From Myxococcales bacterium (GTDB lineage Bacteria; Myxococcota; UBA727; JABDBI01): 64,000 nucleotides of DNA. The translations under genes were made by a program, and so were the position numbers. The notes beneath the pieces were generated by a model. It had not been told where the DNA came from. It was given only the letters and a program-made list of their open reading frames with translations, and ran no database searches. Every line of letters starts with the position of its first letter. Positions within the stretch are counted from its first letter, which is position 1. The DNA lies in the NCBI GenBank assembly GCA_023898405.1, contig CP060221.1, forward strand, positions 4,958-68,957, given 5' to 3'. Of this stretch, positions 1 to 64,000 are shown piece by piece.

Positions 1-142
1 GCTTGAGAAGCAAAAATTGAGAAAAGTTTATTAATCTTTAATCGCTACAGACATGGCTTCCTTTAAGTGAAAATCAGTATAAATCAGTCAATAAATATGT
101 TTTTGGCTTCCATCATTAACTGCTAAAACAAGGAAAATCATC

Positions 143-799
143 ATGATTAAGAATGTTTTTATCATTACTGCATTGGTAGCAATTAATCTTTCAGCTGGAA
201 GGAAACAAGCTAATCCATCTCAGCATTTGACGCCCCAATTCTCGAGAGCATATCAAAAAATTATTAATGCTAAAAGTATATCTATCTTGCCAAACGAAGG
301 GCCATTAGACTCTGAAAAGGTTTATTTTTACAAGGGGAGCTTAGAAAATGCGCACATGCATCAATATTTTCCTAAGCCCTATAACGCTAATCAAAGTAAT
401 TCCCGCATGCAAACTGAAGATGGCGGAATAATAAGAAAGATGAATCAAAGACTGCCGTACGGGCAAAGTACTGATTTTAAACTGCAAGCAAAGGTGTGGA
501 TATTGCAATATAATGATGAAGCTTATGTTTATGTGGAAGAATGGTGTTCGAAGCAAATCGAGCTTGAATATGCTGATTATTATCCCTCGAGCCCCCGTAT
601 TTATGAACCGAATTTAAATAACAACGACAATGACACTCAATTTATCCCGCCGCCGACTCCAAAGCCGATATGGCCAAGCATGGAACACAATCAGGAAGTA
701 ATAAGTGAGGAAAAAGATAGCCTAAATGACTTCGATAAGCTTATAGACGGGGGTATTCCCTCACCCACCTTAGAAGAACTGATAGCAACAGCCTTATGA
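143..799 (+). CDS. hypothetical exported protein (218 aa), N-terminal signal-peptide-like hydrophobic segment, Pro-rich C-terminal region
   Basis: ORF with hydrophobic N-terminus MIKNVFIITALVAINLSAG; no recognisable catalytic motif. Confidence 0.4.
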   Translation: MIKNVFIITALVAINLSAGRKQANPSQHLTPQFSRAYQKIINAKSISILPNEGPLDSEKVYFYKGSLENAHMHQYFPKPYNANQSNSRMQTEDGGIIRKMNQRLPYGQSTDFKLQAKVWILQYNDEAYVYVEEWCSKQIELEYADYYPSSPRIYEPNLNNNDNDTQFIPPPTPKPIWPSMEHNQEVISEEKDSLNDFDKLIDGGIPSPTLEELIATAL

Positions 800-1009
800 A
801 TTATTAATTTTAGTTAAGCTTTTTAGAAGCAAAACTCACTCGATGTCCTTATGCACACTTTAGTAATGTCATGAACACAAAGCCTGAATTGAAATAACAA
901 ACGAGCTATAGGAATAACTATGTTTATAAGTTTATCCCCCCTCCTTTACCTGTACCTTACTAAGTTTGCTTATTGAAGTAACAAATCTGATGAAAAAGTT
1001 AGAGTTCTA

Positions 1010-2350
1010 ATGCTAGCCGTCTTAATAATTTTGATGACATTTGTTAGCGGATGCAAAAACATCCAACATAAGGTGGTACCGGCCTTTAAATTGGCTTCGG
1101 AGTCTATTAGCCAAAATATACCAGGCCCTATTTTTTTCATAAACAAAGATAAAAATAGGACGCTTAGTATTGATCCTGAAACACTAGAGATTTGTTTAAT
1201 AGGTGATGAAGGGAAGATAGTGCTATCGCACTCGCAAAATAAGATTCCGATAAAAATCATAAGTAAAACACGTGATATTTTTGTGTTTTCAAGAGATGGA
1301 CTGCTTTTTACTACGGCAATTCGAAGAGATAAGATTACGGTCAAGATTTCTAATATATCTAAGCAACCCGCAAATTTGATTTTTCCATCTTTAGAAACTA
1401 AAGACCAATTTCTTCTGCCTATACTAGAAGGGGTTATGATATCGCCACATAGTAAATCCTGGATGAGCTATATGGGAAGCCATACTCGTGAATTAATCGA
1501 ATTATTTTCTTTCCCTGCATGGGGACTAAGAACTTCTGCTGAAACTTTTTCATACCTTATAGAAGATCCTATTGAAACAGAGGCAATTAATTTAGAAAGC
1601 AAAGAAAATGAATACCAAAAATCATTACATATTCAAAATAAAATAAATCAATTCGCAAAGTCATTCCCAGGTGGTGTGCTTGAAGCAACACAGAATTGGG
1701 GTAATAGTGTATCTCCTTGGATTATTCAGCAATTAGAAAAATCAGGGATAAAGAGAGCATGGCTTGGGGTTAACAGTTTTGAACATGCTAAAAACCATAT
1801 TGGTTTTATAACGGCTGCGGTTGAAAAAAATTATCTCGTCGGAGCTTACGATTCGTACCATTCGATGCATGATCCTAATAACTCAGAATGGCCAACAGCT
1901 AATTTGGGTTCAAAAGTTTTCAAAGAATCAAGGATAACAACCTCAACAGGTATACAGAGCAAAGGATTTCTCGGTAAAGGTTTTCATGTAAATAGTAAGT
2001 ACATTCGTTCTTACTTTGAAAACATAACCGGCAATCAAATTTCTATAGGTTTCAACTCTTGGTTCATAGATTGTGACGGAGCAGGGGAACTATTTAGCAA
2101 TTATGGAGAAATGTACCCAATGACTCAAGCGGAAGATCGACAGGAACGAATTGATCGTCTGCAATGGCTCGAGAGAAATTATAAGATCGTAGTAGGAACA
2201 GAAGGAGCTCGCTCTTATATAGTGCCTTCAGTCCACTTTGCACATGGAACACTTACTCCGCCATTTACCTATAGCTTTAAGCAAATATTTTGCGAGAGAT
2301 ACTCTATGGAGTTCCTCCCTTATTTCATGTCAATAGAAGTGAGTGGGTAA
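1010..2350 (+). CDS. putative lipoprotein (446 aa), function unknown
   Basis: N-terminal signal with lipobox-like LMTFVSGC; long ORF; followed by out-of-frame fragments (2290..2659) suggesting 3' decay. Confidence 0.45.
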   Translation: MLAVLIILMTFVSGCKNIQHKVVPAFKLASESISQNIPGPIFFINKDKNRTLSIDPETLEICLIGDEGKIVLSHSQNKIPIKIISKTRDIFVFSRDGLLFTTAIRRDKITVKISNISKQPANLIFPSLETKDQFLLPILEGVMISPHSKSWMSYMGSHTRELIELFSFPAWGLRTSAETFSYLIEDPIETEAINLESKENEYQKSLHIQNKINQFAKSFPGGVLEATQNWGNSVSPWIIQQLEKSGIKRAWLGVNSFEHAKNHIGFITAAVEKNYLVGAYDSYHSMHDPNNSEWPTANLGSKVFKESRITTSTGIQSKGFLGKGFHVNSKYIRSYFENITGNQISIGFNSWFIDCDGAGELFSNYGEMYPMTQAEDRQERIDRLQWLERNYKIVVGTEGARSYIVPSVHFAHGTLTPPFTYSFKQIFCERYSMEFLPYFMSIEVSG

Positions 2351-2659
2351 AAAACGGCAAGATAGTATCCCGCTACTATTCTGCTGTTGGAAACTTTTTG
2401 CAAGTAATTGCCCCTCAAGAACTTTTAGAATTTAATATTCTTACAAAAGATAGACTTGTTCAAAAAACTATTTTTACGAACGGCTTATGAAGTCATAGCT
2501 AATTTTTCTTCTTCATCCTTGCATAAAATAAAAATTGGAAAAAGATTTTTTATAATACCCCCATTGTCCGCACTATTGGTTTCGCAACAACAAACTCAGC
2601 TTGTAAAGGTAAAACAAATTCTGATGGGGCAAAGATCCAACGTTTTTGCTGAACATTAA
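2290..2659 (+). pseudogene. two short out-of-frame ORF fragments downstream of and overlapping the 1010..2350 gene; possible gene remnant
   Basis: 66-aa and 67-aa ORFs in the two other frames; the second starts with TTG, so no ATG start; no RBS seen. Confidence 0.2.
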
Positions 2660-2681
2660 GATAGCTTTTTCAAGATCTGCA

Positions 2682-3344
2682 TCAGCAAAAATAATTGTGG
2701 AAAGTAATTTCCAGAAATTTTTGATACTCTAAAGCATCTTTAAAATCGTTTTTATAGTCTTGATACCCGTAGTGAGGGTCTAAGAGCAAATCAATTATTT
2801 TTTCAAAACAACTATTGATTTCGCATTTATAATTACCGCTTGAAATTAATTTTTCTAACTCGATTTTCACTTTTTTTCTCCATTTTTGTTTTTTAAATAT
2901 TTTTTCTTGGGCACGAATTTTTTGATTGGCTTTATGTTTAAAACTTTCACTAACTGGATTTGAAAATTGGATTTGAACGGAGCCAAAAGATTGAGATTTA
3001 TAATATTCTTTCTCGCCAACCAGGTCTTCAACAGCTGCTACGTAATTTCTATAGCAGGCAAGAGAATTATGCCCAGTTTGAGTTTTTTGCAATATCATCT
3101 GATCATCGTGCCTAAAAGTTACAATGTGAATTGTGTGCGAAAAGATGACAAACAGCTGATAAGTACCGCTGTCATTTGGCGAACTGGAAAAAAGGAATGT
3201 TCCGTCATTTTGAGTGCTCAGAAGCTGCAAATGCTCTCTTGAAACATTTTTAATATAAGCTTCGTGCTCATGGGCAAGAGTCGAGAATAAATTATTAGAA
3301 AAAATGCCGTTCAAGGCGAAAAAAAAACAAATAATTTTACGCAT
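2682..3344 (-). CDS. hypothetical exported protein (about 220 aa from internal Met MRKIICFFFALNG)
   Basis: ORF 2682..3416; signal-peptide-like segment begins at the internal Met, so start placed at 3344. Confidence 0.4.
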   Translation of the reverse strand: MRKIICFFFALNGIFSNNLFSTLAHEHEAYIKNVSREHLQLLSTQNDGTFLFSSSPNDSGTYQLFVIFSHTIHIVTFRHDDQMILQKTQTGHNSLACYRNYVAAVEDLVGEKEYYKSQSFGSVQIQFSNPVSESFKHKANQKIRAQEKIFKKQKWRKKVKIELEKLISSGNYKCEINSCFEKIIDLLLDPHYGYQDYKNDFKDALEYQKFLEITFHNYFC

Positions 3345-3667
3345 GGATGTCCTCACTGTAAAGCATTGAATACAGGCAACCAAATAGTAAAAAATTAGAA
3401 CGAGAAAGTATTCCAATTACATATGAATGACTAGTATTTAAGGTCTACAATTTGGGCACTATTGCACGCTGAAGCGAAATTTAACCTGATTGAATCGAGG
3501 TAGCATACGATAATAAATGTAATTATATGTGCGCATGAAGTTGCATCTGTTCAACCAAGAAAACAACAGGTATTGAATCGAGTTTTCATGGGAAAAGATA
3601 GTAAGATAAAATATTTCCCCTAACAGCCCTTTATTTGGGGAGGATAGGGGTATATGGTACTCGCGCG

Positions 3668-4339
3668 TTATTCTATGACTCGTCGGGCATGCATAAAACG
3701 TGATTTATACCATCCGTCGAATTTGCGAACTTGAACTCCAGAATTAGTGGACGAGCTTGTCGAATCAATAATATGGTCTGGATCGACATAGATGACAACA
3801 TGGACTACGCGACTTTTATTGCTATCTCCAATGTAGAGCAAATCACCTGGTTCAAAGTTTTCACCAGAACGAAGCTTCCGGCCAGCTTTTAATGACACGC
3901 TTTGTTGTGCAACATCGCTTGTAAACAAAATACCAAGGCCGTAGTTATAAACCCAAGTCGTAAAATTAGAGCAATCTAAGCCGACTCCACCGGTAAGAGC
4001 TTTTCCCGGTGTCGCTTCAGGAGACCAGGCCAGAATATGATGATGCCTGTACTTGATTCCAACATATTTTTTAGCGACTGCAAGTATGCGCTCCCTTTTC
4101 CATCTGATGGAGTCACATCCCGCAGGTGCGCTTACTTTAGGAAATTGTTTCCAAAGGGGACCCCATTCCCATCCTCCACTTGTCGTAATGTCGTATTTCG
4201 GCCAACTAGATTTTGGCTTATCAGTTTGGGGCAGCTGGTCTCTTTGGGAAAAATCAGATGTAAGACTAACTTCACATTGGTTAGGCAGAAGCGTGCTATT
4301 TAGTGTTGGTGTGTCTTGGACTTTAATTACGGTACCCAA
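3668..4339 (-). CDS. NlpC/P60-family cell-wall peptidase domain (C-terminal part of a probably frameshifted lipoprotein gene)
   Basis: Cys motif GLDCSNFTTWVY and His motif HVVIYVD typical of NlpC/P60. The ORF has no ATG (begins at TTG) and overlaps the upstream lipoprotein ORF by 13 bp in another frame. Confidence 0.6.
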   Translation of the reverse strand: MGTVIKVQDTPTLNSTLLPNQCEVSLTSDFSQRDQLPQTDKPKSSWPKYDITTSGGWEWGPLWKQFPKVSAPAGCDSIRWKRERILAVAKKYVGIKYRHHHILAWSPEATPGKALTGGVGLDCSNFTTWVYNYGLGILFTSDVAQQSVSLKAGRKLRSGENFEPGDLLYIGDSNKSRVVHVVIYVDPDHIIDSTSSSTNSGVQVRKFDGWYKSRFMHARRVIE

Positions 4340-4743
4340 ATCTCCTGGTCCAAAATCAGGATTTTGTCTTCTTGTATATTTTCAGCAGGATTATTTTTAT
4401 TTTCCAAAGTGCCTTGAGCCTTTGATGGTTCAGGTACTAAAACAGCCCCCAGAATATCTTGGGGTTTTTTGCCGATCGTTTCAGGCAGTTCTTCGCTTAT
4501 TTTCTTCTCAAATTCTTTGGGAGGGTGGTCTATGGGCCCTGGTTTATCACTTTGCAAATCAGGTGCATTATGCCCACCAATGGAATCATCTATGCCTTTG
4601 GATGTTTTAGTAGGTTCACTCTCAATATTATGAGCTGGATTTGAAGCTTGACCTGATCCGCTACCATTACAGGATGCGACCATTATACCAGTCACTAGGA
4701 TCGTTATTTGCTTGAAAAGATGTATTAATTGGTTAATTTTCAT
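4327..4743 (-). CDS. lipoprotein N-terminal segment (signal plus lipobox VASC, Gly/Ser/Pro-rich linker); likely N-terminal part of the NlpC/P60 gene
   Basis: ATG at 4741..4743 preceded by AGGA; LVTGIMVASCNGSGSG lipoprotein signal; ends 13 bp inside the NlpC/P60 ORF. Confidence 0.4.
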   Translation of the reverse strand: MKINQLIHLFKQITILVTGIMVASCNGSGSGQASNPAHNIESEPTKTSKGIDDSIGGHNAPDLQSDKPGPIDHPPKEFEKKISEELPETIGKKPQDILGAVLVPEPSKAQGTLENKNNPAENIQEDKILILDQEIWVP

Positions 4744-4964
4744 AATGATTAAAATCCTAAGTTCTAGTTCATATCGCTGACCTAACAATTTCTGTAGCGA
4801 GAAACCACGACCACGATCAAAAGCTTTGGGAAAACTCTTCAAAATTGAAGGTAAATAGATTCATTCTAAGCTCCAATCTGGTACGCTATGGTCTATTTAA
4901 AACGACGCTGATTTTTAAGCGAAAATTGCGGTTTCTAAAATCTTTGACTTACTTTTGCCTTCTA

Positions 4965-5702
4965 CTATTCTTCTTTTGTGAATGACATTTTGCTTTTACC
5001 TTGATAGTGCTTAATGTCATGAAATGCTTCGGACTGATAGCGTGCACTATAAAACAGGCGCAGATTTTTTTCTTCAAGAGTTATATGAGATATATAAGTT
5101 GCAGGGTAAAAACCATCGTCATTTTTGGGTTCTTTTATGTTTCCAAAAAAGATCCAGTCAAAAAAGTAGGCTATGCGTGCAACAAGAAATGCAAGATGTT
5201 TTATGCTTAAAGCATTTTTTGAAAGAGCATTTTCAAGTTTTTGTTTTTCCTTAATAAAAAATACTTGAACTGTAAGTTTTGCACTGTCGAACTGCGGGCG
5301 TTCCGTGTATAAAAAGTAGGAAGAAAAATAATCCCAATCATTCCTTCTAATATTCAATGTTTCTCGCAACATTTCATCAATCATGTCTCTCATATATATC
5401 GCTAATTTTTCCTGGTTTTCAGGTAATAATGAACCGTGCTCATGTTCTTCGCTAAACCAGGAGGCAAGTGCATCAATATCATCAAGTAATTCTTCTGATA
5501 CGTTATTAGGACGTGGAATATCTGTGAAGTTATTTTGTATAATTTGATATGGCACATCATCAATAGCCAAAGCAGTTTTATCGCTTATTTTTGTATTTGT
5601 AATCGTACAGGCGGCAAGCGCGAGTGTTCCGTAAAGGGCTAGTGTAAAATAAATTCGAATGCATTTGGTCAGGGAAAAAAAATGCCAATACATAGGAATC
5701 AT
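4965..5702 (-). CDS. putative lipoprotein (about 245 aa), function unknown
   Basis: Internal Met start MIPMYWHFF...LALAACTITN with lipobox LAAC; long ORF. Confidence 0.4.
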   Translation of the reverse strand: MIPMYWHFFSLTKCIRIYFTLALYGTLALAACTITNTKISDKTALAIDDVPYQIIQNNFTDIPRPNNVSEELLDDIDALASWFSEEHEHGSLLPENQEKLAIYMRDMIDEMLRETLNIRRNDWDYFSSYFLYTERPQFDSAKLTVQVFFIKEKQKLENALSKNALSIKHLAFLVARIAYFFDWIFFGNIKEPKNDDGFYPATYISHITLEEKNLRLFYSARYQSEAFHDIKHYQGKSKMSFTKEE

Positions 5703-5955
5703 AAAGACCTCTTTTTGATTTTGCCCACTTATCAGGTCTATTAAAAAAGTACAGTTGAGTTCAGTAACTGGAATGGCACTACTAAGGAGGACATTATCGG
5801 GGAAAAAATAAAGCAAGATGAAAAATAGTCCCCACTTTCTGCCTCTTTGAAAAATTTTGCAAAAGCGATTTTTTGGAAATATTCAAATTCTTTTCTAGTT
5901 TCTCCTGCTAAAAAGCGCGGAACTAATCCGCGCCTATTTTTTACACAAGATAATG

Positions 5956-6609
5956 TCAAGTATACGAACACTCAAAAAAATTCCCGTCCTCATCCCAAGG
6001 TTGAAGAATTACACTCTCAAAATCACTTGTTGTATTTATTTGTGCTGAACAATCTTTTTCATCGATGCTCCAAATAATTTCAAACGTGAAAGTAAGTTGC
6101 CCATCAACTTTACTAACGAGGGTAAGAAGTAAATCAGCTTGTGAATAGATTTCTTTAAATTCGCTTTTATCTTGGGCAAAAAAATCTTGCACTGTTTTTG
6201 ATTGAAGAATTTTCTCCTTAATCTCTGGAGTGATTCCATTCACGTCATAACAAAGATCTGTTGTGGCTTGATCAAAAAAGCCATAGACGCTGGGCTCCCA
6301 AGTGGTTTGGCTAGGGACTAATAAAGAACCGCTAGGCATTTCCATGCTAATTTTACGAAAACTATTGGCTTCTATTTTTTGGATTTCAAATTGTTCTTCA
6401 TTTCTTTCAAAAAGGCATTCTTCAGAAGAAATTTGATTGCCACCTGCATTCAAATATTGAATGCTTGCAGACGACCAATAATTATTTTCGTTGATTTCTA
6501 TTCGGTAGGCTCCAGTTGTGGAATATGGGCAAATGACCGACCAAGTATTGTAGGCACTAGCGCTTAGACCTAGCATAAGAGTCGTAAAAATAGGTACAAA
6601 TTTTTTCAT
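5956..6609 (-). CDS. hypothetical exported protein (217 aa)
   Basis: Signal peptide MKKFVPIFTTLMLGLSASA. Confidence 0.45.
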   Translation of the reverse strand: MKKFVPIFTTLMLGLSASAYNTWSVICPYSTTGAYRIEINENNYWSSASIQYLNAGGNQISSEECLFERNEEQFEIQKIEANSFRKISMEMPSGSLLVPSQTTWEPSVYGFFDQATTDLCYDVNGITPEIKEKILQSKTVQDFFAQDKSEFKEIYSQADLLLTLVSKVDGQLTFTFEIIWSIDEKDCSAQINTTSDFESVILQPWDEDGNFFECSYT

Positions 6610-6800
6610 TCCTTCACCTTCTGAAACTTTTGTATAAAAGCAGCTCAGTACAAAAAACTTGCAAAAAGTTTTTTAAAAGCTGTGTAAAGTTTTTATTAAA
6701 AGGGAGAAAAATTTGGCCTTTAAATCGTAGAGAGCATATTTGAGTTAGTTCGTATAATTTTATGTATCAATAACGAAAACAATCTCTAAGAGACCGTTTT

Positions 6801-6834
6801 GAAAATATTTTCTCAGCTTAGAGAAAATATTTTT
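6801..6834. terminator. perfect 14-bp inverted repeat (GAAAATATTTTCTC / GAGAAAATATTTTT, 6-bp spacer) immediately 3' of the PP2C gene; probable terminator or operator
   Basis: Read directly from sequence; lies 9 bp beyond the PP2C stop codon. Confidence 0.35.
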
Positions 6835-6842
6835 GTCCTCTA

Positions 6843-8048
6843 TCACGTGTCATCACCGCCTGCGCTGGGATGACAAGGGAGAGCGGTCAAAATCACAACG
6901 CTAATGGTGATATCATCACGGATTCCCGAGAGAAGGTTTTCTTTTTCTTGATCTTCGCGATAAGGATTACTTTCATCTTTCTTTGCTGATGCAATCATCA
7001 ATTGATGAACAATGCTCTCAGCATCTTCTCTTTCATCTAAAAGCTTCTTTGTTTGGGTATAAGCATCGTCATTAGAGATATTGTCCCAAAATCCATCAGA
7101 AGCAATAATAAAAAATTTATTTTGACCTCTAACAAGCGGCACAAATTTAATCTCTGGTTCATAGGTCAGTCCACATTTATGTTTGCCATATCCCAACGCA
7201 CGCGTCATCTCTGACAGGGGACTCTCTTCTTCCCAGTCAACCTTAGTAATTATTTTCTGATCGCTGAGTAGATCTTGGTGAGGGTTGGTCGAAATAGGAA
7301 TAGATTCAGAACGATCAGGATTTTCATTTTCACATAAAAATAATTTTCTACGAACTGATTTATTACCTAGAGAGTCGCGCTTTTTTTGTACAACTTGTGG
7401 CGCTTTTCTATATTTTTCAGGTGGTTCTAAAATTGAATCTAGCTCCTTTTTTGGTTGGCACGAAAATTTTTTAATTCGCTCTTGCTCACTTTCACATTCC
7501 CAATTATGGTCGGCCGTTGCAAAAAAAATATTTTCATCGCCAAGTTCCCCCACCAAAATACGAGAGTCGCCCGTGTGAGCTAAAAAATAGCCTTCTTCAT
7601 TCCTTTCATTGCGAGCAATAATTAAAACTGCAGCAGTAGAGCCAGAAGGTTTACTTGTTCTCTGTGCTCTGTAGCCATTATTGGCGTATTCGAAACTTGT
7701 GACAATGCTTTGCTCTTGAAGTTTAAAATCGGGTTGCAACGCTGTATTTAGGCTGGGATAGATTACATCCTTGGCATATTGCGACATTCCGTAGCCTCTG
7801 TGTCCATCAAACACTCCGAAAAAAGCAAAGGACGCTTTATTAACATTTATAAAACGATCTTCATTAGGACCGCTTTTTCGATTGGTTTGTTGTGTAACTG
7901 TTGCAAAGTCTAGAGAATATTTTTCAAAAATTTTTTTGCAGTTGTCTTCTTCTGGCATCAGATTGCTAGCCAGCAGCAAAGAACTAAAGATAATATTAAA
8001 AAAAAATATCAATCGAAAAAAATTTAAAAAAAATTTTTGCTGTGCCAT
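6843..8048 (-). CDS. PP2C/PPM-family Ser/Thr protein phosphatase with N-terminal signal peptide or membrane anchor and a roughly 100-aa internal insertion
   Basis: PPM motifs FGVFDGHRG, SGSTAAVLII, LAHTGDSRILV, FFIIASDGFWDN, DDITISVV; N-terminus FFRLIFFFNIIFSSLLLASN hydrophobic; ATG start. Confidence 0.75.
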   Translation of the reverse strand: MAQQKFFLNFFRLIFFFNIIFSSLLLASNLMPEEDNCKKIFEKYSLDFATVTQQTNRKSGPNEDRFINVNKASFAFFGVFDGHRGYGMSQYAKDVIYPSLNTALQPDFKLQEQSIVTSFEYANNGYRAQRTSKPSGSTAAVLIIARNERNEEGYFLAHTGDSRILVGELGDENIFFATADHNWECESEQERIKKFSCQPKKELDSILEPPEKYRKAPQVVQKKRDSLGNKSVRRKLFLCENENPDRSESIPISTNPHQDLLSDQKIITKVDWEEESPLSEMTRALGYGKHKCGLTYEPEIKFVPLVRGQNKFFIIASDGFWDNISNDDAYTQTKKLLDEREDAESIVHQLMIASAKKDESNPYREDQEKENLLSGIRDDITISVVILTALPCHPSAGGDDT

Positions 8049-8169
8049 TTTGTCTCAAAATAGTTAGGTTGATGATCCTAACCATCTAAAATCATTTATC
8101 TTTTATGTAAAGAGGAATTCTATTCCCAAATATAAAAATAATAAATTAAAAGAGTTTTCGGATCAGCCG

Positions 8170-8553
8170 CTAAAAATCATTCACCACATTTTCCGAGGCA
8201 GTTCCAGAAACCTTGAGTGTCACATGCTCAAACTCCTGCACACGTTTGTCCTTAAGTTTCATGTGGCTCAAAACTTTAAAGCACGATATCTGACCATTTT
8301 CATTTATTTCAGAGAAGTGTTTGCAAAAGGCCTTATTGTCATCAGCTAGGTAATCAACAAAAGTGACCTTCAAATCTCTTTCTTTCATCCACATAATCCG
8401 TTTTTTAAACTCATCGTAGCTTAGCTCTTTGCCGTTCAAATTGATTTTGGCATCTGGGTAAAAATAATCTTCCAATAAATCGACCCTTCCTCCAGCTACC
8501 AAATTAGTGAAAAGTCCTTTAAAAAATAAGTTAAGCTGTTCATTATTTTTCAT
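8170..8553 (-). CDS. small hypothetical protein (127 aa), possibly NTF2/SnoaL-like fold; divergent from the AraC regulator
   Basis: Start at internal Met MKNNEQ preceded by GAGGGA RBS; weak fold-level guess only. Confidence 0.35.
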   Translation of the reverse strand: MKNNEQLNLFFKGLFTNLVAGGRVDLLEDYFYPDAKINLNGKELSYDEFKKRIMWMKERDLKVTFVDYLADDNKAFCKHFSEINENGQISCFKVLSHMKLKDKRVQEFEHVTLKVSGTASENVVNDF

Positions 8554-8646
8554 ATAATTTCCCTCAGTTTCTTTTGCGTATAAACTTTTTTTGAACTTCA
8601 TGCTTATCAATTGCGGTCGTAAAATTATCCAAAACGGACTTAAAGA

Positions 8647-9429
8647 ATGAAAGATCTTGAAAAACAAATAGATAGCAAGCAGAACCTTGTGGTGAGCTCA
8701 CGGAAAAATTATCGTGCTGGGCGAATAATAATCGACGAACATGCTCATAAGAAGCATCAAATTATTATTCCTCGCTCAGGAAGCATTCAAGTAATCGCAT
8801 CGGATCATGGCACGTACATGGCAACTTCTGGACAAGGTTTTTTTATTAAGGCTCATCAAAATCATCATGCCATTTATAGCGGAGTAATTTCTGTAGATAA
8901 TTTATACTTGTCTCCTCAGGTGTGCGATTTATTGCCTGATACTTTTGTATTTGAAATAACCAGTCTTTTATCTGCTCTCGCTGAAAGGCTTTGCAAAAAA
9001 TTGCACTGGGACAAATTGACCAAAGAACTGAGTTCTCTATGTTATCTATTGTGCGAAGAAATCAAAAACCATCATCAACCAGCCTCTTTTTTGCCTCGTC
9101 CCAACAATACCCAATTATTAGCAATAACGACCTCTATTGAAAACAATGTGCAATATATGAGCTCGATCAAGGATATTGCCAAAAAACTCAATATGAGTGA
9201 GCGACATTTTCGCAGATTTTTTCAAGCCGAATGCAAAATGAGTTTTTCTGCATGGCTTACTCGCCTAAAGATCATGCTGGCTAAAGAGATGCTTGCCGGA
9301 ACACTACCAATATCAGAAATTGCTTTGGAATTAGGTTTTGAAGAATTTGGTTCGTTCAGTCGTTTTTTTAAAAAAAATATAGGTGTTACTCCAGCTCAAT
9401 GGAGAAACAATTACTTGAGAGAAGTATGA
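8647..9429 (+). CDS. AraC/XylS-family transcriptional regulator (N-terminal cupin-like sensing domain, C-terminal AraC-type HTH)
   Basis: C-terminal motifs IKDIAKKLNMSERHFRRFFQ...SFSAWLTRLKIMLAKEML...ISEIALELGFEEFGSFSRFFKKNIGVTPAQWR. Confidence 0.8.
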   Translation: MKDLEKQIDSKQNLVVSSRKNYRAGRIIIDEHAHKKHQIIIPRSGSIQVIASDHGTYMATSGQGFFIKAHQNHHAIYSGVISVDNLYLSPQVCDLLPDTFVFEITSLLSALAERLCKKLHWDKLTKELSSLCYLLCEEIKNHHQPASFLPRPNNTQLLAITTSIENNVQYMSSIKDIAKKLNMSERHFRRFFQAECKMSFSAWLTRLKIMLAKEMLAGTLPISEIALELGFEEFGSFSRFFKKNIGVTPAQWRNNYLREV

Positions 9430-9745
9430 AAAATATAAAACTGTTTTTGTTGATTTTTTATGCGGGTCCTATTCTTAGTTATTCAAGCATGATGCCTCAT
9501 TTGAAAAATGAAGAGGAGAAATTCATTTCTTATGCAGGTAGAAAAAGAAATTTCCGGGAAATTAGTGCAAAGTTCCATCTAGCTGAAGTTGTTTTAAATA
9601 ATCATAACTAGTTGTCGTGCTGCTTGTGACCTAGGCTTCCTCCTAATAAAATGTAAGACTTGTAATCTTGAAACGTACTCTATTTGAGGTGGACCGCTGC
9701 TCAAGATAATGTTCTTAATTACTTAAAAAGAATATTTCAAATCAT

Positions 9746-9770
9746 CTAAGGGCGCATTAAAGCGCCCTAG
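9746..9770. terminator. GC-rich palindromic hairpin (CTAAGGGCGC-ATTAAA-GCGCCCTAG) downstream of the thioredoxin-like gene; probable terminator
   Basis: Perfect palindrome seen in sequence, 30 bp past the stop of the minus-strand gene. Confidence 0.4.
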
Positions 9771-9801
9771 CAGAAATCTAGCTCAACAATTTGTACCTGA
9801 A

Positions 9802-10287
9802 TTATTTGGTCCTTTTGACCAAATTATAGATAGCTTCAATGTCATTTTCATTCAGCACACCGTAGTGCCGATAGATGATGTTTTGATTTTGGTTTAAGAC
9901 AAAAATAGAGGGAACTTTTGTTATGCGATAGGCTCGTTGTGCAATACCACTTGGGTCAATTGCCATGTCAGTGGAAATGTTTTGTTGTTGAGCAAAATTT
10001 TTGGCGGCCACTAAATTATTTATTGAGATTAGGCGGCTATAAGCGAGGCCTTTAACTTTCTCTTCTAGCTTTTTAAACGGCTCGACATTTCTTTTGCAAT
10101 GCGGGCATGAAGCGGAAAAAAATTCCAACACAATAAATGAATTGCCGCTTGTATCGCAGATATTTTTTGACTCTCCTGAGATGTGTTCTAAAGTAGGGCA
10201 AAGGAGCTGTGCATCCGTGGCCGTTTCACAAAAAGAAGATAATGGAAATATTGTAACTAAGAAAAGGGTAGAGATAATTAGCTTCAT
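9802..10287 (-). CDS. exported thioredoxin-fold thiol:disulfide oxidoreductase (TlpA/ResA/DsbE-like)
   Basis: Signal peptide MKLIISTLFLVTIFPLSS; redox motif SCPHCK (CxxC). Confidence 0.6.
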   Translation of the reverse strand: MKLIISTLFLVTIFPLSSFCETATDAQLLCPTLEHISGESKNICDTSGNSFIVLEFFSASCPHCKRNVEPFKKLEEKVKGLAYSRLISINNLVAAKNFAQQQNISTDMAIDPSGIAQRAYRITKVPSIFVLNQNQNIIYRHYGVLNENDIEAIYNLVKRTK

Positions 10288-10379
10288 GTGAGCCCCCTAG
10301 AAGAATCGCATCCATATCATTGTCAATATATTTGCTGGAGTGGTCAAAATTTCTTTCGAGGAGTGCTCTCAATGTAAAT

Positions 10380-11786
10380 TTAACGAAGTATTCCTAACTG
10401 TGAGCTGTAAGTTTTGACCCAAGCAATGAGAGGGTCTGGGTAGATTCCTAGCGTTATAGTTAAGAGAGCGGCAATGATTGCAATACTTGAGAAAGGAATT
10501 TTTTCTAAGCTTTGATCTTCTGTAACGGGCTGAAACATAATGAGGCTAAGCCTTATAAAAGCAATAAAAGTCAGAACGCTTGCTGCAACCATGTGGGGTA
10601 GAAACATCCACAGATTAGCTTTTATAGAAGCGCTAAAAATAGAAAATTTCCCGATAAAACCTGCAGTAAGGGGGAAACCTGTTATGGAAAAAAAGCCTAT
10701 GAGTAAAGCTATAGAGTGAAGTGGACAGCGGAAGTAAAGACCTTTCAAATCCTCATTTTTGATGTGAGAAGACCTGCATGGTAATGAGTTAAGGGTGAGC
10801 AAAACAAGAAAAATTCCCAAAGAAAATGCGCACAGGTCTAATAGGACTGCCTCAATGCCTGCGATACTTTGACTCATCACTGCAATAAATAAAAATCCCA
10901 TATGACTGATGGATAAAAAGGCTAAGAAACGAAGGAAATTTTTCTCAATGATCATGAGACCACTTCCCAACCATAATGAAACTATTGCCATCGCTGATAA
11001 TGTTATGGAAACTGAATTGCTTTGATCAAAATAGATCAACGAAATGCGCAAAAATGTAAGCAAAACAGCGCTTTTACTGACCACAATCATTAAGGCTACA
11101 GTAAAGAATGGCGCTCCTTGGTACACTTGGGGAGCCCAGATATGAAAAGGAAAAATACTGAGCTTAAATGCAATGCCAATCAATACAAAGGCAATGCCAA
11201 AGAGCGAAAGTGGTGAAATCCCATCAAGTCTCCACCTGATTGCCTGAGCATAGAAATCAAAACTTTGGGTATCAGCATAAAACAACAGGATGCCAAACAA
11301 CATAAAACTCATTGCAATGGCTGAAAGCAAAAGGTAGCGCATCGACGATGAAATGGCATAAGGGTTTTTATGGTCTCGCGAGATAAGTGCATAGATTGGG
11401 ATCGACATACACTGGATAGCTACAAATAATATCATCCAGTTATGGCTAATGAGCACAGAAATAGCTCCAACTCCACTAAGAAGGATTAGAAGCAGTGAGC
11501 CAATATTTTTATCTGCATGAGAATTATTGAAAGACATAACCGTGATAGTAAAAAGCGATGGCAACACGAGTTGAAACCCAAAAGTTCCCAACGCGTCGAG
11601 GGAGATTCCCCAGATATTGATATTTGTTTGAGTGGCTACAAAACCAGAATACCAGGCCAGACCTAATAAAATAGCAAGCATGGCAAGTATGATACGCGGT
11701 GACCATCGAGCGATGTATGCACCGATAGTGAGAACTATAGCGGCACTAACAGATAAAAATGGGGCAAAAGCAATAATAGGGTTCAT
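10380..11786 (-). CDS. nuoN: NADH-quinone oxidoreductase subunit N
   Basis: Polytopic antiporter-like subunit; last gene of the nuo operon; operon context. Confidence 0.85.
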   Translation of the reverse strand: MNPIIAFAPFLSVSAAIVLTIGAYIARWSPRIILAMLAILLGLAWYSGFVATQTNINIWGISLDALGTFGFQLVLPSLFTITVMSFNNSHADKNIGSLLLILLSGVGAISVLISHNWMILFVAIQCMSIPIYALISRDHKNPYAISSSMRYLLLSAIAMSFMLFGILLFYADTQSFDFYAQAIRWRLDGISPLSLFGIAFVLIGIAFKLSIFPFHIWAPQVYQGAPFFTVALMIVVSKSAVLLTFLRISLIYFDQSNSVSITLSAMAIVSLWLGSGLMIIEKNFLRFLAFLSISHMGFLFIAVMSQSIAGIEAVLLDLCAFSLGIFLVLLTLNSLPCRSSHIKNEDLKGLYFRCPLHSIALLIGFFSITGFPLTAGFIGKFSIFSASIKANLWMFLPHMVAASVLTFIAFIRLSLIMFQPVTEDQSLEKIPFSSIAIIAALLTITLGIYPDPLIAWVKTYSSQLGILR

Positions 11787-13267
11787 GGCAATGCTACCTG
11801 TTTATCATGAAGTATTTTTAGTGAACTGGAGGCCTGAGTCTCTATATTTAGCGAAGAAGCGATGTCGAAGGAATTCAAAATTAAATTGGGAAAAAATCCG
11901 GCGACAAGTAAAGCCACGACGATAAGGCCGTACATCATGTTGTCTAATGAGGTATATGCAGAAATTTTTATATCTGAAGCACTACCCCAACAAAGTCTCT
12001 GAAATAACCAAAGAGAATAAATTGCCCCCAGTACCATTCCAAGAGCTACCAAAATCGAAATCACAGGTGCTGCGCTAAAAGTTCCCCACACCACCATCCA
12101 CTCACCGATAAAATTTCCAAACACTGGAAAACCAAGGCTTGCTAGAGAAAAAAATAAAATGATCACTGCAAGAATAGGATTTTTTTCCCATAGCCCATAG
12201 TTTTGACGCAAATCAACAGGAGAAAGTTGACGCACTATGAGAAGCAAAGACGCAGTACTAAAGGTTTGGCAGATCAATAAAAACATGACCCCTAAAAAAG
12301 AGGCTTGATTACTGGAAAACAGGCCCACCAGCAACATGCCTGCATGACTTAAAGTTCCATAAGCAAGCAATGAAGTAGGATTTCTTTGGCCAAAGGCTAC
12401 GATTGCACCATAAAAAATTGAAATCACTCCCACATACATAATGGGTTGTGCAAACAATGTGCATGCATCAGGAAACAGTGGCCAACTAAAGCGCATAAGA
12501 CCAAAAATAGCCGTTTTAATGAGCAGTCCCACCAAAATGATAGGAGCAGGTGCATTATTAAACACACCAGCAATCCATCCGTGAAATGGTACGCTGGGAA
12601 GCTTGATTAAAAATGCTAGTAGAAAACCCAAAAATAAATATGGTTGAACAGCGGTATCAATGGGCACTGATAATATTTTTGCATAGCTAAATGTAAAAAT
12701 ATTGGTCGACTGGAAATTGTAATAAGCCAGCCCAATAACCGAAAGCAATAAAATAAAGCCACTAAGCTGAGTGTAAAAAATATAGCGCATGCTTGAAGAA
12801 CGGCTTTCTTCCTTTCCATGGAAGAGCATCATCCAATACACGGGTAACAAGGATAGTTCCCAAAAAATAAAAAACAAAAATATGTCAACCGAAGCAAGCA
12901 AGCCTACTACAGCAAATACAGCCCAGCTGATGGAAGCAAAGTAAGACTTTAAATTTTTATCGGGATGAGCAAAAAAACATGCGATAATACCCATGACAAT
13001 CGTTAAAGCGATGAGCCACCAGGCGATGACATCAAGGCCAAAGTGCACATTGATATCCCATGTGCTAATCCAGGGCATTTGCCACTCATATAACCAGGGC
13101 GCAGCTTGAGTCGAGGAGGATAAAAATTCGACACCTATAGTCACGCATATAACGAGAGCTATAGCTATTCCTACTAGGGCAATAGTCTTTTGGAAAAAGA
13201 GACTATTCGGACCATAAAGAGAAAAAAAACCGCTGCTCAAAAGTATGATTAACAGTAAGGGAAGCAT
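11783..13267 (-). CDS. nuoM: NADH-quinone oxidoreductase subunit M
   Basis: Antiporter-like membrane subunit; 4-bp overlap with nuoN. Confidence 0.85.
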   Translation of the reverse strand: MLPLLLIILLSSGFFSLYGPNSLFFQKTIALVGIAIALVICVTIGVEFLSSSTQAAPWLYEWQMPWISTWDINVHFGLDVIAWWLIALTIVMGIIACFFAHPDKNLKSYFASISWAVFAVVGLLASVDIFLFFIFWELSLLPVYWMMLFHGKEESRSSSMRYIFYTQLSGFILLLSVIGLAYYNFQSTNIFTFSYAKILSVPIDTAVQPYLFLGFLLAFLIKLPSVPFHGWIAGVFNNAPAPIILVGLLIKTAIFGLMRFSWPLFPDACTLFAQPIMYVGVISIFYGAIVAFGQRNPTSLLAYGTLSHAGMLLVGLFSSNQASFLGVMFLLICQTFSTASLLLIVRQLSPVDLRQNYGLWEKNPILAVIILFFSLASLGFPVFGNFIGEWMVVWGTFSAAPVISILVALGMVLGAIYSLWLFQRLCWGSASDIKISAYTSLDNMMYGLIVVALLVAGFFPNLILNSFDIASSLNIETQASSSLKILHDKQVALP

Positions 13268-15105
13268 TATAAAACCACCATGGAGCCAGCCATGACAAGA
13301 GCTGCCAAAATTAAAAATGAAATGTAAGAACTAAGTTTTTCCGAGTGCAATTTACAAATGAGCGCAAAACTTCCTTTAAAAGCTAATAAAAAAGCAGCTT
13401 CGATTTTAAAGAAGAGATCGCAGGCCAAGTTTTTAGCAAGCCAACGATAGGGGAGAATGAAAATTATGGAGTAAAGTTCTTCGAACCCACCGCCATTTTT
13501 TAGGCGAGTTATCAAGAGATTTTTGCTGAGATTGGTTTTTCTGATTCCATAAATCACAATGGCGAGCAAAGCTCCAAAGGCAGCAATAAGTGTTGGAACA
13601 AAGAACATCAAAATATTTTCATCAACGTGAGCGACAGAATTAGCAATGCTTGGGGATAGCCAATGAGACATGAGCTTAAAGTTACCGAATATATGAGGCG
13701 TTTCAAGCCAACCTATTGAGACGGAAAAAACCGCTAATACACCAAGAGGTACAGCCATCATCCAATCAAGATGAATTTTATTTTGAGTTTTGCTTTGACC
13801 ATAGAAAGCCAACACAAGCATACGACAGGTATAAAAACCGGTAAGAAAAACTCCAAAAACTCCAGCACCCCAAGCAAAGGTATTTTGGGATACCAGACTT
13901 AGGATCCATTCCTTGCTAAAAAAGCCAGCTGTTATGAGAGGCATACCCATGAGGTTGAGCGAGCCGATCATAAAAAACCAAAATAAAGGAGGATGATTTT
14001 TTCTAAGTCCGCCCATTTTTCTTAGATCATACGTGTGAAGCGTATGGCCAATGACACCTGCAGACAAAAAGAGCAGTGCTTTAAAAAATGCATGCGTTCC
14101 TAAATGAAAAACAGCAGCTTGATATGCGCCCATACCAAGAGCAAGAAACATGTAGCCCAGCTGGCTCATGGTAGAATAGGCAAGAGTTTTTTTCATATCA
14201 CTCTGTATTGAAGCGATGATTCCAGCAAATATGAGTGTGGCAGCGCCCACAAAAAGAACCACGCTTAGAGCCAGTGGTGAAAGCTCAAACAGTTTGGAAA
14301 GGCGCGCGATCAAATAAATTCCAGCCGTTACCATGGTTGCAGCATGGATAAGCGCGCTTACCGGAGTAGGGCCCCACATTGCATCAGCCAACCAGGTTTG
14401 CAAAGGAAGCTGAGCAGATTTACCAACTGCTCCTCCTAAGAAACATAAAGCAGCAATCGTTAAAAGAATGCTTCCATTCGGATAAAGAATAAAAGCTTGT
14501 TCAGTTATGCTAGAGATAGTGAGGGTACCAAAAAGCCCGTAGCAGATGATGATTGCAAAAAGCAAAAAAACATCTCCCATCCGTGTGACCAAAAAAGCTT
14601 TTATTGCGGCTTTTTGGGCATCGGGTTCACGAAAATAAAAACCAATCAGCATATAGCTGCAAACTCCAACGCCTTCCCAACCCAAAAATAAGAGCAATAA
14701 ATTATCAGCCAAAACAAGAAGAAGCATAAATGCAACGAACATGTTTACACATACAAAGAAGCGTTGGACCCCAGGATCCTCTTCCATGTATCGAATAGCA
14801 TAGAGAACGATAAAAAATGAAACAAAGCTAACCACCACGCACATGCTAAGAGATAAACTATCGAGACGAAGCAAAAAGTCTATCGCTTGAAAATTGCCAA
14901 CAGCGGGAATCCACGTAGTGATTTTTTGAGAAATATTTATCTCAGCATGAGCCTTGGCTAAAAGATACAACGCAGCCGTGGCCGAAGAAAAAATTCCAAC
15001 GGCACTGAAAAATTTCAACGCAACACGGCCAATTTTTGCGCCAAAAAATAAAATTAAGAGCGCTGCCACAAAAGGTAGGGCAAATAAAAGGAGAGGGGTT
15101 ATCAT
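13267..15105 (-). CDS. nuoL: NADH-quinone oxidoreductase subunit L
   Basis: 612-aa antiporter-like subunit with long C-terminal extension; operon position. Confidence 0.85.
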   Translation of the reverse strand: MITPLLLFALPFVAALLILFFGAKIGRVALKFFSAVGIFSSATAALYLLAKAHAEINISQKITTWIPAVGNFQAIDFLLRLDSLSLSMCVVVSFVSFFIVLYAIRYMEEDPGVQRFFVCVNMFVAFMLLLVLADNLLLLFLGWEGVGVCSYMLIGFYFREPDAQKAAIKAFLVTRMGDVFLLFAIIICYGLFGTLTISSITEQAFILYPNGSILLTIAALCFLGGAVGKSAQLPLQTWLADAMWGPTPVSALIHAATMVTAGIYLIARLSKLFELSPLALSVVLFVGAATLIFAGIIASIQSDMKKTLAYSTMSQLGYMFLALGMGAYQAAVFHLGTHAFFKALLFLSAGVIGHTLHTYDLRKMGGLRKNHPPLFWFFMIGSLNLMGMPLITAGFFSKEWILSLVSQNTFAWGAGVFGVFLTGFYTCRMLVLAFYGQSKTQNKIHLDWMMAVPLGVLAVFSVSIGWLETPHIFGNFKLMSHWLSPSIANSVAHVDENILMFFVPTLIAAFGALLAIVIYGIRKTNLSKNLLITRLKNGGGFEELYSIIFILPYRWLAKNLACDLFFKIEAAFLLAFKGSFALICKLHSEKLSSYISFLILAALVMAGSMVVL

Positions 15106-15404
15106 GCCTTATCCTCATTCGAAATGCTAATATCTAAAGTTTTAAAAATACGATCGTAGTTAAGCACCAGTGCAAGCGCTATGCAAACTTCAGCAGCAGC
15201 CACAGAAAGAATCAACAAGAACATGATATGTCCCTCGACATTAGCATTGTGAATCGCAACTCCAATAAAGCCAAAAGCTGCTCCATTAAACATGGCTTCA
15301 ATGGCTAAGAGTAAACGTAAAATGCTTCTTTGAAGTGTAAGCCCCATAAGTCCTAGGCCAAAGAGTGCACCAGATATAATCAAAATATGTTCGATAGGAA
15401 TCAT
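15102..15404 (-). CDS. nuoK: NADH-quinone oxidoreductase subunit K
   Basis: 100-aa three-TM protein MIPIEHILIISGALFGLGLMGL; operon position. Confidence 0.85.
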   Translation of the reverse strand: MIPIEHILIISGALFGLGLMGLTLQRSILRLLLAIEAMFNGAAFGFIGVAIHNANVEGHIMFLLILSVAAAEVCIALALVLNYDRIFKTLDISISNEDKA

Positions 15405-15916
15405 GATTTTTTAGGCTCCAAGCTATTAGTTCGAGCCATAAGATGTAAAGCGACATAAATGGCAGATAACAAACCGGCGAGTAACAACATAGAGGTGAGC
15501 TCAACTAAAAATCCGTACTTTATAAACAAGGCACGAGCGATGTCTGTTATTTCTTGGGTTCCAGCAGAAGGAAGCGATAAATGAGAATCTAATACTAAAG
15601 AAAGTTCGCCCCAAAATAGTCCAAAGATCAGCAGGGAAAGTAGGGTAGTATTTTTTGGGTGGGAAGTCTCTTGGCCATTGCTTATGGGTAGTTGCAGCAA
15701 CATGACCGCAAAAGCAAAAAGCACCATGATGGCACCAGCATAGACAATAACCAGTAAGCCAGCAGCCAAGGGAGCCGAAAGAAAATACAATGCTACGGCC
15801 AAAAACAGCAAAGAGGAAACCATAGCGATCAATGCGTGGACCGTATGTTTAAGCGTCATCGCGAAAGCCATGGCAACTATCGCCATGGATGCGTGTATGT
15901 AAAACCCTGTCTCCAT
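15401..15916 (-). CDS. nuoJ: NADH-quinone oxidoreductase subunit J
   Basis: 171-aa membrane protein; operon position. Confidence 0.8.
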   Translation of the reverse strand: METGFYIHASMAIVAMAFAMTLKHTVHALIAMVSSLLFLAVALYFLSAPLAAGLLVIVYAGAIMVLFAFAVMLLQLPISNGQETSHPKNTTLLSLLIFGLFWGELSLVLDSHLSLPSAGTQEITDIARALFIKYGFLVELTSMLLLAGLLSAIYVALHLMARTNSLEPKKS

Positions 15917-15924
15917 AAATTCTC

Positions 15925-16440
15925 CTAGGGAAGTAAGCTGTGTACATCCACAGGCTTTTTTTCTCCCATGGCTTCGCCTTTTTCTTTACCTAAAATAGCC
16001 AGACCTGCGACGCGATAATAGTTGTACTCAGGAGCTTTGCCAGGGCCAGAAATAAGCAGGTCTTCTTTTTCATAAACCATATTGTTTCTTTGAAATTCGG
16101 CCATTTCATAATCAGGTGTTAATTGTATAGCGAGCGTAGGGCATGCTTCCTCACACATTCCACAATAAATGCAGCGCGAAAAATTTATGCGAAAAGATTT
16201 AGGAAAGCGTCTTTTGCGATCATCTTCAGCTGCTTCAATAGCAATGCAATCCACAGGACAAACACTCGAACATAGATAGCATGCAACGCAGCGTTCTTCT
16301 CCATCAGGATCGCGCGTTAGTACAATTCGACCACGATAACGAGGAGAAAGCTTAGGTTTTTCTTCCGGATATAGTCGAGTGGTGGGTTTTGTGAAAGTGT
16401 GAGTCAATACCACCCAAATGCTTTTTAATATGCTCAGCAT
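15925..16440 (-). CDS. nuoI: NADH-quinone oxidoreductase subunit I (2x[4Fe-4S] ferredoxin-like)
   Basis: Two CxxCxxCxxxCP motifs: [12 protein letters not shown] and [12 protein letters not shown]. Confidence 0.9.
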
Positions 16441-16451
16441 AAATCCACCAC

Positions 16452-17405
16452 CTACATCAATGCTACTAATGCCGTAAATAATAGATTTACCAGGCTTAGG
16501 GGTAATAAAAATTTCCAGCCAAAACTTATGAGTTGATCGATTCGAGGCCTTGGCAATGCTGCTCGAAGCAAAATAAAGCTTGCTATCAGCGCACAGGTTT
16601 TAAGCATGAACCAAATGAAGGGAGGGAGAATCGGACCCTGCCAACCTCCAAAAAAAAGTATGGTCATCATGGCTGACATTAAAGTTATACCCATATATTC
16701 ACCCACGAAAAACATACCAAATTTTAGACCGCTATATTCTGAGTGAAATCCAGCTATCAATTCGCTTTCTGCTTCTGGTAGATCAAAAGGCAAACGATGA
16801 GTTTCTGCTAACGCAGCAATATAAAAAACAATAAAACCTATGAACTGCCCTAAGATATTCCAGCCAGTGCTCTGAGCTTCGATAATATCGATAAATCTGA
16901 AAGATCCTGTTTTAATGACAACTCCCATTAAAGAGATTCCCATAAAAACCTCGTAGGCTATCATTTGACCAATGCTTCTGATTGATCCCAACAAAGCATA
17001 TTTGTTATTTGATGCCCAACCAGCAAGAGCGATGCTGTAGGTTCCCAAAGAAGAAAGAGCCAGAAAAACTAAAATCCCCACTTCTGAGTCAAAAACTACT
17101 AAGTCTCTCGTCCAGGGGATAAGTGAGAAGCTTGCCAATATCGAGCCAATAATAATCGCAGGAGCAAGAATAAAAACCTTTTTATCGGCAAATGGAGGAA
17201 TCCAATCCTCTTTGAAAAACATTTTGATAGCATCAGCAACAACCTGTAGAAGTCCTAGTGGCCCAACTCTATTGGGACCAAGGCGATCTTGCCAAATTGC
17301 AAGCAGGCGTCGCTCAGCCCAGATAAGAAGGGCCCCCATCGTAAGTGGAATAAGAAGGGCAATGATAGGCGAAGCTATAGCCCACCAAAAATTGAAATCT
17401 ATCAT
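16452..17405 (-). CDS. nuoH: NADH-quinone oxidoreductase subunit H
   Basis: 317-aa polytopic protein with conserved [16 protein letters not shown] segment. Confidence 0.9.
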
Positions 17406-19729
17406 AGAGCGCCTTCCTCTCTATTCTTAGCGTCGATGTGTTTAAAAATCTTTAGACCGCTAATTTCATCGCCAGGATTTTTACGAGCCATAAGCGTGTC
17501 TCTAAATGAAGCTTGTACAGAGTTCCATCGAGGTTCCCACGAGGATGATATCAATGGCAGAGGGATCTTTCTTCGGGCACCTTCCATTGAATACACTAGG
17601 GGAGAGTCGAGATCTGTAAGAGGCTTAGGCTCATGCATGCTTTTATCTGCATTCATGGCGGTGCGACCGCTGTATTCACTTGTCTGTCGCGCAATACCGT
17701 GTCCCATCACTTTAAAGTCAGCCTTGAATAATTTATTAAAAATATCCTCCGGCCAATGAAGTTCGTGAGCTAAGGCAGAACAAAGCATATCATTATTTTC
17801 CCACTGATATTTTTTGTCTAAGAAAGGGAGAAGCATGCGCCAAGGGGACTGGATATGCTGATCATCGGTACTAAAAACGCTAAAATAGCGTTGGAGTCTT
17901 CCTTCCTGACTGATAACCGAACCAGTGCTTTGAGCAAAACTTAAACAGGGAAGCGCAATGTCAGCTTTTTCGACAGTTGCATTGTGCTCGTAATCGATCA
18001 CTATCATGTGTTTGGCTGATGTGATCGCAGCCAATGAGCTCTCATCAAAATGAGAGTACAAATCGTTTTCTAAAATAATAACAACATCGACAGGAGCTTT
18101 AAGCTTAGATAAAGGCTGTGCAGAGAGCAAAGCCAATCCAATACTGTTAACCTGGGGAGCCACTATAGAAAGCTTGGCTTCTTGAGAAAGTGGCTCAAGA
18201 AGCTGTGCAACATTTTTGATCAACACTGGATTGTGGAGCGAAGTTCCGCAGATAATGACAGGCCTTTTGGCTTTTAAGAGGGCTTGTCCTGCTTGTTCTA
18301 TCCAAGAATCTAGCTTAGAGTTGCTCGATTTGTTTTCTAAAAATAATTTTAACTCTAGGAGCAGTTCGTGCAATTTTTCTAAGGGTAACGCGCATGTATC
18401 TTGTGCTATGTCGTCAAGGCCAGTGGTTGTAATGTGAGCACTTAATAAGGGAAACGTCGAATTTCTTACATGATTGCGTACAGCCCCATCATTCCATGAT
18501 GGAATTTTTTGCTCAACCCAAGCTTTTTCTTCCGCTGCACTGATCGCAGCCTGACGTACGCTCAATGCCATCATGGGAGCGCTGTGAGTAATATCCTCGC
18601 CAATAATAATAATAGCATCAGATTCTCTAATGTCTCTGAGAGAAGCAATTTGTTGGGGATAGTGTTTAAGCTGGGCTAGGGCTTCATTTACGCTCAGAGA
18701 AACTGACGAGTTCTCTCCGTCATAGAAATTTTCTGCTCCAACCAGTTGGCGCAGAGCCCAGTTTGATTCGAGCGAGGCTTTAGCACTGCCAATGCCGATG
18801 ATATTGTGTGTGGTTTCCAAAATAGCTTTAATTTTTTCATTCGCCTCACCCACATCAGATGCTTTACCTTGGAGTAGAGCAGTTTTTAGGCGTCTAGGAC
18901 TGTTGATGAATTCGTGACCAAAACGCCCTCGATCACATATAAAATAGCCATTTACATCATGATTATAGCGATTTTGGATACGTCTCAGCTGCCCATAACG
19001 TGCCCCAGGAGAAATATTACATCCCACGCTACAGCGTTGACATATGGATGGAGCTGTTTGTAGATCCCATTTTCGTATGTGATGGCGATGAAATAATTTG
19101 TCGGTAAAAACGCCGGTGGGGCAGACCTCTACAAGATTGCCGCTAAAACCGCTTTCAAGCCTCCCATCCTCATTACGCCCAAAGTAAACGCGTCCACTAT
19201 TGGCAAAAGGGCTTAAATCTGTGCCTCCGGCAATATCGCGATAGTAACGTACGCAACGATAACAGGTTATACACCGGTTCATCTCATGATTGATGTAAGG
19301 ACCAAGGTTTTGATTTTGAAAGGTGCGTTTCTTAAAACGATAATGACGAGAGTTATGACCTGTCATGACCGTCATATCCTGCAAATGGCACTCTCCACCC
19401 TCATCGCACACAGGGCAATCGTGGGGGTGGTTAATCATCATCCACTCGATAACGTGTTTTCTAAAATTGGTACACGTAGGATGGTCGATAGAAAAGCGTG
19501 CACCTTCCTTTAAAGGCGTCATACACGCCATAACGGTACGTCCCTGAGTGTCATTTTCGTCTGCAAACTGTTGAACTGCGCATTGGCGGCATGAACCAAC
19601 AGAGCCTAAAGCCGGATGCCAACAAAAATAAGGTAAGTTGAGGCCTTCTAGTAAAGCAGCCTCTAAAAGATTGCTGTTTGGATCGCATTCATAGGATTTT
19701 TGATCGATAAAAATAGTTGTCATGAACAT
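17402..19729 (-). CDS. nuoG: NADH-quinone oxidoreductase subunit G (775 aa)
   Basis: N-terminal 2Fe-2S/4Fe-4S cysteine clusters CWHPALGSVGSCRQCAV and HPHDCPVCDEGGEC; molybdopterin-like C-terminal region. Confidence 0.9.
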   Translation of the reverse strand: MFMTTIFIDQKSYECDPNSNLLEAALLEGLNLPYFCWHPALGSVGSCRQCAVQQFADENDTQGRTVMACMTPLKEGARFSIDHPTCTNFRKHVIEWMMINHPHDCPVCDEGGECHLQDMTVMTGHNSRHYRFKKRTFQNQNLGPYINHEMNRCITCYRCVRYYRDIAGGTDLSPFANSGRVYFGRNEDGRLESGFSGNLVEVCPTGVFTDKLFHRHHIRKWDLQTAPSICQRCSVGCNISPGARYGQLRRIQNRYNHDVNGYFICDRGRFGHEFINSPRRLKTALLQGKASDVGEANEKIKAILETTHNIIGIGSAKASLESNWALRQLVGAENFYDGENSSVSLSVNEALAQLKHYPQQIASLRDIRESDAIIIIGEDITHSAPMMALSVRQAAISAAEEKAWVEQKIPSWNDGAVRNHVRNSTFPLLSAHITTTGLDDIAQDTCALPLEKLHELLLELKLFLENKSSNSKLDSWIEQAGQALLKAKRPVIICGTSLHNPVLIKNVAQLLEPLSQEAKLSIVAPQVNSIGLALLSAQPLSKLKAPVDVVIILENDLYSHFDESSLAAITSAKHMIVIDYEHNATVEKADIALPCLSFAQSTGSVISQEGRLQRYFSVFSTDDQHIQSPWRMLLPFLDKKYQWENNDMLCSALAHELHWPEDIFNKLFKADFKVMGHGIARQTSEYSGRTAMNADKSMHEPKPLTDLDSPLVYSMEGARRKIPLPLISSSWEPRWNSVQASFRDTLMARKNPGDEISGLKIFKHIDAKNREEGAL

Positions 19730-19731
19730 CC

Positions 19732-20982
19732 TCAGTTGCCATAGGGGCAGCGCTTTTGAGCTATATGTTCCAAAAAATCTTTGCGAAAAAGTTTAAGCCC
19801 AGACCCTAAGGGGGCTGAAGCGCCAGGAGCAAGAGCACAAAACGTGCTTCCTGGTCCCAGTAAACGCGCATGATTTTCTAATATTCCAATATCTGATTCC
19901 TGGCCTTCGCCGCGTTCAATAGCCGATAGTGTCTCATAAACAAAAGATAAGCCTTCTCTGCACGGTGTGCAAAACCCACATGATTCTTGTTTGAAAAATT
20001 TTTCTAGATTCAAAAGCATTCCCACCGGACAGGTGTGGTCATCAAGAATAATCATGGTTCCAGTACCCATTCGAGTTCTTTTTTGAGCCATGGAACTGTA
20101 GTCCATAGGTACATCAAGATATTCTTCCGTTAAAAAATCTGTAGAAGCGCCTCCAGGCAAAAATGCTCTAAGCTTAAGCCCAGCTCTCATCCCTCCGGCG
20201 CAGTTTTCAAGAATTTCACGTCCTAACGTACCCATGGGGAGCTCAAAAGCTCCAGGATAGTTTACTTTTCCACTGACGCCATAGATTTTGGTACCAGCAT
20301 CGATTGCTTTTCCCAAAGTTTTAAACCACGCAGCGCCTTTTCGTAGAATATGAGGAAGATTGCTTACAGTCTCAACATTCTGTACAAGGGTAGGTTTCCC
20401 CCATAATCCACTGACCTGAGGAAAAGGAGGCTTAGCTCGAGGAGTTGCTCTGCGGCCTTCAAGAGCATTCAAAAGCGCCGTTTCTTCGCCACAGATATAT
20501 CGTCCAGCACTCATATGAATAAAAATATCCAGGTTATAAAAAAGATTGGCCTTGTGAGCTTCATGCAAGGCGTGCTCTAAATATTTTTCAGCGGTTTTAT
20601 ATTCGCCTCTTAAAAATATATAGGCGACTTTTGCCCCAATAGCATGTGCAGCGATCATTACACCTTCAATGAGCTGGTGCGGATTACCTTCTAAAAGCCA
20701 ACGATCTTTAAAGGTTCCAGGCTCCATCTCATCAGCATTGACAACCAGATAATGAACGTCATGCTCATCAATCACTGGCGGCACAGCGCTCATCTTGATG
20801 CCAGTGCTAAAACCTGCGCCACCGCGCCCTAAAAGTCCAGCCTCTTTGATGAGACTAATAACCTCACCAGGCTCCATTTTTATTGCATTATTAAGGCCTT
20901 CATATCCATGAGCAGATTGATAATCCTTTAAACTAAGGGGTTGACCATTGGTGTTCATGAGTCCGGTGAGAGGATTCTTCAC
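19732..20982 (-). CDS. nuoF: NADH-quinone oxidoreductase subunit F (NADH/FMN-binding)
   Basis: GLLGRGGAGFSTG motif and C-terminal 4Fe-4S cysteines ESCGFCTPCREG. Confidence 0.9.
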   Translation of the reverse strand: MKNPLTGLMNTNGQPLSLKDYQSAHGYEGLNNAIKMEPGEVISLIKEAGLLGRGGAGFSTGIKMSAVPPVIDEHDVHYLVVNADEMEPGTFKDRWLLEGNPHQLIEGVMIAAHAIGAKVAYIFLRGEYKTAEKYLEHALHEAHKANLFYNLDIFIHMSAGRYICGEETALLNALEGRRATPRAKPPFPQVSGLWGKPTLVQNVETVSNLPHILRKGAAWFKTLGKAIDAGTKIYGVSGKVNYPGAFELPMGTLGREILENCAGGMRAGLKLRAFLPGGASTDFLTEEYLDVPMDYSSMAQKRTRMGTGTMIILDDHTCPVGMLLNLEKFFKQESCGFCTPCREGLSFVYETLSAIERGEGQESDIGILENHARLLGPGSTFCALAPGASAPLGSGLKLFRKDFLEHIAQKRCPYGN

Positions 20983-21460
20983 GGTCTTTCTCCTCGTTTT
21001 TTTTTGTTTTTAGAATGGCGCTTATTTTTTCAGGTGTGAGATGGGTATGAAGCTCATCATTCACCATCATCGCTGGACCTTTATCGCATGTCCCCAGGCA
21101 TTGAGCGGGCAAGAGTGTATACTCATTATTTTTGCACGTTTCGCCCCAGTCAATACCAAGTTCTTTTTTTATGCACTGACGAACTTTTTCATAGCCCATG
21201 ATCCAGCAGCTTACGCTGTCGCACAGACGTATCACTTTTTTGCCAACAGGTTTGCGATAAATAAGATTATAAAAAGTGGCGATACCATCGAGTTCGGTGG
21301 CTGACATTCCAATATAATCCGCAACGTCTCTTAAGGCCTCATCGCTGACATAGCTCCGGTGGCGTTGTACCACCAACAAAGCATCTAAACACGCACTTTT
21401 GCGCACGGGAAACTTAGCTATTTCAAGATCTATTTCAGCTATTTCAAGCTTACTAAGCAC
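20933..21460 (-). CDS. nuoE: NADH-quinone oxidoreductase subunit E (2Fe-2S thioredoxin-like)
   Basis: Cysteine pattern LCDSVSC...CLGTCDKGP; overlaps nuoF by 50 bp. Confidence 0.85.
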   Translation of the reverse strand: MLSKLEIAEIDLEIAKFPVRKSACLDALLVVQRHRSYVSDEALRDVADYIGMSATELDGIATFYNLIYRKPVGKKVIRLCDSVSCWIMGYEKVRQCIKKELGIDWGETCKNNEYTLLPAQCLGTCDKGPAMMVNDELHTHLTPEKISAILKTKKNEEKDREESSHRTHEHQWSTP

Positions 21461-21471
21461 AATATTCTCCC

Positions 21472-23211
21472 CTAGCGATCCAGGTCAGCAAGAACAAAGT
21501 CCACGCTTCCCAAAATGGCCATTAAGTCTGGAATAGTCGTTCCTTTGGCAAGCAAAGGAAGCATCTGTAAGTGAGCGAAAGATGGAGTCCGAATACGAGT
21601 GCGGTAGGATCGATTGCTGCCGTCACTGATCAAATAGTAGCTATTGATACCTTTGGTCGCTTCAATGCCAAAAAAAGATTCACCGGCAGGCATCACAGGT
21701 CCCCATGAAACATTCAAAAAATGCTGAATCATTGTTTCAATATTTGCCAGAGTTTCTGCTTTGTTTGGCGGGGTTGTCAGGGGATGATTCGATTTAGTTG
21801 GACCATTAGGCATTTTTTTTACGCATTGCTCGATAATACGCAAACTCTGGCGCATCTCTTCAATGCGCACCAAACCTCTATCGTAGCAATCGCCATTTTT
21901 AGCGGTAGGAATATCGAAATTAAATTGTTCGTATCCCGAGTAAGGGCGTTTTTTTCGTAAATCCCATTCAAGGCCAGTTGCTCTTAGTCCAGCCCCGCTT
22001 ATTCCCCATTCTATCGCTTCTGATAAAGAGTAAGCTCCAATTCCAATAGTGCGTGCCTTAAAAATGCTATTTTCCATGACCAATCGATCATATTCTTTAA
22101 GCTTGCTTGGGAAATTTTTTGTAAAATCTAAGACTGCATTTTCCCATCCTTGCGGCAAGTCGTGCGCAACACCGCCAATACGAAACCAGCTTGGATGCAT
22201 ACGGCCACCAGTTATCCCCTCGACAATGCGAAATATTTTTTCACGTTCATTAAACATGTAAAAAATTGGAGAGAGAGAGCCTATATCCTGAGCAAAAGTG
22301 CCGTACCAAACTAAGTGACTGGCAATGCGAAAAAGTTCGCACATCATGACTCTGATAGTTTGAGCTTTTGGAGGAACATCTATGCCAGCCAGTTGTTCAA
22401 CAGCCAACAGATAAGCAAGATTATTCATAACCCCACCGAGATAGTCGATTCTATCAGTGTAAGGGATATAGCTATGCCAATTTTGTCGTTCGCCCATTTT
22501 TTCAGCGCCACGATGATGAAAGCCTATATCCAGCACTGAATCAACAATTTCTTCGCCATCAAGCTGCAAAATAATGCGTAAGACTCCATGAGTGCCAGGA
22601 TGCTGAGGACCTAAGTTTAAAAAGATATATTCATGATCATCATCTTTTCTTTTAAGTCCCCATTCTTCAGGTTTAAATTCTAATAGATCTTGCTCTGCTT
22701 GTTCTTGATCTTCATCGAGGTGGTAAAGACCCATTTCTGTTGCGCGAGCAGGGTGCACTTTGCGTAAAGGGTGACCTTTCCAAGAACGAGGCATGAGAAG
22801 GCGCATAAGGTGAGGGTGACCTATAAAGCTGACACCGAACATGTCAAAAATTTCTCGTTCGTACCAGTTAGCATTTTTGAAGAGCTCAGTCACGCTTTCT
22901 ACGCTGAGTTGGCTATCCTTAAGCGCAACCTTAAGACGAATATCTTCGTTTCGTGCCAACGACAAAAGATGATAGACCAAAGTAACATCCGAATTGGGTT
23001 GAGCATCACAGTGTTCTCGTTCAGTTTCATCGATAGCGGTCAGATCATATAACATAGAAAAAGGTTGAGGCACATTTTTTAGGTAGCTAAGAATAGTTTT
23101 AATTTTTGAGCCTTCGATCCAAACTGTAGGGATGAGATCATTGCTCCTTTGCTGTCCCTTGATTGCCTCGGGAAACTTATTTTTCAGGCTCGAAACAATA
23201 GCTTCGTTCAT
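21472..23211 (-). CDS. nuoCD: fused NADH-quinone oxidoreductase subunits C and D (579 aa)
   Basis: N-terminal 30-kDa NuoC-like region ([14 protein letters not shown]) continuous with a 49-kDa NuoD-like region ending ...VLADLDR. Confidence 0.9.
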
Positions 23212-23221
23212 GATTCACTCG

Positions 23222-23845
23222 CTACATGTGGTTGGGTTCATCGTAGGTTTGGACTGCTTTTCTTGTCTCGCCTTTAATTTTACGCATAGAAAGAGGAGTG
23301 GGTTTACTTACGTCTTGTGAACCTCCCAACCAGGAAATAGGGCGCCTTTCCTTACCAATGGATTCACGCAAGAGCAAAATACCCTCCATAAATGCTTCGG
23401 GCCGAGGAGGACAACCTGAAATGTAGAGATCAACAGGTAAAATTTTATCGACTCCTTGAACAACGCTATAGATATCGTACATTCCGCCCGAGTTTGCGCA
23501 TGATCCCATGGATATCACCCATTTTGGTTCCATCATTTGTTCATAAAGCCGTTTTACTATGGGAGCCATTTTTCTAAACACGGTTCCGGCTACCACCATG
23601 ACGTCAGCTTCTCGAGGAGTTCCTCTTATAACTTCCGAACCAAATCGCGCAACATCATATGTGCTGGTAAGACTGGTTGCCATTTCGACGTAGCAACAAC
23701 TTAAGCCAAAATTAAAGGGCCAAACAGAATTTTTTCTTCCCCATGAGATCAGATCTTGAAGACGAGAAAATAAAAAAGTCTGAGCCTCATTCGGGCCAAG
23801 CTGCCCTTTAAGCCATTGTTCGGGGGTTTTAGTAATTAGAGTCAT
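23222..23845 (-). CDS. nuoB: NADH-quinone oxidoreductase subunit B (20-kDa, 4Fe-4S N2)
   Basis: [21 protein letters not shown] and [10 protein letters not shown]...CPP motifs. Start placed at internal Met MTLITK, because the longer ORF has an unlikely Cys/Arg-rich leader and would overlap nuoA. Confidence 0.85.
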
Positions 23846-24213
23846 GATCGAGCACCACCTGCCACGCGAGGACGAGGACCAAATCTCAATACGCCTTTGG
23901 CTATGACATAATAAAGAGAAAGCAGCAACATGCTGATGAATACAGAAATTTCTATAAATCCTAACCAACCGACGTCGACAACAGAAGTGGCCCACAAATA
24001 AATGAAAGCTGATTCAAGATCGAAAACAACAAATAAAATTGCTACCAAAAAGTATTGTGCAAAGAAGTGTACACGCGCAGTGCCCGCAGATTTAATACCG
24101 CCTTCATAGGGAGTTCGTTTTCGTGGATTGGTGCTACGTTCTCCTAAAAAATAAGATGAGAGCATTACCAAGACAACAGTTATGACGCCAAAACAATAAA
24201 TCGCCAAAGACAT
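23842..24213 (-). CDS. nuoA: NADH-quinone oxidoreductase subunit A
   Basis: 123-aa three-TM protein; first gene of the operon; ATGA overlap with nuoB. Confidence 0.85.
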
Positions 24214-24395
24214 GAGTGAACTCCGGGGTATCTAAAGCCGATCACTTTACCAATAGTACAGCACAGTAGAGCAGCAACAGCGGTTGTGTTTAATTTATTC
24301 AGATTTTTATTTGGAAAATGAGCTTATAAGCCTATGAAAACTTGATTTATTATGGAGAAAATAATTCAGCAGGTGAGAGAATATTTTTTGAACTA

Positions 24396-25652
24396 TTACA
24401 TGCTTTTTATTGCGGGCCTTCTGAGTGAGGCTATGTATATTACTCCGGCTGCAAAAATACTAAAAAAACTTCCCATCAAGAAGGTGGCCGATAAACCAAA
24501 GCGATGAGATAGATTTCCTGCTATAGTATTAGCCAAAAATAATGCTACGCCGCTGATTACAAAAAATAATGAATAGGCAGTTCCTCTAAGTTTTGCTGGG
24601 GTTGCCTGGGCGATCATGGCTTTAAGCAATCCTTGTGTAGCTCCCATATGTAGTCCCACCAAAATGACACCTATGATTGTGCCAGCTATGGAACTTACAT
24701 AAGATAGGAATGCCTGTGCCGTAAACATGAGCACAAGACCCGCCGATAACATCATGCTGCGAGAAATTTTATCAGCATATTTTCCACAAGGAATGGCTAC
24801 ACCAGCATGTACAAGATCCATCACGATGATCATCATGGGCAAATAAGCTACCGACCAGCCAACTTCTTTTGCCTTTAATGTTAGAAAAGCTTCGCTAAAG
24901 CGTCCAAGCATAAGAAAGAAAAAGGCCAGCATGAGCCACCAAAAAATAGGAGAAAATTCTTTGATGTCGGTGAGCTCAACTTTTTTCCGATGGTACCTAG
25001 TATCAGCTCTTGGGTGAGAGTTAGGATTAGGTTTGATCCACAAAAATAAAATTAACAAAGCCAAACTTGCAGGAATGGCAGACAAAGCAAAGACCAAACG
25101 ATAATTGTTGTTGGAGCTCAACATGAGCAACATTGCCGCTAAAGCTCCGACTACCTGACCAAGAGTATAGAGCGCCTCGCGAAAGCCAAAATTAGTGGCA
25201 TAAAATCCACGTTCACTGAGATCTGCGATCAAAGCATCTGTGGGAGCTGAGCGAATACCTTTGCTGAGTCGATCGATAAACCTCAATCCAAAAACCATTC
25301 CTGTAGTAGTTGATAAGGCAAAAATTGGCTTTACCATGGCGGTAAGTGCAGCTCCTAACAAGATCAGTGGCTTTCTCTTACGCATGACATCGCTTAAGAA
25401 ACCAGAAAAAAATTTAGCCAAAAAAGAAGAAGAAATAGCAATTCCTTCGATCAACCCAATATCATGATGCCCGGTCTTAAGTTCATCAACCAAGAAAGCC
25501 GGTAATAAACTAAAAACCATGAGTGTTGACATTGACCAAAAGAAACTCATCCAAGCAATGCCCTGAATGTTTTTGTGATCGCTTTTGCTATGGTTTTTAG
25601 CGGTGGGCATGTTCATATTTTTGGCATTCACCCTTGTCCCCAATCTATTCAT
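24396..25652 (-). CDS. major facilitator superfamily (MFS) transporter
   Basis: 12-TM-like hydrophobic pattern; MFS motif-like GLRFIDRLSKGIRSAPTDALIADL. Start uncertain (internal Met chosen); the 99-aa N-terminal extension of the longest ORF is implausible. Confidence 0.65.
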   Translation of the reverse strand: MNRLGTRVNAKNMNMPTAKNHSKSDHKNIQGIAWMSFFWSMSTLMVFSLLPAFLVDELKTGHHDIGLIEGIAISSSFLAKFFSGFLSDVMRKRKPLILLGAALTAMVKPIFALSTTTGMVFGLRFIDRLSKGIRSAPTDALIADLSERGFYATNFGFREALYTLGQVVGALAAMLLMLSSNNNYRLVFALSAIPASLALLILFLWIKPNPNSHPRADTRYHRKKVELTDIKEFSPIFWWLMLAFFFLMLGRFSEAFLTLKAKEVGWSVAYLPMMIIVMDLVHAGVAIPCGKYADKISRSMMLSAGLVLMFTAQAFLSYVSSIAGTIIGVILVGLHMGATQGLLKAMIAQATPAKLRGTAYSLFFVISGVALFLANTIAGNLSHRFGLSATFLMGSFFSIFAAGVIYIASLRRPAIKSM

Positions 25653-25785
25653 AAAAACTTCTTGCCGTAGTTTTCGGCAATTGCCAAAGGAGGGGTGCCA
25701 AAAATGCATTATTGTATTAAAAAAGCTACAAAATCGGAGTGTTGGCTTTGTTCGTTGTGTGGTGAATTTATTTTTATTATAATTT

Positions 25786-26847
25786 TTGAGCCATGGAGAA
25801 TTTATGGAAATAGCAAGCAGGCGGCGCGAACAAGAAGTGTGGCAAGCGTGTGATGACTTGTGGGCATTACATGGAAGTATGGATGGTATTACCGGCGAAG
25901 CTATTCGCGAGCGCTTGTTGGGGATGGGAAAGAGTCGTGGCAGTCCCAATGAAATCTATAAATATCGTAAAACATGGACAGTGAGCCGAAAAATTGGGCG
26001 AGAAAATACTGGTGACTGTAGTGCTAATTCTGATCCAATTTCGCGCGCAGTTCGTATGGTGCATGAAAAAATTCAGAGCGAAACTCAAGAAGAAATTGAA
26101 AAGATAAAACTAGAATTTAATGAAGAATTACTCACAAAAGACAAAGAAATAGAACAGGGCAAGAAAAATATAGAGGCTCTTGTTCATGAAATGACATCGC
26201 TACAAAGCGAGTTTTCCCAGCTGAGTCAACAACATCAAGCACTAAATGAACAATATCAACGAGAAATAAAGACAAGAAAAGATCTTGAACATGATTTTTT
26301 AATTTTCAAATCTCAGCATGCACAAGAAATAAGCTCCCACGAGCGAATAATGGCCGAATTTTACAAAAATCAAAAGTACACTTTGGAGCAGACCAAAAAT
26401 GCATTTGATAATGCTCAAAATACTCTACAAGCACAACTGATACGCGCCAATGAAGAAAAAAAACAGCTGGGACAAGAATATTCTGAAAGTCTCAATGCTG
26501 TAAAAATTGAGAAATATAATCAAGATGTAAAACTAGGCGAACTAGAACATCAGCTTACATATCTGAAAGATACGCTTGAAATTTCCCAACAAAAAATAAT
26601 TGAACAAGATACAAAATTTAAGACGGTATTGGAAGAGAGCCTCAAACTTCATAAAGAAAGAGATGCATTGCGTGAAAAATTAGCTTTTGTACAAAACGAG
26701 CTTTTTATTGTTCATAATCAACTAAGTGAACTGAAAATAGAAATTGTCAAACGTGATGTTACGATAGCTCGTTTGCGAGCACTGCAGGCACATAGTAGAG
26801 GAAAGACCAATGGAGCATCTAGAGAAAGGCCAGCTGCAAAAACTTAG
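25786..26847 (+). CDS. KfrA-like protein: N-terminal KfrA_N-type DNA-binding domain followed by a long coiled coil
   Basis: N-terminus EVWQACDDLWALHG...TGEAIRERLLGMGKSRGSPNEIYKYRKTW resembles plasmid KfrA N-domain; residues from about 100 to 340 are heptad-rich with E/K/Q/L. Confidence 0.55.
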   Translation: MSHGEFMEIASRRREQEVWQACDDLWALHGSMDGITGEAIRERLLGMGKSRGSPNEIYKYRKTWTVSRKIGRENTGDCSANSDPISRAVRMVHEKIQSETQEEIEKIKLEFNEELLTKDKEIEQGKKNIEALVHEMTSLQSEFSQLSQQHQALNEQYQREIKTRKDLEHDFLIFKSQHAQEISSHERIMAEFYKNQKYTLEQTKNAFDNAQNTLQAQLIRANEEKKQLGQEYSESLNAVKIEKYNQDVKLGELEHQLTYLKDTLEISQQKIIEQDTKFKTVLEESLKLHKERDALREKLAFVQNELFIVHNQLSELKIEIVKRDVTIARLRALQAHSRGKTNGASRERPAAKT

Positions 26848-27937
26848 GTCGAATCTTATCCAAAATGAAAAGTCTGATTGCCGCATTAGAGCTCGCAACG
26901 ATGTTGAAGCATTTGAACGATGGCTCGACGAGTATTTTGAAAAACCCACCACCTACCGTAGTTATAAGAAAGAAGGAGAAAGGTTTTTGGTGTGGTGTGC
27001 GCTTGAAAGAAACTGCACGCTCGAGACGCTCAGCAGAGACGATGTTGAAGCCTACATTTCATTTTTAAAAAACCCTCAACCCTTTGAAAAATGGTGTGGT
27101 CCTAAGGGAGGGCGTTCTCATAAGGGTATTTGGAAACCATTTAGTGGTCCACTAGGTGAGAGTGCTATTCGCTGTGCGCTTGCTATTCTCAACTCTATGA
27201 TGGGTTATTTGGTGGATGCAGGTTATGTTTCTTTTAATGCTTTTGCCCTCATACGAAGAAAAAGTAGGCTTAAAGAAAAATTGGTCAGTAATCGCTTTTC
27301 TATTGAGGAGCGAATCTTAAGCCAAGAAGAATGGCGGGTGTTTCTTCAAACGATGCGCGATTATCCGGAAAATAATTCTCATGAAGTGAAAAAAAAACAA
27401 AGGCTAATTTTTTTAGTTACAATTCTTTATTTTTTGGGTTTACGGATCGATGAATTAGCCCAATCAACATGGGCAAATTTTCGTCAGCTCAATGGTAAAT
27501 GGTGGTTTTTTGTACGAGGGAAAGGCGATAAGCTGGGCAAAATTCCTATCAATCGAAATCTTTGGCAGGCAGTTATAAAATTCAGGCTGAGCCTTGCTAT
27601 GTCACCCATACCCCACGAAGAAGATTATCTGCCTATAATTCCCTCATTAAGCTCGCCACAAAAAACACTCACGACCAGGCAAATGAGCAATTTGCTTAAA
27701 GAACTAGCACTCAAAGCGGCTTTGCAATTGAAGGGAAACCCACATAGCGCCAAAAAAATGGAAAAATTTTCCCCGCACTGGTTAAGACATTTATCGGCAT
27801 CGAGGCAGGATTTGGCTGGTGTTTCATTTACCCACATTAAAGAAAACCTTCGGCACTCAAACGAACAAACGACCAGACACTATGTCCACGCTTTTGATGA
27901 TAAGCGCCATGAAGAAATGGAAAAATTTAATTTTTAA
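26810..27937 (+). CDS. tyrosine site-specific recombinase (phage-integrase family)
   Basis: N-terminal SAM-like domain; catalytic box LGLRIDEL (R), KGDKLGKIPIN (K), HWLRHLSAS (HxxR), LRHSNEQTTRHYVH (Tyr nucleophile). Confidence 0.8.
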   Translation: MEHLEKGQLQKLRSNLIQNEKSDCRIRARNDVEAFERWLDEYFEKPTTYRSYKKEGERFLVWCALERNCTLETLSRDDVEAYISFLKNPQPFEKWCGPKGGRSHKGIWKPFSGPLGESAIRCALAILNSMMGYLVDAGYVSFNAFALIRRKSRLKEKLVSNRFSIEERILSQEEWRVFLQTMRDYPENNSHEVKKKQRLIFLVTILYFLGLRIDELAQSTWANFRQLNGKWWFFVRGKGDKLGKIPINRNLWQAVIKFRLSLAMSPIPHEEDYLPIIPSLSSPQKTLTTRQMSNLLKELALKAALQLKGNPHSAKKMEKFSPHWLRHLSASRQDLAGVSFTHIKENLRHSNEQTTRHYVHAFDDKRHEEMEKFNF

Positions 27938-27996
27938 AAAAATTTAATCGTTTTGGACTTTTTCGTCACCAATACACACAGACGAACGAGGACCAG

Positions 27997-28929
27997 ATGA
28001 AAAGAATTTTATCCTATTTAACTTTATGTGTAGCGCTGTCACCGGTTCTGCATGCTCAAGAAGAGGCAGTCTCAAAATTAGAAAAACCTTATTTGGGTGC
28101 AGAAATCTCTGTGAATCAAGCGGTGGCTCCCGGTGCAATTTCAAGTCGCTTTGGTGAAAGTCGATCATTAACTAGCGATTTACTTTTGAAACCTACACTG
28201 AAGAGCAAAGAATTTTGGGGCGACCGTTACCTTAAAGCCGATTTAGAATTTTATTCTATTTTTGAATGGATGCCCAAAAATACCGCTAAAGCAGGAGAAA
28301 AACTGAGTTTTAACGACGTGAAATTTAGAACACAGCTGAAAAATGCCGTAAATCACCAAGCATCAGGAATTTCCTATGCTCCTGGGGTTGAAGTGGAAAT
28401 ACCCGCATCAAAAACTTCTTCAGTCAGCAATCGTATCATTGGGCTTGGACTGAATTCTGCTTTGTCATGGAGCAAATGGGGACTAACTCTAAGTTATAAA
28501 CCAACAGCAGTGGCATATATTCACTCGCTTCCCTATAAAAGTTCCGCCTGCTCACCTGATAGTTCCGCCGAAGATAAATTAAGTGGAAATCAATGTCGTG
28601 TCGATGGACGGCAGACAATGCTGATGTTGAAGAATCAATTATCTGCTGAATATACTTTAGGGGCAAACGTTTTTACGCTGGCCTTCAAAACCTATCACAA
28701 TTTTCTCAGACCGAATGAAGAAGCACAAAAGTACACAGAATCAACTTTAGCCTATCTTGAATATGGCTATAAATTACCCACAAGTTTTGAGACGATACTA
28801 AAGTTGGGAATTACCAGCTACAATCCCGCTTATGATCCTGCCAATGGTTTTAAAGTGCCCTTCGTATCTACTAATGTCGGTGCATCAAACTTCACCAATA
28901 TCTATGCGGGGGTGGATATAACTTTGTAA
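27997..28929 (+). CDS. hypothetical outer-membrane (beta-barrel-like) protein with signal peptide
   Basis: Signal MKRILSYLTLCVALSPVLHAQ; alternating amphipathic segments; aromatic-rich C-terminal strands. Confidence 0.4.
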   Translation: MKRILSYLTLCVALSPVLHAQEEAVSKLEKPYLGAEISVNQAVAPGAISSRFGESRSLTSDLLLKPTLKSKEFWGDRYLKADLEFYSIFEWMPKNTAKAGEKLSFNDVKFRTQLKNAVNHQASGISYAPGVEVEIPASKTSSVSNRIIGLGLNSALSWSKWGLTLSYKPTAVAYIHSLPYKSSACSPDSSAEDKLSGNQCRVDGRQTMLMLKNQLSAEYTLGANVFTLAFKTYHNFLRPNEEAQKYTESTLAYLEYGYKLPTSFETILKLGITSYNPAYDPANGFKVPFVSTNVGASNFTNIYAGVDITL

Positions 28930-29129
28930 AAAAGATTCTACGTCGTTACTGAGCCAGAGCCTATAAGAATTTTTAACAATGGTATTTAAAATTCCATATA
29001 GGCTCCTGGGCACCGGTGTGCTCTTCATTATATTTTCATGCATAGTCATTGACCTGTATTGAAATAATAGTTATGCCAATCCGATAAATCACTAGTATTG
29101 TATGTTTTAGCTAATGTTGGAGTGTATTT

Positions 29130-30428
29130 ATGATTGTAAGGATAATTGTTTTCTTTTTATGTCGCAGTTTGTTTTCGTTGAACATGTTTGAGCAAGGTGA
29201 AGAGATTCAGAGAAATGAGCTCATAAGCGAAATTATTATTCCGGATACTGAAAACGATGAGAATAGAGCTCAAGAAATTAATCTAGAACAAAATCTAGCC
29301 GATGCAGGTATCGAGGCTGAAAACGAAAATTTAAGAAATATCATCACTTCAAGGAGGATTGTTCAAGAAAATAGATCTGAAGTTGGAACTGTTGAACAAA
29401 TACTTCCAGAAGTAAGTGCAATGGGTGACTTTAATAATGATAATGCCAAAAATAACGAAAAGACGTCAGAAAATACCAACGAAAAGATAGTAAGGATTTT
29501 TCGCGTTAACCAAGGCTCTAATCATGGTGAAGTGTTTGGTTCACGAATTTTTATGGGAAAAGGTAAGATGTTGGGTCTTCCCAATGAAATTTGGGCGGAA
29601 ATTGCTTCCTATCTAGATCTAAAAGACCTAGCAAATTTCAGACTGGTTTGCCATGACACCAATGATGTGGTTTCGTTCGCAGGCAAGCTGCAGGATTCCT
29701 GGCTGCATTCGAATAGGTTTTATGAACATTTGGCTTACCTAAGAAAGTTGACCGGTTTTATAAAAATAAGTGAAAATTTAGCGGTGTCACATGTGGATAA
29801 AAAGTTTGTGAAAATTTGGTATAGATCAGATGATAGTTCTTCTTATTCGCTGTTAGAAACAATAGATCTCAGTGAAGCCGTCAAGGTGGGCTCGTCTGAC
29901 AGAATTAAACCTTTGGAGGGTAGCAATTTCTATTTATGTTCTTATGAGCACAACGACGATACCTTCGGTGTGTCCACCGATGATGAAGTAGGTGCGTATG
30001 TTTTTAAGCTTGAGGAAAAAGGATTTACATGTGCCTATGTGGCAGATGAAAAATTGGAGAACCTTAAGATTAACTGCTCTAGTGCGGATATACTTTCCTT
30101 TGCTTTGATGATTAATCTAGGGCCAGAGAAGGTGTGTTGCAAGGAAGATATGCTGCTCATTTTTGAATCCTTAGTGGAAAAGTATCAGCCAACAAGTAAA
30201 AAAGCCCAAGAAGTATTGTTGTCACTAATTATAGCGGCAGAATTAAACAAAGAAGTTGCTGACCGAAAGCTATTACTATCCGCGTGTCAGGCCCTACATG
30301 AAGTAGGCGAAAAACGCTGTAGTGAAAATAAATCAATTAAAGGGTTGCTGTCTGATGTCACTAAAGAAGACTTTCTCGACTGCAATTCAAAAATAAAAAA
30401 ACAACACAACACATGCGCATTGTTGTAA
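29130..30428 (+). CDS. F-box domain protein (eukaryote-like; candidate host-targeting effector)
   Basis: aa 148-178, LGLPNEIWAEIASYLDLKDLANFRLVCHDTN, matches the F-box consensus LPxEIxxxIxxxLxxxDLxxxxxVC; GGAG RBS 9 nt upstream of ATG; acidic low-complexity N-terminal region. Confidence 0.7.
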   Translation: MIVRIIVFFLCRSLFSLNMFEQGEEIQRNELISEIIIPDTENDENRAQEINLEQNLADAGIEAENENLRNIITSRRIVQENRSEVGTVEQILPEVSAMGDFNNDNAKNNEKTSENTNEKIVRIFRVNQGSNHGEVFGSRIFMGKGKMLGLPNEIWAEIASYLDLKDLANFRLVCHDTNDVVSFAGKLQDSWLHSNRFYEHLAYLRKLTGFIKISENLAVSHVDKKFVKIWYRSDDSSSYSLLETIDLSEAVKVGSSDRIKPLEGSNFYLCSYEHNDDTFGVSTDDEVGAYVFKLEEKGFTCAYVADEKLENLKINCSSADILSFALMINLGPEKVCCKEDMLLIFESLVEKYQPTSKKAQEVLLSLIIAAELNKEVADRKLLLSACQALHEVGEKRCSENKSIKGLLSDVTKEDFLDCNSKIKKQHNTCALL

Positions 30429-30751
30429 GCAGCACTTATCAAGCTAGTGCCCTTATATCAAGCTAGGTCAAGCATCAATTGCTCTGTCATGTCGATATTG
30501 AATGTCCCATGTGGATAACGTGGGCATAAATTAGAGGAGACAGAGCCCGTTTTTCACTCGGTAGTGCAAAATTTAGCTGTATCACTCAGCTATTCCCAAA
30601 AACAATTCACACAGTGTTATACCAAAAAGTTTTGAAATCAAAATCATCGCTTTTATCATTGCACACTCTATAAATCTGCTCCTTTTTTATTTTTTCAAAC
30701 AACCATTAGAAGTATTAAACGATAACTCCACCAAAGTATCGGAGTAGTTTT

Positions 30752-31129
30752 ATGCAGTATTTATTTTTTATTTTGTTTTTATTTGCCCAATCTCTTTTTG
30801 CTATTGAAAGTATAAAAATTGACTTTGAAGATTATGCTACCGAAATTTTTTTTACTCACGATGCACAAGACTCATTTAGAGGCAGCATAGTAAATAAAAC
30901 GGATATCTTTGGAGTATGTGAGGGTAATTTTTTCTATGATCTTAAAAATGGAAAGCTTGAGCTTACATATAATGATGATGAGTGTCTGTCGCAAAACCTC
31001 ACTCTTTTTTTCGACTTTATCTTGTTAAAGAAAATTACCAACGGCATTAGAACGCGCGTATTTTATAAGCGTGGGGATGACAGACACACCCTAAAACAGG
31101 CCTACATGCAAATTTCTATGTTGTTGTGA
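30752..31129 (+). CDS. small hypothetical exported protein (125 aa)
   Basis: Signal peptide MQYLFFILFLFAQSLFA; 3' end overlaps acs stop by 14 bp (convergent). Confidence 0.35.
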   Translation: MQYLFFILFLFAQSLFAIESIKIDFEDYATEIFFTHDAQDSFRGSIVNKTDIFGVCEGNFFYDLKNGKLELTYNDDECLSQNLTLFFDFILLKKITNGIRTRVFYKRGDDRHTLKQAYMQISMLL

Positions 31130-32990
31130 GCGCACTGCTATCTTCCAACGTCGTTATATCAGCTTTAACCTCTTCACCTCGTGCAATTGATCTAAGCAGT
31201 CTGCGCATGATTTTGCCTGAGCGAGTTTTAGGCAACAAAGCTCTAAAGTGAATAGCAGCAGGTTTGGCAAAAGAACCAATGCAATTTTTTACTTGCTCTT
31301 TAAGCTGTTCTTCAAGACCATCACTTGGCTCTACATTTGGCATGAGGCTTACAAAGGCAACTAAGCGTTGACCTGTGACATCGTCATGAATTCCTACTAC
31401 CGCTGCTTCTGCTATTGCTGCATGTGCAACAAGCGCACTTTCTACCTCCGCTGTACCTAAGCGGTGACCGGAGATATTTACCACGTCATCAATGCGTCCG
31501 TTAATGTGTATATCTTTGTCTAAATCGAAATATGCGCCATCTCCGGTAAAATAAGCTCCAGGAAATTTATCAAAGTAGCTTTGTAAAAATCGTTCCTGGT
31601 CACCCCAAATACCTCGAGCAAGTGATGGCCAAGGCTTTTTGATCAAAAGATAACCTGTTTCATTATTTTTACAAAGCTCTCCCTGTTCAGAAATAATTTC
31701 TGCATCGATAGCAAAAAATGCCTTTGATGCTGAACCAGCCTTTGGAGTGTCGATATCGGGAACCGCGCTCATCATGATGGCACCAGTTTCAGTTTGCCAC
31801 CAAGTGTCAACGATATCACAACGATCTTCACCCAAGACGCGTTTGTACCACGACCATGCCTCAGGGTTGATGGGTTCACCAACGCTTCCCAAAAGCCGCA
31901 GAGAAGAGATATCGTGTTGTCCTTTGTATTCTTCACCTGCAGCCATGAGCATGCGAACTGCGGTAGGAGCCGTGTAGAGGACAGAAATTTTATGTTGCTC
32001 GATCAGTTGGTATAACCTTGCAGCTGAAGGAAAATTAAAGGCGCCTTCAAAAATAAAAATACTATTGCCCAGCAAAAGTGGACCGTAGCAAATGTAGCTA
32101 TGACCGGTGATCCAGCCAATATCTGCGCTACACCAAAATAAGTCTTTATCTTTGAGGTCAAATATCCACTGTGTCGTTGAGGCAACTTGAACTAAGTAAC
32201 CACCTGTGGCGTGAAAAATGCCTTTTGGTTTACCTGTTGTTCCCGAGGTATACAAAATAAAAAGTGGATGCTGAGCATCAAAAGAGTGTGGTTCTCTTAC
32301 TTTTTCTGCCCAGTTATCGGTTGGAACAAAACGAATATAACGAGAATCGCTTGCTAAAGTCTCACAATCAAAACAAAGCACAGTTTCTACGGAATTACAT
32401 TTTGTATCATCCAAAGCCTTATCAACAACGTCTTTTAACTTAATAGTATGCCCTTTTCGTTTGGTAGAATCCGCTGTTATGACCGCTTTCGCTTTAGCAT
32501 CGTGAATGCGGTCTATCAAAGCTTCTTTAGCAAATCCACCGAAAATTACTGTATGGATAGCACCCAGTCGCGCGCAAGCAAGCATGGAAGCAATGCCTTG
32601 AGGGTTCATGGGCATATAAATTGCGACGCGATCGCCTGAAGTGATACCCCGTTCATGAAGCAAATGAGCAATTTGACAAGTTAATCTGTGAAGCTCTTGA
32701 TAAGAATATTTTTTTACAAAGCCATCCTCATTTTCAAAAATGATCGCTGTCTTTTGCCCCAGGCCATTTTCAATATGTCGATCCAGGCAGTTAAACGAAG
32801 CGTTGAGGCCTCCTCCTAAAAACCATTCGCCACCAGCGAATGTGCCGTCGTGTACCTGATGAAAACTCTCTTTCCACGATAATCGCATGGCTTCGTGGTG
32901 CCAAAATCTGTCATAACTAAGTGAAGAGGCTTTCTTGTAAGATTGCTGTTTCTCTTTACTGGACTGCCAAGAAAAAGGATGGATTGCCAC
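31116..32990 (-). CDS. acs: acetyl-CoA synthetase (AMP-forming)
   Basis: 624 aa; AMP-binding motif YTSGTTGKPKG; N-terminal Acs-like region; GTG start with AGGAG RBS. Confidence 0.85.
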   Translation of the reverse strand: MAIHPFSWQSSKEKQQSYKKASSLSYDRFWHHEAMRLSWKESFHQVHDGTFAGGEWFLGGGLNASFNCLDRHIENGLGQKTAIIFENEDGFVKKYSYQELHRLTCQIAHLLHERGITSGDRVAIYMPMNPQGIASMLACARLGAIHTVIFGGFAKEALIDRIHDAKAKAVITADSTKRKGHTIKLKDVVDKALDDTKCNSVETVLCFDCETLASDSRYIRFVPTDNWAEKVREPHSFDAQHPLFILYTSGTTGKPKGIFHATGGYLVQVASTTQWIFDLKDKDLFWCSADIGWITGHSYICYGPLLLGNSIFIFEGAFNFPSAARLYQLIEQHKISVLYTAPTAVRMLMAAGEEYKGQHDISSLRLLGSVGEPINPEAWSWYKRVLGEDRCDIVDTWWQTETGAIMMSAVPDIDTPKAGSASKAFFAIDAEIISEQGELCKNNETGYLLIKKPWPSLARGIWGDQERFLQSYFDKFPGAYFTGDGAYFDLDKDIHINGRIDDVVNISGHRLGTAEVESALVAHAAIAEAAVVGIHDDVTGQRLVAFVSLMPNVEPSDGLEEQLKEQVKNCIGSFAKPAAIHFRALLPKTRSGKIMRRLLRSIARGEEVKADITTLEDSSALTTT

Positions 32991-33149
32991 TAAAAGCTCC
33001 TGAAATAATTTTTAGTTTATGTAGGAAGGTTGATTGAAGTTATCAAGAGATTCAACAAATAAGCTCAGACTCTGGCTGAATATTATAAAAAATGCCCTTA
33101 GATCAACTAGTTCCAAGGGCCGCTTGCTTTTGCAGATAGTCTGCAAGAA

Positions 33150-34412
33150 TTAATCTAGGCTTACAGCTTCGATGGCTTTTACCCTTTCTAATGTAGTGGG
33201 GTGAGAGTAATGATACGCGCTATACCAAGGATGTGGTGTAAGGTTGCCTAAGTTTTCCTTGGTGAGTTTTACCAATGCATCGGCGAGATGCTTTTTATCC
33301 CGAGTTGTGTGAACCGAAAACTCATCTGCTTCAAATTCATTGTGTCGAGAAATTTTTGTAAAAATCGGTGAAATAGGAAACATGAATACCGATGAGAACA
33401 AAGCAAAGAGTACAAGTCCTACATGAATGCTTGGCTGAAAGGCACCAAGTGCAGTGAAAAAAGGTGGCCATTGAATGCAAAGGGAGAGCACGTAAAAGAG
33501 TGCCAGCATAATAACCGAAGATAACACCAAACTTTTTTGGATATGTTTTTTGACGTTATGTCCCATTTCATGAGCAATTACGCCAACAATTTCATCTTCG
33601 GAATGTTTTTCTATGAGCGTATCAAACAAAACAATCCGTCTCATTGAGCCAAGGCCTGCAAAAAAAGCATTAGAGTGCGAGGAACGTTTAGAACCATCTA
33701 TGGTAAAAATTCCAGCCATTTTAAAATTAACTTTTTTCGCCAAGTCCTCGATTCGTGTCTTTAAGCTTCCATCAGCAAGAGGGCTAAACTTATTAAAAAT
33801 AGGAGCTAGAAACACGGGATAAATGGCTGCCGTGAAAAGTTGAAAACCCATCACTAATGCAAAGCCAAAAATCCACCATTGAGGACCACTCTCACCAATA
33901 ATCCAGAGCAAAGCAGCAATAAGTGGAACTCCAAATAATAATCCTAAAAGCGCACCTTTAATTTGATCGAGTACAAAGGTTTTAAAATTCATTCGGTTAA
34001 AACCAAATTTTTCTTCTAAAACGAACTGGTAAAAATATGATTGAGGGATTCCAAAAACAAAAAATACGCCACCTACGGCAAAGGGATAAATAACTCCTCG
34101 CCAAAAAGTATTGCTGAAATAAGCAGAAAGCCAGGTGTCGAGATGTCCAAAAAAACCACTCAAAATCAAAGTAAAAACAAAAGCAGTTTTTAATATGAGA
34201 GTGAAAATCTTAAAATTAGTTTTTGCTTTGGTGTAGTCGATGGATTTTTTGTAGTCAGTTTCAGAATATATCCCCTTAAATAAATCGGGTACGTGGGATT
34301 TATGTTGATCGACGTGGCGTATATTAAGAAGGTCGAGACCAATTTCAACCAATAAATACGCTAAGTAAAAAATCAAAAATACAACAAAAAACCAATTATC
34401 AAAAATGTTCAT
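33150..34412 (-). CDS. Ste24-like CAAX prenyl protease, M48 family zinc metalloprotease (multi-TM)
   Basis: HEMGH (HExxH) zinc motif plus downstream NEFEADEFS; about 7 TM helices N-terminal; 420 aa, consistent with M48A. Confidence 0.75.
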   Translation of the reverse strand: MNIFDNWFFVVFLIFYLAYLLVEIGLDLLNIRHVDQHKSHVPDLFKGIYSETDYKKSIDYTKAKTNFKIFTLILKTAFVFTLILSGFFGHLDTWLSAYFSNTFWRGVIYPFAVGGVFFVFGIPQSYFYQFVLEEKFGFNRMNFKTFVLDQIKGALLGLLFGVPLIAALLWIIGESGPQWWIFGFALVMGFQLFTAAIYPVFLAPIFNKFSPLADGSLKTRIEDLAKKVNFKMAGIFTIDGSKRSSHSNAFFAGLGSMRRIVLFDTLIEKHSEDEIVGVIAHEMGHNVKKHIQKSLVLSSVIMLALFYVLSLCIQWPPFFTALGAFQPSIHVGLVLFALFSSVFMFPISPIFTKISRHNEFEADEFSVHTTRDKKHLADALVKLTKENLGNLTPHPWYSAYHYSHPTTLERVKAIEAVSLD

Positions 34413-34414
34413 TG

Positions 34415-36421
34415 TTATCGAATCCTTTCGCCTGCTTCTGTATTGTGAAGAAAAATTGGTTCTGGCACTTTTTCTCCAGCAGCCAAAATCATACCTTCAC
34501 TCGTACCAAAACGCATTTTTCTTGGTTGAAGGTTAAATACTAACACCACAGTTTTTCCTACCATATCCGCAGGTTCTACATGGGGGCGCAGCCCGCTAAA
34601 AACAGTGCGCTCGCCAAATTTACCCAAATTAAGCTTGCATTCAATGAGTTTATCGGAACCCTCAACAGCTTGAGCGTGCATAACTTTGGCAGCCCGCAAT
34701 TCTACATCCATAAATTTATCGATACTGATCAGTGGTGAAGTTTTTTCTGTCAACTCTTGTGGTTCATTTGGTTGTGCAGTGTTCATCGTTTCGTCCTTTA
34801 AAGCTTTAAGTTGGGATTCGTCAATTCGTTTGAATATATGCTCGTATGCTTTAAGTTTTTGATCTTTTTGAAATGGGAGCGCTAGGGTGTCAAAATAAAA
34901 TTCTTGGCCATCGTTAATAATGTTTTCTAATTTGCTTACTGCTTGAGGAATTACGGGTTTTAATAGGCCAAGACAAATCTTTCCAATATAAAGTCCTGTT
35001 GTTAGGATTGATTGAGATTTTTTGGGATCTTGGCCTGCTATTTTCCATGGCGCACTGTCTTGCAAATATTTATTAGCGTCCTCGGCCAAACGTACAATTT
35101 CATTAAGCGCTTTTTGGTATTCATAGTGGAGATACAAATTTTGTACCTCACCTACACTGCGCTGGGCCTTACTTATAAGTTCAGCAGCATCATTATCAAG
35201 CTCGCCAGCATGATATTCAAAAAGGCGGCCCAAAAGTGGCAATGCGCGAGATACCAGGTTGATGACCTTATTGATTAGATCGGTGTTAACCCGTTGAATA
35301 AAGTCACCTAAATTGAGATCAATGTCTTCAGCTCTACTGCCAAGTTTGCATGCAAAATAGTAGCGCAGGGTTTCTGGATCGAAGTGCTTACTGAATGTGT
35401 CGGCCAAAATAAAAGTTCCGCGAGATTTTGACATTTTTTCGCCGTTGACGGTAAGCATGCCATGCACCACTATTTGAGATGGCAAATTATAGTCAGCAGC
35501 CATAAGCATAGCCGGCCAAAAAAGTGTGTGAAAATAAACGATATCTTTGCCAATAAAATGAATAATTTTAGTGTCTTTATCGAGCCAATAATCCTTAAAA
35601 CTTTTTCCCGTTAACTGCGCTGCTTTTTCGCTAAGACTGATGTAACCCACTGGGGCATCGAGCCATACGTAAAAATATTTGTCGTCTTCGCCCGGTATAG
35701 GGAATCCAAAGTAAGGTCCGTCTCTACTTATGTCCCAATCTTTTAGTCCCTCTTGAAACCACCGTTCGAGCGAAGCTTGAATATCTGGATGAACTGTATT
35801 GTCAGCAGCTGTCCAATCTTTAAGTTGCTTGGCCAGCGAAGACAATGAGACAAAATAGTGGCGACTTTTTTTAAGAATAGGTGTAGCACCACTCAATGCA
35901 CTTTTAGCATCAATTAAGTCGGTAGGTTGGTAGGTGTGACCGCAGGATTCACAGTTGTCACCATATTGATCCTGAGCTTTGCAAAATGGGCATGTGCCTT
36001 TTACCATGCGATCAGGTAAAAAACGTTTTAGTTCAGGATCAAATAACTGCTCTATTTCTTTTTGCTGAATAAAACCCTTATCTTTGAGTGACTTAAAAAT
36101 TTGTTCGGCATGCTTTTTATTTACTTCAGTGTGAGTTGATCCATAGCCACCATCGAATTCGATATCATAACGTTTAAAACTTGCGTCTTGTTTCTTTTGC
36201 CACTGCTTTGCAAAATCAACTGGGCTGATCCCAGCTTTTATAGCGCTCATTTCTATAGGAGTGCCGTGGCTATCGGCACCACATACATAGAGCACATCCT
36301 TTTTGGCCATACGAAGAGCACGGACAAAAATATTAACTTGCACATGTTCAACAAGGTGCCCTAGGTGAATGGGACCATTTGCGTAAGGAAGGGCGGGGGT
36401 AACAAGGTATTTTTCTTGCAT
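34415..36421 (-). CDS. metG: methionine--tRNA ligase with C-terminal tRNA-binding (EMAP/Trbp111-like) domain
   Basis: HIGH-class motif PYANGPIHLGH, KMSKS, zinc knuckle CPFCK...CESCG. Confidence 0.9.
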   Translation of the reverse strand: MQEKYLVTPALPYANGPIHLGHLVEHVQVNIFVRALRMAKKDVLYVCGADSHGTPIEMSAIKAGISPVDFAKQWQKKQDASFKRYDIEFDGGYGSTHTEVNKKHAEQIFKSLKDKGFIQQKEIEQLFDPELKRFLPDRMVKGTCPFCKAQDQYGDNCESCGHTYQPTDLIDAKSALSGATPILKKSRHYFVSLSSLAKQLKDWTAADNTVHPDIQASLERWFQEGLKDWDISRDGPYFGFPIPGEDDKYFYVWLDAPVGYISLSEKAAQLTGKSFKDYWLDKDTKIIHFIGKDIVYFHTLFWPAMLMAADYNLPSQIVVHGMLTVNGEKMSKSRGTFILADTFSKHFDPETLRYYFACKLGSRAEDIDLNLGDFIQRVNTDLINKVINLVSRALPLLGRLFEYHAGELDNDAAELISKAQRSVGEVQNLYLHYEYQKALNEIVRLAEDANKYLQDSAPWKIAGQDPKKSQSILTTGLYIGKICLGLLKPVIPQAVSKLENIINDGQEFYFDTLALPFQKDQKLKAYEHIFKRIDESQLKALKDETMNTAQPNEPQELTEKTSPLISIDKFMDVELRAAKVMHAQAVEGSDKLIECKLNLGKFGERTVFSGLRPHVEPADMVGKTVVLVFNLQPRKMRFGTSEGMILAAGEKVPEPIFLHNTEAGERIR

Positions 36422-36665
36422 GATAAAGCCGTAATAAAGAGTGTAAATGGTTCTAAAAGGGAAACTGTTGCGCTCATGAGCTATATGGTTTAGCTATGTT
36501 CGATCAACATATCCCTGATTGGCGGGTGCAGCTGAGCTTGAACCAGCTACTTCCACATATAAAGCCAAGCTCTAATTGGTTGTGCACCTGCGCTCACCGA
36601 AATAAGCAATACAGCCAGTTATGCAAGGGGGTTGTTTTGCCTCAATAAGGAGCTAAATTCAAATC

Positions 36666-37727
36666 ATGACAGCACAACAATTTCAACCAAAACACCTGAC
36701 GAGGACACGAAGAGTCTTGCAAGTTTTATGGTCGAAATTTGATTTATTTCTAGCGCCATTTATGAGCCAGGGAGTTGTTATTGCAGTCAGTGGAGGGCCA
36801 GATTCTCGAGCGCTGTTGGAGGCTCTTGCATGTTGGGTACCCAGAAAAAAAGGAAGCTTTGTTGTAGCAACCTTCGATCATGGAATGCGCCAAGAATCAT
36901 TGTTGGAATCTCAGTTCATATGCCAGCGAGCTAAAAGGCTTGGTTTTGATGTGCACCGTGAAAGCTTTTTTTCCCCCATAATGCTGAACGAGCAAGAGCT
37001 ACGCATAAAACGCTATCAGGCTCTAAAAAAAATATGCAAAAATTATGATCTAAAAAATGTGTGTACGGCTCATCATCTTGAGGATAACGCTGAAGGTTAT
37101 ATGATGGCTCTATTTGGAGTTGGAGGAGGGGAGATGGGGGCAGCAATGCAAGAAGTTCAAAAATTTGCGGACCTTAGGTTGATAAGACCTTTTCTTGGGC
37201 TCAAAAAAGAAGATCTACGGCTGGCTTTGAATATGCTTGGGTTGTGTGATTATGCTAGGGATAGTTTGGATGAAATGAGAATAGGGCGAAGAGCCTATAT
37301 TCGGCACGAGATTATCCCCACACTGAAAAATCATAAAAATCAAATCGTTGAGAGGCTGAACCATTTTGCCCATAAACAAGCATGGCAGATTCAGGCTGTG
37401 TCAAATGTGGCGCAGCAAATTATTGAATGGAGTGATAATGAGGCAATTATTCAAGCTAAAAACGCAGACCGGGCTGTTTTGGATAAGGCTCTGTGTACGG
37501 TACTGAAGAAGCTCGCCCCAGAAAAAGATCTGCGACAAACCTGGCCAACAAGAGAAAAAATAATAAATTATTATTTTTCTTTGGAGTCTCAGGATAAGTC
37601 TTATACCCAAGGGCTTGACCGACCGTTATACAAGGTTATTGTTAACCACTTGAAAACTAAAGAGTACTCTATGCCGGGAGTTGTGATAAGAACCAACGGC
37701 ACGAAGGTCGCCATAAGGCGCGTTTAA
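36666..37727 (+). CDS. tilS: tRNA(Ile)-lysidine synthetase
   Basis: PP-loop motif VIAVSGGPDS; length and tilS-ftsH synteny. Confidence 0.8.
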   Translation: MTAQQFQPKHLTRTRRVLQVLWSKFDLFLAPFMSQGVVIAVSGGPDSRALLEALACWVPRKKGSFVVATFDHGMRQESLLESQFICQRAKRLGFDVHRESFFSPIMLNEQELRIKRYQALKKICKNYDLKNVCTAHHLEDNAEGYMMALFGVGGGEMGAAMQEVQKFADLRLIRPFLGLKKEDLRLALNMLGLCDYARDSLDEMRIGRRAYIRHEIIPTLKNHKNQIVERLNHFAHKQAWQIQAVSNVAQQIIEWSDNEAIIQAKNADRAVLDKALCTVLKKLAPEKDLRQTWPTREKIINYYFSLESQDKSYTQGLDRPLYKVIVNHLKTKEYSMPGVVIRTNGTKVAIRRV

Positions 37728-37882
37728 ACGTTTGGCATACTATCAATTATTATATTAATTTGATATGGTGAAAGTGCCTGTAAAACGGAACTATTGATAT
37801 TAAAAGAAGTAGTTCAGGTTTGAACATTTTTATAGAAAAAGAGCTCGTACACCAATGCTCTTAATGATTGTGAGGCCAATCG

Positions 37883-39853
37883 GTGAAGCAATATCAAAAA
37901 ACCCTACTTGTGTGGCTTGTTTTCGGTCTTTTTATCGTGACCGTTTGGAGCTTTTTTGGCAAATCCAACTCGAATCGGCAGGAAAAGCCTTTTTCTGAGT
38001 TTTTATCATCAGTTGAAGATGGGCATATAAAAACTGTTACCATTATTGGGCAAGATTTCACTGGAGAAAATAAGGATGGTAGCCAGTTTCATAGCACTGG
38101 AGTTGTCACAGATCATATTCTGGATACTCTCAGCAAAGCCAACAAAAAATATGGCACTGAATATCAGCTAAAGAAGGAAGAAGGTGGTACTTTCTGGCTC
38201 ATAGTCGCGCAGTGGCTTCCGATGCTTTTGATTATTGGCCTTTTTATGTTCTTCATGCGCCAGATCCAGGTTGGTGGCGGTCGTGCGATGTCATTTGGCA
38301 AATCTCGTGCCAGAATGATGACAGAAAATCAATCAAAAGTTACGTTTAAGAACGTTGCTGGGGTTGATGAGTGTAAACTCGAACTCCAGGAAATTGTTGA
38401 ATTCTTGAAAGATCCTAAAAAATTCACTCGTCTTGGGGGACGTATTCCTAAAGGTGTTTTACTGATGGGGCCTCCTGGGACAGGAAAGACTCTCTTAGCT
38501 CGTGCGATTGCCGGAGAGGCTGCAGTGCCGTTTTTTAGCATTGCAGGTTCAGATTTCGTGGAGATGTTTGTCGGGGTTGGAGCCAGCCGCGTGCGTGATC
38601 TCTTTGAACAAGGGAAAAAGAATGCTCCTTGCATTATTTTCATTGACGAGATTGATGCGGTAGGAAGGCAACGTGGCGCTGGTATGGGTGGTGGTCATGA
38701 CGAAAGAGAGCAAACCCTTAATCAAATGCTGGTTGAGATGGATGGTTTTGAAGCCAATGAGGGCGTCATCATTATCGCTGCGACTAATCGCCCAGATGTT
38801 CTTGATCCAGCTATTCTACGTCCTGGCCGATTTGATAGGAGAGTAGTTGTTCCTTTGCCAGATGTACGCGGCAGAGAAGAAATTTTTAAAGTTCATACTG
38901 TTAAAGTTCCTCTTGCTGAAGACGTTGATTTGAGCATTCTTGCTCGTTCCACCCCTGGTATGAGCGGGGCTGACATAGAAAATTTAGTTAACGAATCGGC
39001 TTTGATTGCTGCCAGAGAAGGAAAAGATCAGGTCAGCATGTACGATTTTGAAATGGCAAGAGAAAAAATAATCATGGGAGCTGAACGTCGAAATCTTGTG
39101 ATGTCGCGAAAAGACATTGAAAATACAGCATTTCATGAGGCTGGACATGCCTTGGTATCGGCTCTGATCAGAAGAGACGCTGAAAAAGAAGGTGTTTTTG
39201 ACACAACTGATCCTGTCCATAAAGTTACTATTATTCCTCGAGGACGTGCGTTGGGTGTGACCATGCAATTACCTACGGATGACCGTTATAATCTGTCGAA
39301 AACCTATGCACTTAACCAAATTGCAGTGATGATGGGTGGAAGGCTCGCTGAGGAAATTAAATTTAAAGAAATTACCAGCGGTGCTGGAAATGATATTGAA
39401 AAAGCCACTGATCTTGCCCAAAGAATGGTAAGGGAGTGGGGAATGTCAGAAAAAATGGGTCCGCTTGTCTATGGTAAGAAAGAGGGACAAATATTTCTAG
39501 GCAAGGATATTTCTCAGGCCTCTGACTATTCCGAAGTTACAGCCCAAGAAATTGATAAAGAAATTAAATCAATAGTAAATGCGCAGTATGAAAGAGCAAA
39601 AAAATTATTAACAATGCATTTAGATATGCTGGAAAGAGTAGGGAAGGCACTGCTTGAATACGAAACTATAGACGGAAATGAATTGTTGGTGCTAATGGAT
39701 GGCGAAGAACTTAAGCGTGAAAAGCCATTGTCTCGTGTGAAAACTCGTGAAGAATTAAATGCAGAGCGAGAAATGCAAGAAGCACAACAAAATTCAAAGT
39801 CTGAGTATTCTTCTCAAGTGCAGCATCCTGAACCTGAGTTGAAAAAAGCATAA
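37883..39853 (+). CDS. ftsH: ATP-dependent zinc metalloprotease FtsH
   Basis: Walker A GPPGTGKT, second region of homology, zinc motif HEAGHAL; two N-terminal TM helices; GTG start. Confidence 0.9.
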
Positions 39854-39865
39854 TTGAGATTATTT

Positions 39866-41287
39866 ATGAGTTTATTTGAGATTAAACACAAGTGTATTCT
39901 CGTTGGTAAAACCAATGTAGGTAAAAGTACGCTTTTTAATTGCCTGTCTGACAAAAAAATTAGTATTGCACATGGAACTCCTGGGGCGACTCGTGATTGT
40001 ATCATGAGGGATGCTCAATTTTTTGGGCACCAAATTACTGTGGTTGATTCAGGGGGACTCGAGCACGAGTCACATGTTGATAATCCCTTTCAAAGTTTGG
40101 TGAGTAAACGGGTTGATAACTTCATATCTCAGCAGGCAAGCGTCATCCTTTTTGTGGTGAGCGCAAAGGATGGCATTACTGCAGCAGATATGGAAGTTGC
40201 ATCTATGCTTCGTAAGACAGGTAAACCGGTTATAGCTGTGATCAATAAGGTTGATCATAAGAATAATTTGGTTAATGCCTTGGATTGTCTACGCTTTGGT
40301 TTCGAACAACCGGTATTTGTCAGCGCCGCACAAAAAATTGGTCTTGAGGAGCTTAAGTTAAAAGTTTTGGAGAAGCTGAAGCTAAAGCCTCGATCATCAA
40401 GTGCTCGCCACCTTTCACTTGTATTGTCAGAAGAGCCCGAACAGGTGAAGCGTCACTTTGATCCATCTAAACTAAGTCTTGCCGTAGTGGGTAGACCTAA
40501 CGGCGGTAAATCAACTTTTGTCAACGCGATTCTCAATGAAGACCGGGTCATGACATCAGAAATACCTGGAACCACAGTGGATGCAATCGACACTTACTTT
40601 TCTTATGCGGGAAAAGAAATCTGTTTGATCGACACTGCGGGTATTAGGCGCCAGAGAAGTATTGATGAAGAAGTTGAGAAAATGGCTGTTGCACGGTCGC
40701 TCTGTGCAGTGGATCGCTCGGATGTTGCCATAATGATGATCAGCGCCAAAGAAGGGGTTACAGAGCAGGATAAAAAAATCGCGGGTATTATTTTTGAAAA
40801 GAAGAAAGCCTGTATCTTAGCTATCAATAAATGGGATGAGCAGACTTCAAGCGAGACAAGCAAGACAAAATTCATTGAAGAAGTAAAGTTTCATCTGCCG
40901 TTTTTTGCCTATGTGCCGGTAGTATTTTTGTCTGCTAAGTATGGTCATCACGTATTTGATGCCATTGATATTGCATTTAAGTTGGCCCCTCGATTTAACA
41001 AGCGTATTAATACATCGCAGCTCAACCGCGCTTTGGAGAGAGCTTTAGAGGCACACCAACCTCCGTCGGTTATGGGGCGCCCCTTAAAAATGTATTTTGC
41101 TACGCAAATCGATACGGCTCCACCAACTTTTGCCATCAGTTGTTCGAAACCGCGTGAAGTTAATTACTCGTATAAACGCTATTTAACCAATTATTTCAGG
41201 AAAAATCTTGATCTTGGTGAAATCCCTCTACGACTGGTTTTTCGAAGTAAGTCTGATGCCAACGCCTTTAAGAGAGACGCTTGCTGA
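39866..41287 (+). CDS. der: ribosome-biogenesis GTPase Der (EngA), tandem GTPase domains plus KH-like C-terminus
   Basis: Two G1 motifs GKTNVGKS and GRPNGGKS; start set at first ATG (MSLFEI). Confidence 0.85.
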   Translation: MSLFEIKHKCILVGKTNVGKSTLFNCLSDKKISIAHGTPGATRDCIMRDAQFFGHQITVVDSGGLEHESHVDNPFQSLVSKRVDNFISQQASVILFVVSAKDGITAADMEVASMLRKTGKPVIAVINKVDHKNNLVNALDCLRFGFEQPVFVSAAQKIGLEELKLKVLEKLKLKPRSSSARHLSLVLSEEPEQVKRHFDPSKLSLAVVGRPNGGKSTFVNAILNEDRVMTSEIPGTTVDAIDTYFSYAGKEICLIDTAGIRRQRSIDEEVEKMAVARSLCAVDRSDVAIMMISAKEGVTEQDKKIAGIIFEKKKACILAINKWDEQTSSETSKTKFIEEVKFHLPFFAYVPVVFLSAKYGHHVFDAIDIAFKLAPRFNKRINTSQLNRALERALEAHQPPSVMGRPLKMYFATQIDTAPPTFAISCSKPREVNYSYKRYLTNYFRKNLDLGEIPLRLVFRSKSDANAFKRDAC

Positions 41288-42009
41288 TGCCTATTTTCGA
41301 TTTAAACCAAAAATCCACTCAATACCAAGTGCTCGATCGTGCTATTGCTTATAAGTTTAAAGATCATTCCTTGTTAAAGCTTGCACTTATGCATAAAAGC
41401 GCTCGTGTTAAAAATAATCCAAGCGATCAGCTGATTAACAATGAACGCCTGGAATTTCTGGGTGACGCTGTGCTGTCGGTCATAACTGCTGATTTTCTCT
41501 ATCAAAACAAGAAACATTTGAGAGAGGGTGATCTAAGCCGCCTAAGAGCTCAATATGTTTGCCAGGAAAATCTTGCGCTCGGAGCTCAAAGAATTAAGCT
41601 TGGTGATTACTTAGTGAGTGACAGAGCAATGAGAGCGGCAGGCGGAAACTATACAGCAGCAGTATTAGCGGATGCTCTCGAGGCTATTTTTGGCGCTGTG
41701 TACATTGATGGCGGGCTTGATAGCGCTCGTGTAACTATTTTTTCTGTTTTGGGAGAACCTTCACTTGATCTCTCTACCATCGAAAAGGATGCAAAAACAC
41801 GATTGCAAGAAATAGTTCAGGCTCACATCCATCAGGCACCTAAATATATAATTTTGGACAAGAGTGGACCTGCTCATGCTCCAACTTTTCATGTAGGAAT
41901 TAAGGTGCAGGATAAAATTGTAGCCAGCGCTCATGGGGAAAACCTGAAAATTGCCACTCAGAATGCTGCAATGATTGCTCTATCCGACTACGAATTAGCA
42001 TCGCGCTAA
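41287..42009 (+). CDS. rnc: ribonuclease III
   Basis: Signature ERLEFLGDAVL; dsRBD C-terminus; TGATG overlap with der. Confidence 0.85.
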   Translation: MPIFDLNQKSTQYQVLDRAIAYKFKDHSLLKLALMHKSARVKNNPSDQLINNERLEFLGDAVLSVITADFLYQNKKHLREGDLSRLRAQYVCQENLALGAQRIKLGDYLVSDRAMRAAGGNYTAAVLADALEAIFGAVYIDGGLDSARVTIFSVLGEPSLDLSTIEKDAKTRLQEIVQAHIHQAPKYIILDKSGPAHAPTFHVGIKVQDKIVASAHGENLKIATQNAAMIALSDYELASR

Positions 42010-42021
42010 AATTTTAGTTCA

Positions 42022-42954
42022 ATGTCCAAAGAAATTTTACTGAAAGAATATGCCACTTCACTCGGCTTTGATGATATGGGAATCGCTTCTGTGGATGGTC
42101 CGCTGCCCTTTATTCAAGAAGTTAAGCAAGCTTCGGTTGACGAAAGGTTTGGCCCACTCGATTATCTCTACCGAACACTTCCTCAAAGACTAGATGTGCG
42201 CTCATTTTTCCCAATAGCTCAGAGTGTTATAGTTGTTATAAAAAATTATTACACTGGTGATCACCCAACTTCTTTACAGGCTCAAGCAAAAATTGCTCGT
42301 TATGCCTGGGGGCACGATTATCACCAGTGGTTTAAAAAAAGACTTAAAAACATCTCAAATTATTTACAAAAAGAATATGGAGCACAAAGCTGGATATTTA
42401 ACGATACAGGTCCATTTTTAGAACGCTCGTGGGCTTTGAAAGCAGGATTAGGTTTTATTGGCAAAAGTGCCATGTTTATTCATCGGGAATTTGGAACGTG
42501 GACGTTTATAGGTGGTGTGGCCACTGACTTAAACTTACAAGCTGATGAGGCGTATACAGGGCCAAATTGTGGAACGTGCACTCGCTGCATTGATGCCTGC
42601 CCAACAAAAGCTATAATAGCCCCTCATACTATCGAAGCAAAAAAATGCATATCTACCTGGACCATTGAACGAACGCTTCATAGTGAGTCTATAGCGCTTG
42701 CGCCAAGAAATCATGAATGGGCTTTTGGTTGTGATGTATGCCAGGAAGTTTGTCCTTGGAATAAATTCGAGAAGTTTAGCCCCGAGCCTCGATTTCAGCC
42801 AGTACCTGGAAGGGTTTTCCTCAATCAAGAAACTTTTAATCAGGATCTTAAGGGGTCACCGCTTTACAGGACAAAAAAAGTTGGACTGAGAGTCAATTTA
42901 ATTCGTATTCAAAAAACTCTGGCATCGATGAATCACCGCGATCATCAGTATTAG
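42022..42954 (+). CDS. queG: epoxyqueuosine reductase (tRNA Q34 biosynthesis), 4Fe-4S
   Basis: Ferredoxin-like cysteines CGTCTRCIDACP and CDVCQEVCPWN. Confidence 0.75.
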   Translation: MSKEILLKEYATSLGFDDMGIASVDGPLPFIQEVKQASVDERFGPLDYLYRTLPQRLDVRSFFPIAQSVIVVIKNYYTGDHPTSLQAQAKIARYAWGHDYHQWFKKRLKNISNYLQKEYGAQSWIFNDTGPFLERSWALKAGLGFIGKSAMFIHREFGTWTFIGGVATDLNLQADEAYTGPNCGTCTRCIDACPTKAIIAPHTIEAKKCISTWTIERTLHSESIALAPRNHEWAFGCDVCQEVCPWNKFEKFSPEPRFQPVPGRVFLNQETFNQDLKGSPLYRTKKVGLRVNLIRIQKTLASMNHRDHQY

Positions 42955-43831
42955 AGCGCAATGGAATATAGTCGATGGTGGTTTGAATCAAAGTCATTCT
43001 TTCTGAGTGAGATATAATTTTTGTCTCTTCGTTGTCTTTCATTAGAAGGGGCGGATCACGAACTTGTTGCCATTGCATTACATCTAAAATCTTTTGAGCA
43101 GATTTAGGACGGAGCCGCGGGGTAGGGGCAAGTAAAGCTTTAATGAGGTAGAATAAATCCTTCTGATCGCCTGTTACATTTTCCTCTAGTAATCTAAATG
43201 ATCTATACATTTTTGCGGGATTAAAAGATTGCATGGTAATGCACTCAAATAAAATTGTGCCCAAACTGTAAAGATCCGACAAATGACTGGTCTGAGCACC
43301 AAACAAGATTTCGGGAGCGAGATAGCAAGTTTGTCCGAAAGGAAATGAACTAGAAAGCGGACCAAAACTCGCAGCACCAAAGTCGATTATGAGAGAACCC
43401 TTATGTTGCTGCCAGAGCAGATTATCGGGTGATAGATCGTTATGATAAATGCCCGTAGAATGAATATAGGCCAATATTTCTAAAAGCTGCCTTGTAATGC
43501 TTCTTATATGCTCAAGTGAAAGCTTGCTCTTAATCACCTGTCTGAAGCTCTTGGCTGGAAAATAATCCAAAATAATTCCTAGTGATTCCTTAACCTGGCA
43601 ATATCCTTGATATGCTGGGATACACGGATGCTTTAAAGCACAGAGTGCTTTGGCTTCCCGCTTTGCCTGAGAACGATCATTATAAATCTTTAGGATGATA
43701 TCTTGATAGTGAGGTAGTATACGCCCCTTGTAAAGTGTAGCCTGTCCCCCTTGATTTAGAAATTCAGTAACTAAAAGCAGATGTCTTTGTTCAAAAATAT
43801 TCTTGGCGATACCATCGTTGTGCAAGCTCAT
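42893..43831 (-). CDS. Hanks-type (eukaryote-like) Ser/Thr protein kinase, stand-alone catalytic domain with atypical catalytic loop
   Basis: Subdomain motifs: Gly-rich loop region, IILKIY (beta3 Lys), HNDLSPDN (catalytic loop, Ser replaces Lys), IDFGAAS (DFG), YLAPE (APE); no TM or other domains. Confidence 0.7.
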   Translation of the reverse strand: MSLHNDGIAKNIFEQRHLLLVTEFLNQGGQATLYKGRILPHYQDIILKIYNDRSQAKREAKALCALKHPCIPAYQGYCQVKESLGIILDYFPAKSFRQVIKSKLSLEHIRSITRQLLEILAYIHSTGIYHNDLSPDNLLWQQHKGSLIIDFGAASFGPLSSSFPFGQTCYLAPEILFGAQTSHLSDLYSLGTILFECITMQSFNPAKMYRSFRLLEENVTGDQKDLFYLIKALLAPTPRLRPKSAQKILDVMQWQQVRDPPLLMKDNEETKIISHSERMTLIQTTIDYIPLRSNTDDRGDSSMPEFFEYELN

Positions 43832-44177
43832 AGGGACCCGTTTTTTGCTTGAAAAATCTCAGTTGTCACAATTTTCTGCAGCTAAATATTTTTTCGATCG
43901 ATAAAAAATAAAAGTCTAGTTGGTAAAGGCCTACTAGCCCAAAATTGCAGCATAATTTTGGTTTATGCTTAGCAAAAAACGTATACCTTGGTTCACTTAA
44001 TCCACATTTAAATTAAAAAATTATCAACAAATCACTGTTATTAGTCACTTAAATTGTATCAAGCATCTTTACAAATGAACCGGATTCGATACAAAGATCA
44101 CGCTAATTTTCAAATCTTAGATAAATAAGGCGGAGCTAAACTAAAATAGTAAAGCCAAGTGTAAGGACAGAAGTAGT

Positions 44178-44549
44178 ATGCCAACGATTAGCCAATTGGT
44201 TCGTAATGGTCGTCGTAAGCTTTCAGAGAAAAGTGATTCGCCGCACCTTCAAAATTGCCCTCAAAAGCGAGGGGTGTGTATTCGTGTGTACACCACTACA
44301 CCTAAAAAACCTAACTCAGCTCTAAGAAAAGTAGCTCGGGTTCGTTTAACTAATGGAATGGAAGTGACCACGTATATTCCTGGTGAAGGCCACAATCTGC
44401 AAGAACACTCTGTTGTGCTCATTCGTGGAGGTCGTGTTAAAGACTTGCCCGGATGTCGGTATCACGTTGTTCGAGGTGCATTGGATTCAGTAAGTGTTAA
44501 TGGTCGTAAAAAAGGCCGTTCCAAATATGGAACCAAGAAAGGGAAATAG
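44178..44549 (+). CDS. rpsL: 30S ribosomal protein S12
   Basis: Highly conserved [10 protein letters not shown]...[13 protein letters not shown]. Confidence 0.95.
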
Positions 44550-44587
44550 ATCCTAAACAATTTAAATATCAGTGGAAAAAAAAACGT

Positions 44588-45058
44588 ATGCCAAGAAGAC
44601 GAGAAGTAGAAAAACGAAATATCGATCCAGATCCTAAGTTCAACGATCGCTTAGTAACCAAATTGATCAATGTCGTAATGAAAGATGGCAAGAAATCAGT
44701 AGCCGAGCACATTGTCTATGGCGCATTTCAAATCATTGAAGATAAAAACAAAGAAGAGCCTCTCAAGGTCTTCAAGAAAGCAATGGAAAATGTAAAGCCT
44801 GCAGTAGAAGTGAAGTCTCGCCGAGTTGGTGGCGCAAGTTACCAAGTACCTATTGAAGTGCCAGCTAATCGACGTGTCGCTTTGGGGTTGCGCTGGTTAA
44901 GGGATTCAGCCCGTAATCGTAATGAACGCACCATGGAAGAAAAACTTGCCGGTGAGATGTTCGATGCCTCTCAAAGCCGTGGTCTCGCATGCAAGAAACG
45001 GGAAGATACTCATAAGATGGCAGAAGCAAATAAGGCATTTGCTCATTATCGTTGGTAA
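44588..45058 (+). CDS. rpsG: 30S ribosomal protein S7
   Basis: S7 family sequence; str operon position. Confidence 0.95.
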
Positions 45059-45086
45059 TTAGCTTAGGTAGGGATAGGTAGCGAAA

Positions 45087-47183
45087 ATGTCAGAACAGTT
45101 TCCTTTAGAACGCGTCAGAAACATAGGGATTGTGGCTCATATTGATGCGGGAAAGACTACAACAACCGAACGAATTCTGTTTTACACTGGACGGAGTCAT
45201 AAAATTGGTGAAGTGCACGAAGGTGCGGCTGTTACTGATTATATGGCCCAGGAGCGCGAACGCGGTATCACAATTACAGCCGCAGCCGTAAGTTGTGAAT
45301 GGCGCCGAAGAGAAAATCCAAAAGCAGCTCCTTATCGTGTCAATATTATTGATACACCAGGGCACGTGGATTTTACTATTGAAGTAGAACGTTCTATGCG
45401 TGTTCTCGATGGTGCAGTTACTGTATTTGATGGCGTTGCAGGTGTAGAGCCCCAATCGGAAACTGTATGGCGTCAGGCTGATCGATATGGCGTACCACGT
45501 ATGTGTTTTGTCAATAAGCTTGATAGAACAGGAGCAGATTTTTTTAGATGCGTTGATATGATTGTAGAGCGTCTAAAAGCTCGCCCTTCCGTATTGACTT
45601 TGCCTATTGGTAATGAAGCCTCGTTCAAGGGAATTGTTGATCTCATTCGAATGAAGGCTCTTATTTGGCACGATGATTCTCTTGGGGCTCGTTATGATGT
45701 TGTTGATATTCCAGAGGAATTAAAGGAACAATCCCAAAAATATCGCGAGAAACTCATAGAGGATTGTGCTGATTGTGATGATGCACTCGCTGAGAAATTT
45801 CTTGAAGGTGAAGAACTTAGTGAAGATGAAATCATAGGAGCAGTCAGAAAGGGCTGCTTGTCCGGTAAGATTATTCCGACCTTTTGTGGTTCAGCTTTCA
45901 AAAATAAGGGTGTCCAGTTCATGCTGGATTCAGTGGTTGACTTTTTGCCTTCTCCTCTTGATGTGCCTCCGATTAAGGGACAGCTTGAAGATGGTACTGA
46001 GGCCTCAAGAAAAGCAAGTCTGGATGAGCCCTTTTCAGCTCTGGCGTTCAAAATTATTAATGATAAATATGGCCAATTGACCTTCGTGAGAGTTTACTCT
46101 GGATCACTCAAAAAAGGTGATTCAATCGTAAATATGCGCACAGGGAAAAAAATGCGAATAGGCCGCCTTGTTCGTATGTACGCGGATAAACGAGAAGATA
46201 TTGAAGAAATTGATGCTGGTGGTATCGCTGCAGCAATCGGTATAGAGGCAACTACCGGAGATACTCTATGCGATGGTGATCATCGTATCATCTTAGAGTC
46301 TATGGATGTTCCTCCTGCGGTTGTAAAATTAGCTATTGAACCTAAAACCAAGAGCGATCAAGAAAAGATGAGTATTGGTCTTGGCAAATTAAGTAGTGAA
46401 GATCCATCGTTGCGCCTAAGTGTAGATGAGGAAACTGGGCAGACTACCATTGCTGGCATGGGTGAGTTACACCTTGAGATCATTGTTGATCGTCTAAAAC
46501 GCGAATTTATGGTCGAAGCAAATGTTGGTAAACCCCAGGTTGCTTACCGTGAAACTATTACTAAGCTTGTTGAAAGTGAAGGTAAGTATGTTCGTCAAAC
46601 TGGTGGTAGAGGTCAGTACGGACATGTCTGGCTTAGAGTTGAGCCTAATGAGGCTGGCAAAGGCTTTGAATTTGAGAGCATCATAGTTGGCGGTTCCATA
46701 CCTAAGGAGTACATACCTGCTGTTAAAAAGGGCGTTGAAGAAGCTCTTGATTCTGGTATTAGAGCAGGATTTCCTGTTGTTGACGTTAAAGTTTCCCTGT
46801 TTGATGGTAGCTACCACGACGTAGACTCTAATGAAATGGCTTTTAAAATAGCTGGTTCAATGGGTTTCAAAGATGGAGCTAAAAAAGCTGCCCCTATTAT
46901 TCTTGAGCCGCTTATGAAAACAGAAGTCATCGTTCCTGAAGAATGGATGGGTGATGTTATAGGCGATCTTAATAGTCGACGGGGACGAATCACGGGTATG
47001 GATGAGCGAAGTGGTATGAAAGTTGTTTCAGCAAATGTGCCACTAGCTGAGATGTTTGGTTACGCGAATGATCTAAGGTCACGAACCCAAGGTCGTGCTA
47101 CGTATACCATGGAGTTTAGCCATTATGAGCCAGTGCCAAATTCGATTGCCGAAGAAATAATTTCCAAGGCCACTGGTGAGTAA
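45087..47183 (+). CDS. fusA: elongation factor G
   Basis: G1 [17 protein letters not shown]; 698 aa. Confidence 0.95.
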
Positions 47184-47242
47184 TTGGTTGTTGTTTGATT
47201 TTATTTGCAGAAAAGCCTTTGTTTTTCTGGTAGGGAGTAAAA

Positions 47243-48433
47243 ATGTCTAAAGAAAAATTTTCTAGAGATAAACCACACGTTAATATTGGTACTATTGGTC
47301 ACGTAGATCACGGTAAGACCACTCTTTCTGCGGCTATCACCAAGATTATGGCTGAGAAAAATGGCGGTAATGCTGTTGCCTATGATCAAATTGATAAAGC
47401 CCCAGAAGAAAGAGAACGTGGTATTACCATTTCTACTGCTCACTTAGAGTATGAAACAGCCAAGCGTCACTACGCTCACGTAGACTGCCCAGGGCACGCC
47501 GATTATGTTAAGAACATGATCACCGGTGCTGCGCAGATGGACGGCGCTATATTGGTTGTTTCGGCTGCTGATGGTCCTATGCCTCAGACACGTGAACATA
47601 TTCTTCTTGCTCGCCAAGTAGGTGTGCCATGCATCGTTGTTTTTCTTAACAAAGTAGACATGGTAGATGATGCAGAATTGCTGGATCTCGTAGAACTTGA
47701 AGTAAGAGAACTGTTGAGTGCGTACAAGTTTCCTGGTGATGATACTCCAATCATTCGTGGTTCAGCACTTAAAGCTCTAGAAGGCGATAAGAGTGATATC
47801 GGTGAAGGTGCAATCGTCAAATTGATGGATGCTGTGGATGAGTACATTCCTACACCATCACGCGCTATCGATCAGCCTTTCTTGATGCCTGTTGAAGATG
47901 TATTTTCTATCTCCGGTCGTGGTACAGTTGTTACTGGCCGCGTAGAGAAAGGTGTCGTTAAAGTAGGTGAGGAAGTAGAGATCGTTGGATTTAAGCCTAC
48001 AAGCAAGACTACAGTGACTGGCGTTGAAATGTTCCGTAAACTACTTGATCAAGGTCAAGCAGGAGATAACGTTGGATGTCTTTTGCGTGGACTAAAGCGT
48101 GAAGATATTGAGCGTGGTCAGGTTTTGGCTGCTCCAGGTAGTATTAAGCCACACAAGAAGTTCAAAGCAGAAGTTTATGTTCTCACCAAAGAAGAAGGTG
48201 GGCGTCATACCCCATTCTTTACTAAGTATCGTCCTCAGTTTTACTTCAGAACAACTGACGTGACCGGTACTGTATCTTTGCCTGAAGGCGTAGAAATGGT
48301 TATGCCTGGTGACAACACTCAAATGGAAGTTGAGCTGTTGACTCCGGTAGCTATGGATAAAGAACTTCGTTTTGCTATTCGTGAAGGTGGTAGAACTGTT
48401 GGTTCAGGAGTTGTTACTCAGATTATTGAGTAA
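47243..48433 (+). CDS. tuf: elongation factor Tu
   Basis: [22 protein letters not shown] motifs; 396 aa. Confidence 0.95.
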
Positions 48434-48446
48434 GAATAATGTATTA

Positions 48447-48465
48447 AACCGCCGAATAGGCGGTT
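48447..48465 (+). terminator. stem-loop AACCGCC-GAATA-GGCGGTT 14 bp after tuf stop; possible attenuator or partial terminator before rpsJ
   Basis: 7-bp GC-rich perfect stem read from sequence; no strong U-tract after it. Confidence 0.3.
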
Positions 48466-48537
48466 CCCTTCTTGCAAGATAAAAAAAAATACATATAAAA
48501 AGAATCTCTCATTAAGGTAATAAGGAAAGTTAACAAG

Positions 48538-48846
48538 ATGTCCGCAACTAAAATTAGAATTCGCCTTTCAGCATACGATTGTAAATTGCTGGACCGCTCG
48601 GCCCAAGATATTGCAGGAACCGCTCATCGTACAGGAGCAAAGGTTGCAGGACCAATTCCGCTCCCGACAAGTATTACCAAGTATACCGTTTTGCGTGGTC
48701 CCTTTACAGATAAAAAGTCTCGCGAACAATTTGAAATTCGTACACATAAACGTCTGCTTGATATTCATGAACCAACGCAGGGTACGCTGGATGCGTTGAT
48801 GAAGCTTGATTTGTCTGCTGGTGTTGATGTCGAGCTCAAGAATTAA
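48538..48846 (+). CDS. rpsJ: 30S ribosomal protein S10
   Basis: IRIRLSAYD...GPIPLPT...FEIRTHKRL pattern. Confidence 0.95.
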
Positions 48847-48891
48847 CAATTTTTAAAAGATTTTAAGCCCTTCGGAGGTAAAGTTAGCGTT

Positions 48892-49515
48892 ATGGCTACA
48901 TTTGAAGTATTTAATTTTGCTGGTGAAAAAATCAGCCAGGCAGAGCTGGAAGATAGCGTATTTGGAGCCGAAGTACGGCCGTATCTTCATAGTGAAGTTG
49001 TAAATTGGCAGCGAGCTTGCGGGCGTGCAGGTACTCAGAGCGTGCTTACTAAAGCAGAAGTTGCTGGAACGACTAAGAAGCCTTTTCCTCAGAAGGGGAG
49101 AGGTTGTGCTCGCCAAGGTTCAGGTCGTAAAAATCCGCATCAGAAAGGTGGTGGTGTTGCCTTTGCTCCTAAGCCACGAGATTACAGTTTTAGCATGCCA
49201 AAATCAAAGAAAAGAGCTGCTTTAGCTTCAGTAATTACAGCTCGTATTCAAGAAGGCAGGTTTAGATTGCTTGATGAACTTTCTTTTCCTGAACCTAAGA
49301 CAAAACGCGTTTGTGAATTACTTGGTAATTTTAAGATGGACTCTTGTCTGTTGATTGATGAAGACAACAATAAGGCACGTTTGAGTTCGAGAAATCATCA
49401 AGGTGTGAAGTTTCTAAAGCAAGAAGGTATTAATGTCGCTGATGTGCTTAGGTATCCTTACTTGATTATGACGGTAAATGCCGCCAAAAATCTTGAAAAA
49501 CGTTTAGTAGGTTAG
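48892..49515 (+). CDS. rplD: 50S ribosomal protein L4 (immediately after rpsJ; rplC absent)
   Basis: L4-like KKPFPQKGRGCARQGS; 207 aa; GGAGG RBS. Confidence 0.85.
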   Translation: MATFEVFNFAGEKISQAELEDSVFGAEVRPYLHSEVVNWQRACGRAGTQSVLTKAEVAGTTKKPFPQKGRGCARQGSGRKNPHQKGGGVAFAPKPRDYSFSMPKSKKRAALASVITARIQEGRFRLLDELSFPEPKTKRVCELLGNFKMDSCLLIDEDNNKARLSSRNHQGVKFLKQEGINVADVLRYPYLIMTVNAAKNLEKRLVG

Positions 49516-49519
49516 AAAC

Positions 49520-49855
49520 ATGTTTGATCAATGTAATGTTTATGAAGTATTAAGAAGACCTATCCTCACTGAAAAATGTTCCCAGATGAGAGAAAGCCAA
49601 AATAAAATTCTCGTGGAAGTAGCGCCCTGGGCTAACAAGTATCAGATTGTTCAAGCAGCAAAAGCTCTTTTTAATGTTGAAGTTGTTGATGTGAACACTC
49701 TTAACTATAGGGGAAAGATCAAGCGAGTACGACAACAGATGGGTAAACGCAAGAATACTAAAAGAGCCTATTTAACATTAAAGAATGGTTCGGATGTTGA
49801 CTTATTCGGTTTGATAGGACAAGAAGTTTCGCACCAAGAAGAACAAAATGCTTAA
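49520..49855 (+). CDS. rplW: 50S ribosomal protein L23
   Basis: 111 aa; L23-like; position between rplD and rplB. Confidence 0.85.
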   Translation: MFDQCNVYEVLRRPILTEKCSQMRESQNKILVEVAPWANKYQIVQAAKALFNVEVVDVNTLNYRGKIKRVRQQMGKRKNTKRAYLTLKNGSDVDLFGLIGQEVSHQEEQNA

Positions 49856-49909
49856 TTTAGCTCTTACCGATAAACCTTTATGGTCCTATGGTAGGAAAGG
49901 AAATATCTA

Positions 49910-50734
49910 GTGGCTATTATTGTATACAAGCCGACAAGTGCCGGCCGACGAAATTCTAGCATTAATAGGGATACAACTCTCAGTAAAAAGAAACCCGAAA
50001 AAAACTTAGTGAGAGGTAAAAAGGCGATCAGTGGACGAGGCTCAAATGGTCGTATTAATGTCCGCTTTCGTGGTGGTGCCCATAAACGAAAATTGAGGGA
50101 AGTTGATTTTGTTCGAAGCAAAACGGGAATTGCTGCCAAAGTAGTAGCTTTTGAGTATGATCCAAATCGCAGTGCTAATCTAGCCCTTATACAATACCTA
50201 GACGGTGTCAAAAGCTATATTTTAGCTCCTAATAATCTTAAGATCGGAGACACTGTAGTTTCGGGTCCGGCTTCGGAAGTAAGAGTAGGCAATCACTTAC
50301 CGCTAAAAAATATTCCCTTGGGTTTAGAAATTCATAATATAGAACTCAAACCATTAAAGGGTGGGCAGCTTGTCCGTTCGGCTGGTGTGGTTGCGCAGTT
50401 GCTTGCTAAAGAGGGCGACTATGTGACTATCAGAATGCCGTCCGGTGAGATGAGATATATTCATGGAAATTGCTCCGCGACCATTGGACAGGTTGGCAAT
50501 GTTGGGCATGAATTGCGTAAGATCGGGAAGGCAGGCAAGAAGCGTTGGTTAGGATTTAGGCCTCATAACAGAGGGGTCGCAATGAACCCTGTTGATCACC
50601 CCTTAGGTGGTGGTGAAGGAAAATCCTCCGGTGGTCGACATCCTGTATCGCCTTGGGGACAACCTACTAAAGGTCACCGAACCAGAAATAATAAACGTAC
50701 AGCTAATATGATTATTAAGCGTCGCAAGAAATAA
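49910..50734 (+). CDS. rplB: 50S ribosomal protein L2
   Basis: 274 aa; conserved L2 C-terminal segments; GTG start after AGGAAAGGAAA. Confidence 0.95.
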
Positions 50735-50752
50735 ATTTGGGAGATCATTGTT

Positions 50753-51028
50753 ATGGCACGCTCATTGAAAAAAGGTTTTTTCGTAGATCACCATTTGTGG
50801 AAATTTGTTACTTCTGCCGATGAAAACAATAAGAAAAAAGTATTCAAAACTTGGTCTCGTCGTTCGACAATTACGCCTGAGTTCGTAGGTGGGACTTTTG
50901 CGGTTCACAATGGTAAAAAATTTGTACCTGTTTATGTGACAGAAAATATGGTTGGGCACAAACTCGGCGAGTTTTCCCCTACGCGTTATTTTGTTGGGCA
51001 TGCGGCAGATAAAAAATCTAAGAAATAG
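50753..51028 (+). CDS. rpsS: 30S ribosomal protein S19
   Basis: [15 protein letters not shown]... Confidence 0.95.
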
Positions 51029-51043
51029 GATTTGAAGATAATT

Positions 51044-51427
51044 ATGGCAACGTTAGAGAAAAAAAAGGCATTGGCTAGAAAAGCCGCTAGAAGAGAAGGG
51101 CCGGTTCGCGCAAGCATGAGAAACCTTCCCATGAGTGCTCGAAAAGTGCGGGTAATTGCTGATGCCATTCGAGATACCAAGCTTACTCACGCATTAGCTT
51201 TTTTATCGACACAGAAAAAGGCTTGTTGCGTCCCATTGAAGAAGCTCTTGGAAGCTGCGGCTGCAAACGCAGATAGTCGAAAGCTTGACGTGGATGAGTT
51301 GAGTATTTCACGCATCGTTGTGGATAAAGGTCCCTTGAGAAAGCGTTTTATGCCTCGTGCTCAGGGACGAGCTACAAAAATTCGTAAGCAAACGGCTCAT
51401 ATAGAAGTGTTCTTAGGGGCTAACTAA
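51044..51427 (+). CDS. rplV: 50S ribosomal protein L22
   Basis: L22-like; ATG at 51044 preferred over upstream TTG at 51032. Confidence 0.85.
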   Translation: MATLEKKKALARKAARREGPVRASMRNLPMSARKVRVIADAIRDTKLTHALAFLSTQKKACCVPLKKLLEAAAANADSRKLDVDELSISRIVVDKGPLRKRFMPRAQGRATKIRKQTAHIEVFLGAN

Positions 51428-51472
51428 AGCATGGAAATCTTTATTTCGGTATTGAGAAGGTAGGTAGAATCA

Positions 51473-52132
51473 ATGGGTCAGAAGGTTAGTCCGATAGGTT
51501 TTAGGCTAGGCATTAATAAAACTTGGGATTCCAAGTGGTTTCGTTCAAAGAATTATGCACAATGGCTTAAAGAAGATTTACAAATTCGTAAATTTGTAAA
51601 TAAACAGTGTAAAAGCGCTGCTATCAGTCGTGTTGAGATAGAACGTGCCGCAGATAAATGCAAAGTAAGTATCTATTCTGCTCGTCCAGGCGTACTTATT
51701 GGGAAAAAGGGTACGGAAATTGAGGGACTAAAAAAGAATATTCAAAAGTATTCTGAGAGTGAAGTATTTCTCAATATTCACGAAGTCAGAAAACCTGAAA
51801 TGGATGCGACTTTAGTCGCTCAGAAAGTTGCGCAAGAGCTTGAACGACGTGTAGCTTTTCGTCGAGCCATGAAGAAAGTTATGGCAAGCGCTCAGAAGTT
51901 CGGTGTCTTAGGAGTGAAAGTAATGTGCTCAGGACGGCTAGGTGGGGCTGAAATGTCTCGATGCGAGTGGTATCGAGAAGGACGTGTTCCGCTTCATACT
52001 TTGCGAGCTGATATTGACTATGGTTTTGCTGAGGCAGATACCACTTATGGAAAGATTGGATGTAGAGTTTGGCTTTTTAAAGGTGAAGTTCTCCCGACGG
52101 AATCTGTTGAGAACAAGCGCCAACCAGCCTAG
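51473..52132 (+). CDS. rpsC: 30S ribosomal protein S3
   Basis: [14 protein letters not shown]... KH domain. Confidence 0.95.
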
Positions 52133-52162
52133 TTTTTTATAGGATTTGATGGATAGAAAAAA

Positions 52163-52579
52163 ATGTTATCTCCTGCAAGATTGAAATATCGAAAAACACA
52201 GAAAGGACGACTGCGCGGAGCAGCAAAAGGTGGCTCGGAAATTAGCTTTGGTTCTGTTGCACTGTTAAGCACTGGTGCTGGCTGGGTGACCAATAAGCAA
52301 ATAGAAGCTTGCCGTATTGCAGCTACTCGCCATGTTAAGAGAGGCGCCAAAGTATATATCCGTATATTTCCAGACAAGCCTGTTACTAAGAAGCCTGCCG
52401 AAGTTCGGATGGGTAAAGGTAAGGGAGGTGTTGAAGGCTGGGTGGCCTGTGTCAGAAGAGGAAGAATATTGTTTGAAATTGCCGGCGTGGATGATGCTTT
52501 AGCTACGCGCGCTTTAGAGCTTGCTGCGGCTAAATTACCGGTAAGTACAAAAATAATTTGTTCTTCTAATGAACTGTAG
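52163..52579 (+). CDS. rplP: 50S ribosomal protein L16
   Basis: [16 protein letters not shown]... Confidence 0.95.
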
Positions 52580-52597
52580 GATAGACAGGAGTTATTT

Positions 52598-52786
52598 ATG
52601 GCAAATGATATTGCAAAAATGGGAATTGTTGAGTTGAGAAATACTGCTGTTGAACTAAAGAAGAAGCTAGCCCAGATGCGATTTGATAAGGCTACTGGTA
52701 AGTTGCTGGATTCTTCCGCGCCGTGTAAGACCAAAAGAGAATTGGCACGAGTTTTAACAAAAGAAAGCCAGCTGACGAAGAAGTAA
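52598..52786 (+). CDS. rpmC: 50S ribosomal protein L29
   Basis: 62 aa helical protein at canonical position between rplP and rpsQ. Confidence 0.8.
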   Translation: MANDIAKMGIVELRNTAVELKKKLAQMRFDKATGKLLDSSAPCKTKRELARVLTKESQLTKK

Positions 52787-52799
52787 AAGGATCTAAAAA

Positions 52800-53069
52800 A
52801 TGAGTCAGGATAAAAAAAGAGGCATTGGTAGAACATTACGAGGTGTTGTATCAAGTGATAAAATGGACAAAACCATCACGGTCACTGTTACAAATACTGT
52901 AAGACATGCGGCTTATAAGAAATTTATGAAACGTTCAAAGAAATACCATGCGCATGATGAAAATAATCAATGTAAATTAGGGGATGTTGTTGTGATAAAA
53001 GAATCAGCCCCCTATTCAAAGACTAAAAAATGGCGTTTAGCTAAAGTGGTCGAGACCCGTAAGCTATAG
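52800..53069 (+). CDS. rpsQ: 30S ribosomal protein S17
   Basis: [14 protein letters not shown]...[13 protein letters not shown]. Confidence 0.9.
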
Positions 53070-53103
53070 AGTGGGTATAAAAAATTTTGTTTTGGAGTAA
53101 GTT

Positions 53104-53472
53104 ATGATTCAAACGCAGACTTGTTTGGCAGTGGCTGATAATAGCGGAGCTAAAAAGATTTGTTGTATTAAGGTATTAGGTGGATCTCATCGCCGTTATG
53201 CCTACGTTGGTGATGTTATTGTAGCAAGCGTTAAAGAGGCGTCTCCAGGTTCTAAAGTTCAAAAGGGTTCTGTCGTAAGAGCGACCATAGTACGAACCAA
53301 AAAAGAAATTGGTAGAGCAGACGGTACCTATATTCGTTTCGATAATTCGGCTGCTGTTCTAGTAAATAAGGATAATGAGCCAATAGGTACACGTATATTC
53401 GGGGCAGTAGCTCGAGAGTTGCGCGCTAAGAATTTTATGAAAATTGTTTCGTTAGCACCTGAAGTGCTCTAG
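53104..53472 (+). CDS. rplN: 50S ribosomal protein L14
   Basis: [18 protein letters not shown]... Confidence 0.95.
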
Positions 53473-53484
53473 GTGGGTTTTAAA

Positions 53485-53805
53485 ATGAAAATTAAAACAG
53501 GTGATCTAGTAAAGGTTATAAGCGGTAAGACCAAGGGATTGACTGCTAAGGTATTATCTGTAGATATTGCCAGTGAACGTGTGGTGCTTGAGGGTGGCCC
53601 TAAAAACTTGCGTCACTTGAAACCAGAGAAAAGCAAGAAGCATCCTGAGGGCGGAATTATTGAGCGTCTGTCTTCTATTCATGTTTCTAATCTAATGTTG
53701 ATGTCTGAAGAAGAAAATAGACCGTTTAGAACTGGGTATTTAATTAAAGACAAACAAAAGCTTAGAGTTACTCGCGGAAAGAACACTACTGGAAAACAAG
53801 TCTAA
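53485..53805 (+). CDS. rplX: 50S ribosomal protein L24
   Basis: MKIKTGDLVKVISGK (KOW motif); ATG after AGGTGGG RBS. Confidence 0.9.
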   Translation: MKIKTGDLVKVISGKTKGLTAKVLSVDIASERVVLEGGPKNLRHLKPEKSKKHPEGGIIERLSSIHVSNLMLMSEEENRPFRTGYLIKDKQKLRVTRGKNTTGKQV

Positions 53806-53848
53806 GGTTTTCAGTTACTTGAAGTTATATTGTTGTTAGGAGATAACC

Positions 53849-54400
53849 ATGTCTGGGCCCACTATGCCACGGATTAAGAATTTTTATAAAAAGGAAATAA
53901 TTCCTAAACTAAAAGAAGAGCTTGGCATTGTAAATATGATGCAAGTTCCTTCCTTGGAAAAGATTGTTCTCAATATGGGTCTTGGTGAAGCAACCCAGAA
54001 CCCTAAAGCCTTGGAGTCAGGGGTTGAGACTTTGCGTTCTATTTCAGGGCAGAAGCCTGTGGTGACTAAAGCGAGAAAATCTATTGCGACTTTTAAGCTA
54101 AGAGAAAATATGCCTATTGGTGTTATGGTCACTCTGCGCGGCGAAAGAATGTGGGAGTTTTTTGATCGCTTAGTAAATATTGCCCTGCCTCGCGTACGAG
54201 ATTTTCGCGGTATACAGAGCAAATTCGATGGGAAAGGAAATTGTTCCATTGGTATCAAAGAGCAGATCATTTTTCCTGAAGTTGAATATGAAAAAGTAGA
54301 TAAAGTCCGAGGCCTCAATATAACTATGGTTACAAGTGCGGGCGAAGACAAAGCTGGAAAAATTCTTTTGAAATACTTAGGAGTTCCGTTTAGGAATTAG
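53849..54400 (+). CDS. rplE: 50S ribosomal protein L5
   Basis: 183 aa; L5 family; TAGGAGATAACC RBS. Confidence 0.95.
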
Positions 54401-54411
54401 AAGGGATTGTT

Positions 54412-54807
54412 ATGGTTAATGACCCAATAGCAGATTTTTTAACGCGTATACGCAATGGAGTTTTGGGAAGAAAACAAGAAGTCTTGACTAATTGCTCGAA
54501 AATGTCCAAGCGAATAGCTGAAATACTCGAAAACGCAGGTTATATAGCAGGATTTAGTGTCGAAAAACGGGGACCAGCGTCGATGATGCGCGTATCTTTG
54601 AGATATGACTCGACTGGTAAATCCGTTATTGAAGGCCTAAAGCGGGTTTCAAGACCAGGATTGAGGGCTTATTCTTCTTCAACTGATCTTCCCGTTGTTA
54701 GAAGTGGAATGGGTTTATCCATTATTTCTACTTCAAAAGGCGTTATGACAGGCGTAGAAGCTCGTAAACAAAGCGTTGGCGGCGAAGTATTGTGCTTAGT
54801 TTGGTAA
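54412..54807 (+). CDS. rpsH: 30S ribosomal protein S8 (directly after rplE; rpsN absent)
   Basis: MVNDPIADFLTRIRNG... Confidence 0.95.
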   Translation: MVNDPIADFLTRIRNGVLGRKQEVLTNCSKMSKRIAEILENAGYIAGFSVEKRGPASMMRVSLRYDSTGKSVIEGLKRVSRPGLRAYSSSTDLPVVRSGMGLSIISTSKGVMTGVEARKQSVGGEVLCLVW

Positions 54808-54829
54808 TAAGCAGTAAGGGTTTATAGAA

Positions 54830-55372
54830 ATGTCTCGAATAGGAAAATTGCCTATCTCAATTCCTGAGAAGGTTGATGTTAAGATTGCAAGCTCCAGAGT
54901 CGAAGTAAAAGGGCCTAAGGGTACACTAGCCTTTGATATGCCAGGCAAGATTACAGCGAAAGTTGAATCCGGAAGTGTGGTAGTGCAAAGAAACGATGAG
55001 GATGGTGAGTCTAGAAGTCTTCATGGTTTGTGTCGCAGTCAGATTGCTAATATGGTCAACGGAGTGAGCGTTGGCTTTACTAGAGACTTAGATATCAATG
55101 GTGTAGGTTACAGAGCTGAAGTGAAAGGTAAAGAGCTCCATATGTCGTTGGGGTACTCTCATCCTGTGGTTTACCCTCTTCCTGAAGGAATAACAGCCGT
55201 GGTTGATGGTAAGCGTACAAGAATTACCTTGACAGGAATCGATAAGCAACTCTTGGGAAATACCGCAGCGAAAGTGAGAAGTTTTCGCCCACCCGAACCA
55301 TATCGTGGGAAAGGGGTTAAATACGCTGAAGAAATTATCAAGAGAAAGGAAGGAAAGTCTGCTGGTAAGTAA
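54830..55372 (+). CDS. rplF: 50S ribosomal protein L6
   Basis: MSRIGKLPISIPEKV... Confidence 0.95.
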   Translation: MSRIGKLPISIPEKVDVKIASSRVEVKGPKGTLAFDMPGKITAKVESGSVVVQRNDEDGESRSLHGLCRSQIANMVNGVSVGFTRDLDINGVGYRAEVKGKELHMSLGYSHPVVYPLPEGITAVVDGKRTRITLTGIDKQLLGNTAAKVRSFRPPEPYRGKGVKYAEEIIKRKEGKSAGK

Positions 55373-55411
55373 GAAGGGGACTTTTAAAGCAATGAGGCTT
55401 TGGTAAATATT

Positions 55412-55801
55412 ATGAAGTATGATTTAAAAGCTATAGGTAAAAAAAATAAACAACATGCGCTACATTTGCGTCGTAAGGCTCGTATCAGAAAGATTATCAG
55501 TGGAACAGCTGAGAGACCTCGTCTGAGTGTGTTTAAGACAGCCAAGCACGTTTATGTTCAGGCCATCAATGATACGCAGGCCATCACCTTGGCAAGCTCG
55601 GGTTCTTTGGATGCTGGAATCAAGGAAAGAACCAAGGGATTAAAAAAGATTGATGTGGCTAGGCTAGTTGGGCAAGCTCTGGGCGAAAAATTAAAAGAAG
55701 CCAAGCTTGAACATGCGGTTTTTGATAGAAATGGTTTTCGCTATACTGGACGGATTGCTGCCGTAGCTGATGGTATACGGAGTGCAGGGTTAACAATTTA
55801 G
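55412..55801 (+). CDS. rplR: 50S ribosomal protein L18
   Basis: L18-like, basic N-terminus; ATG at 55412. Confidence 0.85.
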
Positions 55802-55827
55802 ATAAGGCAGCGACTCGGAGAAAGGGT

Positions 55828-56319
55828 ATGGAATTAACAAATAAAAAAAATGAAAACTCGAGCGAATTTAGTGAAAAGGTTATTAATGTAAACCGTGTGG
55901 CAAAGGTAGTGAAAGGTGGTAGACGGTTTTCATTTAGTGCTCTTGTTGTTGTTGGCGACGGAAAAGGCCAAGTAGGTGTTGGATTGGGAAAGGCTGGTGA
56001 AGTACCGGAGGCTATTAGAAAGGGTACCGAGCAAGCCAAAAAAAGCATCCGACGCGTTTCCCTTGATGGAAGCACTATTCCACATCTAGTGGTGGGGCAC
56101 TATGGAGCTGGCAAGGTGCTTTTGCGTCCTGCTTCAGAGGGTACTGGAGTAATTGCTGGTGGTATTGTCAGAGCTGTATTAGAAGCAGCAGGGATTCATG
56201 ATATTTTAACTAAATCTATTGGCAGTAAGAATCCGCATAATGTTGTTCGAGCTACTTTAAAAGGTCTTGACGCTTTGCGCTCCAAAGAAGAATATTTTAG
56301 ACGCATTGCCCGTGCGTAA
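55828..56319 (+). CDS. rpsE: 30S ribosomal protein S5
   Basis: [27 protein letters not shown]. Confidence 0.95.
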
Positions 56320-56361
56320 CTGCCTTGACGATTTCTCAGGGAGAAATTGCGGAGTAATAAG

Positions 56362-56553
56362 ATGAGGAAATTAAAAATTAAGCAAATAAGAAGCACTATT
56401 GGTAGGTGCAAGAGTCAACGTTTAACCATTAAAGGACTCGGACTTGGAAAAATAAATCGTGAAGTTATCCTGGCTGATACCTCAGCGATTAGAGGTATGG
56501 TTACAAAGGTTCAGCATTTAGTCCAAGTAAATATTGAAGATTCAAATAGTTAG
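56362..56553 (+). CDS. rpmD: 50S ribosomal protein L30
   Basis: MRKLKIKQIRSTIGR...IKGLGLGKI; GGAG RBS. Confidence 0.8.
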   Translation: MRKLKIKQIRSTIGRCKSQRLTIKGLGLGKINREVILADTSAIRGMVTKVQHLVQVNIEDSNS

Positions 56554-56564
56554 GATTATAGGTT

Positions 56565-57029
56565 ATGGAAACAAAAGAAAATTTTTTGGGTCTGCACAAT
56601 CTTGTAGCTCCTATTGGAGCGAGGAAATCGCCCAAACGTTTAGGCAGAGGTGAGTCGAGTGGCCATGGAAAGACTTCTGGTCGCGGTCACAAGGGGCAAA
56701 AGGCGCGTAAAAGCGGTAATGTGAGAATTGGTTTTGAGGGTGGGCAAAATCCACTGGCCAGAAGATTACCAAAGAAAGGTTTTACATCCTGCGCAACTAA
56801 AAATGAGATTGTCAATTTGGCTCTTCTGGCGGAGCGTTTTGAGGCCAACTCGAAAATAGATCCCGTAGCTCTCATTGCAGCAGGACTCTTACGTAATGCT
56901 CAGAGCCGAGTTAAAGTTTTAGGAGTAGGGGAACCTAAAAGTGGTTTTCAACTTCATGTACATGGAATCTCGGACTCTGCCAGAAAAAAAATAGAACTTT
57001 CTGGTGGAAAGATTGAGATCCTAGCCTAA
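56565..57029 (+). CDS. rplO: 50S ribosomal protein L15
   Basis: KRLGRG...[10 protein letters not shown]...[10 protein letters not shown]. Confidence 0.9.
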
Positions 57030-57102
57030 TCGTTTTAGCGTAGGATGTTGTCATACACAGCTACTTGTATGAGTAGCTTTCTCTTATGGGGGCGGAGACG
57101 TT

Positions 57103-58473
57103 ATGTTCTCTAAGATTTCCAAGTTATTTCAAATTCCCGAACTAAGAAAACGTTTAGCATATACTTTGGCGTTACTCGCCGTATATCGCGTTGGTATTTT
57201 CGTTACATCACCAGGGATTGATCGAGTGGCAATCAGAGAGCTTTTGAATGCTCGTCAGGAAAGTGGTGGTGGCTTTCTTAATCTTTTTAACTTCTTTTCC
57301 GGGGGAGCCTTGGAAAATGCGAGTGTCTTTGCGCTTGGGATTATGCCTTACATTACCTCATCCATTATTATGTCTCTGATGGCCGTTGTTGTACCTACAG
57401 TTCAGAGGCTTCAAAAAGAAGGTGAGCAGGGCAGGAAAAAGATTAACCAATTTACCCGTTATGGAACAGTGTTAATTTCATGTATTCAAGGCGTGATGAT
57501 TGCCAATTATCTCAAATCGCAATCCTACAATGGACAAGGCGTTGTAAATGCTGATTGGGCAACAGCATGGGGTGGTTTTGGTTTCGTTCTTATGACGGTG
57601 CTTACGCTCACAGCCGGAACAGCTTTTATCATGTGGCTTGGTGAAAAAATTACCGAACGGGGAATTGGTAACGGGATTTCGCTTATTATTTTTGCCGGTA
57701 TTGTTGCGCGACTGCCTAATGCAATTATGGCTACTGTTATGGGGCTACAAAATGGTACATACAAGCCATCTGAGATTATCGTTTTAGTCGTCGTAATGCT
57801 TTTAGTATTAGCCGGAATCGTTTTCATCGAGAAAGCACAAAGAAGAATCCCTGTGCAATATGCCAAACGTATTGTTGGTAACAAACAATATGGTGGTCAA
57901 TCTACCCACCTGCCTTTAAAAATAAACGTTGCTGGTGTTGTGCCTCCTATTTTTGCATCTACTATTCTTTTATTTCCAGCTACATTGGCTAGTTTAATTC
58001 ATGCTGATTGGATTCAATCAGTTCAAAATGCTTTGCATCCTGGAAGTTGGATGTATCAGTGTCTGTTTGTTTTGATGATATTGTTTTTTGCGTTCTTTTA
58101 TACTTCTGTTCAATTTAATCCGGTAGATGTGGCTGATAACCTTCGTCGTTTCGGAGGGTTTATCCCAGGTGTGCGTCCTGGGAAGTCCACAGCGGATTAT
58201 ATTGATTTTGTTCTCAACAGGATTACTTTTGGCGGAGCTCTTTACCTGTCTGCTGTTTGTGTGTTGCCCGTGACAATACAATCGCTTACTTCCAATCAGG
58301 TTCCGTTTTATTTTGGTGGGACAGGCTTGCTAATCGTAGTTAGTGTTGCTCTTGATACTGTTCAGCAAATTGAAGGCCATTTTATTGCTAAAGAATATGA
58401 AGGCTTTTCCGGTAGATCAGAAGTCAAGATTAAGGCGAGAAGCGCAGAATCATCTAATACAGCGAGAGCTTAA
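57103..58473 (+). CDS. secY: preprotein translocase subunit SecY
   Basis: 456 aa, 10 TM; conserved SecY segments. Confidence 0.95.
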   Translation: MFSKISKLFQIPELRKRLAYTLALLAVYRVGIFVTSPGIDRVAIRELLNARQESGGGFLNLFNFFSGGALENASVFALGIMPYITSSIIMSLMAVVVPTVQRLQKEGEQGRKKINQFTRYGTVLISCIQGVMIANYLKSQSYNGQGVVNADWATAWGGFGFVLMTVLTLTAGTAFIMWLGEKITERGIGNGISLIIFAGIVARLPNAIMATVMGLQNGTYKPSEIIVLVVVMLLVLAGIVFIEKAQRRIPVQYAKRIVGNKQYGGQSTHLPLKINVAGVVPPIFASTILLFPATLASLIHADWIQSVQNALHPGSWMYQCLFVLMILFFAFFYTSVQFNPVDVADNLRRFGGFIPGVRPGKSTADYIDFVLNRITFGGALYLSAVCVLPVTIQSLTSNQVPFYFGGTGLLIVVSVALDTVQQIEGHFIAKEYEGFSGRSEVKIKARSAESSNTARA

Positions 58474-58517
58474 ATAATTCTGGTATGCTAAGGCACATTA
58501 GGATCTGTGGTACTGAT

Positions 58518-59168
58518 ATGAAAAAAGCTATTAAACTAAGCCTATTTGGTGTTCCAGGTGCTGGTAAGGGTACACAAGCTGAGTTGCTGACCTCCTTTTT
58601 GTCGGTGCCTCATATCAGTACTGGTGATATGTTTCGTGCATTGCAGACTGGTCAATCAGATCTTTCTAAAAAGATAAAAGCTATTTTAGACTCTGGTGAA
58701 CTCGTTTCTGACGAGCTTGTTACTGAGATGACTTTTGCTCGACTTGGACAGAGCGATTGTGAAGATGGTTTTTTACTTGATGGTTTTCCTCGTACTTTAA
58801 GTCAGGCAAAATCCTTGCAGGAATCGGCGTTTGCGATCGATTTTTTGATTGAAATTAAAGTAGAACGCGATGAAATTGTGCGACGCCTTTCTGGGCGTCG
58901 AGTTTGTCCTGTGTGTAAGGCAACATATCATATTGATTTTCTTAATAGTGATCTGGTTTGCACAGCAGGGCATGGGAAGTTGTTTCAACGCGAAGATGAT
59001 AGGTCGGCTGCAATTGAGAAAAGGCTTAATTTATTTGAATCCAATCTAGCTCCGGTATTGGGATTTTACCAAGAAATTGGCCGATTTCGCTCAGTTGAAG
59101 GTGCGGGTCAGCCTAAGGAAGTTTTTCAAAGAATTTTGGGGGCTCTAGGGTTTTCCGATGAGGAGTAA
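58518..59168 (+). CDS. adk: adenylate kinase (with zinc-binding lid CPVC...C)
   Basis: P-loop GVPGAGKGTQ; lid motif CPVCKATYH; start at ATG 58518 (longer ORF from 58485 lacks RBS). Confidence 0.85.
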   Translation: MKKAIKLSLFGVPGAGKGTQAELLTSFLSVPHISTGDMFRALQTGQSDLSKKIKAILDSGELVSDELVTEMTFARLGQSDCEDGFLLDGFPRTLSQAKSLQESAFAIDFLIEIKVERDEIVRRLSGRRVCPVCKATYHIDFLNSDLVCTAGHGKLFQREDDRSAAIEKRLNLFESNLAPVLGFYQEIGRFRSVEGAGQPKEVFQRILGALGFSDEE

Positions 59169-59281
59169 CTTTAGATGAAGTATGGCTGTCTGGTACTTGT
59201 CAAGTGGATTTTTTGCTGCTAGCAAGGCTGGGTGTTTGAATTTTAGGTTTGTTTTTTATTTCGGAAAAAAGGCAAAACGTT

Positions 59282-59395
59282 ATGAAAGTAAGAGCTTCTG
59301 TGAAGAAGATTTGTGAAAAGTGTAAAGTAATTCGTCGTAAACGTGTCGTTAGAGTTATTTGTGACAATGTCAGACACAAACAAAGACAAGGTTAG
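59282..59395 (+). CDS. rpmJ: 50S ribosomal protein L36 (37 aa; absent from supplied ORF track because <60 aa)
   Basis: Translation [37 protein letters not shown] read manually; zinc-ribbon C-x2-C...C-x4-H. Confidence 0.85.
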
Positions 59396-59468
59396 ATTTT
59401 GTCGATTATTTGACCTGATAGTCAGATGATCAAATATTTTTTTGTTCAAATTGTAGTGGAGTAAAGAA

Positions 59469-59822
59469 GTGGCGCGTATTGCAGGTGTTGATCTTCCCAG
59501 AAATAAGAAAATGGGGACTGCGCTTACCTATATTTATGGTATTGGTCCTTTTGCTGCAGGGCAAATTTTAGAGAAAGCTAAAGTTAACAGTGACTTGAGA
59601 ACTGATGCGCTAAGTGAAGATGACGTAGCACGAATTCGCGATGTCATCGAACAAAGTTATCAGGTCGAAGGTGATTTGAGACGGCAAATTTCGATGAATA
59701 TTAAGCGGCTTATGGACTTAGGTTGTTATCGTGGGTTGAGGCACAGAAAGGGCCTACCAGTAAGAGGACAAAGAACTCACTCTAATGCACGGACACGAAG
59801 CCGTAAGAAGAGCAGGGCCTAG
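59469..59822 (+). CDS. rpsM: 30S ribosomal protein S13
   Basis: [13 protein letters not shown]...; GTG start. Confidence 0.95.
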
Positions 59823-59862
59823 TTTGTTTAATTTTTTGTTGTTATAATTTAAGGTAAAAAAA

Positions 59863-60246
59863 ATGGCACTTCCGAAGGGAAAAAAGAAGGTAAAGAAAAA
59901 TATCAGTCAAGGTGTTGTTCATATCTACACTACCTTCAATAATTCGATTATTACCGTAACAGATCCTCAGGGTAACGCGGTTTCTTGGTCTACTTCTGGA
60001 GCAAAAGGTTTCAGAGGTTCCAAAAAGAGCACTCCTTTTGCGGCACAAATTGCTACTGAAGAAGCATGTCGCAAAGCTAAAGAGCATGGCATGAGGGCTG
60101 TTGAAGTTTATATAAAGGGTCCTGGTGCTGGCCGGGAATCTGCTCTTAGAGCAGTATCAAATCAGTTTAATAGAATTTCATTAATAAAAGATGTGACCCC
60201 TATTCCTCATAACGGATGTCGACCTCCTAAACGTAGAAGAGTGTAA
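59863..60246 (+). CDS. rpsK: 30S ribosomal protein S11
   Basis: [18 protein letters not shown]... Confidence 0.95.
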
Positions 60247-60302
60247 AGCTTTTTCGTTTTAGTTGTGTGGGTTTTATCTCTCAGATTGTGCGAAGGTGAT
60301 TA

Positions 60303-61337
60303 ATGTATCGGAATTGGCGTAGCTTAATTCGCCCGAAGGGCCTAATTGTAGAACGTGATTCATTGAATGAACAGTATGGAAAGTTTGTTCTTGAACCTCT
60401 TGAGCGTGGTTATGGCGTTACCCTTGGTAATGCGTTGCGTAGAACAATGTTGTCTTCCCTGCAGGGTGCTGCTATTACTTCGGTGCGCATTGAAGGTGCG
60501 CAGCACGAATTTATGGCATTGCCTGATATCAAGGAGGATGGTACCGATATCATACTCAATCTGAAGGAAGTGGAACTTCAGCTTCTTGAGGGCCATCAAA
60601 AGACTGTCAACGTAGTAAAGCATGGTCCATGCACAGTTACCGCTGGTGATATTCAGTCGGATGGAACTTTGAAGGTTCTTAATCCAGATAAGCATATTTG
60701 TACGGTGAGCGACGGCGGTGTATTTAAAGCTGAATTTGTAATCGGTACCGGAAAAGGCTATGTTTCAGCGTCCCAGTTTCGTGAAGGCAATTTACCGGTT
60801 GATTCAATACAAATTGATGCTTTGTTTTCTCCGATCCGCAAAGTTAACTACAACGTTACTAACGCTCGGGTAGGAAGACAAACTGACTATGATCGTTTGG
60901 TTCTGGAAGTTTGGACTAATGGAGGGGTAAAACCTGAGGATGCGGTAGGAATTGCATCTAAAATCCTGAAAGAACAACTTTCTATTTTGATCAATATTCC
61001 AGAAGATGTTGAACCTACTGTACCTGAAGCAGAAGAGCACTCTGAGAGATTTAATGATAACTTGTTACGCTCTGTTGATGAACTTGAACTTTCGGTAAGG
61101 TCTGCCAATTGCTTGGCAAATGCTGAAATTAAGCGAATAGGCGATCTAGTTCAACGAACTGAGAGTGAAATGCTTAAGACCAAGAATTTTGGCCGTAAGA
61201 GCCTGAAAGAAATTAAGGAAATCCTAACAGAAATGGGTCTTTCATTGGGAATGAAACTAGACAGTTGGCCTCCTAAGAAGACAATTTTGCCGTCTTCGCC
61301 TGCTAAAGTAGATGATAAAGACGAAGATAACCACTAG
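60303..61337 (+). CDS. rpoA: DNA-directed RNA polymerase subunit alpha (directly after rpsK; rpsD absent)
   Basis: [20 protein letters not shown]; 344 aa with alpha-CTD. Confidence 0.95.
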
Positions 61338-61362
61338 ATTATTGAATCGTAGGAATTAGAAA

Positions 61363-61752
61363 ATGCGACATTTAAAACATGGTAGAAAATTAAACCGTAA
61401 CCAAGGCCATCGCAAAGCTCTCTTTAGAAATATGGCGATCGCTTTGTTGAGACATGAGCGGATTGAAACAACAGATGCTAAAGCCAAAGAGCTGCGCGGT
61501 TACACTGAAAAATTAATTTCCTTAGGAAAAAAAGGTGACCTCAATTCCCGCAGAATGGCTGCCAAAAAAATTCATGATGCTGAAATTTTGAAAAAACTTT
61601 TTGATGATGTTGCTAAGCGCAATGCCGAGAGAGCAGGTGGTTATACCCGCGTCGTGAAATCTCGTTTCAGAAAAGGTGATTGTGCACCACTTTCTGTCAT
61701 TGAACTAGTTGAAAAAGGTGAAAAAGCTGTTATTGAGAATGTAGCTCAATAG
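61363..61752 (+). CDS. rplQ: 50S ribosomal protein L17
   Basis: MRHLKHGRKLNRNQGHRKAL... Confidence 0.95.
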   Translation: MRHLKHGRKLNRNQGHRKALFRNMAIALLRHERIETTDAKAKELRGYTEKLISLGKKGDLNSRRMAAKKIHDAEILKKLFDDVAKRNAERAGGYTRVVKSRFRKGDCAPLSVIELVEKGEKAVIENVAQ

Positions 61753-61765
61753 GCTTTATGCCTTT

Positions 61766-61842
61766 GGCGAGGTAGCTCAGCAGGTTAGAGCGACGGTCTC
61801 ATAATCCGTAGGTCGGGGGTTCGAGTCCCCCCTTCGCCACCA
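61766..61842 (+). tRNA. tRNA with anticodon CAT (elongator Met, or Ile2 if lysidine-modified); encoded CCA
   Basis: Manual cloverleaf: acceptor GGCGAGG/CTTCGCC, D-arm GCTC-AGCAGGTTA-GAGC, anticodon arm ACGGT-CTCATAA-TCCGT (31:39 T:T), T-arm GGGGG-TTCGAGT-CCCCC, discriminator A, CCA. Confidence 0.85.
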
Positions 61843-61864
61843 CGCCTTTATGGCGTTTTTTTTT
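61842..61864 (+). terminator. rho-independent terminator (ACGCC-TTTAT-GGCGT plus T9) ending the ribosomal/rpoA/tRNA transcription unit
   Basis: Hairpin followed by nine T read directly. Confidence 0.7.
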
Positions 61865-61950
61865 GCTTAAAGCATGATTTTGTAAAATGACTTCTGGTTT
61901 AAAAATATAGTTCGAGTGACAGCAAGTTGTTTCTTAACCTGAGTTTTGCT

Positions 61951-61981
61951 CTCATGATTGATCACATCTTTTTGTTGACAA
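61951..61981. repeat. IS left terminal inverted repeat (31 bp)
   Basis: Exact reverse-complement match to 63404..63434. Confidence 0.8.
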
Positions 61982-63355
61982 GATAGATTCGGCGATTTGG
62001 TAACCTTTATACATAGCATAAAGTTCTCTAAGCCCTCGCCATAAGACTAGCCATCCAGGAGGACCGTTATATTTAATGTGTCCTCCCAACCTTGCTATTT
62101 GCCTTAAAACTTCATCGACAGTAAGCAATGATTCCGCGGTATAATTTTGCAGCATAGCTAATAATGGAGGCGGTATATAAAGTTCTGGTGAGCTATTTGC
62201 TTCATTTGCTTTATTGCGTAGCCGCAGGAGAAACCAGGCTATTGGTATAAAGACTCCCAAACAATTTTTCAGGCTGTGAAAGCTTTCTAACTGTCTTTTT
62301 TCATATGAGCATCCAGTTTTAAGGACTTTAAAGTATTCTTCTATGACCCAACGTGAGCAATAGCATTCGATAATCTTTTCGATATCTTGGCGCGAAGCGA
62401 TTGGTTCTTGAGTGAGTAAAATCCATTCAATAGGCTTTTCATCTTTAGGCGGATTTCGCTCTAGAATAAGAACAGCATTTATATCTAAAGATAATGCATA
62501 TTTTTTATCTACACAGTTTGATCTTTTTAATGTAATTTGTTTTGCTTTAATATCTACTATCGTATTGCGGGCATCTCTTTTAACAAGCCTTTTATTATTA
62601 GCCCCGCCGGATTTTTTATTTCTTCTAGAAAGATGTATTTCTTTAGAAAACAATCTGCTTTCTTCTGCAAATTCCTCGCGTAAATGCTTGCCGTTTACAA
62701 GGGCGCGGTCATAGCAGCCCCTAACAATAAATCGATGTTCTTTGTTCGATAAATCAGCAAGCAAAGCATAACTATCTGTTTCACTATCGCATACGTGGAT
62801 TGCATTTTTAGCGCTTTCGCTGAGTTTAGAAATGCTATCGATTGCGTCATTCCATCTTTGTTTTTCCGATGGCAGGCGACGAGACTGAGTCTGTGTAAGA
62901 ATCCCTTTTTTTCTGAGTGCATAAGGACTGATTTTTTCACCGCGCTTAAAACAATGCAACCCCAATGTACCTAATGGTTCTCTATCTGACGCAGAAATAG
63001 CTAAACTGAAATGACCAAAGAAGCTTGCACTTTTACCTAGTGAGGTTGTTCCAAGGTCTCGTCTCTTTCCTGAAAATACAAACTCACTCGAATCATGCGC
63101 AATAATAATATCATTATTCTTATTGCACATACGCTTTAAAGTAGCTTGTTTGTGCGGTTCTAAAATGTCTTTTATTTCTATGTAAGGATTTTCCACAAAC
63201 CGATAGAACCCCTCTAATTCTGCCGAACTCCCAAATGCCTCAGGAAAAGATTTCTCTGGACTTTCAATAACCGAGCTAACAATTGATAAAAGGCGCTTAG
63301 TTAAGCGCTTATCACCAAGATTTGATTCTATAAATTCTGTTCTTATATGATTCAT
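61952..63355 (-). CDS. IS4/IS50-family DDE transposase (467 aa), apparently intact
   Basis: Collinear similarity to Tn5 transposase: N-terminal KRLTKRLLSIV...EGFYRFVENP; DDE residues IIAHDSSEF, IHVCDSETD, RWVIEEYFKVLKTG (YREK-like); C-terminal IARLGGH...GW dimerisation region. Confidence 0.8.
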   Translation of the reverse strand: MNHIRTEFIESNLGDKRLTKRLLSIVSSVIESPEKSFPEAFGSSAELEGFYRFVENPYIEIKDILEPHKQATLKRMCNKNNDIIIAHDSSEFVFSGKRRDLGTTSLGKSASFFGHFSLAISASDREPLGTLGLHCFKRGEKISPYALRKKGILTQTQSRRLPSEKQRWNDAIDSISKLSESAKNAIHVCDSETDSYALLADLSNKEHRFIVRGCYDRALVNGKHLREEFAEESRLFSKEIHLSRRNKKSGGANNKRLVKRDARNTIVDIKAKQITLKRSNCVDKKYALSLDINAVLILERNPPKDEKPIEWILLTQEPIASRQDIEKIIECYCSRWVIEEYFKVLKTGCSYEKRQLESFHSLKNCLGVFIPIAWFLLRLRNKANEANSSPELYIPPPLLAMLQNYTAESLLTVDEVLRQIARLGGHIKYNGPPGWLVLWRGLRELYAMYKGYQIAESILSTKRCDQS

Positions 63356-63403
63356 TGAAAAACTTGATCACATCAAATTAAACTTGAAAATGCTTAAACG
63401 ACT

Positions 63404-63434
63404 TTGTCAACAAAAAGATGTGATCAATCATGAG
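63404..63434. repeat. IS right terminal inverted repeat (31 bp)
   Basis: Exact reverse-complement match to 61951..61981. Confidence 0.8.
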
Positions 63435-63537
63435 GGTTGCCCTGAGGTTTTTTTTAGGGTCTGTCCCTAATTTTCCATTATCGGGAACCCTTCTTGTCCT
63501 CGCCTTGCTGCGGGTGTTCAGAAATTAAAGGCTCAGT

Positions 63538-64000
63538 TAATTTCTGGGATTGGTATTATAGTTAGATAAAAAACAATGATTGTCATAAAAAAAGCCTGAA
63601 CCAGTAGGCACAGATGTATTTGTTGTCATACATATCAGCAATGTCATGCCCTCTGGCGAGATCCTACCTTTATGATAATCCATCTGACTCACATCTTTAC
63701 GCTTACTAGCTTTTTTTGCATCTCTAACGGCTTTTACAAGTATTTCACTGTTTATTCCATATTCAACAGCTTTAAGAAGGCCCAGAAGTGTTCTTTGGTT
63801 AAGCTGATCGCGTTTTTTATGTGTATTAAAATATGCCTTATCTCGTGCTACACAGTATGCTTTTTTACCGCAAAAGCCCTCTACTACATTATTAAGATCA
63901 ATACTTGCTATTTCACCCTCCAGACCACGAATTGTTTGTTCATCTTGAGGAGAGACGCTTACTGGTTTATTTTGAGGAAACTTTTTAATTTCATGCGGTT
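63538..64000 (-). CDS. hypothetical protein, C-terminal 154 codons (5' end beyond window)
   Basis: Open frame from window edge to TAA (complement of 63538..63540); translation read manually; no recognisable motif. Confidence 0.3.

Follow-up and report, generated by a model that had tools for sequence, protein, structure and literature searches.

The open reading frame at 6843..8048 on the reverse strand of the window (i.e., the whole 64-kb stretch of DNA that was analyzed) is, as judged from sequence comparison and structure prediction, an intact PPM/PP2C phosphatase with every catalytic and metal-binding residue. It is of eukaryote type and not an equivalog of Stp1/PrpC. Its N-terminus resembles a Sec signal peptide, and a long insertion lies beside its active site. 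The reading preferred here, in which our confidence is evenly balanced, is that this PP2C would be a Sec-exported, host-directed Ser/Thr phosphatase.

The product was identical to NCBI protein USN50853.1 (features in Table 1). The hairpin region that follows the stop codon gave -22.5 kcal/mol (z = -3.4) in RNA folding, and 6800..6776 was also matched in a terminator scan. This region is likely an intrinsic terminator, which would make the gene the last one of its transcription unit. PADLOC placed the PP2C gene in no defence system.

Table 1. Features of the PP2C gene and its immediate flanks, in window coordinates
Feature	Position	Strand	Remarks
PP2C-family protein, complete CDS	6843..8048	(-)	401 aa + stop; ATG start, TGA stop
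Weak Shine-Dalgarno-like GAGA	8053..8056	(-)	5-8 nt upstream of Met1
Signal-peptide-like segment, residues 1-28, MAQQKFFLNFFRLIFFFNIIFSSLLLAS	7965..8048	(-)	K5/R12, L13-L26, A27/S28, then acidic PEEDN
Alternative start codon, Met31	7956..7958	(-)	would give a 371-aa protein without signal
N-terminal half of PP2C core, residues 41-196	7461..7928	(-)	E63/D64 (NED), D81-G82-H83 (DGH), G136-S-T, G160-D161-S-R
Insertion, residues 197-277	7218..7460	(-)	predicted disordered; ~75-80 aa
C-terminal half of PP2C core, residues 278-389	6882..7217	(-)	R283 (TRALG), D318/D322 (DGFWD), D378/D379 (RDDIT), 13-aa NPYRxD segment
Two tandem hairpins, directly 3' of PP2C stop codon	6776..6833	(-)	U-rich run after second hairpin

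Catalytic core and fold

All PPM motifs quoted in the earlier note were found in the translation (DGHRG at residue 81, GSTAAV at 136, GDSR at 160, ASDGFWD at 316 and DDITISVV at 378), together with NEDRF at 62 and TRALGY at 282. The genuine PP2C fold that the note had deduced from them held as well: the Pfam PP2C model PF00481 scored 98 bits (cut-off 20.3, E = 9e-28), so far over its cut-off that the assignment is not due to chance, and the metal-binding Asp residues were all in place on alignment. Residues E37, D38, D60, G61, H62, D146, D239, D243 and D282 of PPM1A corresponded to E63, D64, D81, G82, H83, D161, D318, D322 and D378 of the query, with K58 aligned to R33 of PPM1A and R283 also conserved. 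The PPM1A comparison sequence was checked against the published residue numbering. Among the residues retained were H83, the histidine that serves as general acid, and the basic residues that bind phosphate (R57/K58 and R283), and the catalytic residues of the N-terminal half were invariant across alignments A1-A4.

The AlphaFold (AF2) model had a pLDDT of 82 overall and above 90 over most of the core (88 to 98 at residues 41-190, about 75 at residues 191-200, where the insertion starts, and 86 to 98 at residues 278-389, in the C-terminal half). Foldseek searches against the PDB matched PPM1K, PPM1A and others with E = 4.5e-16 and a probability of 1.00; at E <= 0.001 there were 139 matches, the best 50 of which were all eukaryotic PPMs. 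The nearest solved structures were PPM1K, PPM1A/B/D, and plant and Toxoplasma PP2Cs. Sequence searches agreed, as the 47 phmmer matches in the PDB (best, the Toxoplasma PP2C 2i44, at 34.5 bits) and the best 60 matches of a profile search were all eukaryotic PPMs. An origin from giant viruses was considered and rejected: the matches were of fold only, with 13 to 19% identity among the full-length ones, and carried no sign of viral origin. The Stp1/IreP/PrpC equivalog model NF033484 gave 32.7 bits against a cut-off of 230 bits, in line with the earlier claim that the protein departs from the usual Stp1/PrpC kinase partner, and a Stp1-type identity was rejected on this score and on the lack of an adjacent kinase.

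A PPM fold put to other chemistry, or a decaying and non-functional copy of a horizontally acquired gene, is very improbable. The first has a precedent in Legionella SidD, an effector on a PP2C-like fold that acts as a deAMPylase (PMC3656104), and the second would fit an orphan gene. All canonical phosphatase residues are kept, however, including H83, R57/K58 and R283, and a SidD-like deAMPylase was rejected since SidD was absent from the 47 PDB phmmer matches and the best 60 profile matches. The reading frame is also intact and its core confidently modelled, which argues against decay. On the preferred reading, the gene would encode a Ser/Thr phosphatase of eukaryote type that is predicted to be catalytically competent and dependent on Mn2+/Mg2+.

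Insertion beside the active site

The earlier note had described an insertion of about 100 residues between motifs and had assigned it to the flap region. The insertion exists, but it measures about 75-80 residues (residues ~197-277), and it is not part of the flap segment that follows RALGD. Its position is just upstream of RALGD, with the ERIKKF helix on one side and the strand into TRALG on the other, where it takes the place of the 11-residue GGSVM-IQRV hairpin of PPM1A. The flap part downstream of RALGD is short, with 9 residues less than in eukaryotic PPM1-type PP2Cs. AlphaFold gave pLDDT values <50 at residues 206-275. The first 42 residues of the insertion are basic (12 K/R) and the last 39 are acidic (10 D/E).

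Alignments to PPM1A and to the 8t2j sequence placed the insertion where PPM1D has its B-loop, and inserts at the same site were found in relatives P0003, P0009 and P0010. The B-loop of PPM1D (V245-F268) holds a nuclear localization signal (NLS) and selects substrates (PMC11342775). In human PPM1D/Wip1, it likewise stands between the GGxV hairpin and LAVxRALGD; both loops are flexible and adjoin the active site, and the insertion shares a basic-rich character in its first half. The two differ in length (24 residues in PPM1D against ~80) and in the acidic second half of the insertion. No sequence similarity was detectable between them, and visual inspection of the insertion showed no canonical NLS pattern. 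By analogy with the B-loop, the disordered loop would choose substrates or set the location of the enzyme in the host.

Signal-like N-terminus and start codon

The hydrophobic, signal-like N-terminus reported earlier was confirmed, with a mean Kyte-Doolittle value of 2.0 over residues 13-31, K5 and R12 before them and PEEDN after. Rule-based inspection for a Sec signal cleaved by signal peptidase I looked for a positive n-region, a hydrophobic core of 7-15 residues, small residues at -3/-1 and a mature start free of basic residues; it found an n-region with K5/R12, an h-region at L13-L26, L-A-S or L-L-A, and then NLMPEED. Residues 2-28 were helical in the AlphaFold model. As positive charges precede the hydrophobic segment and acidic residues follow it, an N-in/C-out topology is predicted. 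The protein would be synthesized from Met1 as a precursor bearing a Sec-type signal and a likely signal peptidase I site around A27/S28, and the enzyme would be exported across the inner membrane. The outer membrane could then be crossed by a type II system or in vesicles; no secretion-system genes were seen within the window.

A start at Met31 leads to a different protein. The product would then be a cytoplasmic PP2C regulating Ser/Thr phosphoproteins of its own cell, such as the substrates of the kinase at 42893..43831, and the apparent signal would be an artefact of an open reading frame extended through a T-rich 5' leader. We consider this unlikely, though the strongest of the alternatives. 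Base composition speaks for it: the first 90 nt, which would code for the signal, contain 25% GC and 51% T, close to the upstream intergenic DNA (27% GC) and below the gene as a whole (38% GC). In a codon-usage test, codons 2-30 scored a log-likelihood ratio of -2.0 against 0.2 +/- 3.3 for stop-free intergenic windows, from which the segment was indistinguishable, and T-rich DNA would remain open over 30 codons with a chance of ~15% by rough estimate. Relatives P0003 and P0009, which lack a signal, begin with 'ME...' at the point equivalent to Met31, and the Pkinase open reading frame within the window is also signal-less. On the other side, a GAGA motif stands before Met1 and nothing comparable precedes Met31, the N-terminus has a complete n/h/c layout and the right polarity of charge in addition to its hydrophobicity, and most close relatives bear genuine signals. 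The NCBI annotation also starts the protein at Met1, the enzyme is of eukaryote type rather than Stp1/PrpC type, and the kinase lies 35 kb away beyond unrelated operons. A promoter scan revealed no sigma-70-like site favouring Met1 or Met31. From the DNA of this gene, the start codon is ambiguous between Met1, with its weak GAGA, and Met31.

Relatives of the PP2C

Word-indexed protein searches returned almost nothing beyond the query itself, whereas an exhaustive HMMER scan of 1.84 billion representatives revealed relatives (2003 matches), the best of them with 37% identity only. Because database searches found no orthologue of the query, conservation of its signal has no comparison sequence. 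Sec-type N-termini were present in 53 of the 150 nearest relatives and in 10 of the 13 best. Genomes of Dependentiae (TM6) hold tandem arrays of signal-bearing PP2Cs, and in their orthologue pairs the signal regions are kept in frame, changes fall mostly at third codon positions and a Shine-Dalgarno motif precedes Met1. By these patterns, the signals of Dependentiae PP2Cs are demonstrably coding. In P0010, the nearest insert-bearing relative with DNA available, an AAGGA Shine-Dalgarno motif precedes the signal, which by this reading is also truly coding; synteny with its locus extended to nothing beyond the PP2C itself. The 13-residue NPYRxD segment is specific to the subfamily, NPYR being common to P0004 and P0010. 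The frequency of signals among the nearest relatives, together with their coding nature in Dependentiae pairs and P0010, makes export of the query plausible.

A methionine stood at the junction between signal and mature protein in 12 of the 53 signal-bearing relatives (P ~1e-11). We tentatively suggest, as a wider and rather doubtful proposal, that the PP2C is one of a largely undescribed but widespread class of effectors, namely eukaryote-type PP2Cs exported by Sec from protist-associated bacteria (Dependentiae and the present lineage), in which signals may be 5' extensions and inserts may target compartments. A horizontally acquired cytosolic gene may have been extended 5' into T-rich leader DNA, giving a signal peptide, which would leave the ancestral initiator methionine as a fossil at the junction. 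Dual initiation might yield exported and cytoplasmic isoforms, and an insert at the B-loop site would steer the enzyme to host compartments, e.g., the nucleus.

Neighbourhood and proposed host direction

The description of the surroundings as a cluster of exported proteins was upheld by inspection of seven neighbouring open reading frames, which showed signal-like N-termini (143..799, 2682..3344, 5956..6609 and 9802..10287) or lipoboxes (1010..2350, 4327..4842 and 4965..5816). Orphan proteins with export features are numerous in the window. That no kinase is adjacent was likewise correct: no Pkinase domain was found among the open reading frames scanned from 143 to 10287, and no kinase within ~30 kb. 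An F-box protein was encoded in the window (33 bits against a cut-off of 20.5), as well as a borderline SH2-like protein (PDB sequence search E = 0.15 to the SHIP2 SH2 domain, FLVR arginine replaced, pLDDT 46 in structure prediction). Both have signal-like N-termini with Shine-Dalgarno motifs (GGAG/GAGGA) upstream. The F-box protein and, more weakly, the SH2-like protein support the host-directed idea.

Export in the service of the bacterium itself, as a periplasmic enzyme or one held in the inner membrane by a signal anchor and acting on envelope components or non-protein phosphoesters, is improbable. The uncharged stretch is 19-20 residues long (19 for L13-M31), so that an uncleaved membrane anchor is possible, and several neighbours are of envelope type (NlpC/P60, thioredoxin-like protein, lipoproteins). 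To our knowledge, however, the periplasm has no protein kinases that work with ATP, which would leave the enzyme short of protein substrates there, the enzyme has the catalytic site of a canonical protein phosphatase, and the F-box protein with the same type of N-terminus can function only inside a eukaryotic cell. Given this lack of periplasmic kinases and the other eukaryote-only domains in the genome, the substrates of a host-directed PP2C would most likely be phosphoproteins of a eukaryotic (protist) host.

Implications and comparison with known systems

Should the query and its signal-bearing relatives prove to be exported, they would form a class of host-directed Ser/Thr phosphatase effectors using the general Sec route, of which no description was found in the literature searched. 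This would raise the questions of how they pass the outer membrane and those of the host, and which host phospho-signalling pathways are switched off by protist parasites. Two ideas could also be tried on this compact case: that a horizontally acquired eukaryotic enzyme turns into an exported effector when it gains a signal 5' of its former start codon, and that PPM enzymes in general may use the loop next to the active site to accommodate modules for substrate selection. Were the signal to prove an artefact of annotation, the gene would be no more than a divergent PP2C of the cytoplasm, of modest interest.

Bacterial PP2Cs are usually regarded as enzymes of the cytoplasm that act with kinases of the same cell. 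The Stp1, PrpC and PstP phosphatases that act with eukaryote-like Ser/Thr kinases belong to the same PPM superfamily, but the query is longer, has eukaryote-type elements and no adjacent kinase. Eukaryotic PPM1-type PP2Cs (human PPM1K and PPM1A/B; plant ABI1/HAB1/TAP38) have the same fold and the same full catalytic set and were the best matches by sequence, by profile and by structure, their identity in structural alignments being only ~17-20%. Compared to them, the query adds the signal-like N-terminus, the ~80-residue insert before RALGD and the NPYRxD segment.

PP2Cs acting outside the cell that makes them have been described elsewhere. The secreted bacterial PP2C SP-STP of S. pyogenes has been reported to reach host cells (PMC6213207). 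Legionella SidD is delivered by type IV secretion without a Sec signal, whereas the query retains canonical phosphatase motifs. Toxoplasma gondii secretes the PP2Cs PP2C-hn and PPM3C into its host (PMC7793252), which are likewise signal-bearing PP2Cs of an intracellular parasite acting outside its own cytosol; they use the eukaryotic secretory pathway (rhoptries, dense granules) and not bacterial Sec, and the similarity to the query (34.5 bits) does not amount to orthology.

Among database relatives, the best were PP2Cs from Dependentiae (TM6/Babeliales) and from other uncultured bacteria (L001, L002, P0002-P0011 and others). Signal peptides are known on candidate effectors of Dependentiae (PMC6561590), and no paper linking Dependentiae with PP2C appeared in the literature searched. 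The query gene differs from these relatives by its single copy at the locus as opposed to tandem arrays, by an identity of at most 37%, and by a genome with a full nuo operon, which is not expected for Dependentiae. It has in common with them a eukaryote-type PP2C behind a Sec-type signal and, with some, the insert at the same site and the C-terminal NPYRxD motif.

Identity, fold and type of the phosphatase

The longest ORF at its place (6843..8048, reverse strand) encoded a 401-aa protein identical to USN50853.1 at NCBI, annotated as [quoted passage not shown]. Every PPM motif quoted in the earlier note was found in this translation, and Pfam PP2C (PF00481) matched it with 98 bits (cut-off 20.3 bits). 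D81, G82, G136, G160 and D161 were invariant in all four alignments (10, 5, 98 and 49 relatives), while D64, H83, D318 and D378 were invariant or conserved in at least 90% of sequences across them; E63 and R283 were likewise conserved, except that E63 fell below 90% in the two largest alignments. In the human PPM1A sequence used as reference, R33, E37, D38, D60, G61, H62, D146, D239, D243 and D282 fell at their published positions. In the alignment, its E37/D38, D60-G61-H62, D146, D239/D243 and D282 corresponded to E63/D64, D81-G82-H83, D161, D318/D322 and D378, so that the metal-binding aspartate set was present on comparison with both PPM1A and the relatives. The AlphaFold2 model (99-sequence alignment) reached a mean pLDDT of 82 and a pTM of 0.76, with most of the catalytic core above 90. 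Nothing in the residues or the model suggests an inactive pseudo-phosphatase, and another chemistry, or decay of the gene, appears very improbable.

The protein is not of the usual bacterial PP2C type. The NCBIfam Stp1/IreP equivalog scored 32.7 bits against a cut-off of 230, while all 47 PDB sequence matches, the best 50 of 139 Foldseek matches (E <= 0.001) and the best 60 subfamily-profile matches were eukaryotic PPMs (PPM1K, PPM1A/B/D/H, PDP1, plant ABI1/HAB1/TAP38 and Toxoplasma PP2C); the bacterial PstP, Stp1, tPphA and SidD were absent from these three sets.

An insertion before the RALGD motif

The large internal insertion claimed earlier was present, at about 75-80 aa rather than about 100, since some 82 residues separated the helix ending in SEQERIKKF from the strand entering TRALG (11 in PPM1A) and residues 206-275 were modelled with pLDDT below 50. 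The insert lies upstream of RALGD, and the flap segment after this motif was in fact 9 residues shorter than that of PPM1A. Charge was unevenly spread, with 12 K/R in the first 42 residues and 10 D/E in the last 39. The basic loop (B-loop) of human PPM1D (VVWKRP...IDQIPF, between GGSVM...NR and LAVARALGD in the PDB 8t2j sequence) occupies the same loop, without sequence similarity to the insert. The PPM1D structure paper describes this B-loop (V245-F268) as 24 flexible, basic residues inserted in the flap region; it harbours a working NLS, and substrate recognition depends critically on it (PMC11342775). Purely by analogy, the insert is best read as a putative module next to the active site that selects substrates or sets the enzyme's location.

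Relatives and their signals

A word-indexed protein search returned nothing but the query. The exhaustive HMMER scan of 1.84 billion representatives gave 2003 matches at E <= 0.001, of which the query was the only one at E <= 1e-30 and the best relative reached 80 bits and 37% identity. Vast as its superfamily is, the protein is therefore an orphan. Relatives P0003, P0009, P0010, P0004 and P0005 shared a C-terminal NPYRxD...GIxDD segment, and the first three also carried an insert at the same site.

Sec-type-like N-termini (MKK-type n-region, 12-25 uncharged hydrophobic residues, then an acidic residue) were found in 10 of the 13 best and 53 of the 150 nearest relatives. When the subfamily profile was run against the genomes of GTDB species, it picked up loci in MAGs labelled 'candidate division TM6' and 'Candidatus Babeliales'. 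At L001 (8618..11863) and L002 (8176..12749), tandem arrays of 3-4 PP2C genes, all with signal-like N-termini, adjoined gyrA. Some paralogues in these arrays had inserts of their own after the RxNG strand. In two orthologous pairs between the loci, signal regions stayed in frame without indels, 12 of 23 changes in one pair and 7 of 14 in the other fell on the third position of a codon, and Shine-Dalgarno (SD)-like motifs preceded Met1, which shows that these signals are coding. The insert-bearing P0010 lay on a bacterial contig, with an AAGGA SD ahead of its signal. Eukaryote-type PP2Cs that carry a signal thus form a genuine class with many members. Signal peptides occur on 44% of Dependentiae proteins, candidate effectors included (PMC6561590); in the literature searched, neither a description of such tandem arrays nor a paper mentioning Dependentiae together with PP2C was found.

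Signal peptide or alternative start

The hydrophobic N-terminus noted earlier was borne out: MAQQKFFLNFFRLIFFFNIIFSSLLLASNLMPEEDN has strongly hydrophobic residues 13-31, preceded by K5 and R12 and followed by acidic residues. Translation from Met31 (7956..7958) would instead give a cytoplasmic enzyme whose N-terminus (Met31-PEEDN) resembles those of the signal-less P0003 and P0009 ('ME...'). The first 90 nt of the ORF (25% GC, 51% T) resembled the upstream spacer (27% GC) rather than the gene (38%), and their coding versus noncoding likelihood ratio from codon usage (-2.0) fell within the ranges of both stop-free intergenic windows (0.2 +/- 3.3) and genuine signal regions of neighbours (-2.4 to +2.5). 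T-rich DNA naturally encodes Phe, Leu and Ile, and a rough estimate gives it about a 15% chance of running 30 codons without a stop. Against the Met31 start stand the complete n/h/c layout with the right charge polarity, a weak GAGA before Met1 with nothing comparable before Met31, the NCBI annotation starting at Met1, and the proven signals on relatives and neighbours. A cytoplasmic enzyme is considered unlikely, and the signal is probably real and used.

Among the 53 signal-bearing relatives, 12 (P0004, P0007, P0011, P0050, P0070, P0084 and others) had a methionine closing the uncharged stretch, immediately ahead of the first charged residue and typically as [GASC]-M-[DE], against 0.75 expected (binomial P ~1e-11, from related sequences and thus non-independent events). 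The same layout occurred in the query (LLAS-NL-M31-PEED) and in the F-box protein of the window, whose signal-like N-terminus (MIVRIIVFFLCRSLFSLNM-FEQGEE) reads MIVRIIVFFLCRSLFSLN-M-FEQGEE at the junction. This Met is possibly an old initiator left when signals were added upstream, a mark of dual initiation or part of a sorting motif.

Genomic neighbourhood

GC content was 0.35-0.38 in the first 10 kb and 0.40-0.44 elsewhere. Region 1..10300, of low GC and dense in lipoproteins and exported proteins of orphan type, has the look of an island of accessory or effector genes next to the nuo operon. The cluster of exported proteins described earlier was confirmed around the query. As noted earlier, no kinase adjoined it; the only one in the window lay 35 kb away, overlapping the end of queG just upstream of the rpsG-fusA-tuf cluster. 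The 121-nt upstream gap and two hairpins past the stop (z = -3.4) make the phosphatase gene look monocistronic.

Features of the window discussed in the text
Feature	Coordinates	Strand	Remarks
Orphan ORFs	143..799, 1010..2350, 4327..4842, 4965..5816, 5956..6609, 9802..10287		mostly signal peptide or lipobox
GH129-like lipoprotein	1010..2350		
SH2-like protein	2682..3344	-	starts at Met25 of listed ORF; signal, GAGGA SD
NlpC/P60 domain ORF	3668..4339	-	no credible start
AraC regulator	8647..9429		
Thioredoxin-like exported protein	9802..10287		
Fused NuoC/D subunit	21472..23211	-	579 aa
Phage-type integrase, KfrA-like gene	25786..26847, 26810..27937	+	F-box gene just downstream
F-box protein	29130..30428	+	Pfam F-box 33 bits (cut-off 20.5); GGAG SD
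Ste24-like CAAX prenyl protease	33150..34412	-	Peptidase_M48_N + M48
Hanks-type protein kinase domain protein	42893..43831	-	312 aa, no signal; sole kinase in window
tRNA gene	61766..61839	+	directly followed by transposase
IS4-type DDE transposase	61952..63355	-	

The SH2-like protein matched SH2 at a borderline 20.6 bits (21 required) and also matched DUF7145. It resembled the SH2 domain of SHIP2 only weakly (E = 0.15), it reads FLFSSS where the FLVR motif would supply an arginine, and its single-sequence AlphaFold model was of low quality (pLDDT 46). The NlpC/P60 ORF overlapped the upstream ORF 4327..4842 (reverse strand, lipoprotein signal) by 13 nt in another frame, and both could form one frameshifted or programmed-shift lipoprotein peptidase.

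An F-box makes sense only inside a eukaryotic cell, and this protein marks the organism as eukaryote-associated; its gene may ride on a mobile element, given the integrase and KfrA-like gene just upstream. The Ste24-like protease could matter if bacterial effectors are host-prenylated. This 2.5-Mb genome of about 40% GC also encodes the usual housekeeping functions and an entire nuo operon. GC skew changed sign near 62 kb. The EF-Tu 90% cluster held no further member, so the 'Myxococcales bacterium' label is worth checking.

Proposed role and comparison with known systems

The favoured reading, held at about even credence, is an active eukaryote-type Ser/Thr phosphatase that would be Sec-exported via its N-terminal signal and would act on host phosphoproteins, its disordered loop possibly governing substrate choice or location. 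An exported enzyme with a role in the envelope is considered quite improbable. What is firm so far, from sequence and model, is the fold and the residues, and the gene would be of interest chiefly because it opens a way into a class of effectors that has been overlooked. The closest analogues of the query are the secreted PP2Cs of Toxoplasma (PMC7793252) and the secreted SP-STP of S. pyogenes (PMC6213207), while its closest relatives are the signal-bearing PP2Cs of the Dependentiae type.

Follow-up and report, generated by a model that had tools for sequence, protein, structure and literature searches.

A KfrA-like protein and tyrosine recombinase encoded in a long-conserved chromosomal stretch beside acs, possibly a domesticated two-protein resolvase

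The stretch of DNA analysed here, called the window, is 64,000 nucleotides of a Myxococcales bacterium (contig CP060221.1). Six genes occupy positions 24,396 to 31,129, between the end of the nuo operon and acs (Table 1). All six had been called in an initial annotation made from the sequence, and all six were confirmed, with one revision: the MFS transporter gene probably starts at 25619 rather than 25949, because the ATGAACATG start is conserved in relatives. The last of the six genes and acs overlap at their 3' ends by 14 nt.

Table 1. Features at and around the locus, in window coordinates.
Feature	Position	Strand	Evidence or remark
nuoA	23842..24213	-	PF00507, E 8e-28; final gene of the nuo operon
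MFS transporter	24396..25619	-	PF07690, E 9e-46; divergent to the KfrA-like gene
Conserved intergenic block AGTTTTCGGCAATTGCCAAAGGAGG, with dyad GGCAATTGCC inside	25669..25693	.	Candidate operator or recombination site
KfrA_N plus ~250 aa coiled coil, proposed helper (TnpT-like)	25804..26847	+	PF11740
Tyrosine recombinase, simple type, proposed catalytic subunit	26810..27937	+	PF00589
Predicted outer-membrane beta-barrel protein (OMP)	27997..28929	+	AF2 model and Foldseek
Hairpin, probably a terminator	28957..29005	+	Inverted repeat I12
F-box protein, orphan	29130..30428	+	PF00646, E 4e-8
125-aa protein, signal-peptide-like N-terminus	30752..31129	+	ORF and translation
Acetyl-CoA synthetase acs, right neighbour	31116..32990	-	NF001208, E 5e-254

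The KfrA-like protein had been described as joining a KfrA-type N-terminal domain to a long coiled coil. It matches the KfrA_N profile PF11740 at E 1.1e-6 and 29.7 bits (cut-off 26.1), and its tail matches coiled-coil proteins only (myosin, lamin, ZapB). Its gene overlaps by 38 nt that of the recombinase, which matches the Phage_integrase profile at E 5e-14; the window encodes no other tyrosine recombinase. As had been read from the translation, the catalytic set is intact: R212, K238, H323, R326, H349 and Y358 are invariant among 12 family members. The recombinase has no arm-binding domain. Its nearest named relative is TnpR of Tn4401 (30% identity over 360 aa, E 2e-48), a member of the "simple" tyrosine recombinase subgroup (bioRxiv 10.1101/542381), and it also aligns over its full length with the experimentally characterised XerL of Coxiella (28% identity, E 3e-42). 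A neighbour-joining tree gathers the KfrA-linked recombinases into one monophyletic clade, sister to Tn4401 TnpR/pA81/pHG1, with the XerL clade branching next outside. Judged by its sequence, the recombinase is grouped with the "simple" Xer/Tn4401-TnpR-type resolvases and not with phage or ICE integrases.

Downstream of the recombinase gene the locus is less widely shared. The gene that had been called an outer-membrane protein encodes 310 aa with a signal helix and about 14 strands. Its AF2 model is of moderate confidence (pLDDT 63), and almost all of the top PDB matches listed by Foldseek (64 with E <= 0.001) are outer-membrane barrels, among them FapF, COG4313, NanC and Tsx. A search of 5.8 billion proteins found just seven homologues, and orthologues come after the recombinase in the related lineages L003, L163 and L165. 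The product is predicted from this model to be an outer-membrane beta-barrel limited to this clade. The hairpin that follows, with 20-nt arms that are 85% complementary and a 9-nt loop, sits at the left-hand boundary of the F-box insertion.

The call of an F-box protein also held. The same 5.8 billion proteins contained no homologue but the protein itself, and 1.84 billion representatives gave five marginal matches, of which only one (E 6e-4) reaches past the F-box region. The gene is absent from every relative carrying the KfrA-like and recombinase pair and therefore arrived independently of the pair. In L003 and L165 the OMP and small-protein genes are adjacent, with no F-box gene between them, and the F-box gene is best read as a recent insertion between the two, specific to this lineage. 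The 125-aa product, called a small exported protein, has orthologues that are 32% identical in L003 and L165 and has no family match.

The order MFS(-)-KfrA-Int-OMP-(small)-acs(-)-M48(-)-MetRS(-)-TilS-FtsH-Der, in which Int is the recombinase and acs starts the conserved run acs-M48-MetRS-TilS-FtsH-Der, is kept in L003/L012 (Int 73% identical), L163/L164 (63%) and L165 (60%). The shorter order MFS-KfrA-Int(-acs) is kept in L013 (Int 66%), L014 (55%) and L006 (57%). Block order is conserved in at least five other lineages, at recombinase identities of 55-73%, and MFS orthologues that are 56-77% identical hold the same position in L003, L013, L014, L006, L163 and L165. The recombinase diverges in step with its housekeeping neighbours: identities are Int 73, Acs 72, MetRS 75 and MFS 77% in L003; Int 63, Acs 63, MFS 63 and MetRS 70% in L163; Int 60, Acs 63 and MetRS 69% in L165; and Int 57, Acs 57 and MFS 56% in L006. 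The left side is different, since nuoA adjoins the block only here and in the L003 lineage, and L006, L163 and L165 have other left flanks. The variable part of the locus among relatives is the segment from the recombinase to acs: in L014 acs follows shortly after the recombinase and the OMP gene is absent, and L006 has unrelated genes there.

The intergenic block between the MFS and KfrA-like genes is kept in the window, L003, L014 and L163 and partly in L013 and L165, and the DNA around it is not conserved in these relatives. It occurs as a single copy in the window and has no spacer-type core architecture. This clade-specific block may be no more than a promoter or operator.

The pair itself is found well beyond this clade. 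In about 45 of 50 loci (Int 38-73% identity), hosted by uncultured Legionellales, Francisellaceae and MAGs labelled "Myxococcales", the recombinase gene is immediately preceded on the same strand by a KfrA-like ORF that usually overlaps it; L015 has the recombinase without a KfrA-like gene. Since the overlap of the two genes is retained, they are likely to be coupled. Outside the window's clade the recurrent neighbours are ParA, ParB_N, TniA/TniB, the toxin-antitoxin genes AbiEi/Eii and a YhcG nuclease, and the best plasmid match, Aquicella lusitana plasmid 4, has the same overlapping layout. Together with the Tn4401 resolvase and plasmid recombinases as outgroups, this marks the two genes as a module of plasmid or transposon type, which bears out the earlier association with plasmids. 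At least 11 loci of other clades share a conserved palindrome, CYGATAAT-N4-RTTATCRG, which is located roughly 120-130 bp upstream from the helper gene and is followed by a variable second inverted repeat, a layout that resembles a res site. The GATAAT palindrome is absent from the window. None of 15 loci shows a GC-skew switch at the pair's position, so position lends no support to a role linked to the terminus.

The closest parallel is the TnpS/TnpT system of Tn4651 and TnXax1 (Tn3 family), described as a heteromeric resolvase whose TnpT-binding palindromes are distinct from its core palindromes (PMC7157771, PMC4337579). It too consists of a tyrosine recombinase and a helper of about 330-350 aa whose N-terminus is KfrA_N and whose remainder is coiled coil. 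TnpT of Tn4651 (pWW0) matches KfrA_N at E 2.6e-26, and aligning the helper family profile to it gives an HHalign probability of 98.2% (E 4e-14), a profile match that shows the helper to be homologous to TnpT. The rst site of TnpS/TnpT contains IRa/IRb and IR1/IR2, comparable to the two different palindromes near the pair in other clades. However, tnpS and tnpT are divergent with the site between them, whereas the window pair is co-directional and overlapping, has no Tn3-family transposase nearby, and is chromosomal and vertically inherited. TnpS is Cre-like and has no BLASTP-detectable similarity to the window recombinase, which is of the XerL/Tn4401-TnpR-like lineage. TnpR of Tn4401 differs in carrying a fused N-terminal DUF3701 instead of a separate KfrA_N helper, and in adjoining a Tn3-family transposase. 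KfrA of IncP-1 (RK2) and related plasmids shares the N-terminal KfrA_N and the long coiled coil, but the window protein matches the domain weakly, its gene lies outside any plasmid replication/partition region, and helpers of its family are always coupled to a recombinase gene. Classical kfrA is not known to be.

The initial annotation had taken the region to be, probably, a mobile-derived series of non-core genes with housekeeping blocks on both sides, the remnant of one integrated plasmid or ICE. On that reading the integrase would have inserted the element between nuoA and acs, and the OMP, F-box and small-protein genes would have been carried in with it as cargo. The two domain matches, family members on plasmids beside partition and transposition genes, and the variable recombinase-acs segment would fit such an element. 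However, five of the six genes keep the same order and the same housekeeping neighbours in several diverged relatives, the nuo adjacency is not ancestral, and the supposed integrase lacks the arm-binding domain and the F-box cargo is missing elsewhere. In GC, GC3 and codon usage the six genes fall inside the spread of the window's nuo, ribosomal and tRNA-synthetase genes, no tRNA is closer than 61.8 kb, and no meaningful direct or inverted repeats flank the region; the missing tRNA and att repeats had already been noted. The window has no conjugation, replication or partition genes, and the locus has no DNA-level match to any plasmid. The annotation itself had named conserved gene order in distant relatives as the finding that would count against it, and because that is the order found, the island reading fails; it is largely refuted, and we consider it unlikely. 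The opposite extreme, a functionless and drifting fossil of an old mobile element, seems similarly improbable. No recombination site for the recombinase was identified in the window and the upstream palindrome of other clades has been lost, but at least seven lineages have the two ORFs intact, every catalytic residue is invariant, the recombinase is as well conserved as Acs and MetRS, and the gene overlap persists.

Two other roles for the recombinase fit less well. A phase-variation switch, inverting or excising DNA to control the OMP, F-box and 125-aa genes, might be suspected from the recombinase's place just upstream of envelope and exported genes specific to the clade, where the locus varies, and from two short metagenome contigs that both break at window position 28082, within the OMP gene. 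Yet no promoter or gene here lies between inverted repeats that are long or similar enough to be meaningful, L014 and L006 keep the pair with other genes downstream, and other clades carry it in unrelated contexts, which makes a switch very unlikely. Least likely of all, the recombinase could be the organism's XerL orthologue, the lone enzyme with which Legionellales resolve chromosome dimers, at a dif site that is a palindrome. XerL (lpg1867; Coxiella CBUA0010; a single-recombinase dif/Xer system) is likewise of simple type, similar in length and alignable end to end, it is a conserved chromosomal gene in the same kinds of host-associated bacteria, and it is known to escape homology searches (PMC9765430); the window gene is also single-copy, conserved and chromosomal in its clade. 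But genuine orthologues of XerL, with 56-59% identity to the Coxiella protein, share contigs with a KfrA-linked recombinase in L020 and L030, and the two are therefore paralogues, in separate clades, XerL branching beyond the Tn4401 TnpR group. No dif-like palindrome was identified at the window locus. Among characterised chromosomal recombinases XerL is the closest relative, and it works unaided (PMC9765430), whereas translation of this recombinase gene is in nearly every case linked to that of a helper. These comparisons show a XerL paralogue, not XerL itself.

We are led instead, with modest confidence, to a long-resident chromosomal stretch that is not a recent island and that carries a domesticated TnpT/TnpS-like two-protein resolvase of plasmid or transposon ancestry. 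The operon of helper and recombinase would descend from a plasmid or transposon resolution module and would have been inherited vertically alongside MFS, acs, M48 and MetRS. The OMP-like and small exported genes would be clade-specific residents, and the F-box gene an orphan inserted later, with no connection to the recombinase. By analogy to TnpT/TnpS of Tn4651 we infer that the two proteins cooperate, that their reaction is resolution, and what its substrate is: the helper would bind accessory DNA repeats through KfrA_N, its coiled coil would organise the synapse, and the recombinase would exchange strands at a core site. The outcome would be the resolution of replicon multimers, which in this chromosome would most plausibly be chromosome dimers.

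The two genes at the centre of the region between nuoA and acs code for a co-directional pair, a KfrA_N helper and a tyrosine recombinase. This operon is kin of TnpT/TnpS (the two-protein resolvase of Tn4651), of XerL (the single-recombinase dif/Xer system of Legionellales) and of the TnpR of Tn4401, and is here fixed in the chromosome. The gene list of the initial annotation for this region was reproduced, with four of the ORFs confirmed by Pfam; the start of the MFS gene should be shifted to 25619. The helper and recombinase genes run in the same direction and overlap by 38 nt. Both HMM matches that had been anticipated were obtained: KfrA_N (PF11740, E 1.1e-6) at the helper's N-terminus and Phage_integrase (PF00589, E 5e-14) over the recombinase's catalytic domain. 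The helper's KfrA_N score is barely over the Pfam gathering score (29.7 bits, cut-off 26.1), and the domain is far stronger in relatives (E 1e-24 in L030, E 2.5e-23 in Aquicella). Helper residues ~90-330 match only coiled coils (SMC/Rad50, myosin-rod, lamin and ZapB), and the tail is predicted to be a long alpha-helical coiled coil. In an alignment of 12 family members the recombinase's catalytic residues R212, K238, H323, R326, H349 and Y358 are invariant, as expected of the intact set described before. Pfam finds a core-binding SAM-like region from residue ~45 onwards and no further domain on its N-terminal side; judged by its sequence, the recombinase lacks an arm-binding domain, unlike phage and ICE integrases. 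By sequence, its closest solved structures are XerA, XerH and a XerC-like protein.

Features of the window and of the compared loci (L numbers denote loci from other genomes, MAGs or plasmids)
Sequence	Feature	Coordinates	Strand	Remark
Window	Weak SH2-like match	2682-3416	-	E 5e-4, under cut-off
Window	PP2C phosphatase	6843-8048	-	
Window	Ser/Thr protein kinase	42893-43831	-	
Window	NuoC-NuoD fusion	21472-23211	-	single 579-aa protein
Window	nuoA	23842-24213	-	left bounding gene
Window	nuoA–MFS gap	24214-24395		182 bp
Window	MFS transporter		-	Pfam E 9e-46
Window	Conserved block AGTTTTCGGCAnTTGCCAAAGGAGG	25669-25693		25 bp, dyad GGCAATTGCC
Window	KfrA_N helper	25804-26847	+	347 aa
Window	Tyrosine recombinase	26810-27937	+	375 aa
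Window	OMP-like protein	27997-28929	+	310 aa
Window	Assembly break	28082		inside OMP-like gene
Window	Hairpin	28957-29005		
Window	F-box gene	29130-30428	+	432 aa, F-box at residues 148-181
Window	Small protein	30752-31129	+	125 aa
Window	acs	31116-32990	-	right bounding gene
Window	tRNA-Met	61766-61842	+	sole tRNA gene of the window
Window	IS4/Tn5-like transposase	61952-63355	-	Tnp_DNA_bind + DDE_Tnp_1
L003	782-aa gene	4522-6870	-	no Pfam match
L003	Conserved block	~8700		
L014	Conserved block	~1780		
L163	Conserved block	~7765		
L020	XerL orthologue	15853-17109	-	
L030	XerL orthologue	11331-12572	-	
L043	Recombinase of 'Francisellaceae' subclade	9908-11425		
L080 (pWW0)	TnpT	29463-30461	-	
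L081 (pKPC_FCF/3SP)	'Tn4401 family resolvase TnpR'	4371-6086		571 aa
L017	Palindrome	8743-8766		
L019	Palindrome	~5423		
L020	Palindrome	8721-8740		
L021	Palindrome	8725-8744		
L022	Palindrome	8716-8737		
L023	Palindrome	8843-8862		
L026	Palindrome	~99		
L028	Palindrome	~73		
L030	Palindrome	~8725		
L043	Palindrome	~8922		
L052	Palindrome	~3524		

Gene order was compared across contigs with a homologue of either the recombinase or the OMP-like protein. The relatives share the order MFS(-)–KfrA-like–recombinase–OMP-like–(small protein)–acs(-)–M48 peptidase(-)–MetRS(-)–TilS–FtsH–Der, which corresponds to 24.4-41.3 kb of the window. Recombinase and housekeeping neighbours show about equal divergence in each lineage, and this matched divergence argues for vertical co-inheritance. 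The initial annotation had taken these genes for non-core genes of a mobile-derived island, and had named conservation of the gene order in distant relatives as grounds for giving that reading up. The genes are real but not non-core; the conserved synteny is decisive that the region is not a recent island, and the module is long resident and under constraint in the window's lineage.

Gene order and protein identity to the window in relatives
Loci	Recombinase identity (%)	Order shared with the window	Identity of neighbours (%)
L003/L004/L005/L012	73	whole order, to limits of locus	L003: Acs 72, MetRS 75, MFS 77
L163/L164	63	whole order, to limits of locus	L163: Acs 63, MFS 63, MetRS 70
L165	60	whole order	Acs 63, MetRS 69
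L013	66	MFS–helper–recombinase	
L014	55	MFS–helper–recombinase–(150-aa ORF)–acs	
L006/L007	57	MFS–helper–recombinase … acs, some insertions	L006: Acs 57, MFS 56

Other features expected of a genomic island were also missing: no ends were found, patchy presence was limited to the F-box gene, and the composition was in the core range. In GC, GC3 and codon usage alike, the six genes fall inside the spread of the window's nuo, ribosomal-protein and synthetase genes. Megablast of the whole region against plasmids gave no DNA-level match. The earlier observation that att repeats and tRNA genes are lacking did hold: a search of 23.8-31.4 kb for direct and inverted repeats gave only pairs that were short, rich in AT and low in identity, and that did not lie at any plausible boundary, and the nearest tRNA is at 61.8 kb, with none within 30 kb. 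Since nuo is the left neighbour in the window and L003 only, and the left flanks of L006, L163 and L165 differ from it, the description of an insertion between nuoA and acs is wrong. A scan of metagenomes with Acs for empty-site relatives was uninformative, with distant Acs only (<= 53% identity) and no shared neighbours. The earlier interpretation stands for the mobile ancestry of the helper/recombinase module and falls for the island and for cargo delivery.

Gene content also varies at a second place, the left end of the conserved block: between nuoA and MFS, where the window has the short gap only, L003, the closest relative, carries its 782-aa gene and a 77-aa ORF. If the window holds any recent mobile insertion, the IS4/Tn5-like transposase is the better candidate; it lies 110 bp from tRNA-Met, where the ribosomal-protein/rpoA cluster ends.

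The protein database holds 321 relatives of the recombinase, mostly on one contig each, and a scan of one genome per species gave 49 recombinase loci (38-73% identity) in MAGs labelled Myxococcales/Myxococcota, Coxiellaceae, Francisellaceae, Legionellales or Gammaproteobacteria. An iterated HMM found a KfrA-like ORF directly upstream on the same strand, usually overlapping, at ~45 of 50 loci, and to judge by this layout the helper and recombinase form a conserved operon. Some MAGs have two or three copies of the pair. It is found in a plain housekeeping context in L017, and L015 has the recombinase without the helper. Outside the window's clade its recurrent neighbours are ParA, ParB_N, TniA/TniB, AbiEi/AbiEii and YhcG nuclease; the top plasmid match to the recombinase, in Aquicella lusitana plasmid 4 (44%), has the identical overlapping layout. 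These operons make up a coherent and apparently undescribed clade across Legionellales, Francisellaceae and 'Myxococcales'-labelled MAGs, with XerL and the Tn4401 resolvase as relatives. In the 'Francisellaceae'-labelled subclade (L041-L058) the recombinase ORFs are ~500 aa, with a ~120-aa C-terminal extension that has no Pfam match, and as many as three copies of the pair occur in these MAGs; contig JBEKHL010000009.1 alone has two (L043 and L058).

The recombinase is 28% identical (E 3e-42) to the XerL of Coxiella, which is experimentally characterised (PMC9765430). XerL (lpg1867/CBUA0010) is the single Xer of Legionellales, uses a terminus-proximal palindromic dif site, and its loss leads to filamentation. 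XerL orthology, the first hypothesis, was dropped once true XerL genes turned up near the pair in two 'Coxiellaceae' MAG contigs. These genes, 56-59% identical to Coxiella burnetii XerL, lie ~250 bp (L030) and ~4.8 kb (L020) from the KfrA-like/recombinase pair, and their presence on the same contigs makes XerL and the KfrA-linked recombinase paralogues. In an unbootstrapped NJ tree with TnpS as outgroup, the KfrA-linked recombinases were monophyletic, with the Tn4401/pA81/pHG1 group as sister and the XerL clade further out. The C-terminal 360 aa of the Tn4401 'TnpR', covering the core-binding and catalytic region, are 30% identical to the window recombinase (E 2e-48). This protein has been grouped with the 'simple' tyrosine recombinases, which lack an arm-binding domain (bioRxiv 10.1101/542381), as does the window recombinase. 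The N-terminal DUF3701 carried by TnpR, and by many members of its subgroup, is missing from the window protein. Despite its database name, TnpR is a tyrosine recombinase and not a serine resolvase, and it accounts for the bulk of the ~580 Klebsiella plasmid matches to the window recombinase. The recombinase of plasmid pA81 is 34% identical, and its KfrA_N neighbour is transcribed divergently from it.

The helper shares the KfrA_N domain and coiled-coil tail of the KfrA family. KfrA proteins belong to the replication/partition (central control) region of plasmids, whereas the helper is chromosomal, between the MFS and recombinase genes, and the window has no rep or par genes. On plasmid pWW0, genes for a 'DNA-binding protein' (332 aa) and an integrase (323 aa) are transcribed divergently, ~180 bp apart; judging by their size and arrangement (PMC4337579), we take their products to be the TnpT and TnpS of Tn4651. 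Pfam finds KfrA_N in this TnpT (E 2.6e-26), followed by a coiled-coil tail, and the helper family profile aligns with its N-terminal 90 residues (HHalign probability 98.2%, E 4.4e-14). Pairwise BLASTP of the helper against pWW0 TnpT found no similarity, so that the helpers are linked by profile methods only; on these profiles, the helper is homologous to TnpT. TnpS and TnpT form a heteromeric resolvase, in which TnpT binds the palindrome pair IRa/IRb and strand exchange takes place at IR1/IR2; the same literature denies TnpT any similarity to known proteins (PMC7157771, PMC4337579). The strong KfrA_N match implies that TnpT-type resolvase helpers and KfrA-type plasmid proteins share a DNA-binding domain. 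The recombinases differ: the window protein is not of the Cre-like lineage of TnpS, and pairwise BLASTP against pWW0 TnpS gave no detectable similarity (E 0.17). Also, tnpS and tnpT lie within a Tn3-family transposon and are transcribed away from each other, on either side of the rst site, whereas the window pair is co-directional and overlapping; the window has no Tn3 transposase, its sole transposase being IS4-like.

Upstream of the helper ORF, at a distance of ~120-150 bp, at least 11 loci of other clades share a palindrome that is strongly conserved (CYGATAAT-N4-RTTATCRG). A second inverted repeat, variable in sequence and with arms of 9-11 bp, lies ~25 bp downstream of it, and the two together may resemble the accessory and core parts of a res site. 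The palindrome is missing from the window's own clade. A search of the window for CTGATAAT-N4-ATTATCAG gave one match with three mismatches, within coding sequence and at chance level. The window does have a 25-bp block between the divergent MFS and helper genes, which is conserved in L003, L014 and L163, where the proteins are 55-75% identical and the flanking intergenic DNA is unconserved. The block occurs once in the window, and exact copies are missing from the other loci; it is a candidate recombination site, but an operator or a promoter would fit equally well. On either side of the pair, GC skew showed no consistent origin- or terminus-type switch across 15 family loci. The window's cumulative-skew minimum near 24-25 kb is not read as an origin, because the gene strand changes at the same place. 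At E <= 1, Rfam had no match in 23.5-31.5 kb, promoter and terminator scans gave signals no higher than in shuffles, PADLOC found zero defence systems, and PHROGs returned a generic integrase family and nothing else.

The F-box of the 432-aa protein is recognised (PF00646, E 4e-8, 33.2 bits, cut-off 20.5), and the protein has zero homologues among 5.8 billion proteins. Among 1.84 billion representatives, searched exhaustively with HMMER, there were five marginal matches, of which only one (E 6e-4) reaches past the F-box region. The gene, which had been seen as cargo brought by the recombinase, is missing in all relatives, and the OMP-like gene of L003 and L165 is followed directly by the small-protein gene. 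It is a lineage-specific orphan, inserted after the hairpin and not delivered by the recombinase. The F-box protein, the eukaryote-like signalling domains elsewhere in the window and the Ank and RCC1-like proteins that adjoin the conserved block in L003 and L163 suggest a host-associated lifestyle. The NCBI label Myxococcales fits oddly with the 40% GC, the 2.5-Mb contig and the effector-like genes of the source.

Pfam and other profile searches found no sequence family for the OMP-like protein. Its AlphaFold2 model, from seven sequences, has a signal helix followed by ~14 strands (pLDDT 63, pTM 0.59), and nearly all of the top Foldseek matches listed for it are 12-14-stranded outer-membrane barrels (best E 1.6e-6, TM ~0.5), so it is predicted, from a model of moderate confidence, to be an outer-membrane beta-barrel. 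Two window-identical metagenome contigs (L001 and L002; 1973 and 1682 bp) both stop at the same position inside this gene, and just past it begins an incomplete OMP protein of the same MAG; this is a reproducible assembly break, caused by strain heterogeneity or a coverage drop.

Based on these comparisons, the pair would be a two-protein site-specific recombinase of resolvase type. The helper would bind accessory DNA and arrange the synapse, and the XerL/Tn4401-TnpR-like recombinase would perform strand exchange. On plasmids and Tni-type transposons, such a pair would resolve multimers or cointegrates; the role retained in the window's lineage would most plausibly be chromosome dimer resolution. 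That a pair of plasmid or transposon type was domesticated as the chromosome dimer resolution system of this uncultured, probably host-associated lineage is a tentative idea, and on balance a doubtful one. The weak points of the proposed mechanism are that the window's clade lacks the canonical palindrome, that its 25-bp block may be no more than an operator or promoter, and that GC skew lends no positional support.

The other readings are less probable. An integrated island or ICE remnant, the reading which a KfrA-like gene beside an integrase had suggested, is contradicted by the conserved synteny and seems improbable. A functionless fossil seems just as improbable: both ORFs are intact, and the recombinase is as conserved as Acs and MetRS. 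The pair could also be a phase-variation switch for the neighbouring envelope genes, and this is very unlikely, since there are no inverted sites and the neighbours are inconsistent among relatives. Least probable of all is that the recombinase is itself the XerL orthologue, given that it was shown to be a paralogue.

For annotation, this means that 'integrase plus KfrA' is an unsafe marker of islands, as simple recombinases of the Xer/resolvase type that come with a KfrA_N helper can be long-standing parts of a chromosome. TnpT as a KfrA_N protein ties the KfrA-type plasmid proteins to the helpers of site-specific recombination. If chromosome dimer resolution is indeed the role of the pair, it would be a helper-dependent Xer-equivalent, distinct from XerCD, XerS, XerH, XerA and XerL, in which the helper might stand in for FtsK-type control.

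Follow-up and report, generated by a model that had tools for sequence, protein, structure and literature searches.

The window, a stretch of 64,000 nt, is part of a bacterial chromosome: metG, ftsH, der, rnc and fusA are present, together with a candidate NADH-dehydrogenase-like operon and probable ribosomal protein genes. It carries a gene for a protein that combines a hydrophobic leader, an acidic region, an F-box, and a C-terminal CaaX box (Table 1). The same protein (100% identity) is listed at NCBI as an F-box protein of a Myxococcales bacterium, encoded on a 2.515-Mb contig, and in a second assembly (L001) the DNA of the locus is 100% identical across 3984 nt, with bacterial genes on both sides. 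The reading frame runs uninterrupted for 432 codons in DNA of roughly 38% GC, and the GC content (0.375), GC3 (0.356), and codon log-likelihood (-1.077) of the gene lie inside the range of 28 other genes compared. Besides the ribosome-binding site, the ATG start is backed by the N-terminal leader, which is kept in the homologues P0002 and P0007. The hairpin and terminator-like consensus matches upstream suggest that the gene is its own transcription unit.

Table 1. Features of the F-box gene, its protein and its surroundings (window coordinates; L003 and L019 are syntenic loci of relatives).
Feature	Residues	Position	Strand	Basis and remarks
SH2-like protein, leader-bearing, borderline		2682..3344	-	PF00017, 20.6 bits against a cut-off of 21
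Eukaryote-type PP2C phosphatase, leader-bearing		6843..8048	-	PF00481, 98 bits
KfrA_N-like gene and tyrosine recombinase, overlapping pair		25786..27937	+	Pfam; synteny in L003 and L019
Signal-peptide protein, upstream neighbor		27997..28929	+	310 aa; 50% identical to L003 13841-14773; no Pfam match
Hairpin (20-nt arms) and terminator-like stem with T-run		28957..29023	+	Between upstream gene and F-box gene; consensus match only
GGAG ribosome-binding site		29119..29122	+	7 nt 5' of the ATG; read off the sequence
F-box/CaaX protein gene	1-432	29130..30428	+	ATG start, 432 aa; NCBI USN50875
Sec-type hydrophobic leader MIVRIIVFFLCRSLFSLN	1-18	29130..29183	+	Hydrophobicity; alignment to the P0002/P0007 leader
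Acidic Asn/Glu-rich region	19-147	29184..29570	+	pI 4.56; 25 D+E, 18 N
F-box	148-181	29571..29672	+	Pfam PF00646 and PF12937 over cut-off; PDB profile matches
Beta-rich region	196-315	29715..30074	+	Nine strands, low-confidence AF2 model; no Pfam match
Helical region	316-418	30075..30383	+	Helices in both AF2 models, low confidence; no Pfam match
Polybasic patch and CaaX box NSKIKKQHNTCALL	419-432	30384..30425	+	Read off the sequence
Secreted protein, downstream neighbor		30752..31129	+	125 aa; conserved in L003

Homologues and the N-terminal region

Among about 5.8 billion protein clusters and 1.84 billion representatives, the only full-length homologues are P0002 and P0007, two paralogues encoded in tandem on a contig (L002) from a wastewater metagenome. 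The sample from which this contig comes (IMG 3300056599) is mentioned in a paper on nutrient-removal pilot plants (PMC10949500). An exhaustive HMMER search gave six matches, which include the F-box-only or partial relatives P0004 and P0005; P0003 and P0006 were rejected as family members, being repeat-protein noise. A profile search yielded one further member only, P0007, and a word-index search recovered the query alone. The family consists of three members from two organisms, and its conservation statistics are correspondingly thin. A search of the literature on the clade and the accessions found no account of the organism.

The maximum Kyte-Doolittle hydrophobicity of the leader (10-residue window) is 2.93, compared with at most 1.52 in 16 cytoplasmic housekeeping proteins, and the leader aligns with that of P0002 and P0007, MLLFFSIFFSLSVFSSNINLF. 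Set against the pattern of a Sec signal, Arg4 supplies a positive n-region, Arg12 interrupts the h-region, and a possible cleavage site follows the serine of L14-F-S16 and precedes a leucine, so that signal peptidase may cut after Ser16. A leader of this type speaks against a T4SS substrate of the Legionella kind. The acidic region that follows is probably disordered, and it contains the best-conserved block of the protein apart from the F-box (residues 33-78, nt 29226-29363). Residues 23-80 are ∼47% identical to residues 158-217 of P0002 by hand count on the alignment, and the tblastn segment (residues 23-81) shows 45.9% identity. A bacterial homologue that shares both the leader and the acidic block lies on a contig with ABC-transporter and pentose-phosphate genes.

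The F-box and the region that follows it

The preliminary description had placed an F-box at residues 148-178, and this is confirmed: both Pfam models exceed their gathering cut-offs, with PF00646 matching residues 148-181 at 33.2 bits (E = 4.1e-08, cut-off 20.5) and PF12937, the F-box-like model, reaching 29.2 bits (E = 7.9e-07, cut-off 24.3). The segment LGLPNEIWAEIASYLDLKDLANFRLVCHDTN starts at residue 148, and LGLPNEIWAEIASYLDLKDLANFRLVC displays the L-P-x-E-[IL] start and the spaced hydrophobic core (I/L ... L ... L ... V-C) of the domain. In the family alignment, Leu148, Leu150, Pro151, Asn152, Glu153, Ile158, Leu162, Leu164, Asp166, and Cys174 are invariant. When the F-box was combined with five bacterial relatives into a profile and the PDB was searched with it, 19 of the 20 matches at E≤1 were eukaryotic F-box proteins, aligned across the same positions; among them are FBXO31, KDM2B, FBXW7, FBXO4, beta-TrCP, FBXL17, TIR1, and Skp2. 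The profile was needed for this result: single-sequence phmmer searches of the PDB with the whole protein or with the F-box segment gave no F-box match. Among the relatives, Pfam detects the F-box in P0007, P0005, and P0004, while P0002 falls slightly under the cut-off.

The PF00646 match stops at profile position 35 of 43, and the helix-3 tryptophan (C-K/R-x-W), common but not obligatory in F-boxes, is absent, the sequence reading VCHDTND instead. AF2 placed helices at about residues 152-159, 164-173, and 178-192 in both runs, with pLDDT below 50 there; overall pLDDT was 42 from the single sequence and 34 from a four-sequence alignment, and neither model is usable. A Foldseek search of the PDB with the pLDDT-42 model gave no match at E≤0.001 (TM about 0.1) and was discarded. 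At the level of sequence, the profile results establish residues 148-181 as a bona fide F-box.

The absence of recognizable repeats downstream, also claimed in the preliminary description, is borne out, and known domains are absent as well: neither Pfam nor NCBIfam gives a match past the F-box, with no Ank family match at E≤1 in Pfam, no LRR match, and no recognized WD40 or Kelch repeats. The beta-rich part, which shows weak similarity to P0005 and P0002, is a candidate substrate-binding part. Between the paralogues P0002 and P0007, dN/dS is about 0.75-0.8 for the F-box and everything after it, compared with 0.12 in the N-terminal 275 residues, the latter value resting on 9 substitutions. This fast divergence after the F-box fits a quickly evolving target-binding module.

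The C-terminal CaaX box

The protein ends in KIKKQHNTCALL, that is, in KIKKQHNT-CALL, followed directly by the stop codon. The CaaX box is C429-A-L-L (nt 30414-30425, stop to 30428), with X = Leu, and Lys421, Lys423, and Lys424 sit 5-8 residues before it. CALL together with the polybasic stretch is a predicted geranylgeranylation-type signal. Both P0002 and P0007 end in CSIS, an ending common to the two paralogues although 6 of the 11 residues just before it differ; as paralogues, the two are not independent of each other in this respect. In all fetched DNA (324 kb), none of the other 315 ORFs of at least 150 residues has a CaaX-like ending.

A Ste24-type 'CAAX prenyl protease' is encoded 3 kb away (33150-34412). 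We considered a link with it and judged its proximity coincidental: it is conserved beside metG in relatives, and it has homologues across several phyla.

Genomic surroundings

The tyrosine recombinase (26810..27937) lies 1.2 kb upstream of the F-box gene, and the preliminary description had taken the gene to sit in a mobile-derived island next to it. The data do not bear this out. The pair formed by the recombinase and the KfrA_N-like gene is found in synteny in L003 (protein identities of 73% and 52%) and L019 (55% and 41%), and the F-box gene is absent from both of these loci. In L003, the homologues of the upstream and downstream neighbors are only 5 bp apart. No meaningful repeats, IS ends, or target-site duplication bracket positions 28930-30751, whose flanks are unique; no tRNA gene adjoins the locus, and codon usage is native. 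The best scores of the recombinase against the NCBIfam recombinase families are far under every cut-off. An integron cassette in a variable slot downstream of the recombinase was likewise rejected for lack of support: the recombinase is co-oriented with its cargo, the integron integrase model gives 18 bits against 265, and no attC-like site was found. As judged from this synteny, the recombinase pair represents conserved genes of the clade and no marker of a fresh island, and what differs is the presence or absence of one gene, the F-box gene, between two conserved neighbors.

In a span of about 40 kb, the same genome encodes an otubain-like peptidase C65, two ankyrin-repeat proteins, a PTP-like phytase, an SH2-like protein (best PDB matches, the SH2 domains of SHIP2, at E = 0.15), and a PP2C. 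These carry similar Sec-type leaders, and in all nine eukaryote-like proteins examined the maximum leader hydrophobicity is 1.9-2.9. A relative in the clade has a USP/UCH deubiquitinase (152 bits) with a leader of the same type. No T3SS or T4SS is visible in the readable DNA, about 74 kb of genome. The genome measures 2.5 Mb and one relative lies on a 2.29-Mb contig; the clade is labeled Myxococcales/Myxococcota, and genomes of Myxococcota are typically several times larger than 2.5 Mb.

Discussion

The F-box and the CaaX box point to the cytosol of a eukaryotic cell, because bacteria, to our knowledge, have no SCF ligases, and we know of no CaaX protein prenyltransferases in them. The reading that we favor, and hold to be more likely than not, is that the protein is an exported effector that would be prenylated by its host and would recruit Skp1/SCF, resembling AnkB and FBXL2 in its logic and not in its ancestry. 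It would act in the cytosol of its eukaryotic host, which is probably a protist. The leader would take the protein through the Sec pathway, and from there it would reach the host cytosol by a further route, be it a T2SS, vesicles, or, for a bacterium living inside that cytosol, direct exposure. There, host geranylgeranyltransferase-I would prenylate Cys429, -ALL would be removed, and the new C-terminus would be methylated, so that the lipid and the Lys421/Lys423/Lys424 patch could hold the protein on a host membrane. The F-box would bind host Skp1 and nucleate an SCF (Skp1-Cul1-Rbx1) ligase there, and a domain of no known fold (residues ∼196-410), whose sequence changes quickly from one paralogue to the other, would pick host proteins for ubiquitination.

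An effector that hijacks host ubiquitination had already been proposed in the preliminary description, and that proposal gains strength from the conserved CaaX box, the export leader, the nearby eukaryote-type proteins, and the USP deubiquitinase of the relative; its mobile-island setting is not supported. Against the effector reading stand the putatively cleavable Sec leader, which is atypical among the known F-box effectors (T4SS or T3SS substrates), the missing helix-3 tryptophan, the lack of a visible secretion system in the readable DNA, and the lack of a confident structure.

The same F-box and CaaX evidence would also be expected if the protein were a host-directed decoy that sequesters Skp1 or another host protein at the membrane, the downstream region being a spacer or scaffold. 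The near-neutral divergence of that region between the paralogues (dN/dS about 0.8) and the absence of recognizable LRR, WD40, Kelch, or ANK repeats are consistent with such a role. However, we consider it unlikely: ∼235 predicted beta-rich and helical residues remain intact in three proteins whose two source organisms are distant, which exceeds the needs of a spacer, and known bacterial F-box proteins form active SCF complexes where this was tested (PMC2916131, PMC7830128).

A purely bacterial role in the periplasm or envelope, with the F-box-like helices serving as a generic interaction module and the CaaX-like end having no function, appears quite improbable. The leader predicts export over the inner membrane only, the flanking genes encode secreted or outer-membrane-like proteins, the readable DNA holds no T3SS or T4SS, and the helix-3 tryptophan is missing, all of which such a role would accommodate. 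It would leave unexplained, however, an F-box that passes curated thresholds and whose PDB profile matches are eukaryotic F-box proteins in 19 of 20 cases, a CaaX box that the only homologues share and 315 other ORFs lack, and the same type of leader on proteins for which bacteria offer no target (otubain-like, ankyrin, SH2-like, PTP-phytase, and USP). That the gene arose by chimeric assembly with eukaryotic DNA, or is a piece of a eukaryotic gene captured recently and without function, is very hard to credit: the organism is known from metagenome-assembled genomes only, and the closest relative retrieved lacks the gene at its syntenic locus, but the locus is identical in the second assembly and flanked by bacterial genes, the intact frame has a ribosome-binding site and the GC, GC3, and codon usage of the genome, and the leader and acidic block are common to a homologue on a bacterial contig.

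The effector reading can be extended, tentatively and with confidence that falls just short of even, to the organism as a whole. A widespread, uncultured Myxococcota-affiliated clade with small genomes (about 2.3-2.5 Mb) may live in or on eukaryotic cells, probably freshwater or wastewater protists, and may use an arsenal of proteins with Sec leaders (F-box-CaaX, otubain-like, USP, ankyrin, SH2-like, PP2C, and PTP-phytase) delivered outside the classical T3SS/T4SS format. Its geranylgeranyl-anchored F-box protein, with a new substrate-binding fold, would have arisen independently of AnkB and FBXL2. If the effector reading is right, it would mark this small-genome Myxococcota-like clade as host-associated, add to the bacterial phyla known to manipulate the ubiquitin and prenylation systems of eukaryotes, and provide a new candidate substrate-recognition domain. 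It would also pose a puzzle: How do Sec-exported effectors get to the host cytosol?

Comparison with known systems

It is instructive to compare the protein with Legionella pneumophila AnkB (Lpg2144/LegAU13), which likewise has an F-box and a C-terminal CaaX box. The CaaX box of AnkB (169-CVLC) is farnesylated by the host and directs it to the vacuole membrane, where SCF is assembled and host proteins are polyubiquitinated (PMC2916131; PMC5506055). The two proteins show no relatedness past the F-box in exhaustive searches, and no AnkB chain is among the PDB profile matches at E≤1. The protein described here has no ankyrin repeats; its F-box is central (residues 148-181 of 432), whereas that of the 172-residue AnkB is N-terminal; its CaaX box is of the geranylgeranyl type (X = Leu) with a polybasic patch, whereas AnkB is farnesylated; and it has a Sec-type leader in place of Dot/Icm delivery, in a different phylum.

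The architecture that it appears to imitate, an F-box with a CaaX box in which X = Leu, is that of FBXL2. Human FBXL2/FBXL20 combine an F-box, LRR, and a CaaX box (CVIL, X = Leu), and act as geranylgeranylated, membrane-anchored substrate receptors of SCF. In contrast, the bacterial protein has a bacterial export leader and no leucine-rich repeats, and it is unrelated to FBXL2 outside the F-box. Use of the host CaaX machinery is also known in other bacterial effectors: Salmonella SifA is prenylated and relies on it, and the Legionella Pel proteins use it for membrane targeting (PMC13081727, PMC4951486). Unlike the protein described here, SifA and the Pel proteins have no F-box, and they are T4SS or T3SS substrates.

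In the amoeba symbionts (Parachlamydiaceae and Amoebophilus asiaticus), F-box proteins occur alongside ubiquitin-system and ankyrin proteins, with lineage-specific gain and expansion of paralogues (PMC4209131, PMC8831229). The paralogues in tandem on L002, and the otubain-like, ankyrin, and USP genes nearby, match this pattern. Nevertheless, the exhaustive searches gave no detectable homology to the F-box families of the symbionts, and the downstream domain, the CaaX tail, and the Myxococcota-like phylum are all different. Hijacking of host ubiquitination by bacterial F-box proteins is known, but the pairing of F-box and CaaX box has been characterized so far essentially in Legionella AnkB. 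If our reading is true, the protein described here would be a clear-cut example of convergent mimicry: an unrelated protein that bears a Sec-type leader, uses another type of lipid, and has a new domain after its F-box.

The F-box protein and its domains

The open reading frame at 29130..30428 (+) has 432 codons and an ATG start, with GGAG located 7 nt before it. The peptide on which the preliminary description based its F-box begins at residue 148, and both relevant Pfam families score above their gathering cut-offs from there to residue 181: PF00646 (F-box) with 33.2 bits (E 4.1e-08; cut-off 20.5) and PF12937 (F-box-like) with 29.2 bits (cut-off 24.3). We then combined this segment with five F-box segments from bacterial relatives into a profile, which we ran over the full set of PDB sequences. 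Nineteen of the 20 matches at E ≤ 1 are eukaryotic F-box proteins aligned in their F-box, including FBXO31 (E 2.9e-04), KDM2B, FBXW7, FBXO4, beta-TrCP, FBXL17, TIR1, FBH1 and Skp2. Together, these results bear out the F-box. The Trp of helix 3 that is commonly conserved in F-boxes is absent, its place being taken by VCHDTND. An NCBIfam scan of the protein gave no match; NCBI labels the identical protein USN50875 'MAG: F-box protein [Myxococcales bacterium]', and a literature search brought up no paper about either the organism or the protein. Two structure predictions reached pLDDT values of 42 and 34, too low for use, and a fold search with the model was uninformative.

The protein begins with the leader MIVRIIVFFLCRSLFSLN (top 10-aa hydrophobicity 2.93), which aligns with the leaders of the full-length homologues P0002 and P0007 and so supports the annotated start codon. 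It ends in NSKIKKQHNT-C429-A-L-L-stop (nt 30414-30428), a predicted CaaX box of the geranylgeranyltransferase-I type (X = Leu) with three lysines ahead of it. CaaX-like endings occur only in this protein and its homologues, and in 0 of the 315 other ORFs (319 ORFs of ≥150 aa in 324 kb of DNA). The block IIPDTENDENRAQEINLEQNLADAGIEAENENLRNIITSRRI (window 29226-29363) keeps its identity to P0002 despite the large GC difference between the two organisms; it matched no known domain, and may serve in targeting or in binding a chaperone or the host.

Features of the F-box protein, its homologues and eukaryote-type neighbours
Feature	Location	Basis
Hydrophobic leader	aa 1-18	alignment with homologues, hydrophobicity
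Acidic, Asn/Glu-rich region, probably disordered	aa 19-147	pI 4.56
Best-conserved block outside the F-box	aa 33-78	~47% identity to P0002
F-box	aa 148-181	Pfam and PDB profile search
Beta-rich region, no known domain	aa ~196-315	low-confidence predicted model; no Pfam match
Helical region, no known domain	aa 316-418	low-confidence predicted models; no Pfam match
Polybasic patch and CaaX	aa 419-432	read from sequence
Genes of the tandem paralogue pair	L002 3301-5460 and 6228-8240	
SH2-like protein (borderline), 220 aa, leader-bearing	2682-3344 (-)	PF00017, 20.6 bits vs cut-off 21; DUF7145 match
PP2C phosphatase, leader-bearing	6843-8048 (-)	98 bits
Otubain-like peptidase C65	L020	31.3 bits vs cut-off 24.3
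Two ankyrin-repeat proteins	L020	156 and 59 bits
PTP-like phytase	L020	78 bits
USP/UCH deubiquitinase, 423 aa, lipoprotein-like leader	L019 732-2003	PF00443, 152 bits

Homologues and paralogue divergence

When 1.84 billion representatives were searched exhaustively with HMMER, one clear homologue emerged, P0002 (670 aa; E 1.5e-08), along with two partial, F-box-centred matches (P0004, P0005); a profile search of a 5.8-billion-cluster database added only P0007 (719 aa). The family has three members in two organisms. P0002 and P0007 are tandem paralogues on a single 14-kb bacterial contig from a wastewater metagenome (L002), which also carries ABC-transporter and pentose-phosphate genes and whose GC runs from ~25% to ~35% in 1-kb windows. 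Both proteins end in C-S-I-S-stop, a predicted farnesyl-type CaaX that is unchanged between them though the preceding residues differ (KKFKNSLS vs KGCNKMQS). The duplication also copied the final 45 codons of the ABC-transporter gene upstream. Over the N-terminal 275 aa the paralogues are 99% identical, with a dN/dS of 0.12 that comes from 9 substitutions only; from the F-box onward identity is 75-85% and dN/dS ~0.75-0.8. This pattern is consistent with a recent duplication, after which a putative target-binding part diverged rapidly.

Synteny of the F-box locus

The preliminary description placed the gene in a probable mobile-derived island beside a recombinase, a proposal that comparison with relatives does not uphold. 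At the syntenic locus L003, from a relative with 85% identity in the M48 protease, the order is metG, M48, acs, the homologues of the 125-aa and 310-aa genes that flank the F-box gene in the window, recombinase, KfrA-like gene and MFS. This is the order of the window without the F-box gene, and the two flanking genes lie 5 bp apart vs 1.8 kb in the window. The recombinase is kept in place with 73% identity in L003 and 55% in L019, the locus of a more distant relative, and the KfrA_N-like gene with 52% and 41%, respectively. Both are genes of the clade rather than travelling companions of the F-box gene. The composition of the F-box gene is native (GC 0.375, GC3 0.356 and codon usage each fall inside the spread of 28 other window genes), no repeats bracket it, no tRNA adjoins it, and no copies of its flanks were found elsewhere. 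The locus is a presence/absence difference of one gene, for which gain in the window lineage is, on the few taxa compared, tentatively favoured as more parsimonious than precise loss in L003.

The KfrA_N-like gene and the recombinase overlap (25786-27937, +), and the pair is syntenic in L003 and L019. What lies between recombinase and acs varies by genome (150 aa in L019, two genes in L003, three in the window). The interval is a candidate variable slot, with no att or attC sites detected.

The chromosome and its clade

The window is bacterial chromosome, with acs, an M48/Ste24-type protease, metG, tilS, ftsH, der, rnc, queG and EF-G; gene order and one Pfam match point to an NADH-dehydrogenase-like operon at 10380-24213, and the short ORFs following EF-G are probably ribosomal protein genes. 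Our coverage of this genome amounts to ~74 kb. USN50875 lies on a 2,515,055-bp contig, and a 2.29-Mb contig carries one of the EF-G relatives. These make up a large clade of MAGs from uncultured bacteria, with the labels Myxococcales, Myxococcota, Myxococcaceae or Deltaproteobacteria. The deep placement of the clade is uncertain because the M48 protease also matches MAGs named for candidate phylum UBA10199 (55% and 44% identity). Either way, cultured Myxococcota have genomes several-fold larger than these.

This Ste24-type 'CAAX prenyl protease' (33150-34412, -; Peptidase_M48_N 167 bits, M48 139 bits) lies 3 kb from the gene of the CaaX protein, probably by coincidence, since relatives keep it beside metG and several phyla contain homologues. 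In L011, a clade locus with a 69% identical M48 protease, that gene is followed not by acs but by one for a 466-aa leader-bearing, Asn/Lys-rich protein (11386-12786) with no Pfam match, so that the stretch downstream of M48 is variable within the clade. A Tn5/IS4-type transposase (61952-63355, -; Tnp_DNA_bind 60 bits, DDE_Tnp_1 32 bits) directly follows tRNA-Met (61766-61842, +), the sole tRNA gene of the window; its exact product is absent from the contig collection.

Eukaryote-type neighbours

Several further genes of the window, and of the 9.9 kb immediately upstream of it in the same organism (L020, 1-9858; 99.97% identity over a 6.4-kb overlap), encode eukaryote-type proteins. The SH2-like protein has its best PDB matches in SHIP2 SH2 domains (E 0.15 and 0.63), but reads GTFLFSSS at the FLVR motif and so lacks the Arg that binds phosphotyrosine. 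Other SH2 domains in bacteria are known mainly from Legionella. The USP/UCH gene of L019 adjoins the conserved MFS / KfrA-like / recombinase / acs block. All nine eukaryote-type proteins examined have an N-terminal Sec- or lipoprotein-type leader (hydrophobicity 1.9-2.9), vs 0 of 16 cytoplasmic housekeeping proteins (≤1.52).

Together, L020 1-9858 and window 1-8100 form a stretch of ~18 kb (GC 0.34-0.39 over the window part) that encodes the C65, ankyrin, phytase, SH2-like and PP2C proteins and several unknowns, nearly all leader-bearing; the stretch has the look of an effector cluster. A leaderless Ser/Thr protein kinase of eukaryote type (42893-43831, -; Pkinase 103 bits) is probably unrelated to host interaction, such kinases being common in Myxococcota.

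Proposed mechanism and known systems

SCF ligases do not exist in bacteria, and no CaaX protein prenyltransferase is known from them; the F-box and CaaX box would therefore make sense only in eukaryotic cytosol. We consider it fairly probable that the protein is an exported, host-prenylated effector that recruits Skp1/SCF. The host-directed role already suggested gains strength and detail from the CaaX tail, from the leader and from a neighbourhood rich in effector-like genes. The protein would be exported by Sec and then come into contact with host cytosol, by release or by exposure; host GGTase-I would geranylgeranylate Cys429, followed by -ALL removal and methylation; the lipid and the lysine patch would attach the protein to a host membrane, where the F-box would bind Skp1 and form an SCF complex, and the downstream domain would recruit host proteins for ubiquitination.

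That downstream stretch has no Pfam match, and the same F-box might belong to a Skp1 decoy instead of an E3 receptor, a reading we regard as unlikely. A purely bacterial envelope role would accommodate the leader; we give it slightly less credence still. That the gene is an artefact or dead DNA is very improbable, since the locus recurs with 100% identity in another assembly (GCA_020430645.1).

The analysis as a whole confirms the F-box, makes the effector interpretation more specific and drops the island. A host-prenylated, Skp1-recruiting effector would work much like eukaryotic FBXL2, which combines an F-box, LRRs and a geranylgeranyl CaaX. Pfam scans found neither ankyrin nor leucine-rich repeats in our protein, and HMMER, profile and PDB searches found no relation to AnkB or FBXL2 outside the F-box; on sequence grounds it belongs to neither family. 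The principle of F-box plus CaaX is also that of Legionella AnkB, in which the CaaX (169-CVLC) receives a farnesyl group from host enzymes and holds the protein at the vacuole membrane (PMC2916131). However, AnkB is delivered by Dot/Icm, whereas the present protein bears a Sec-type leader. Amoeba symbionts have F-box expansions (PMC4209131, PMC8831229) that share no detectable family with it but are alike in ecology and paralogue dynamics.
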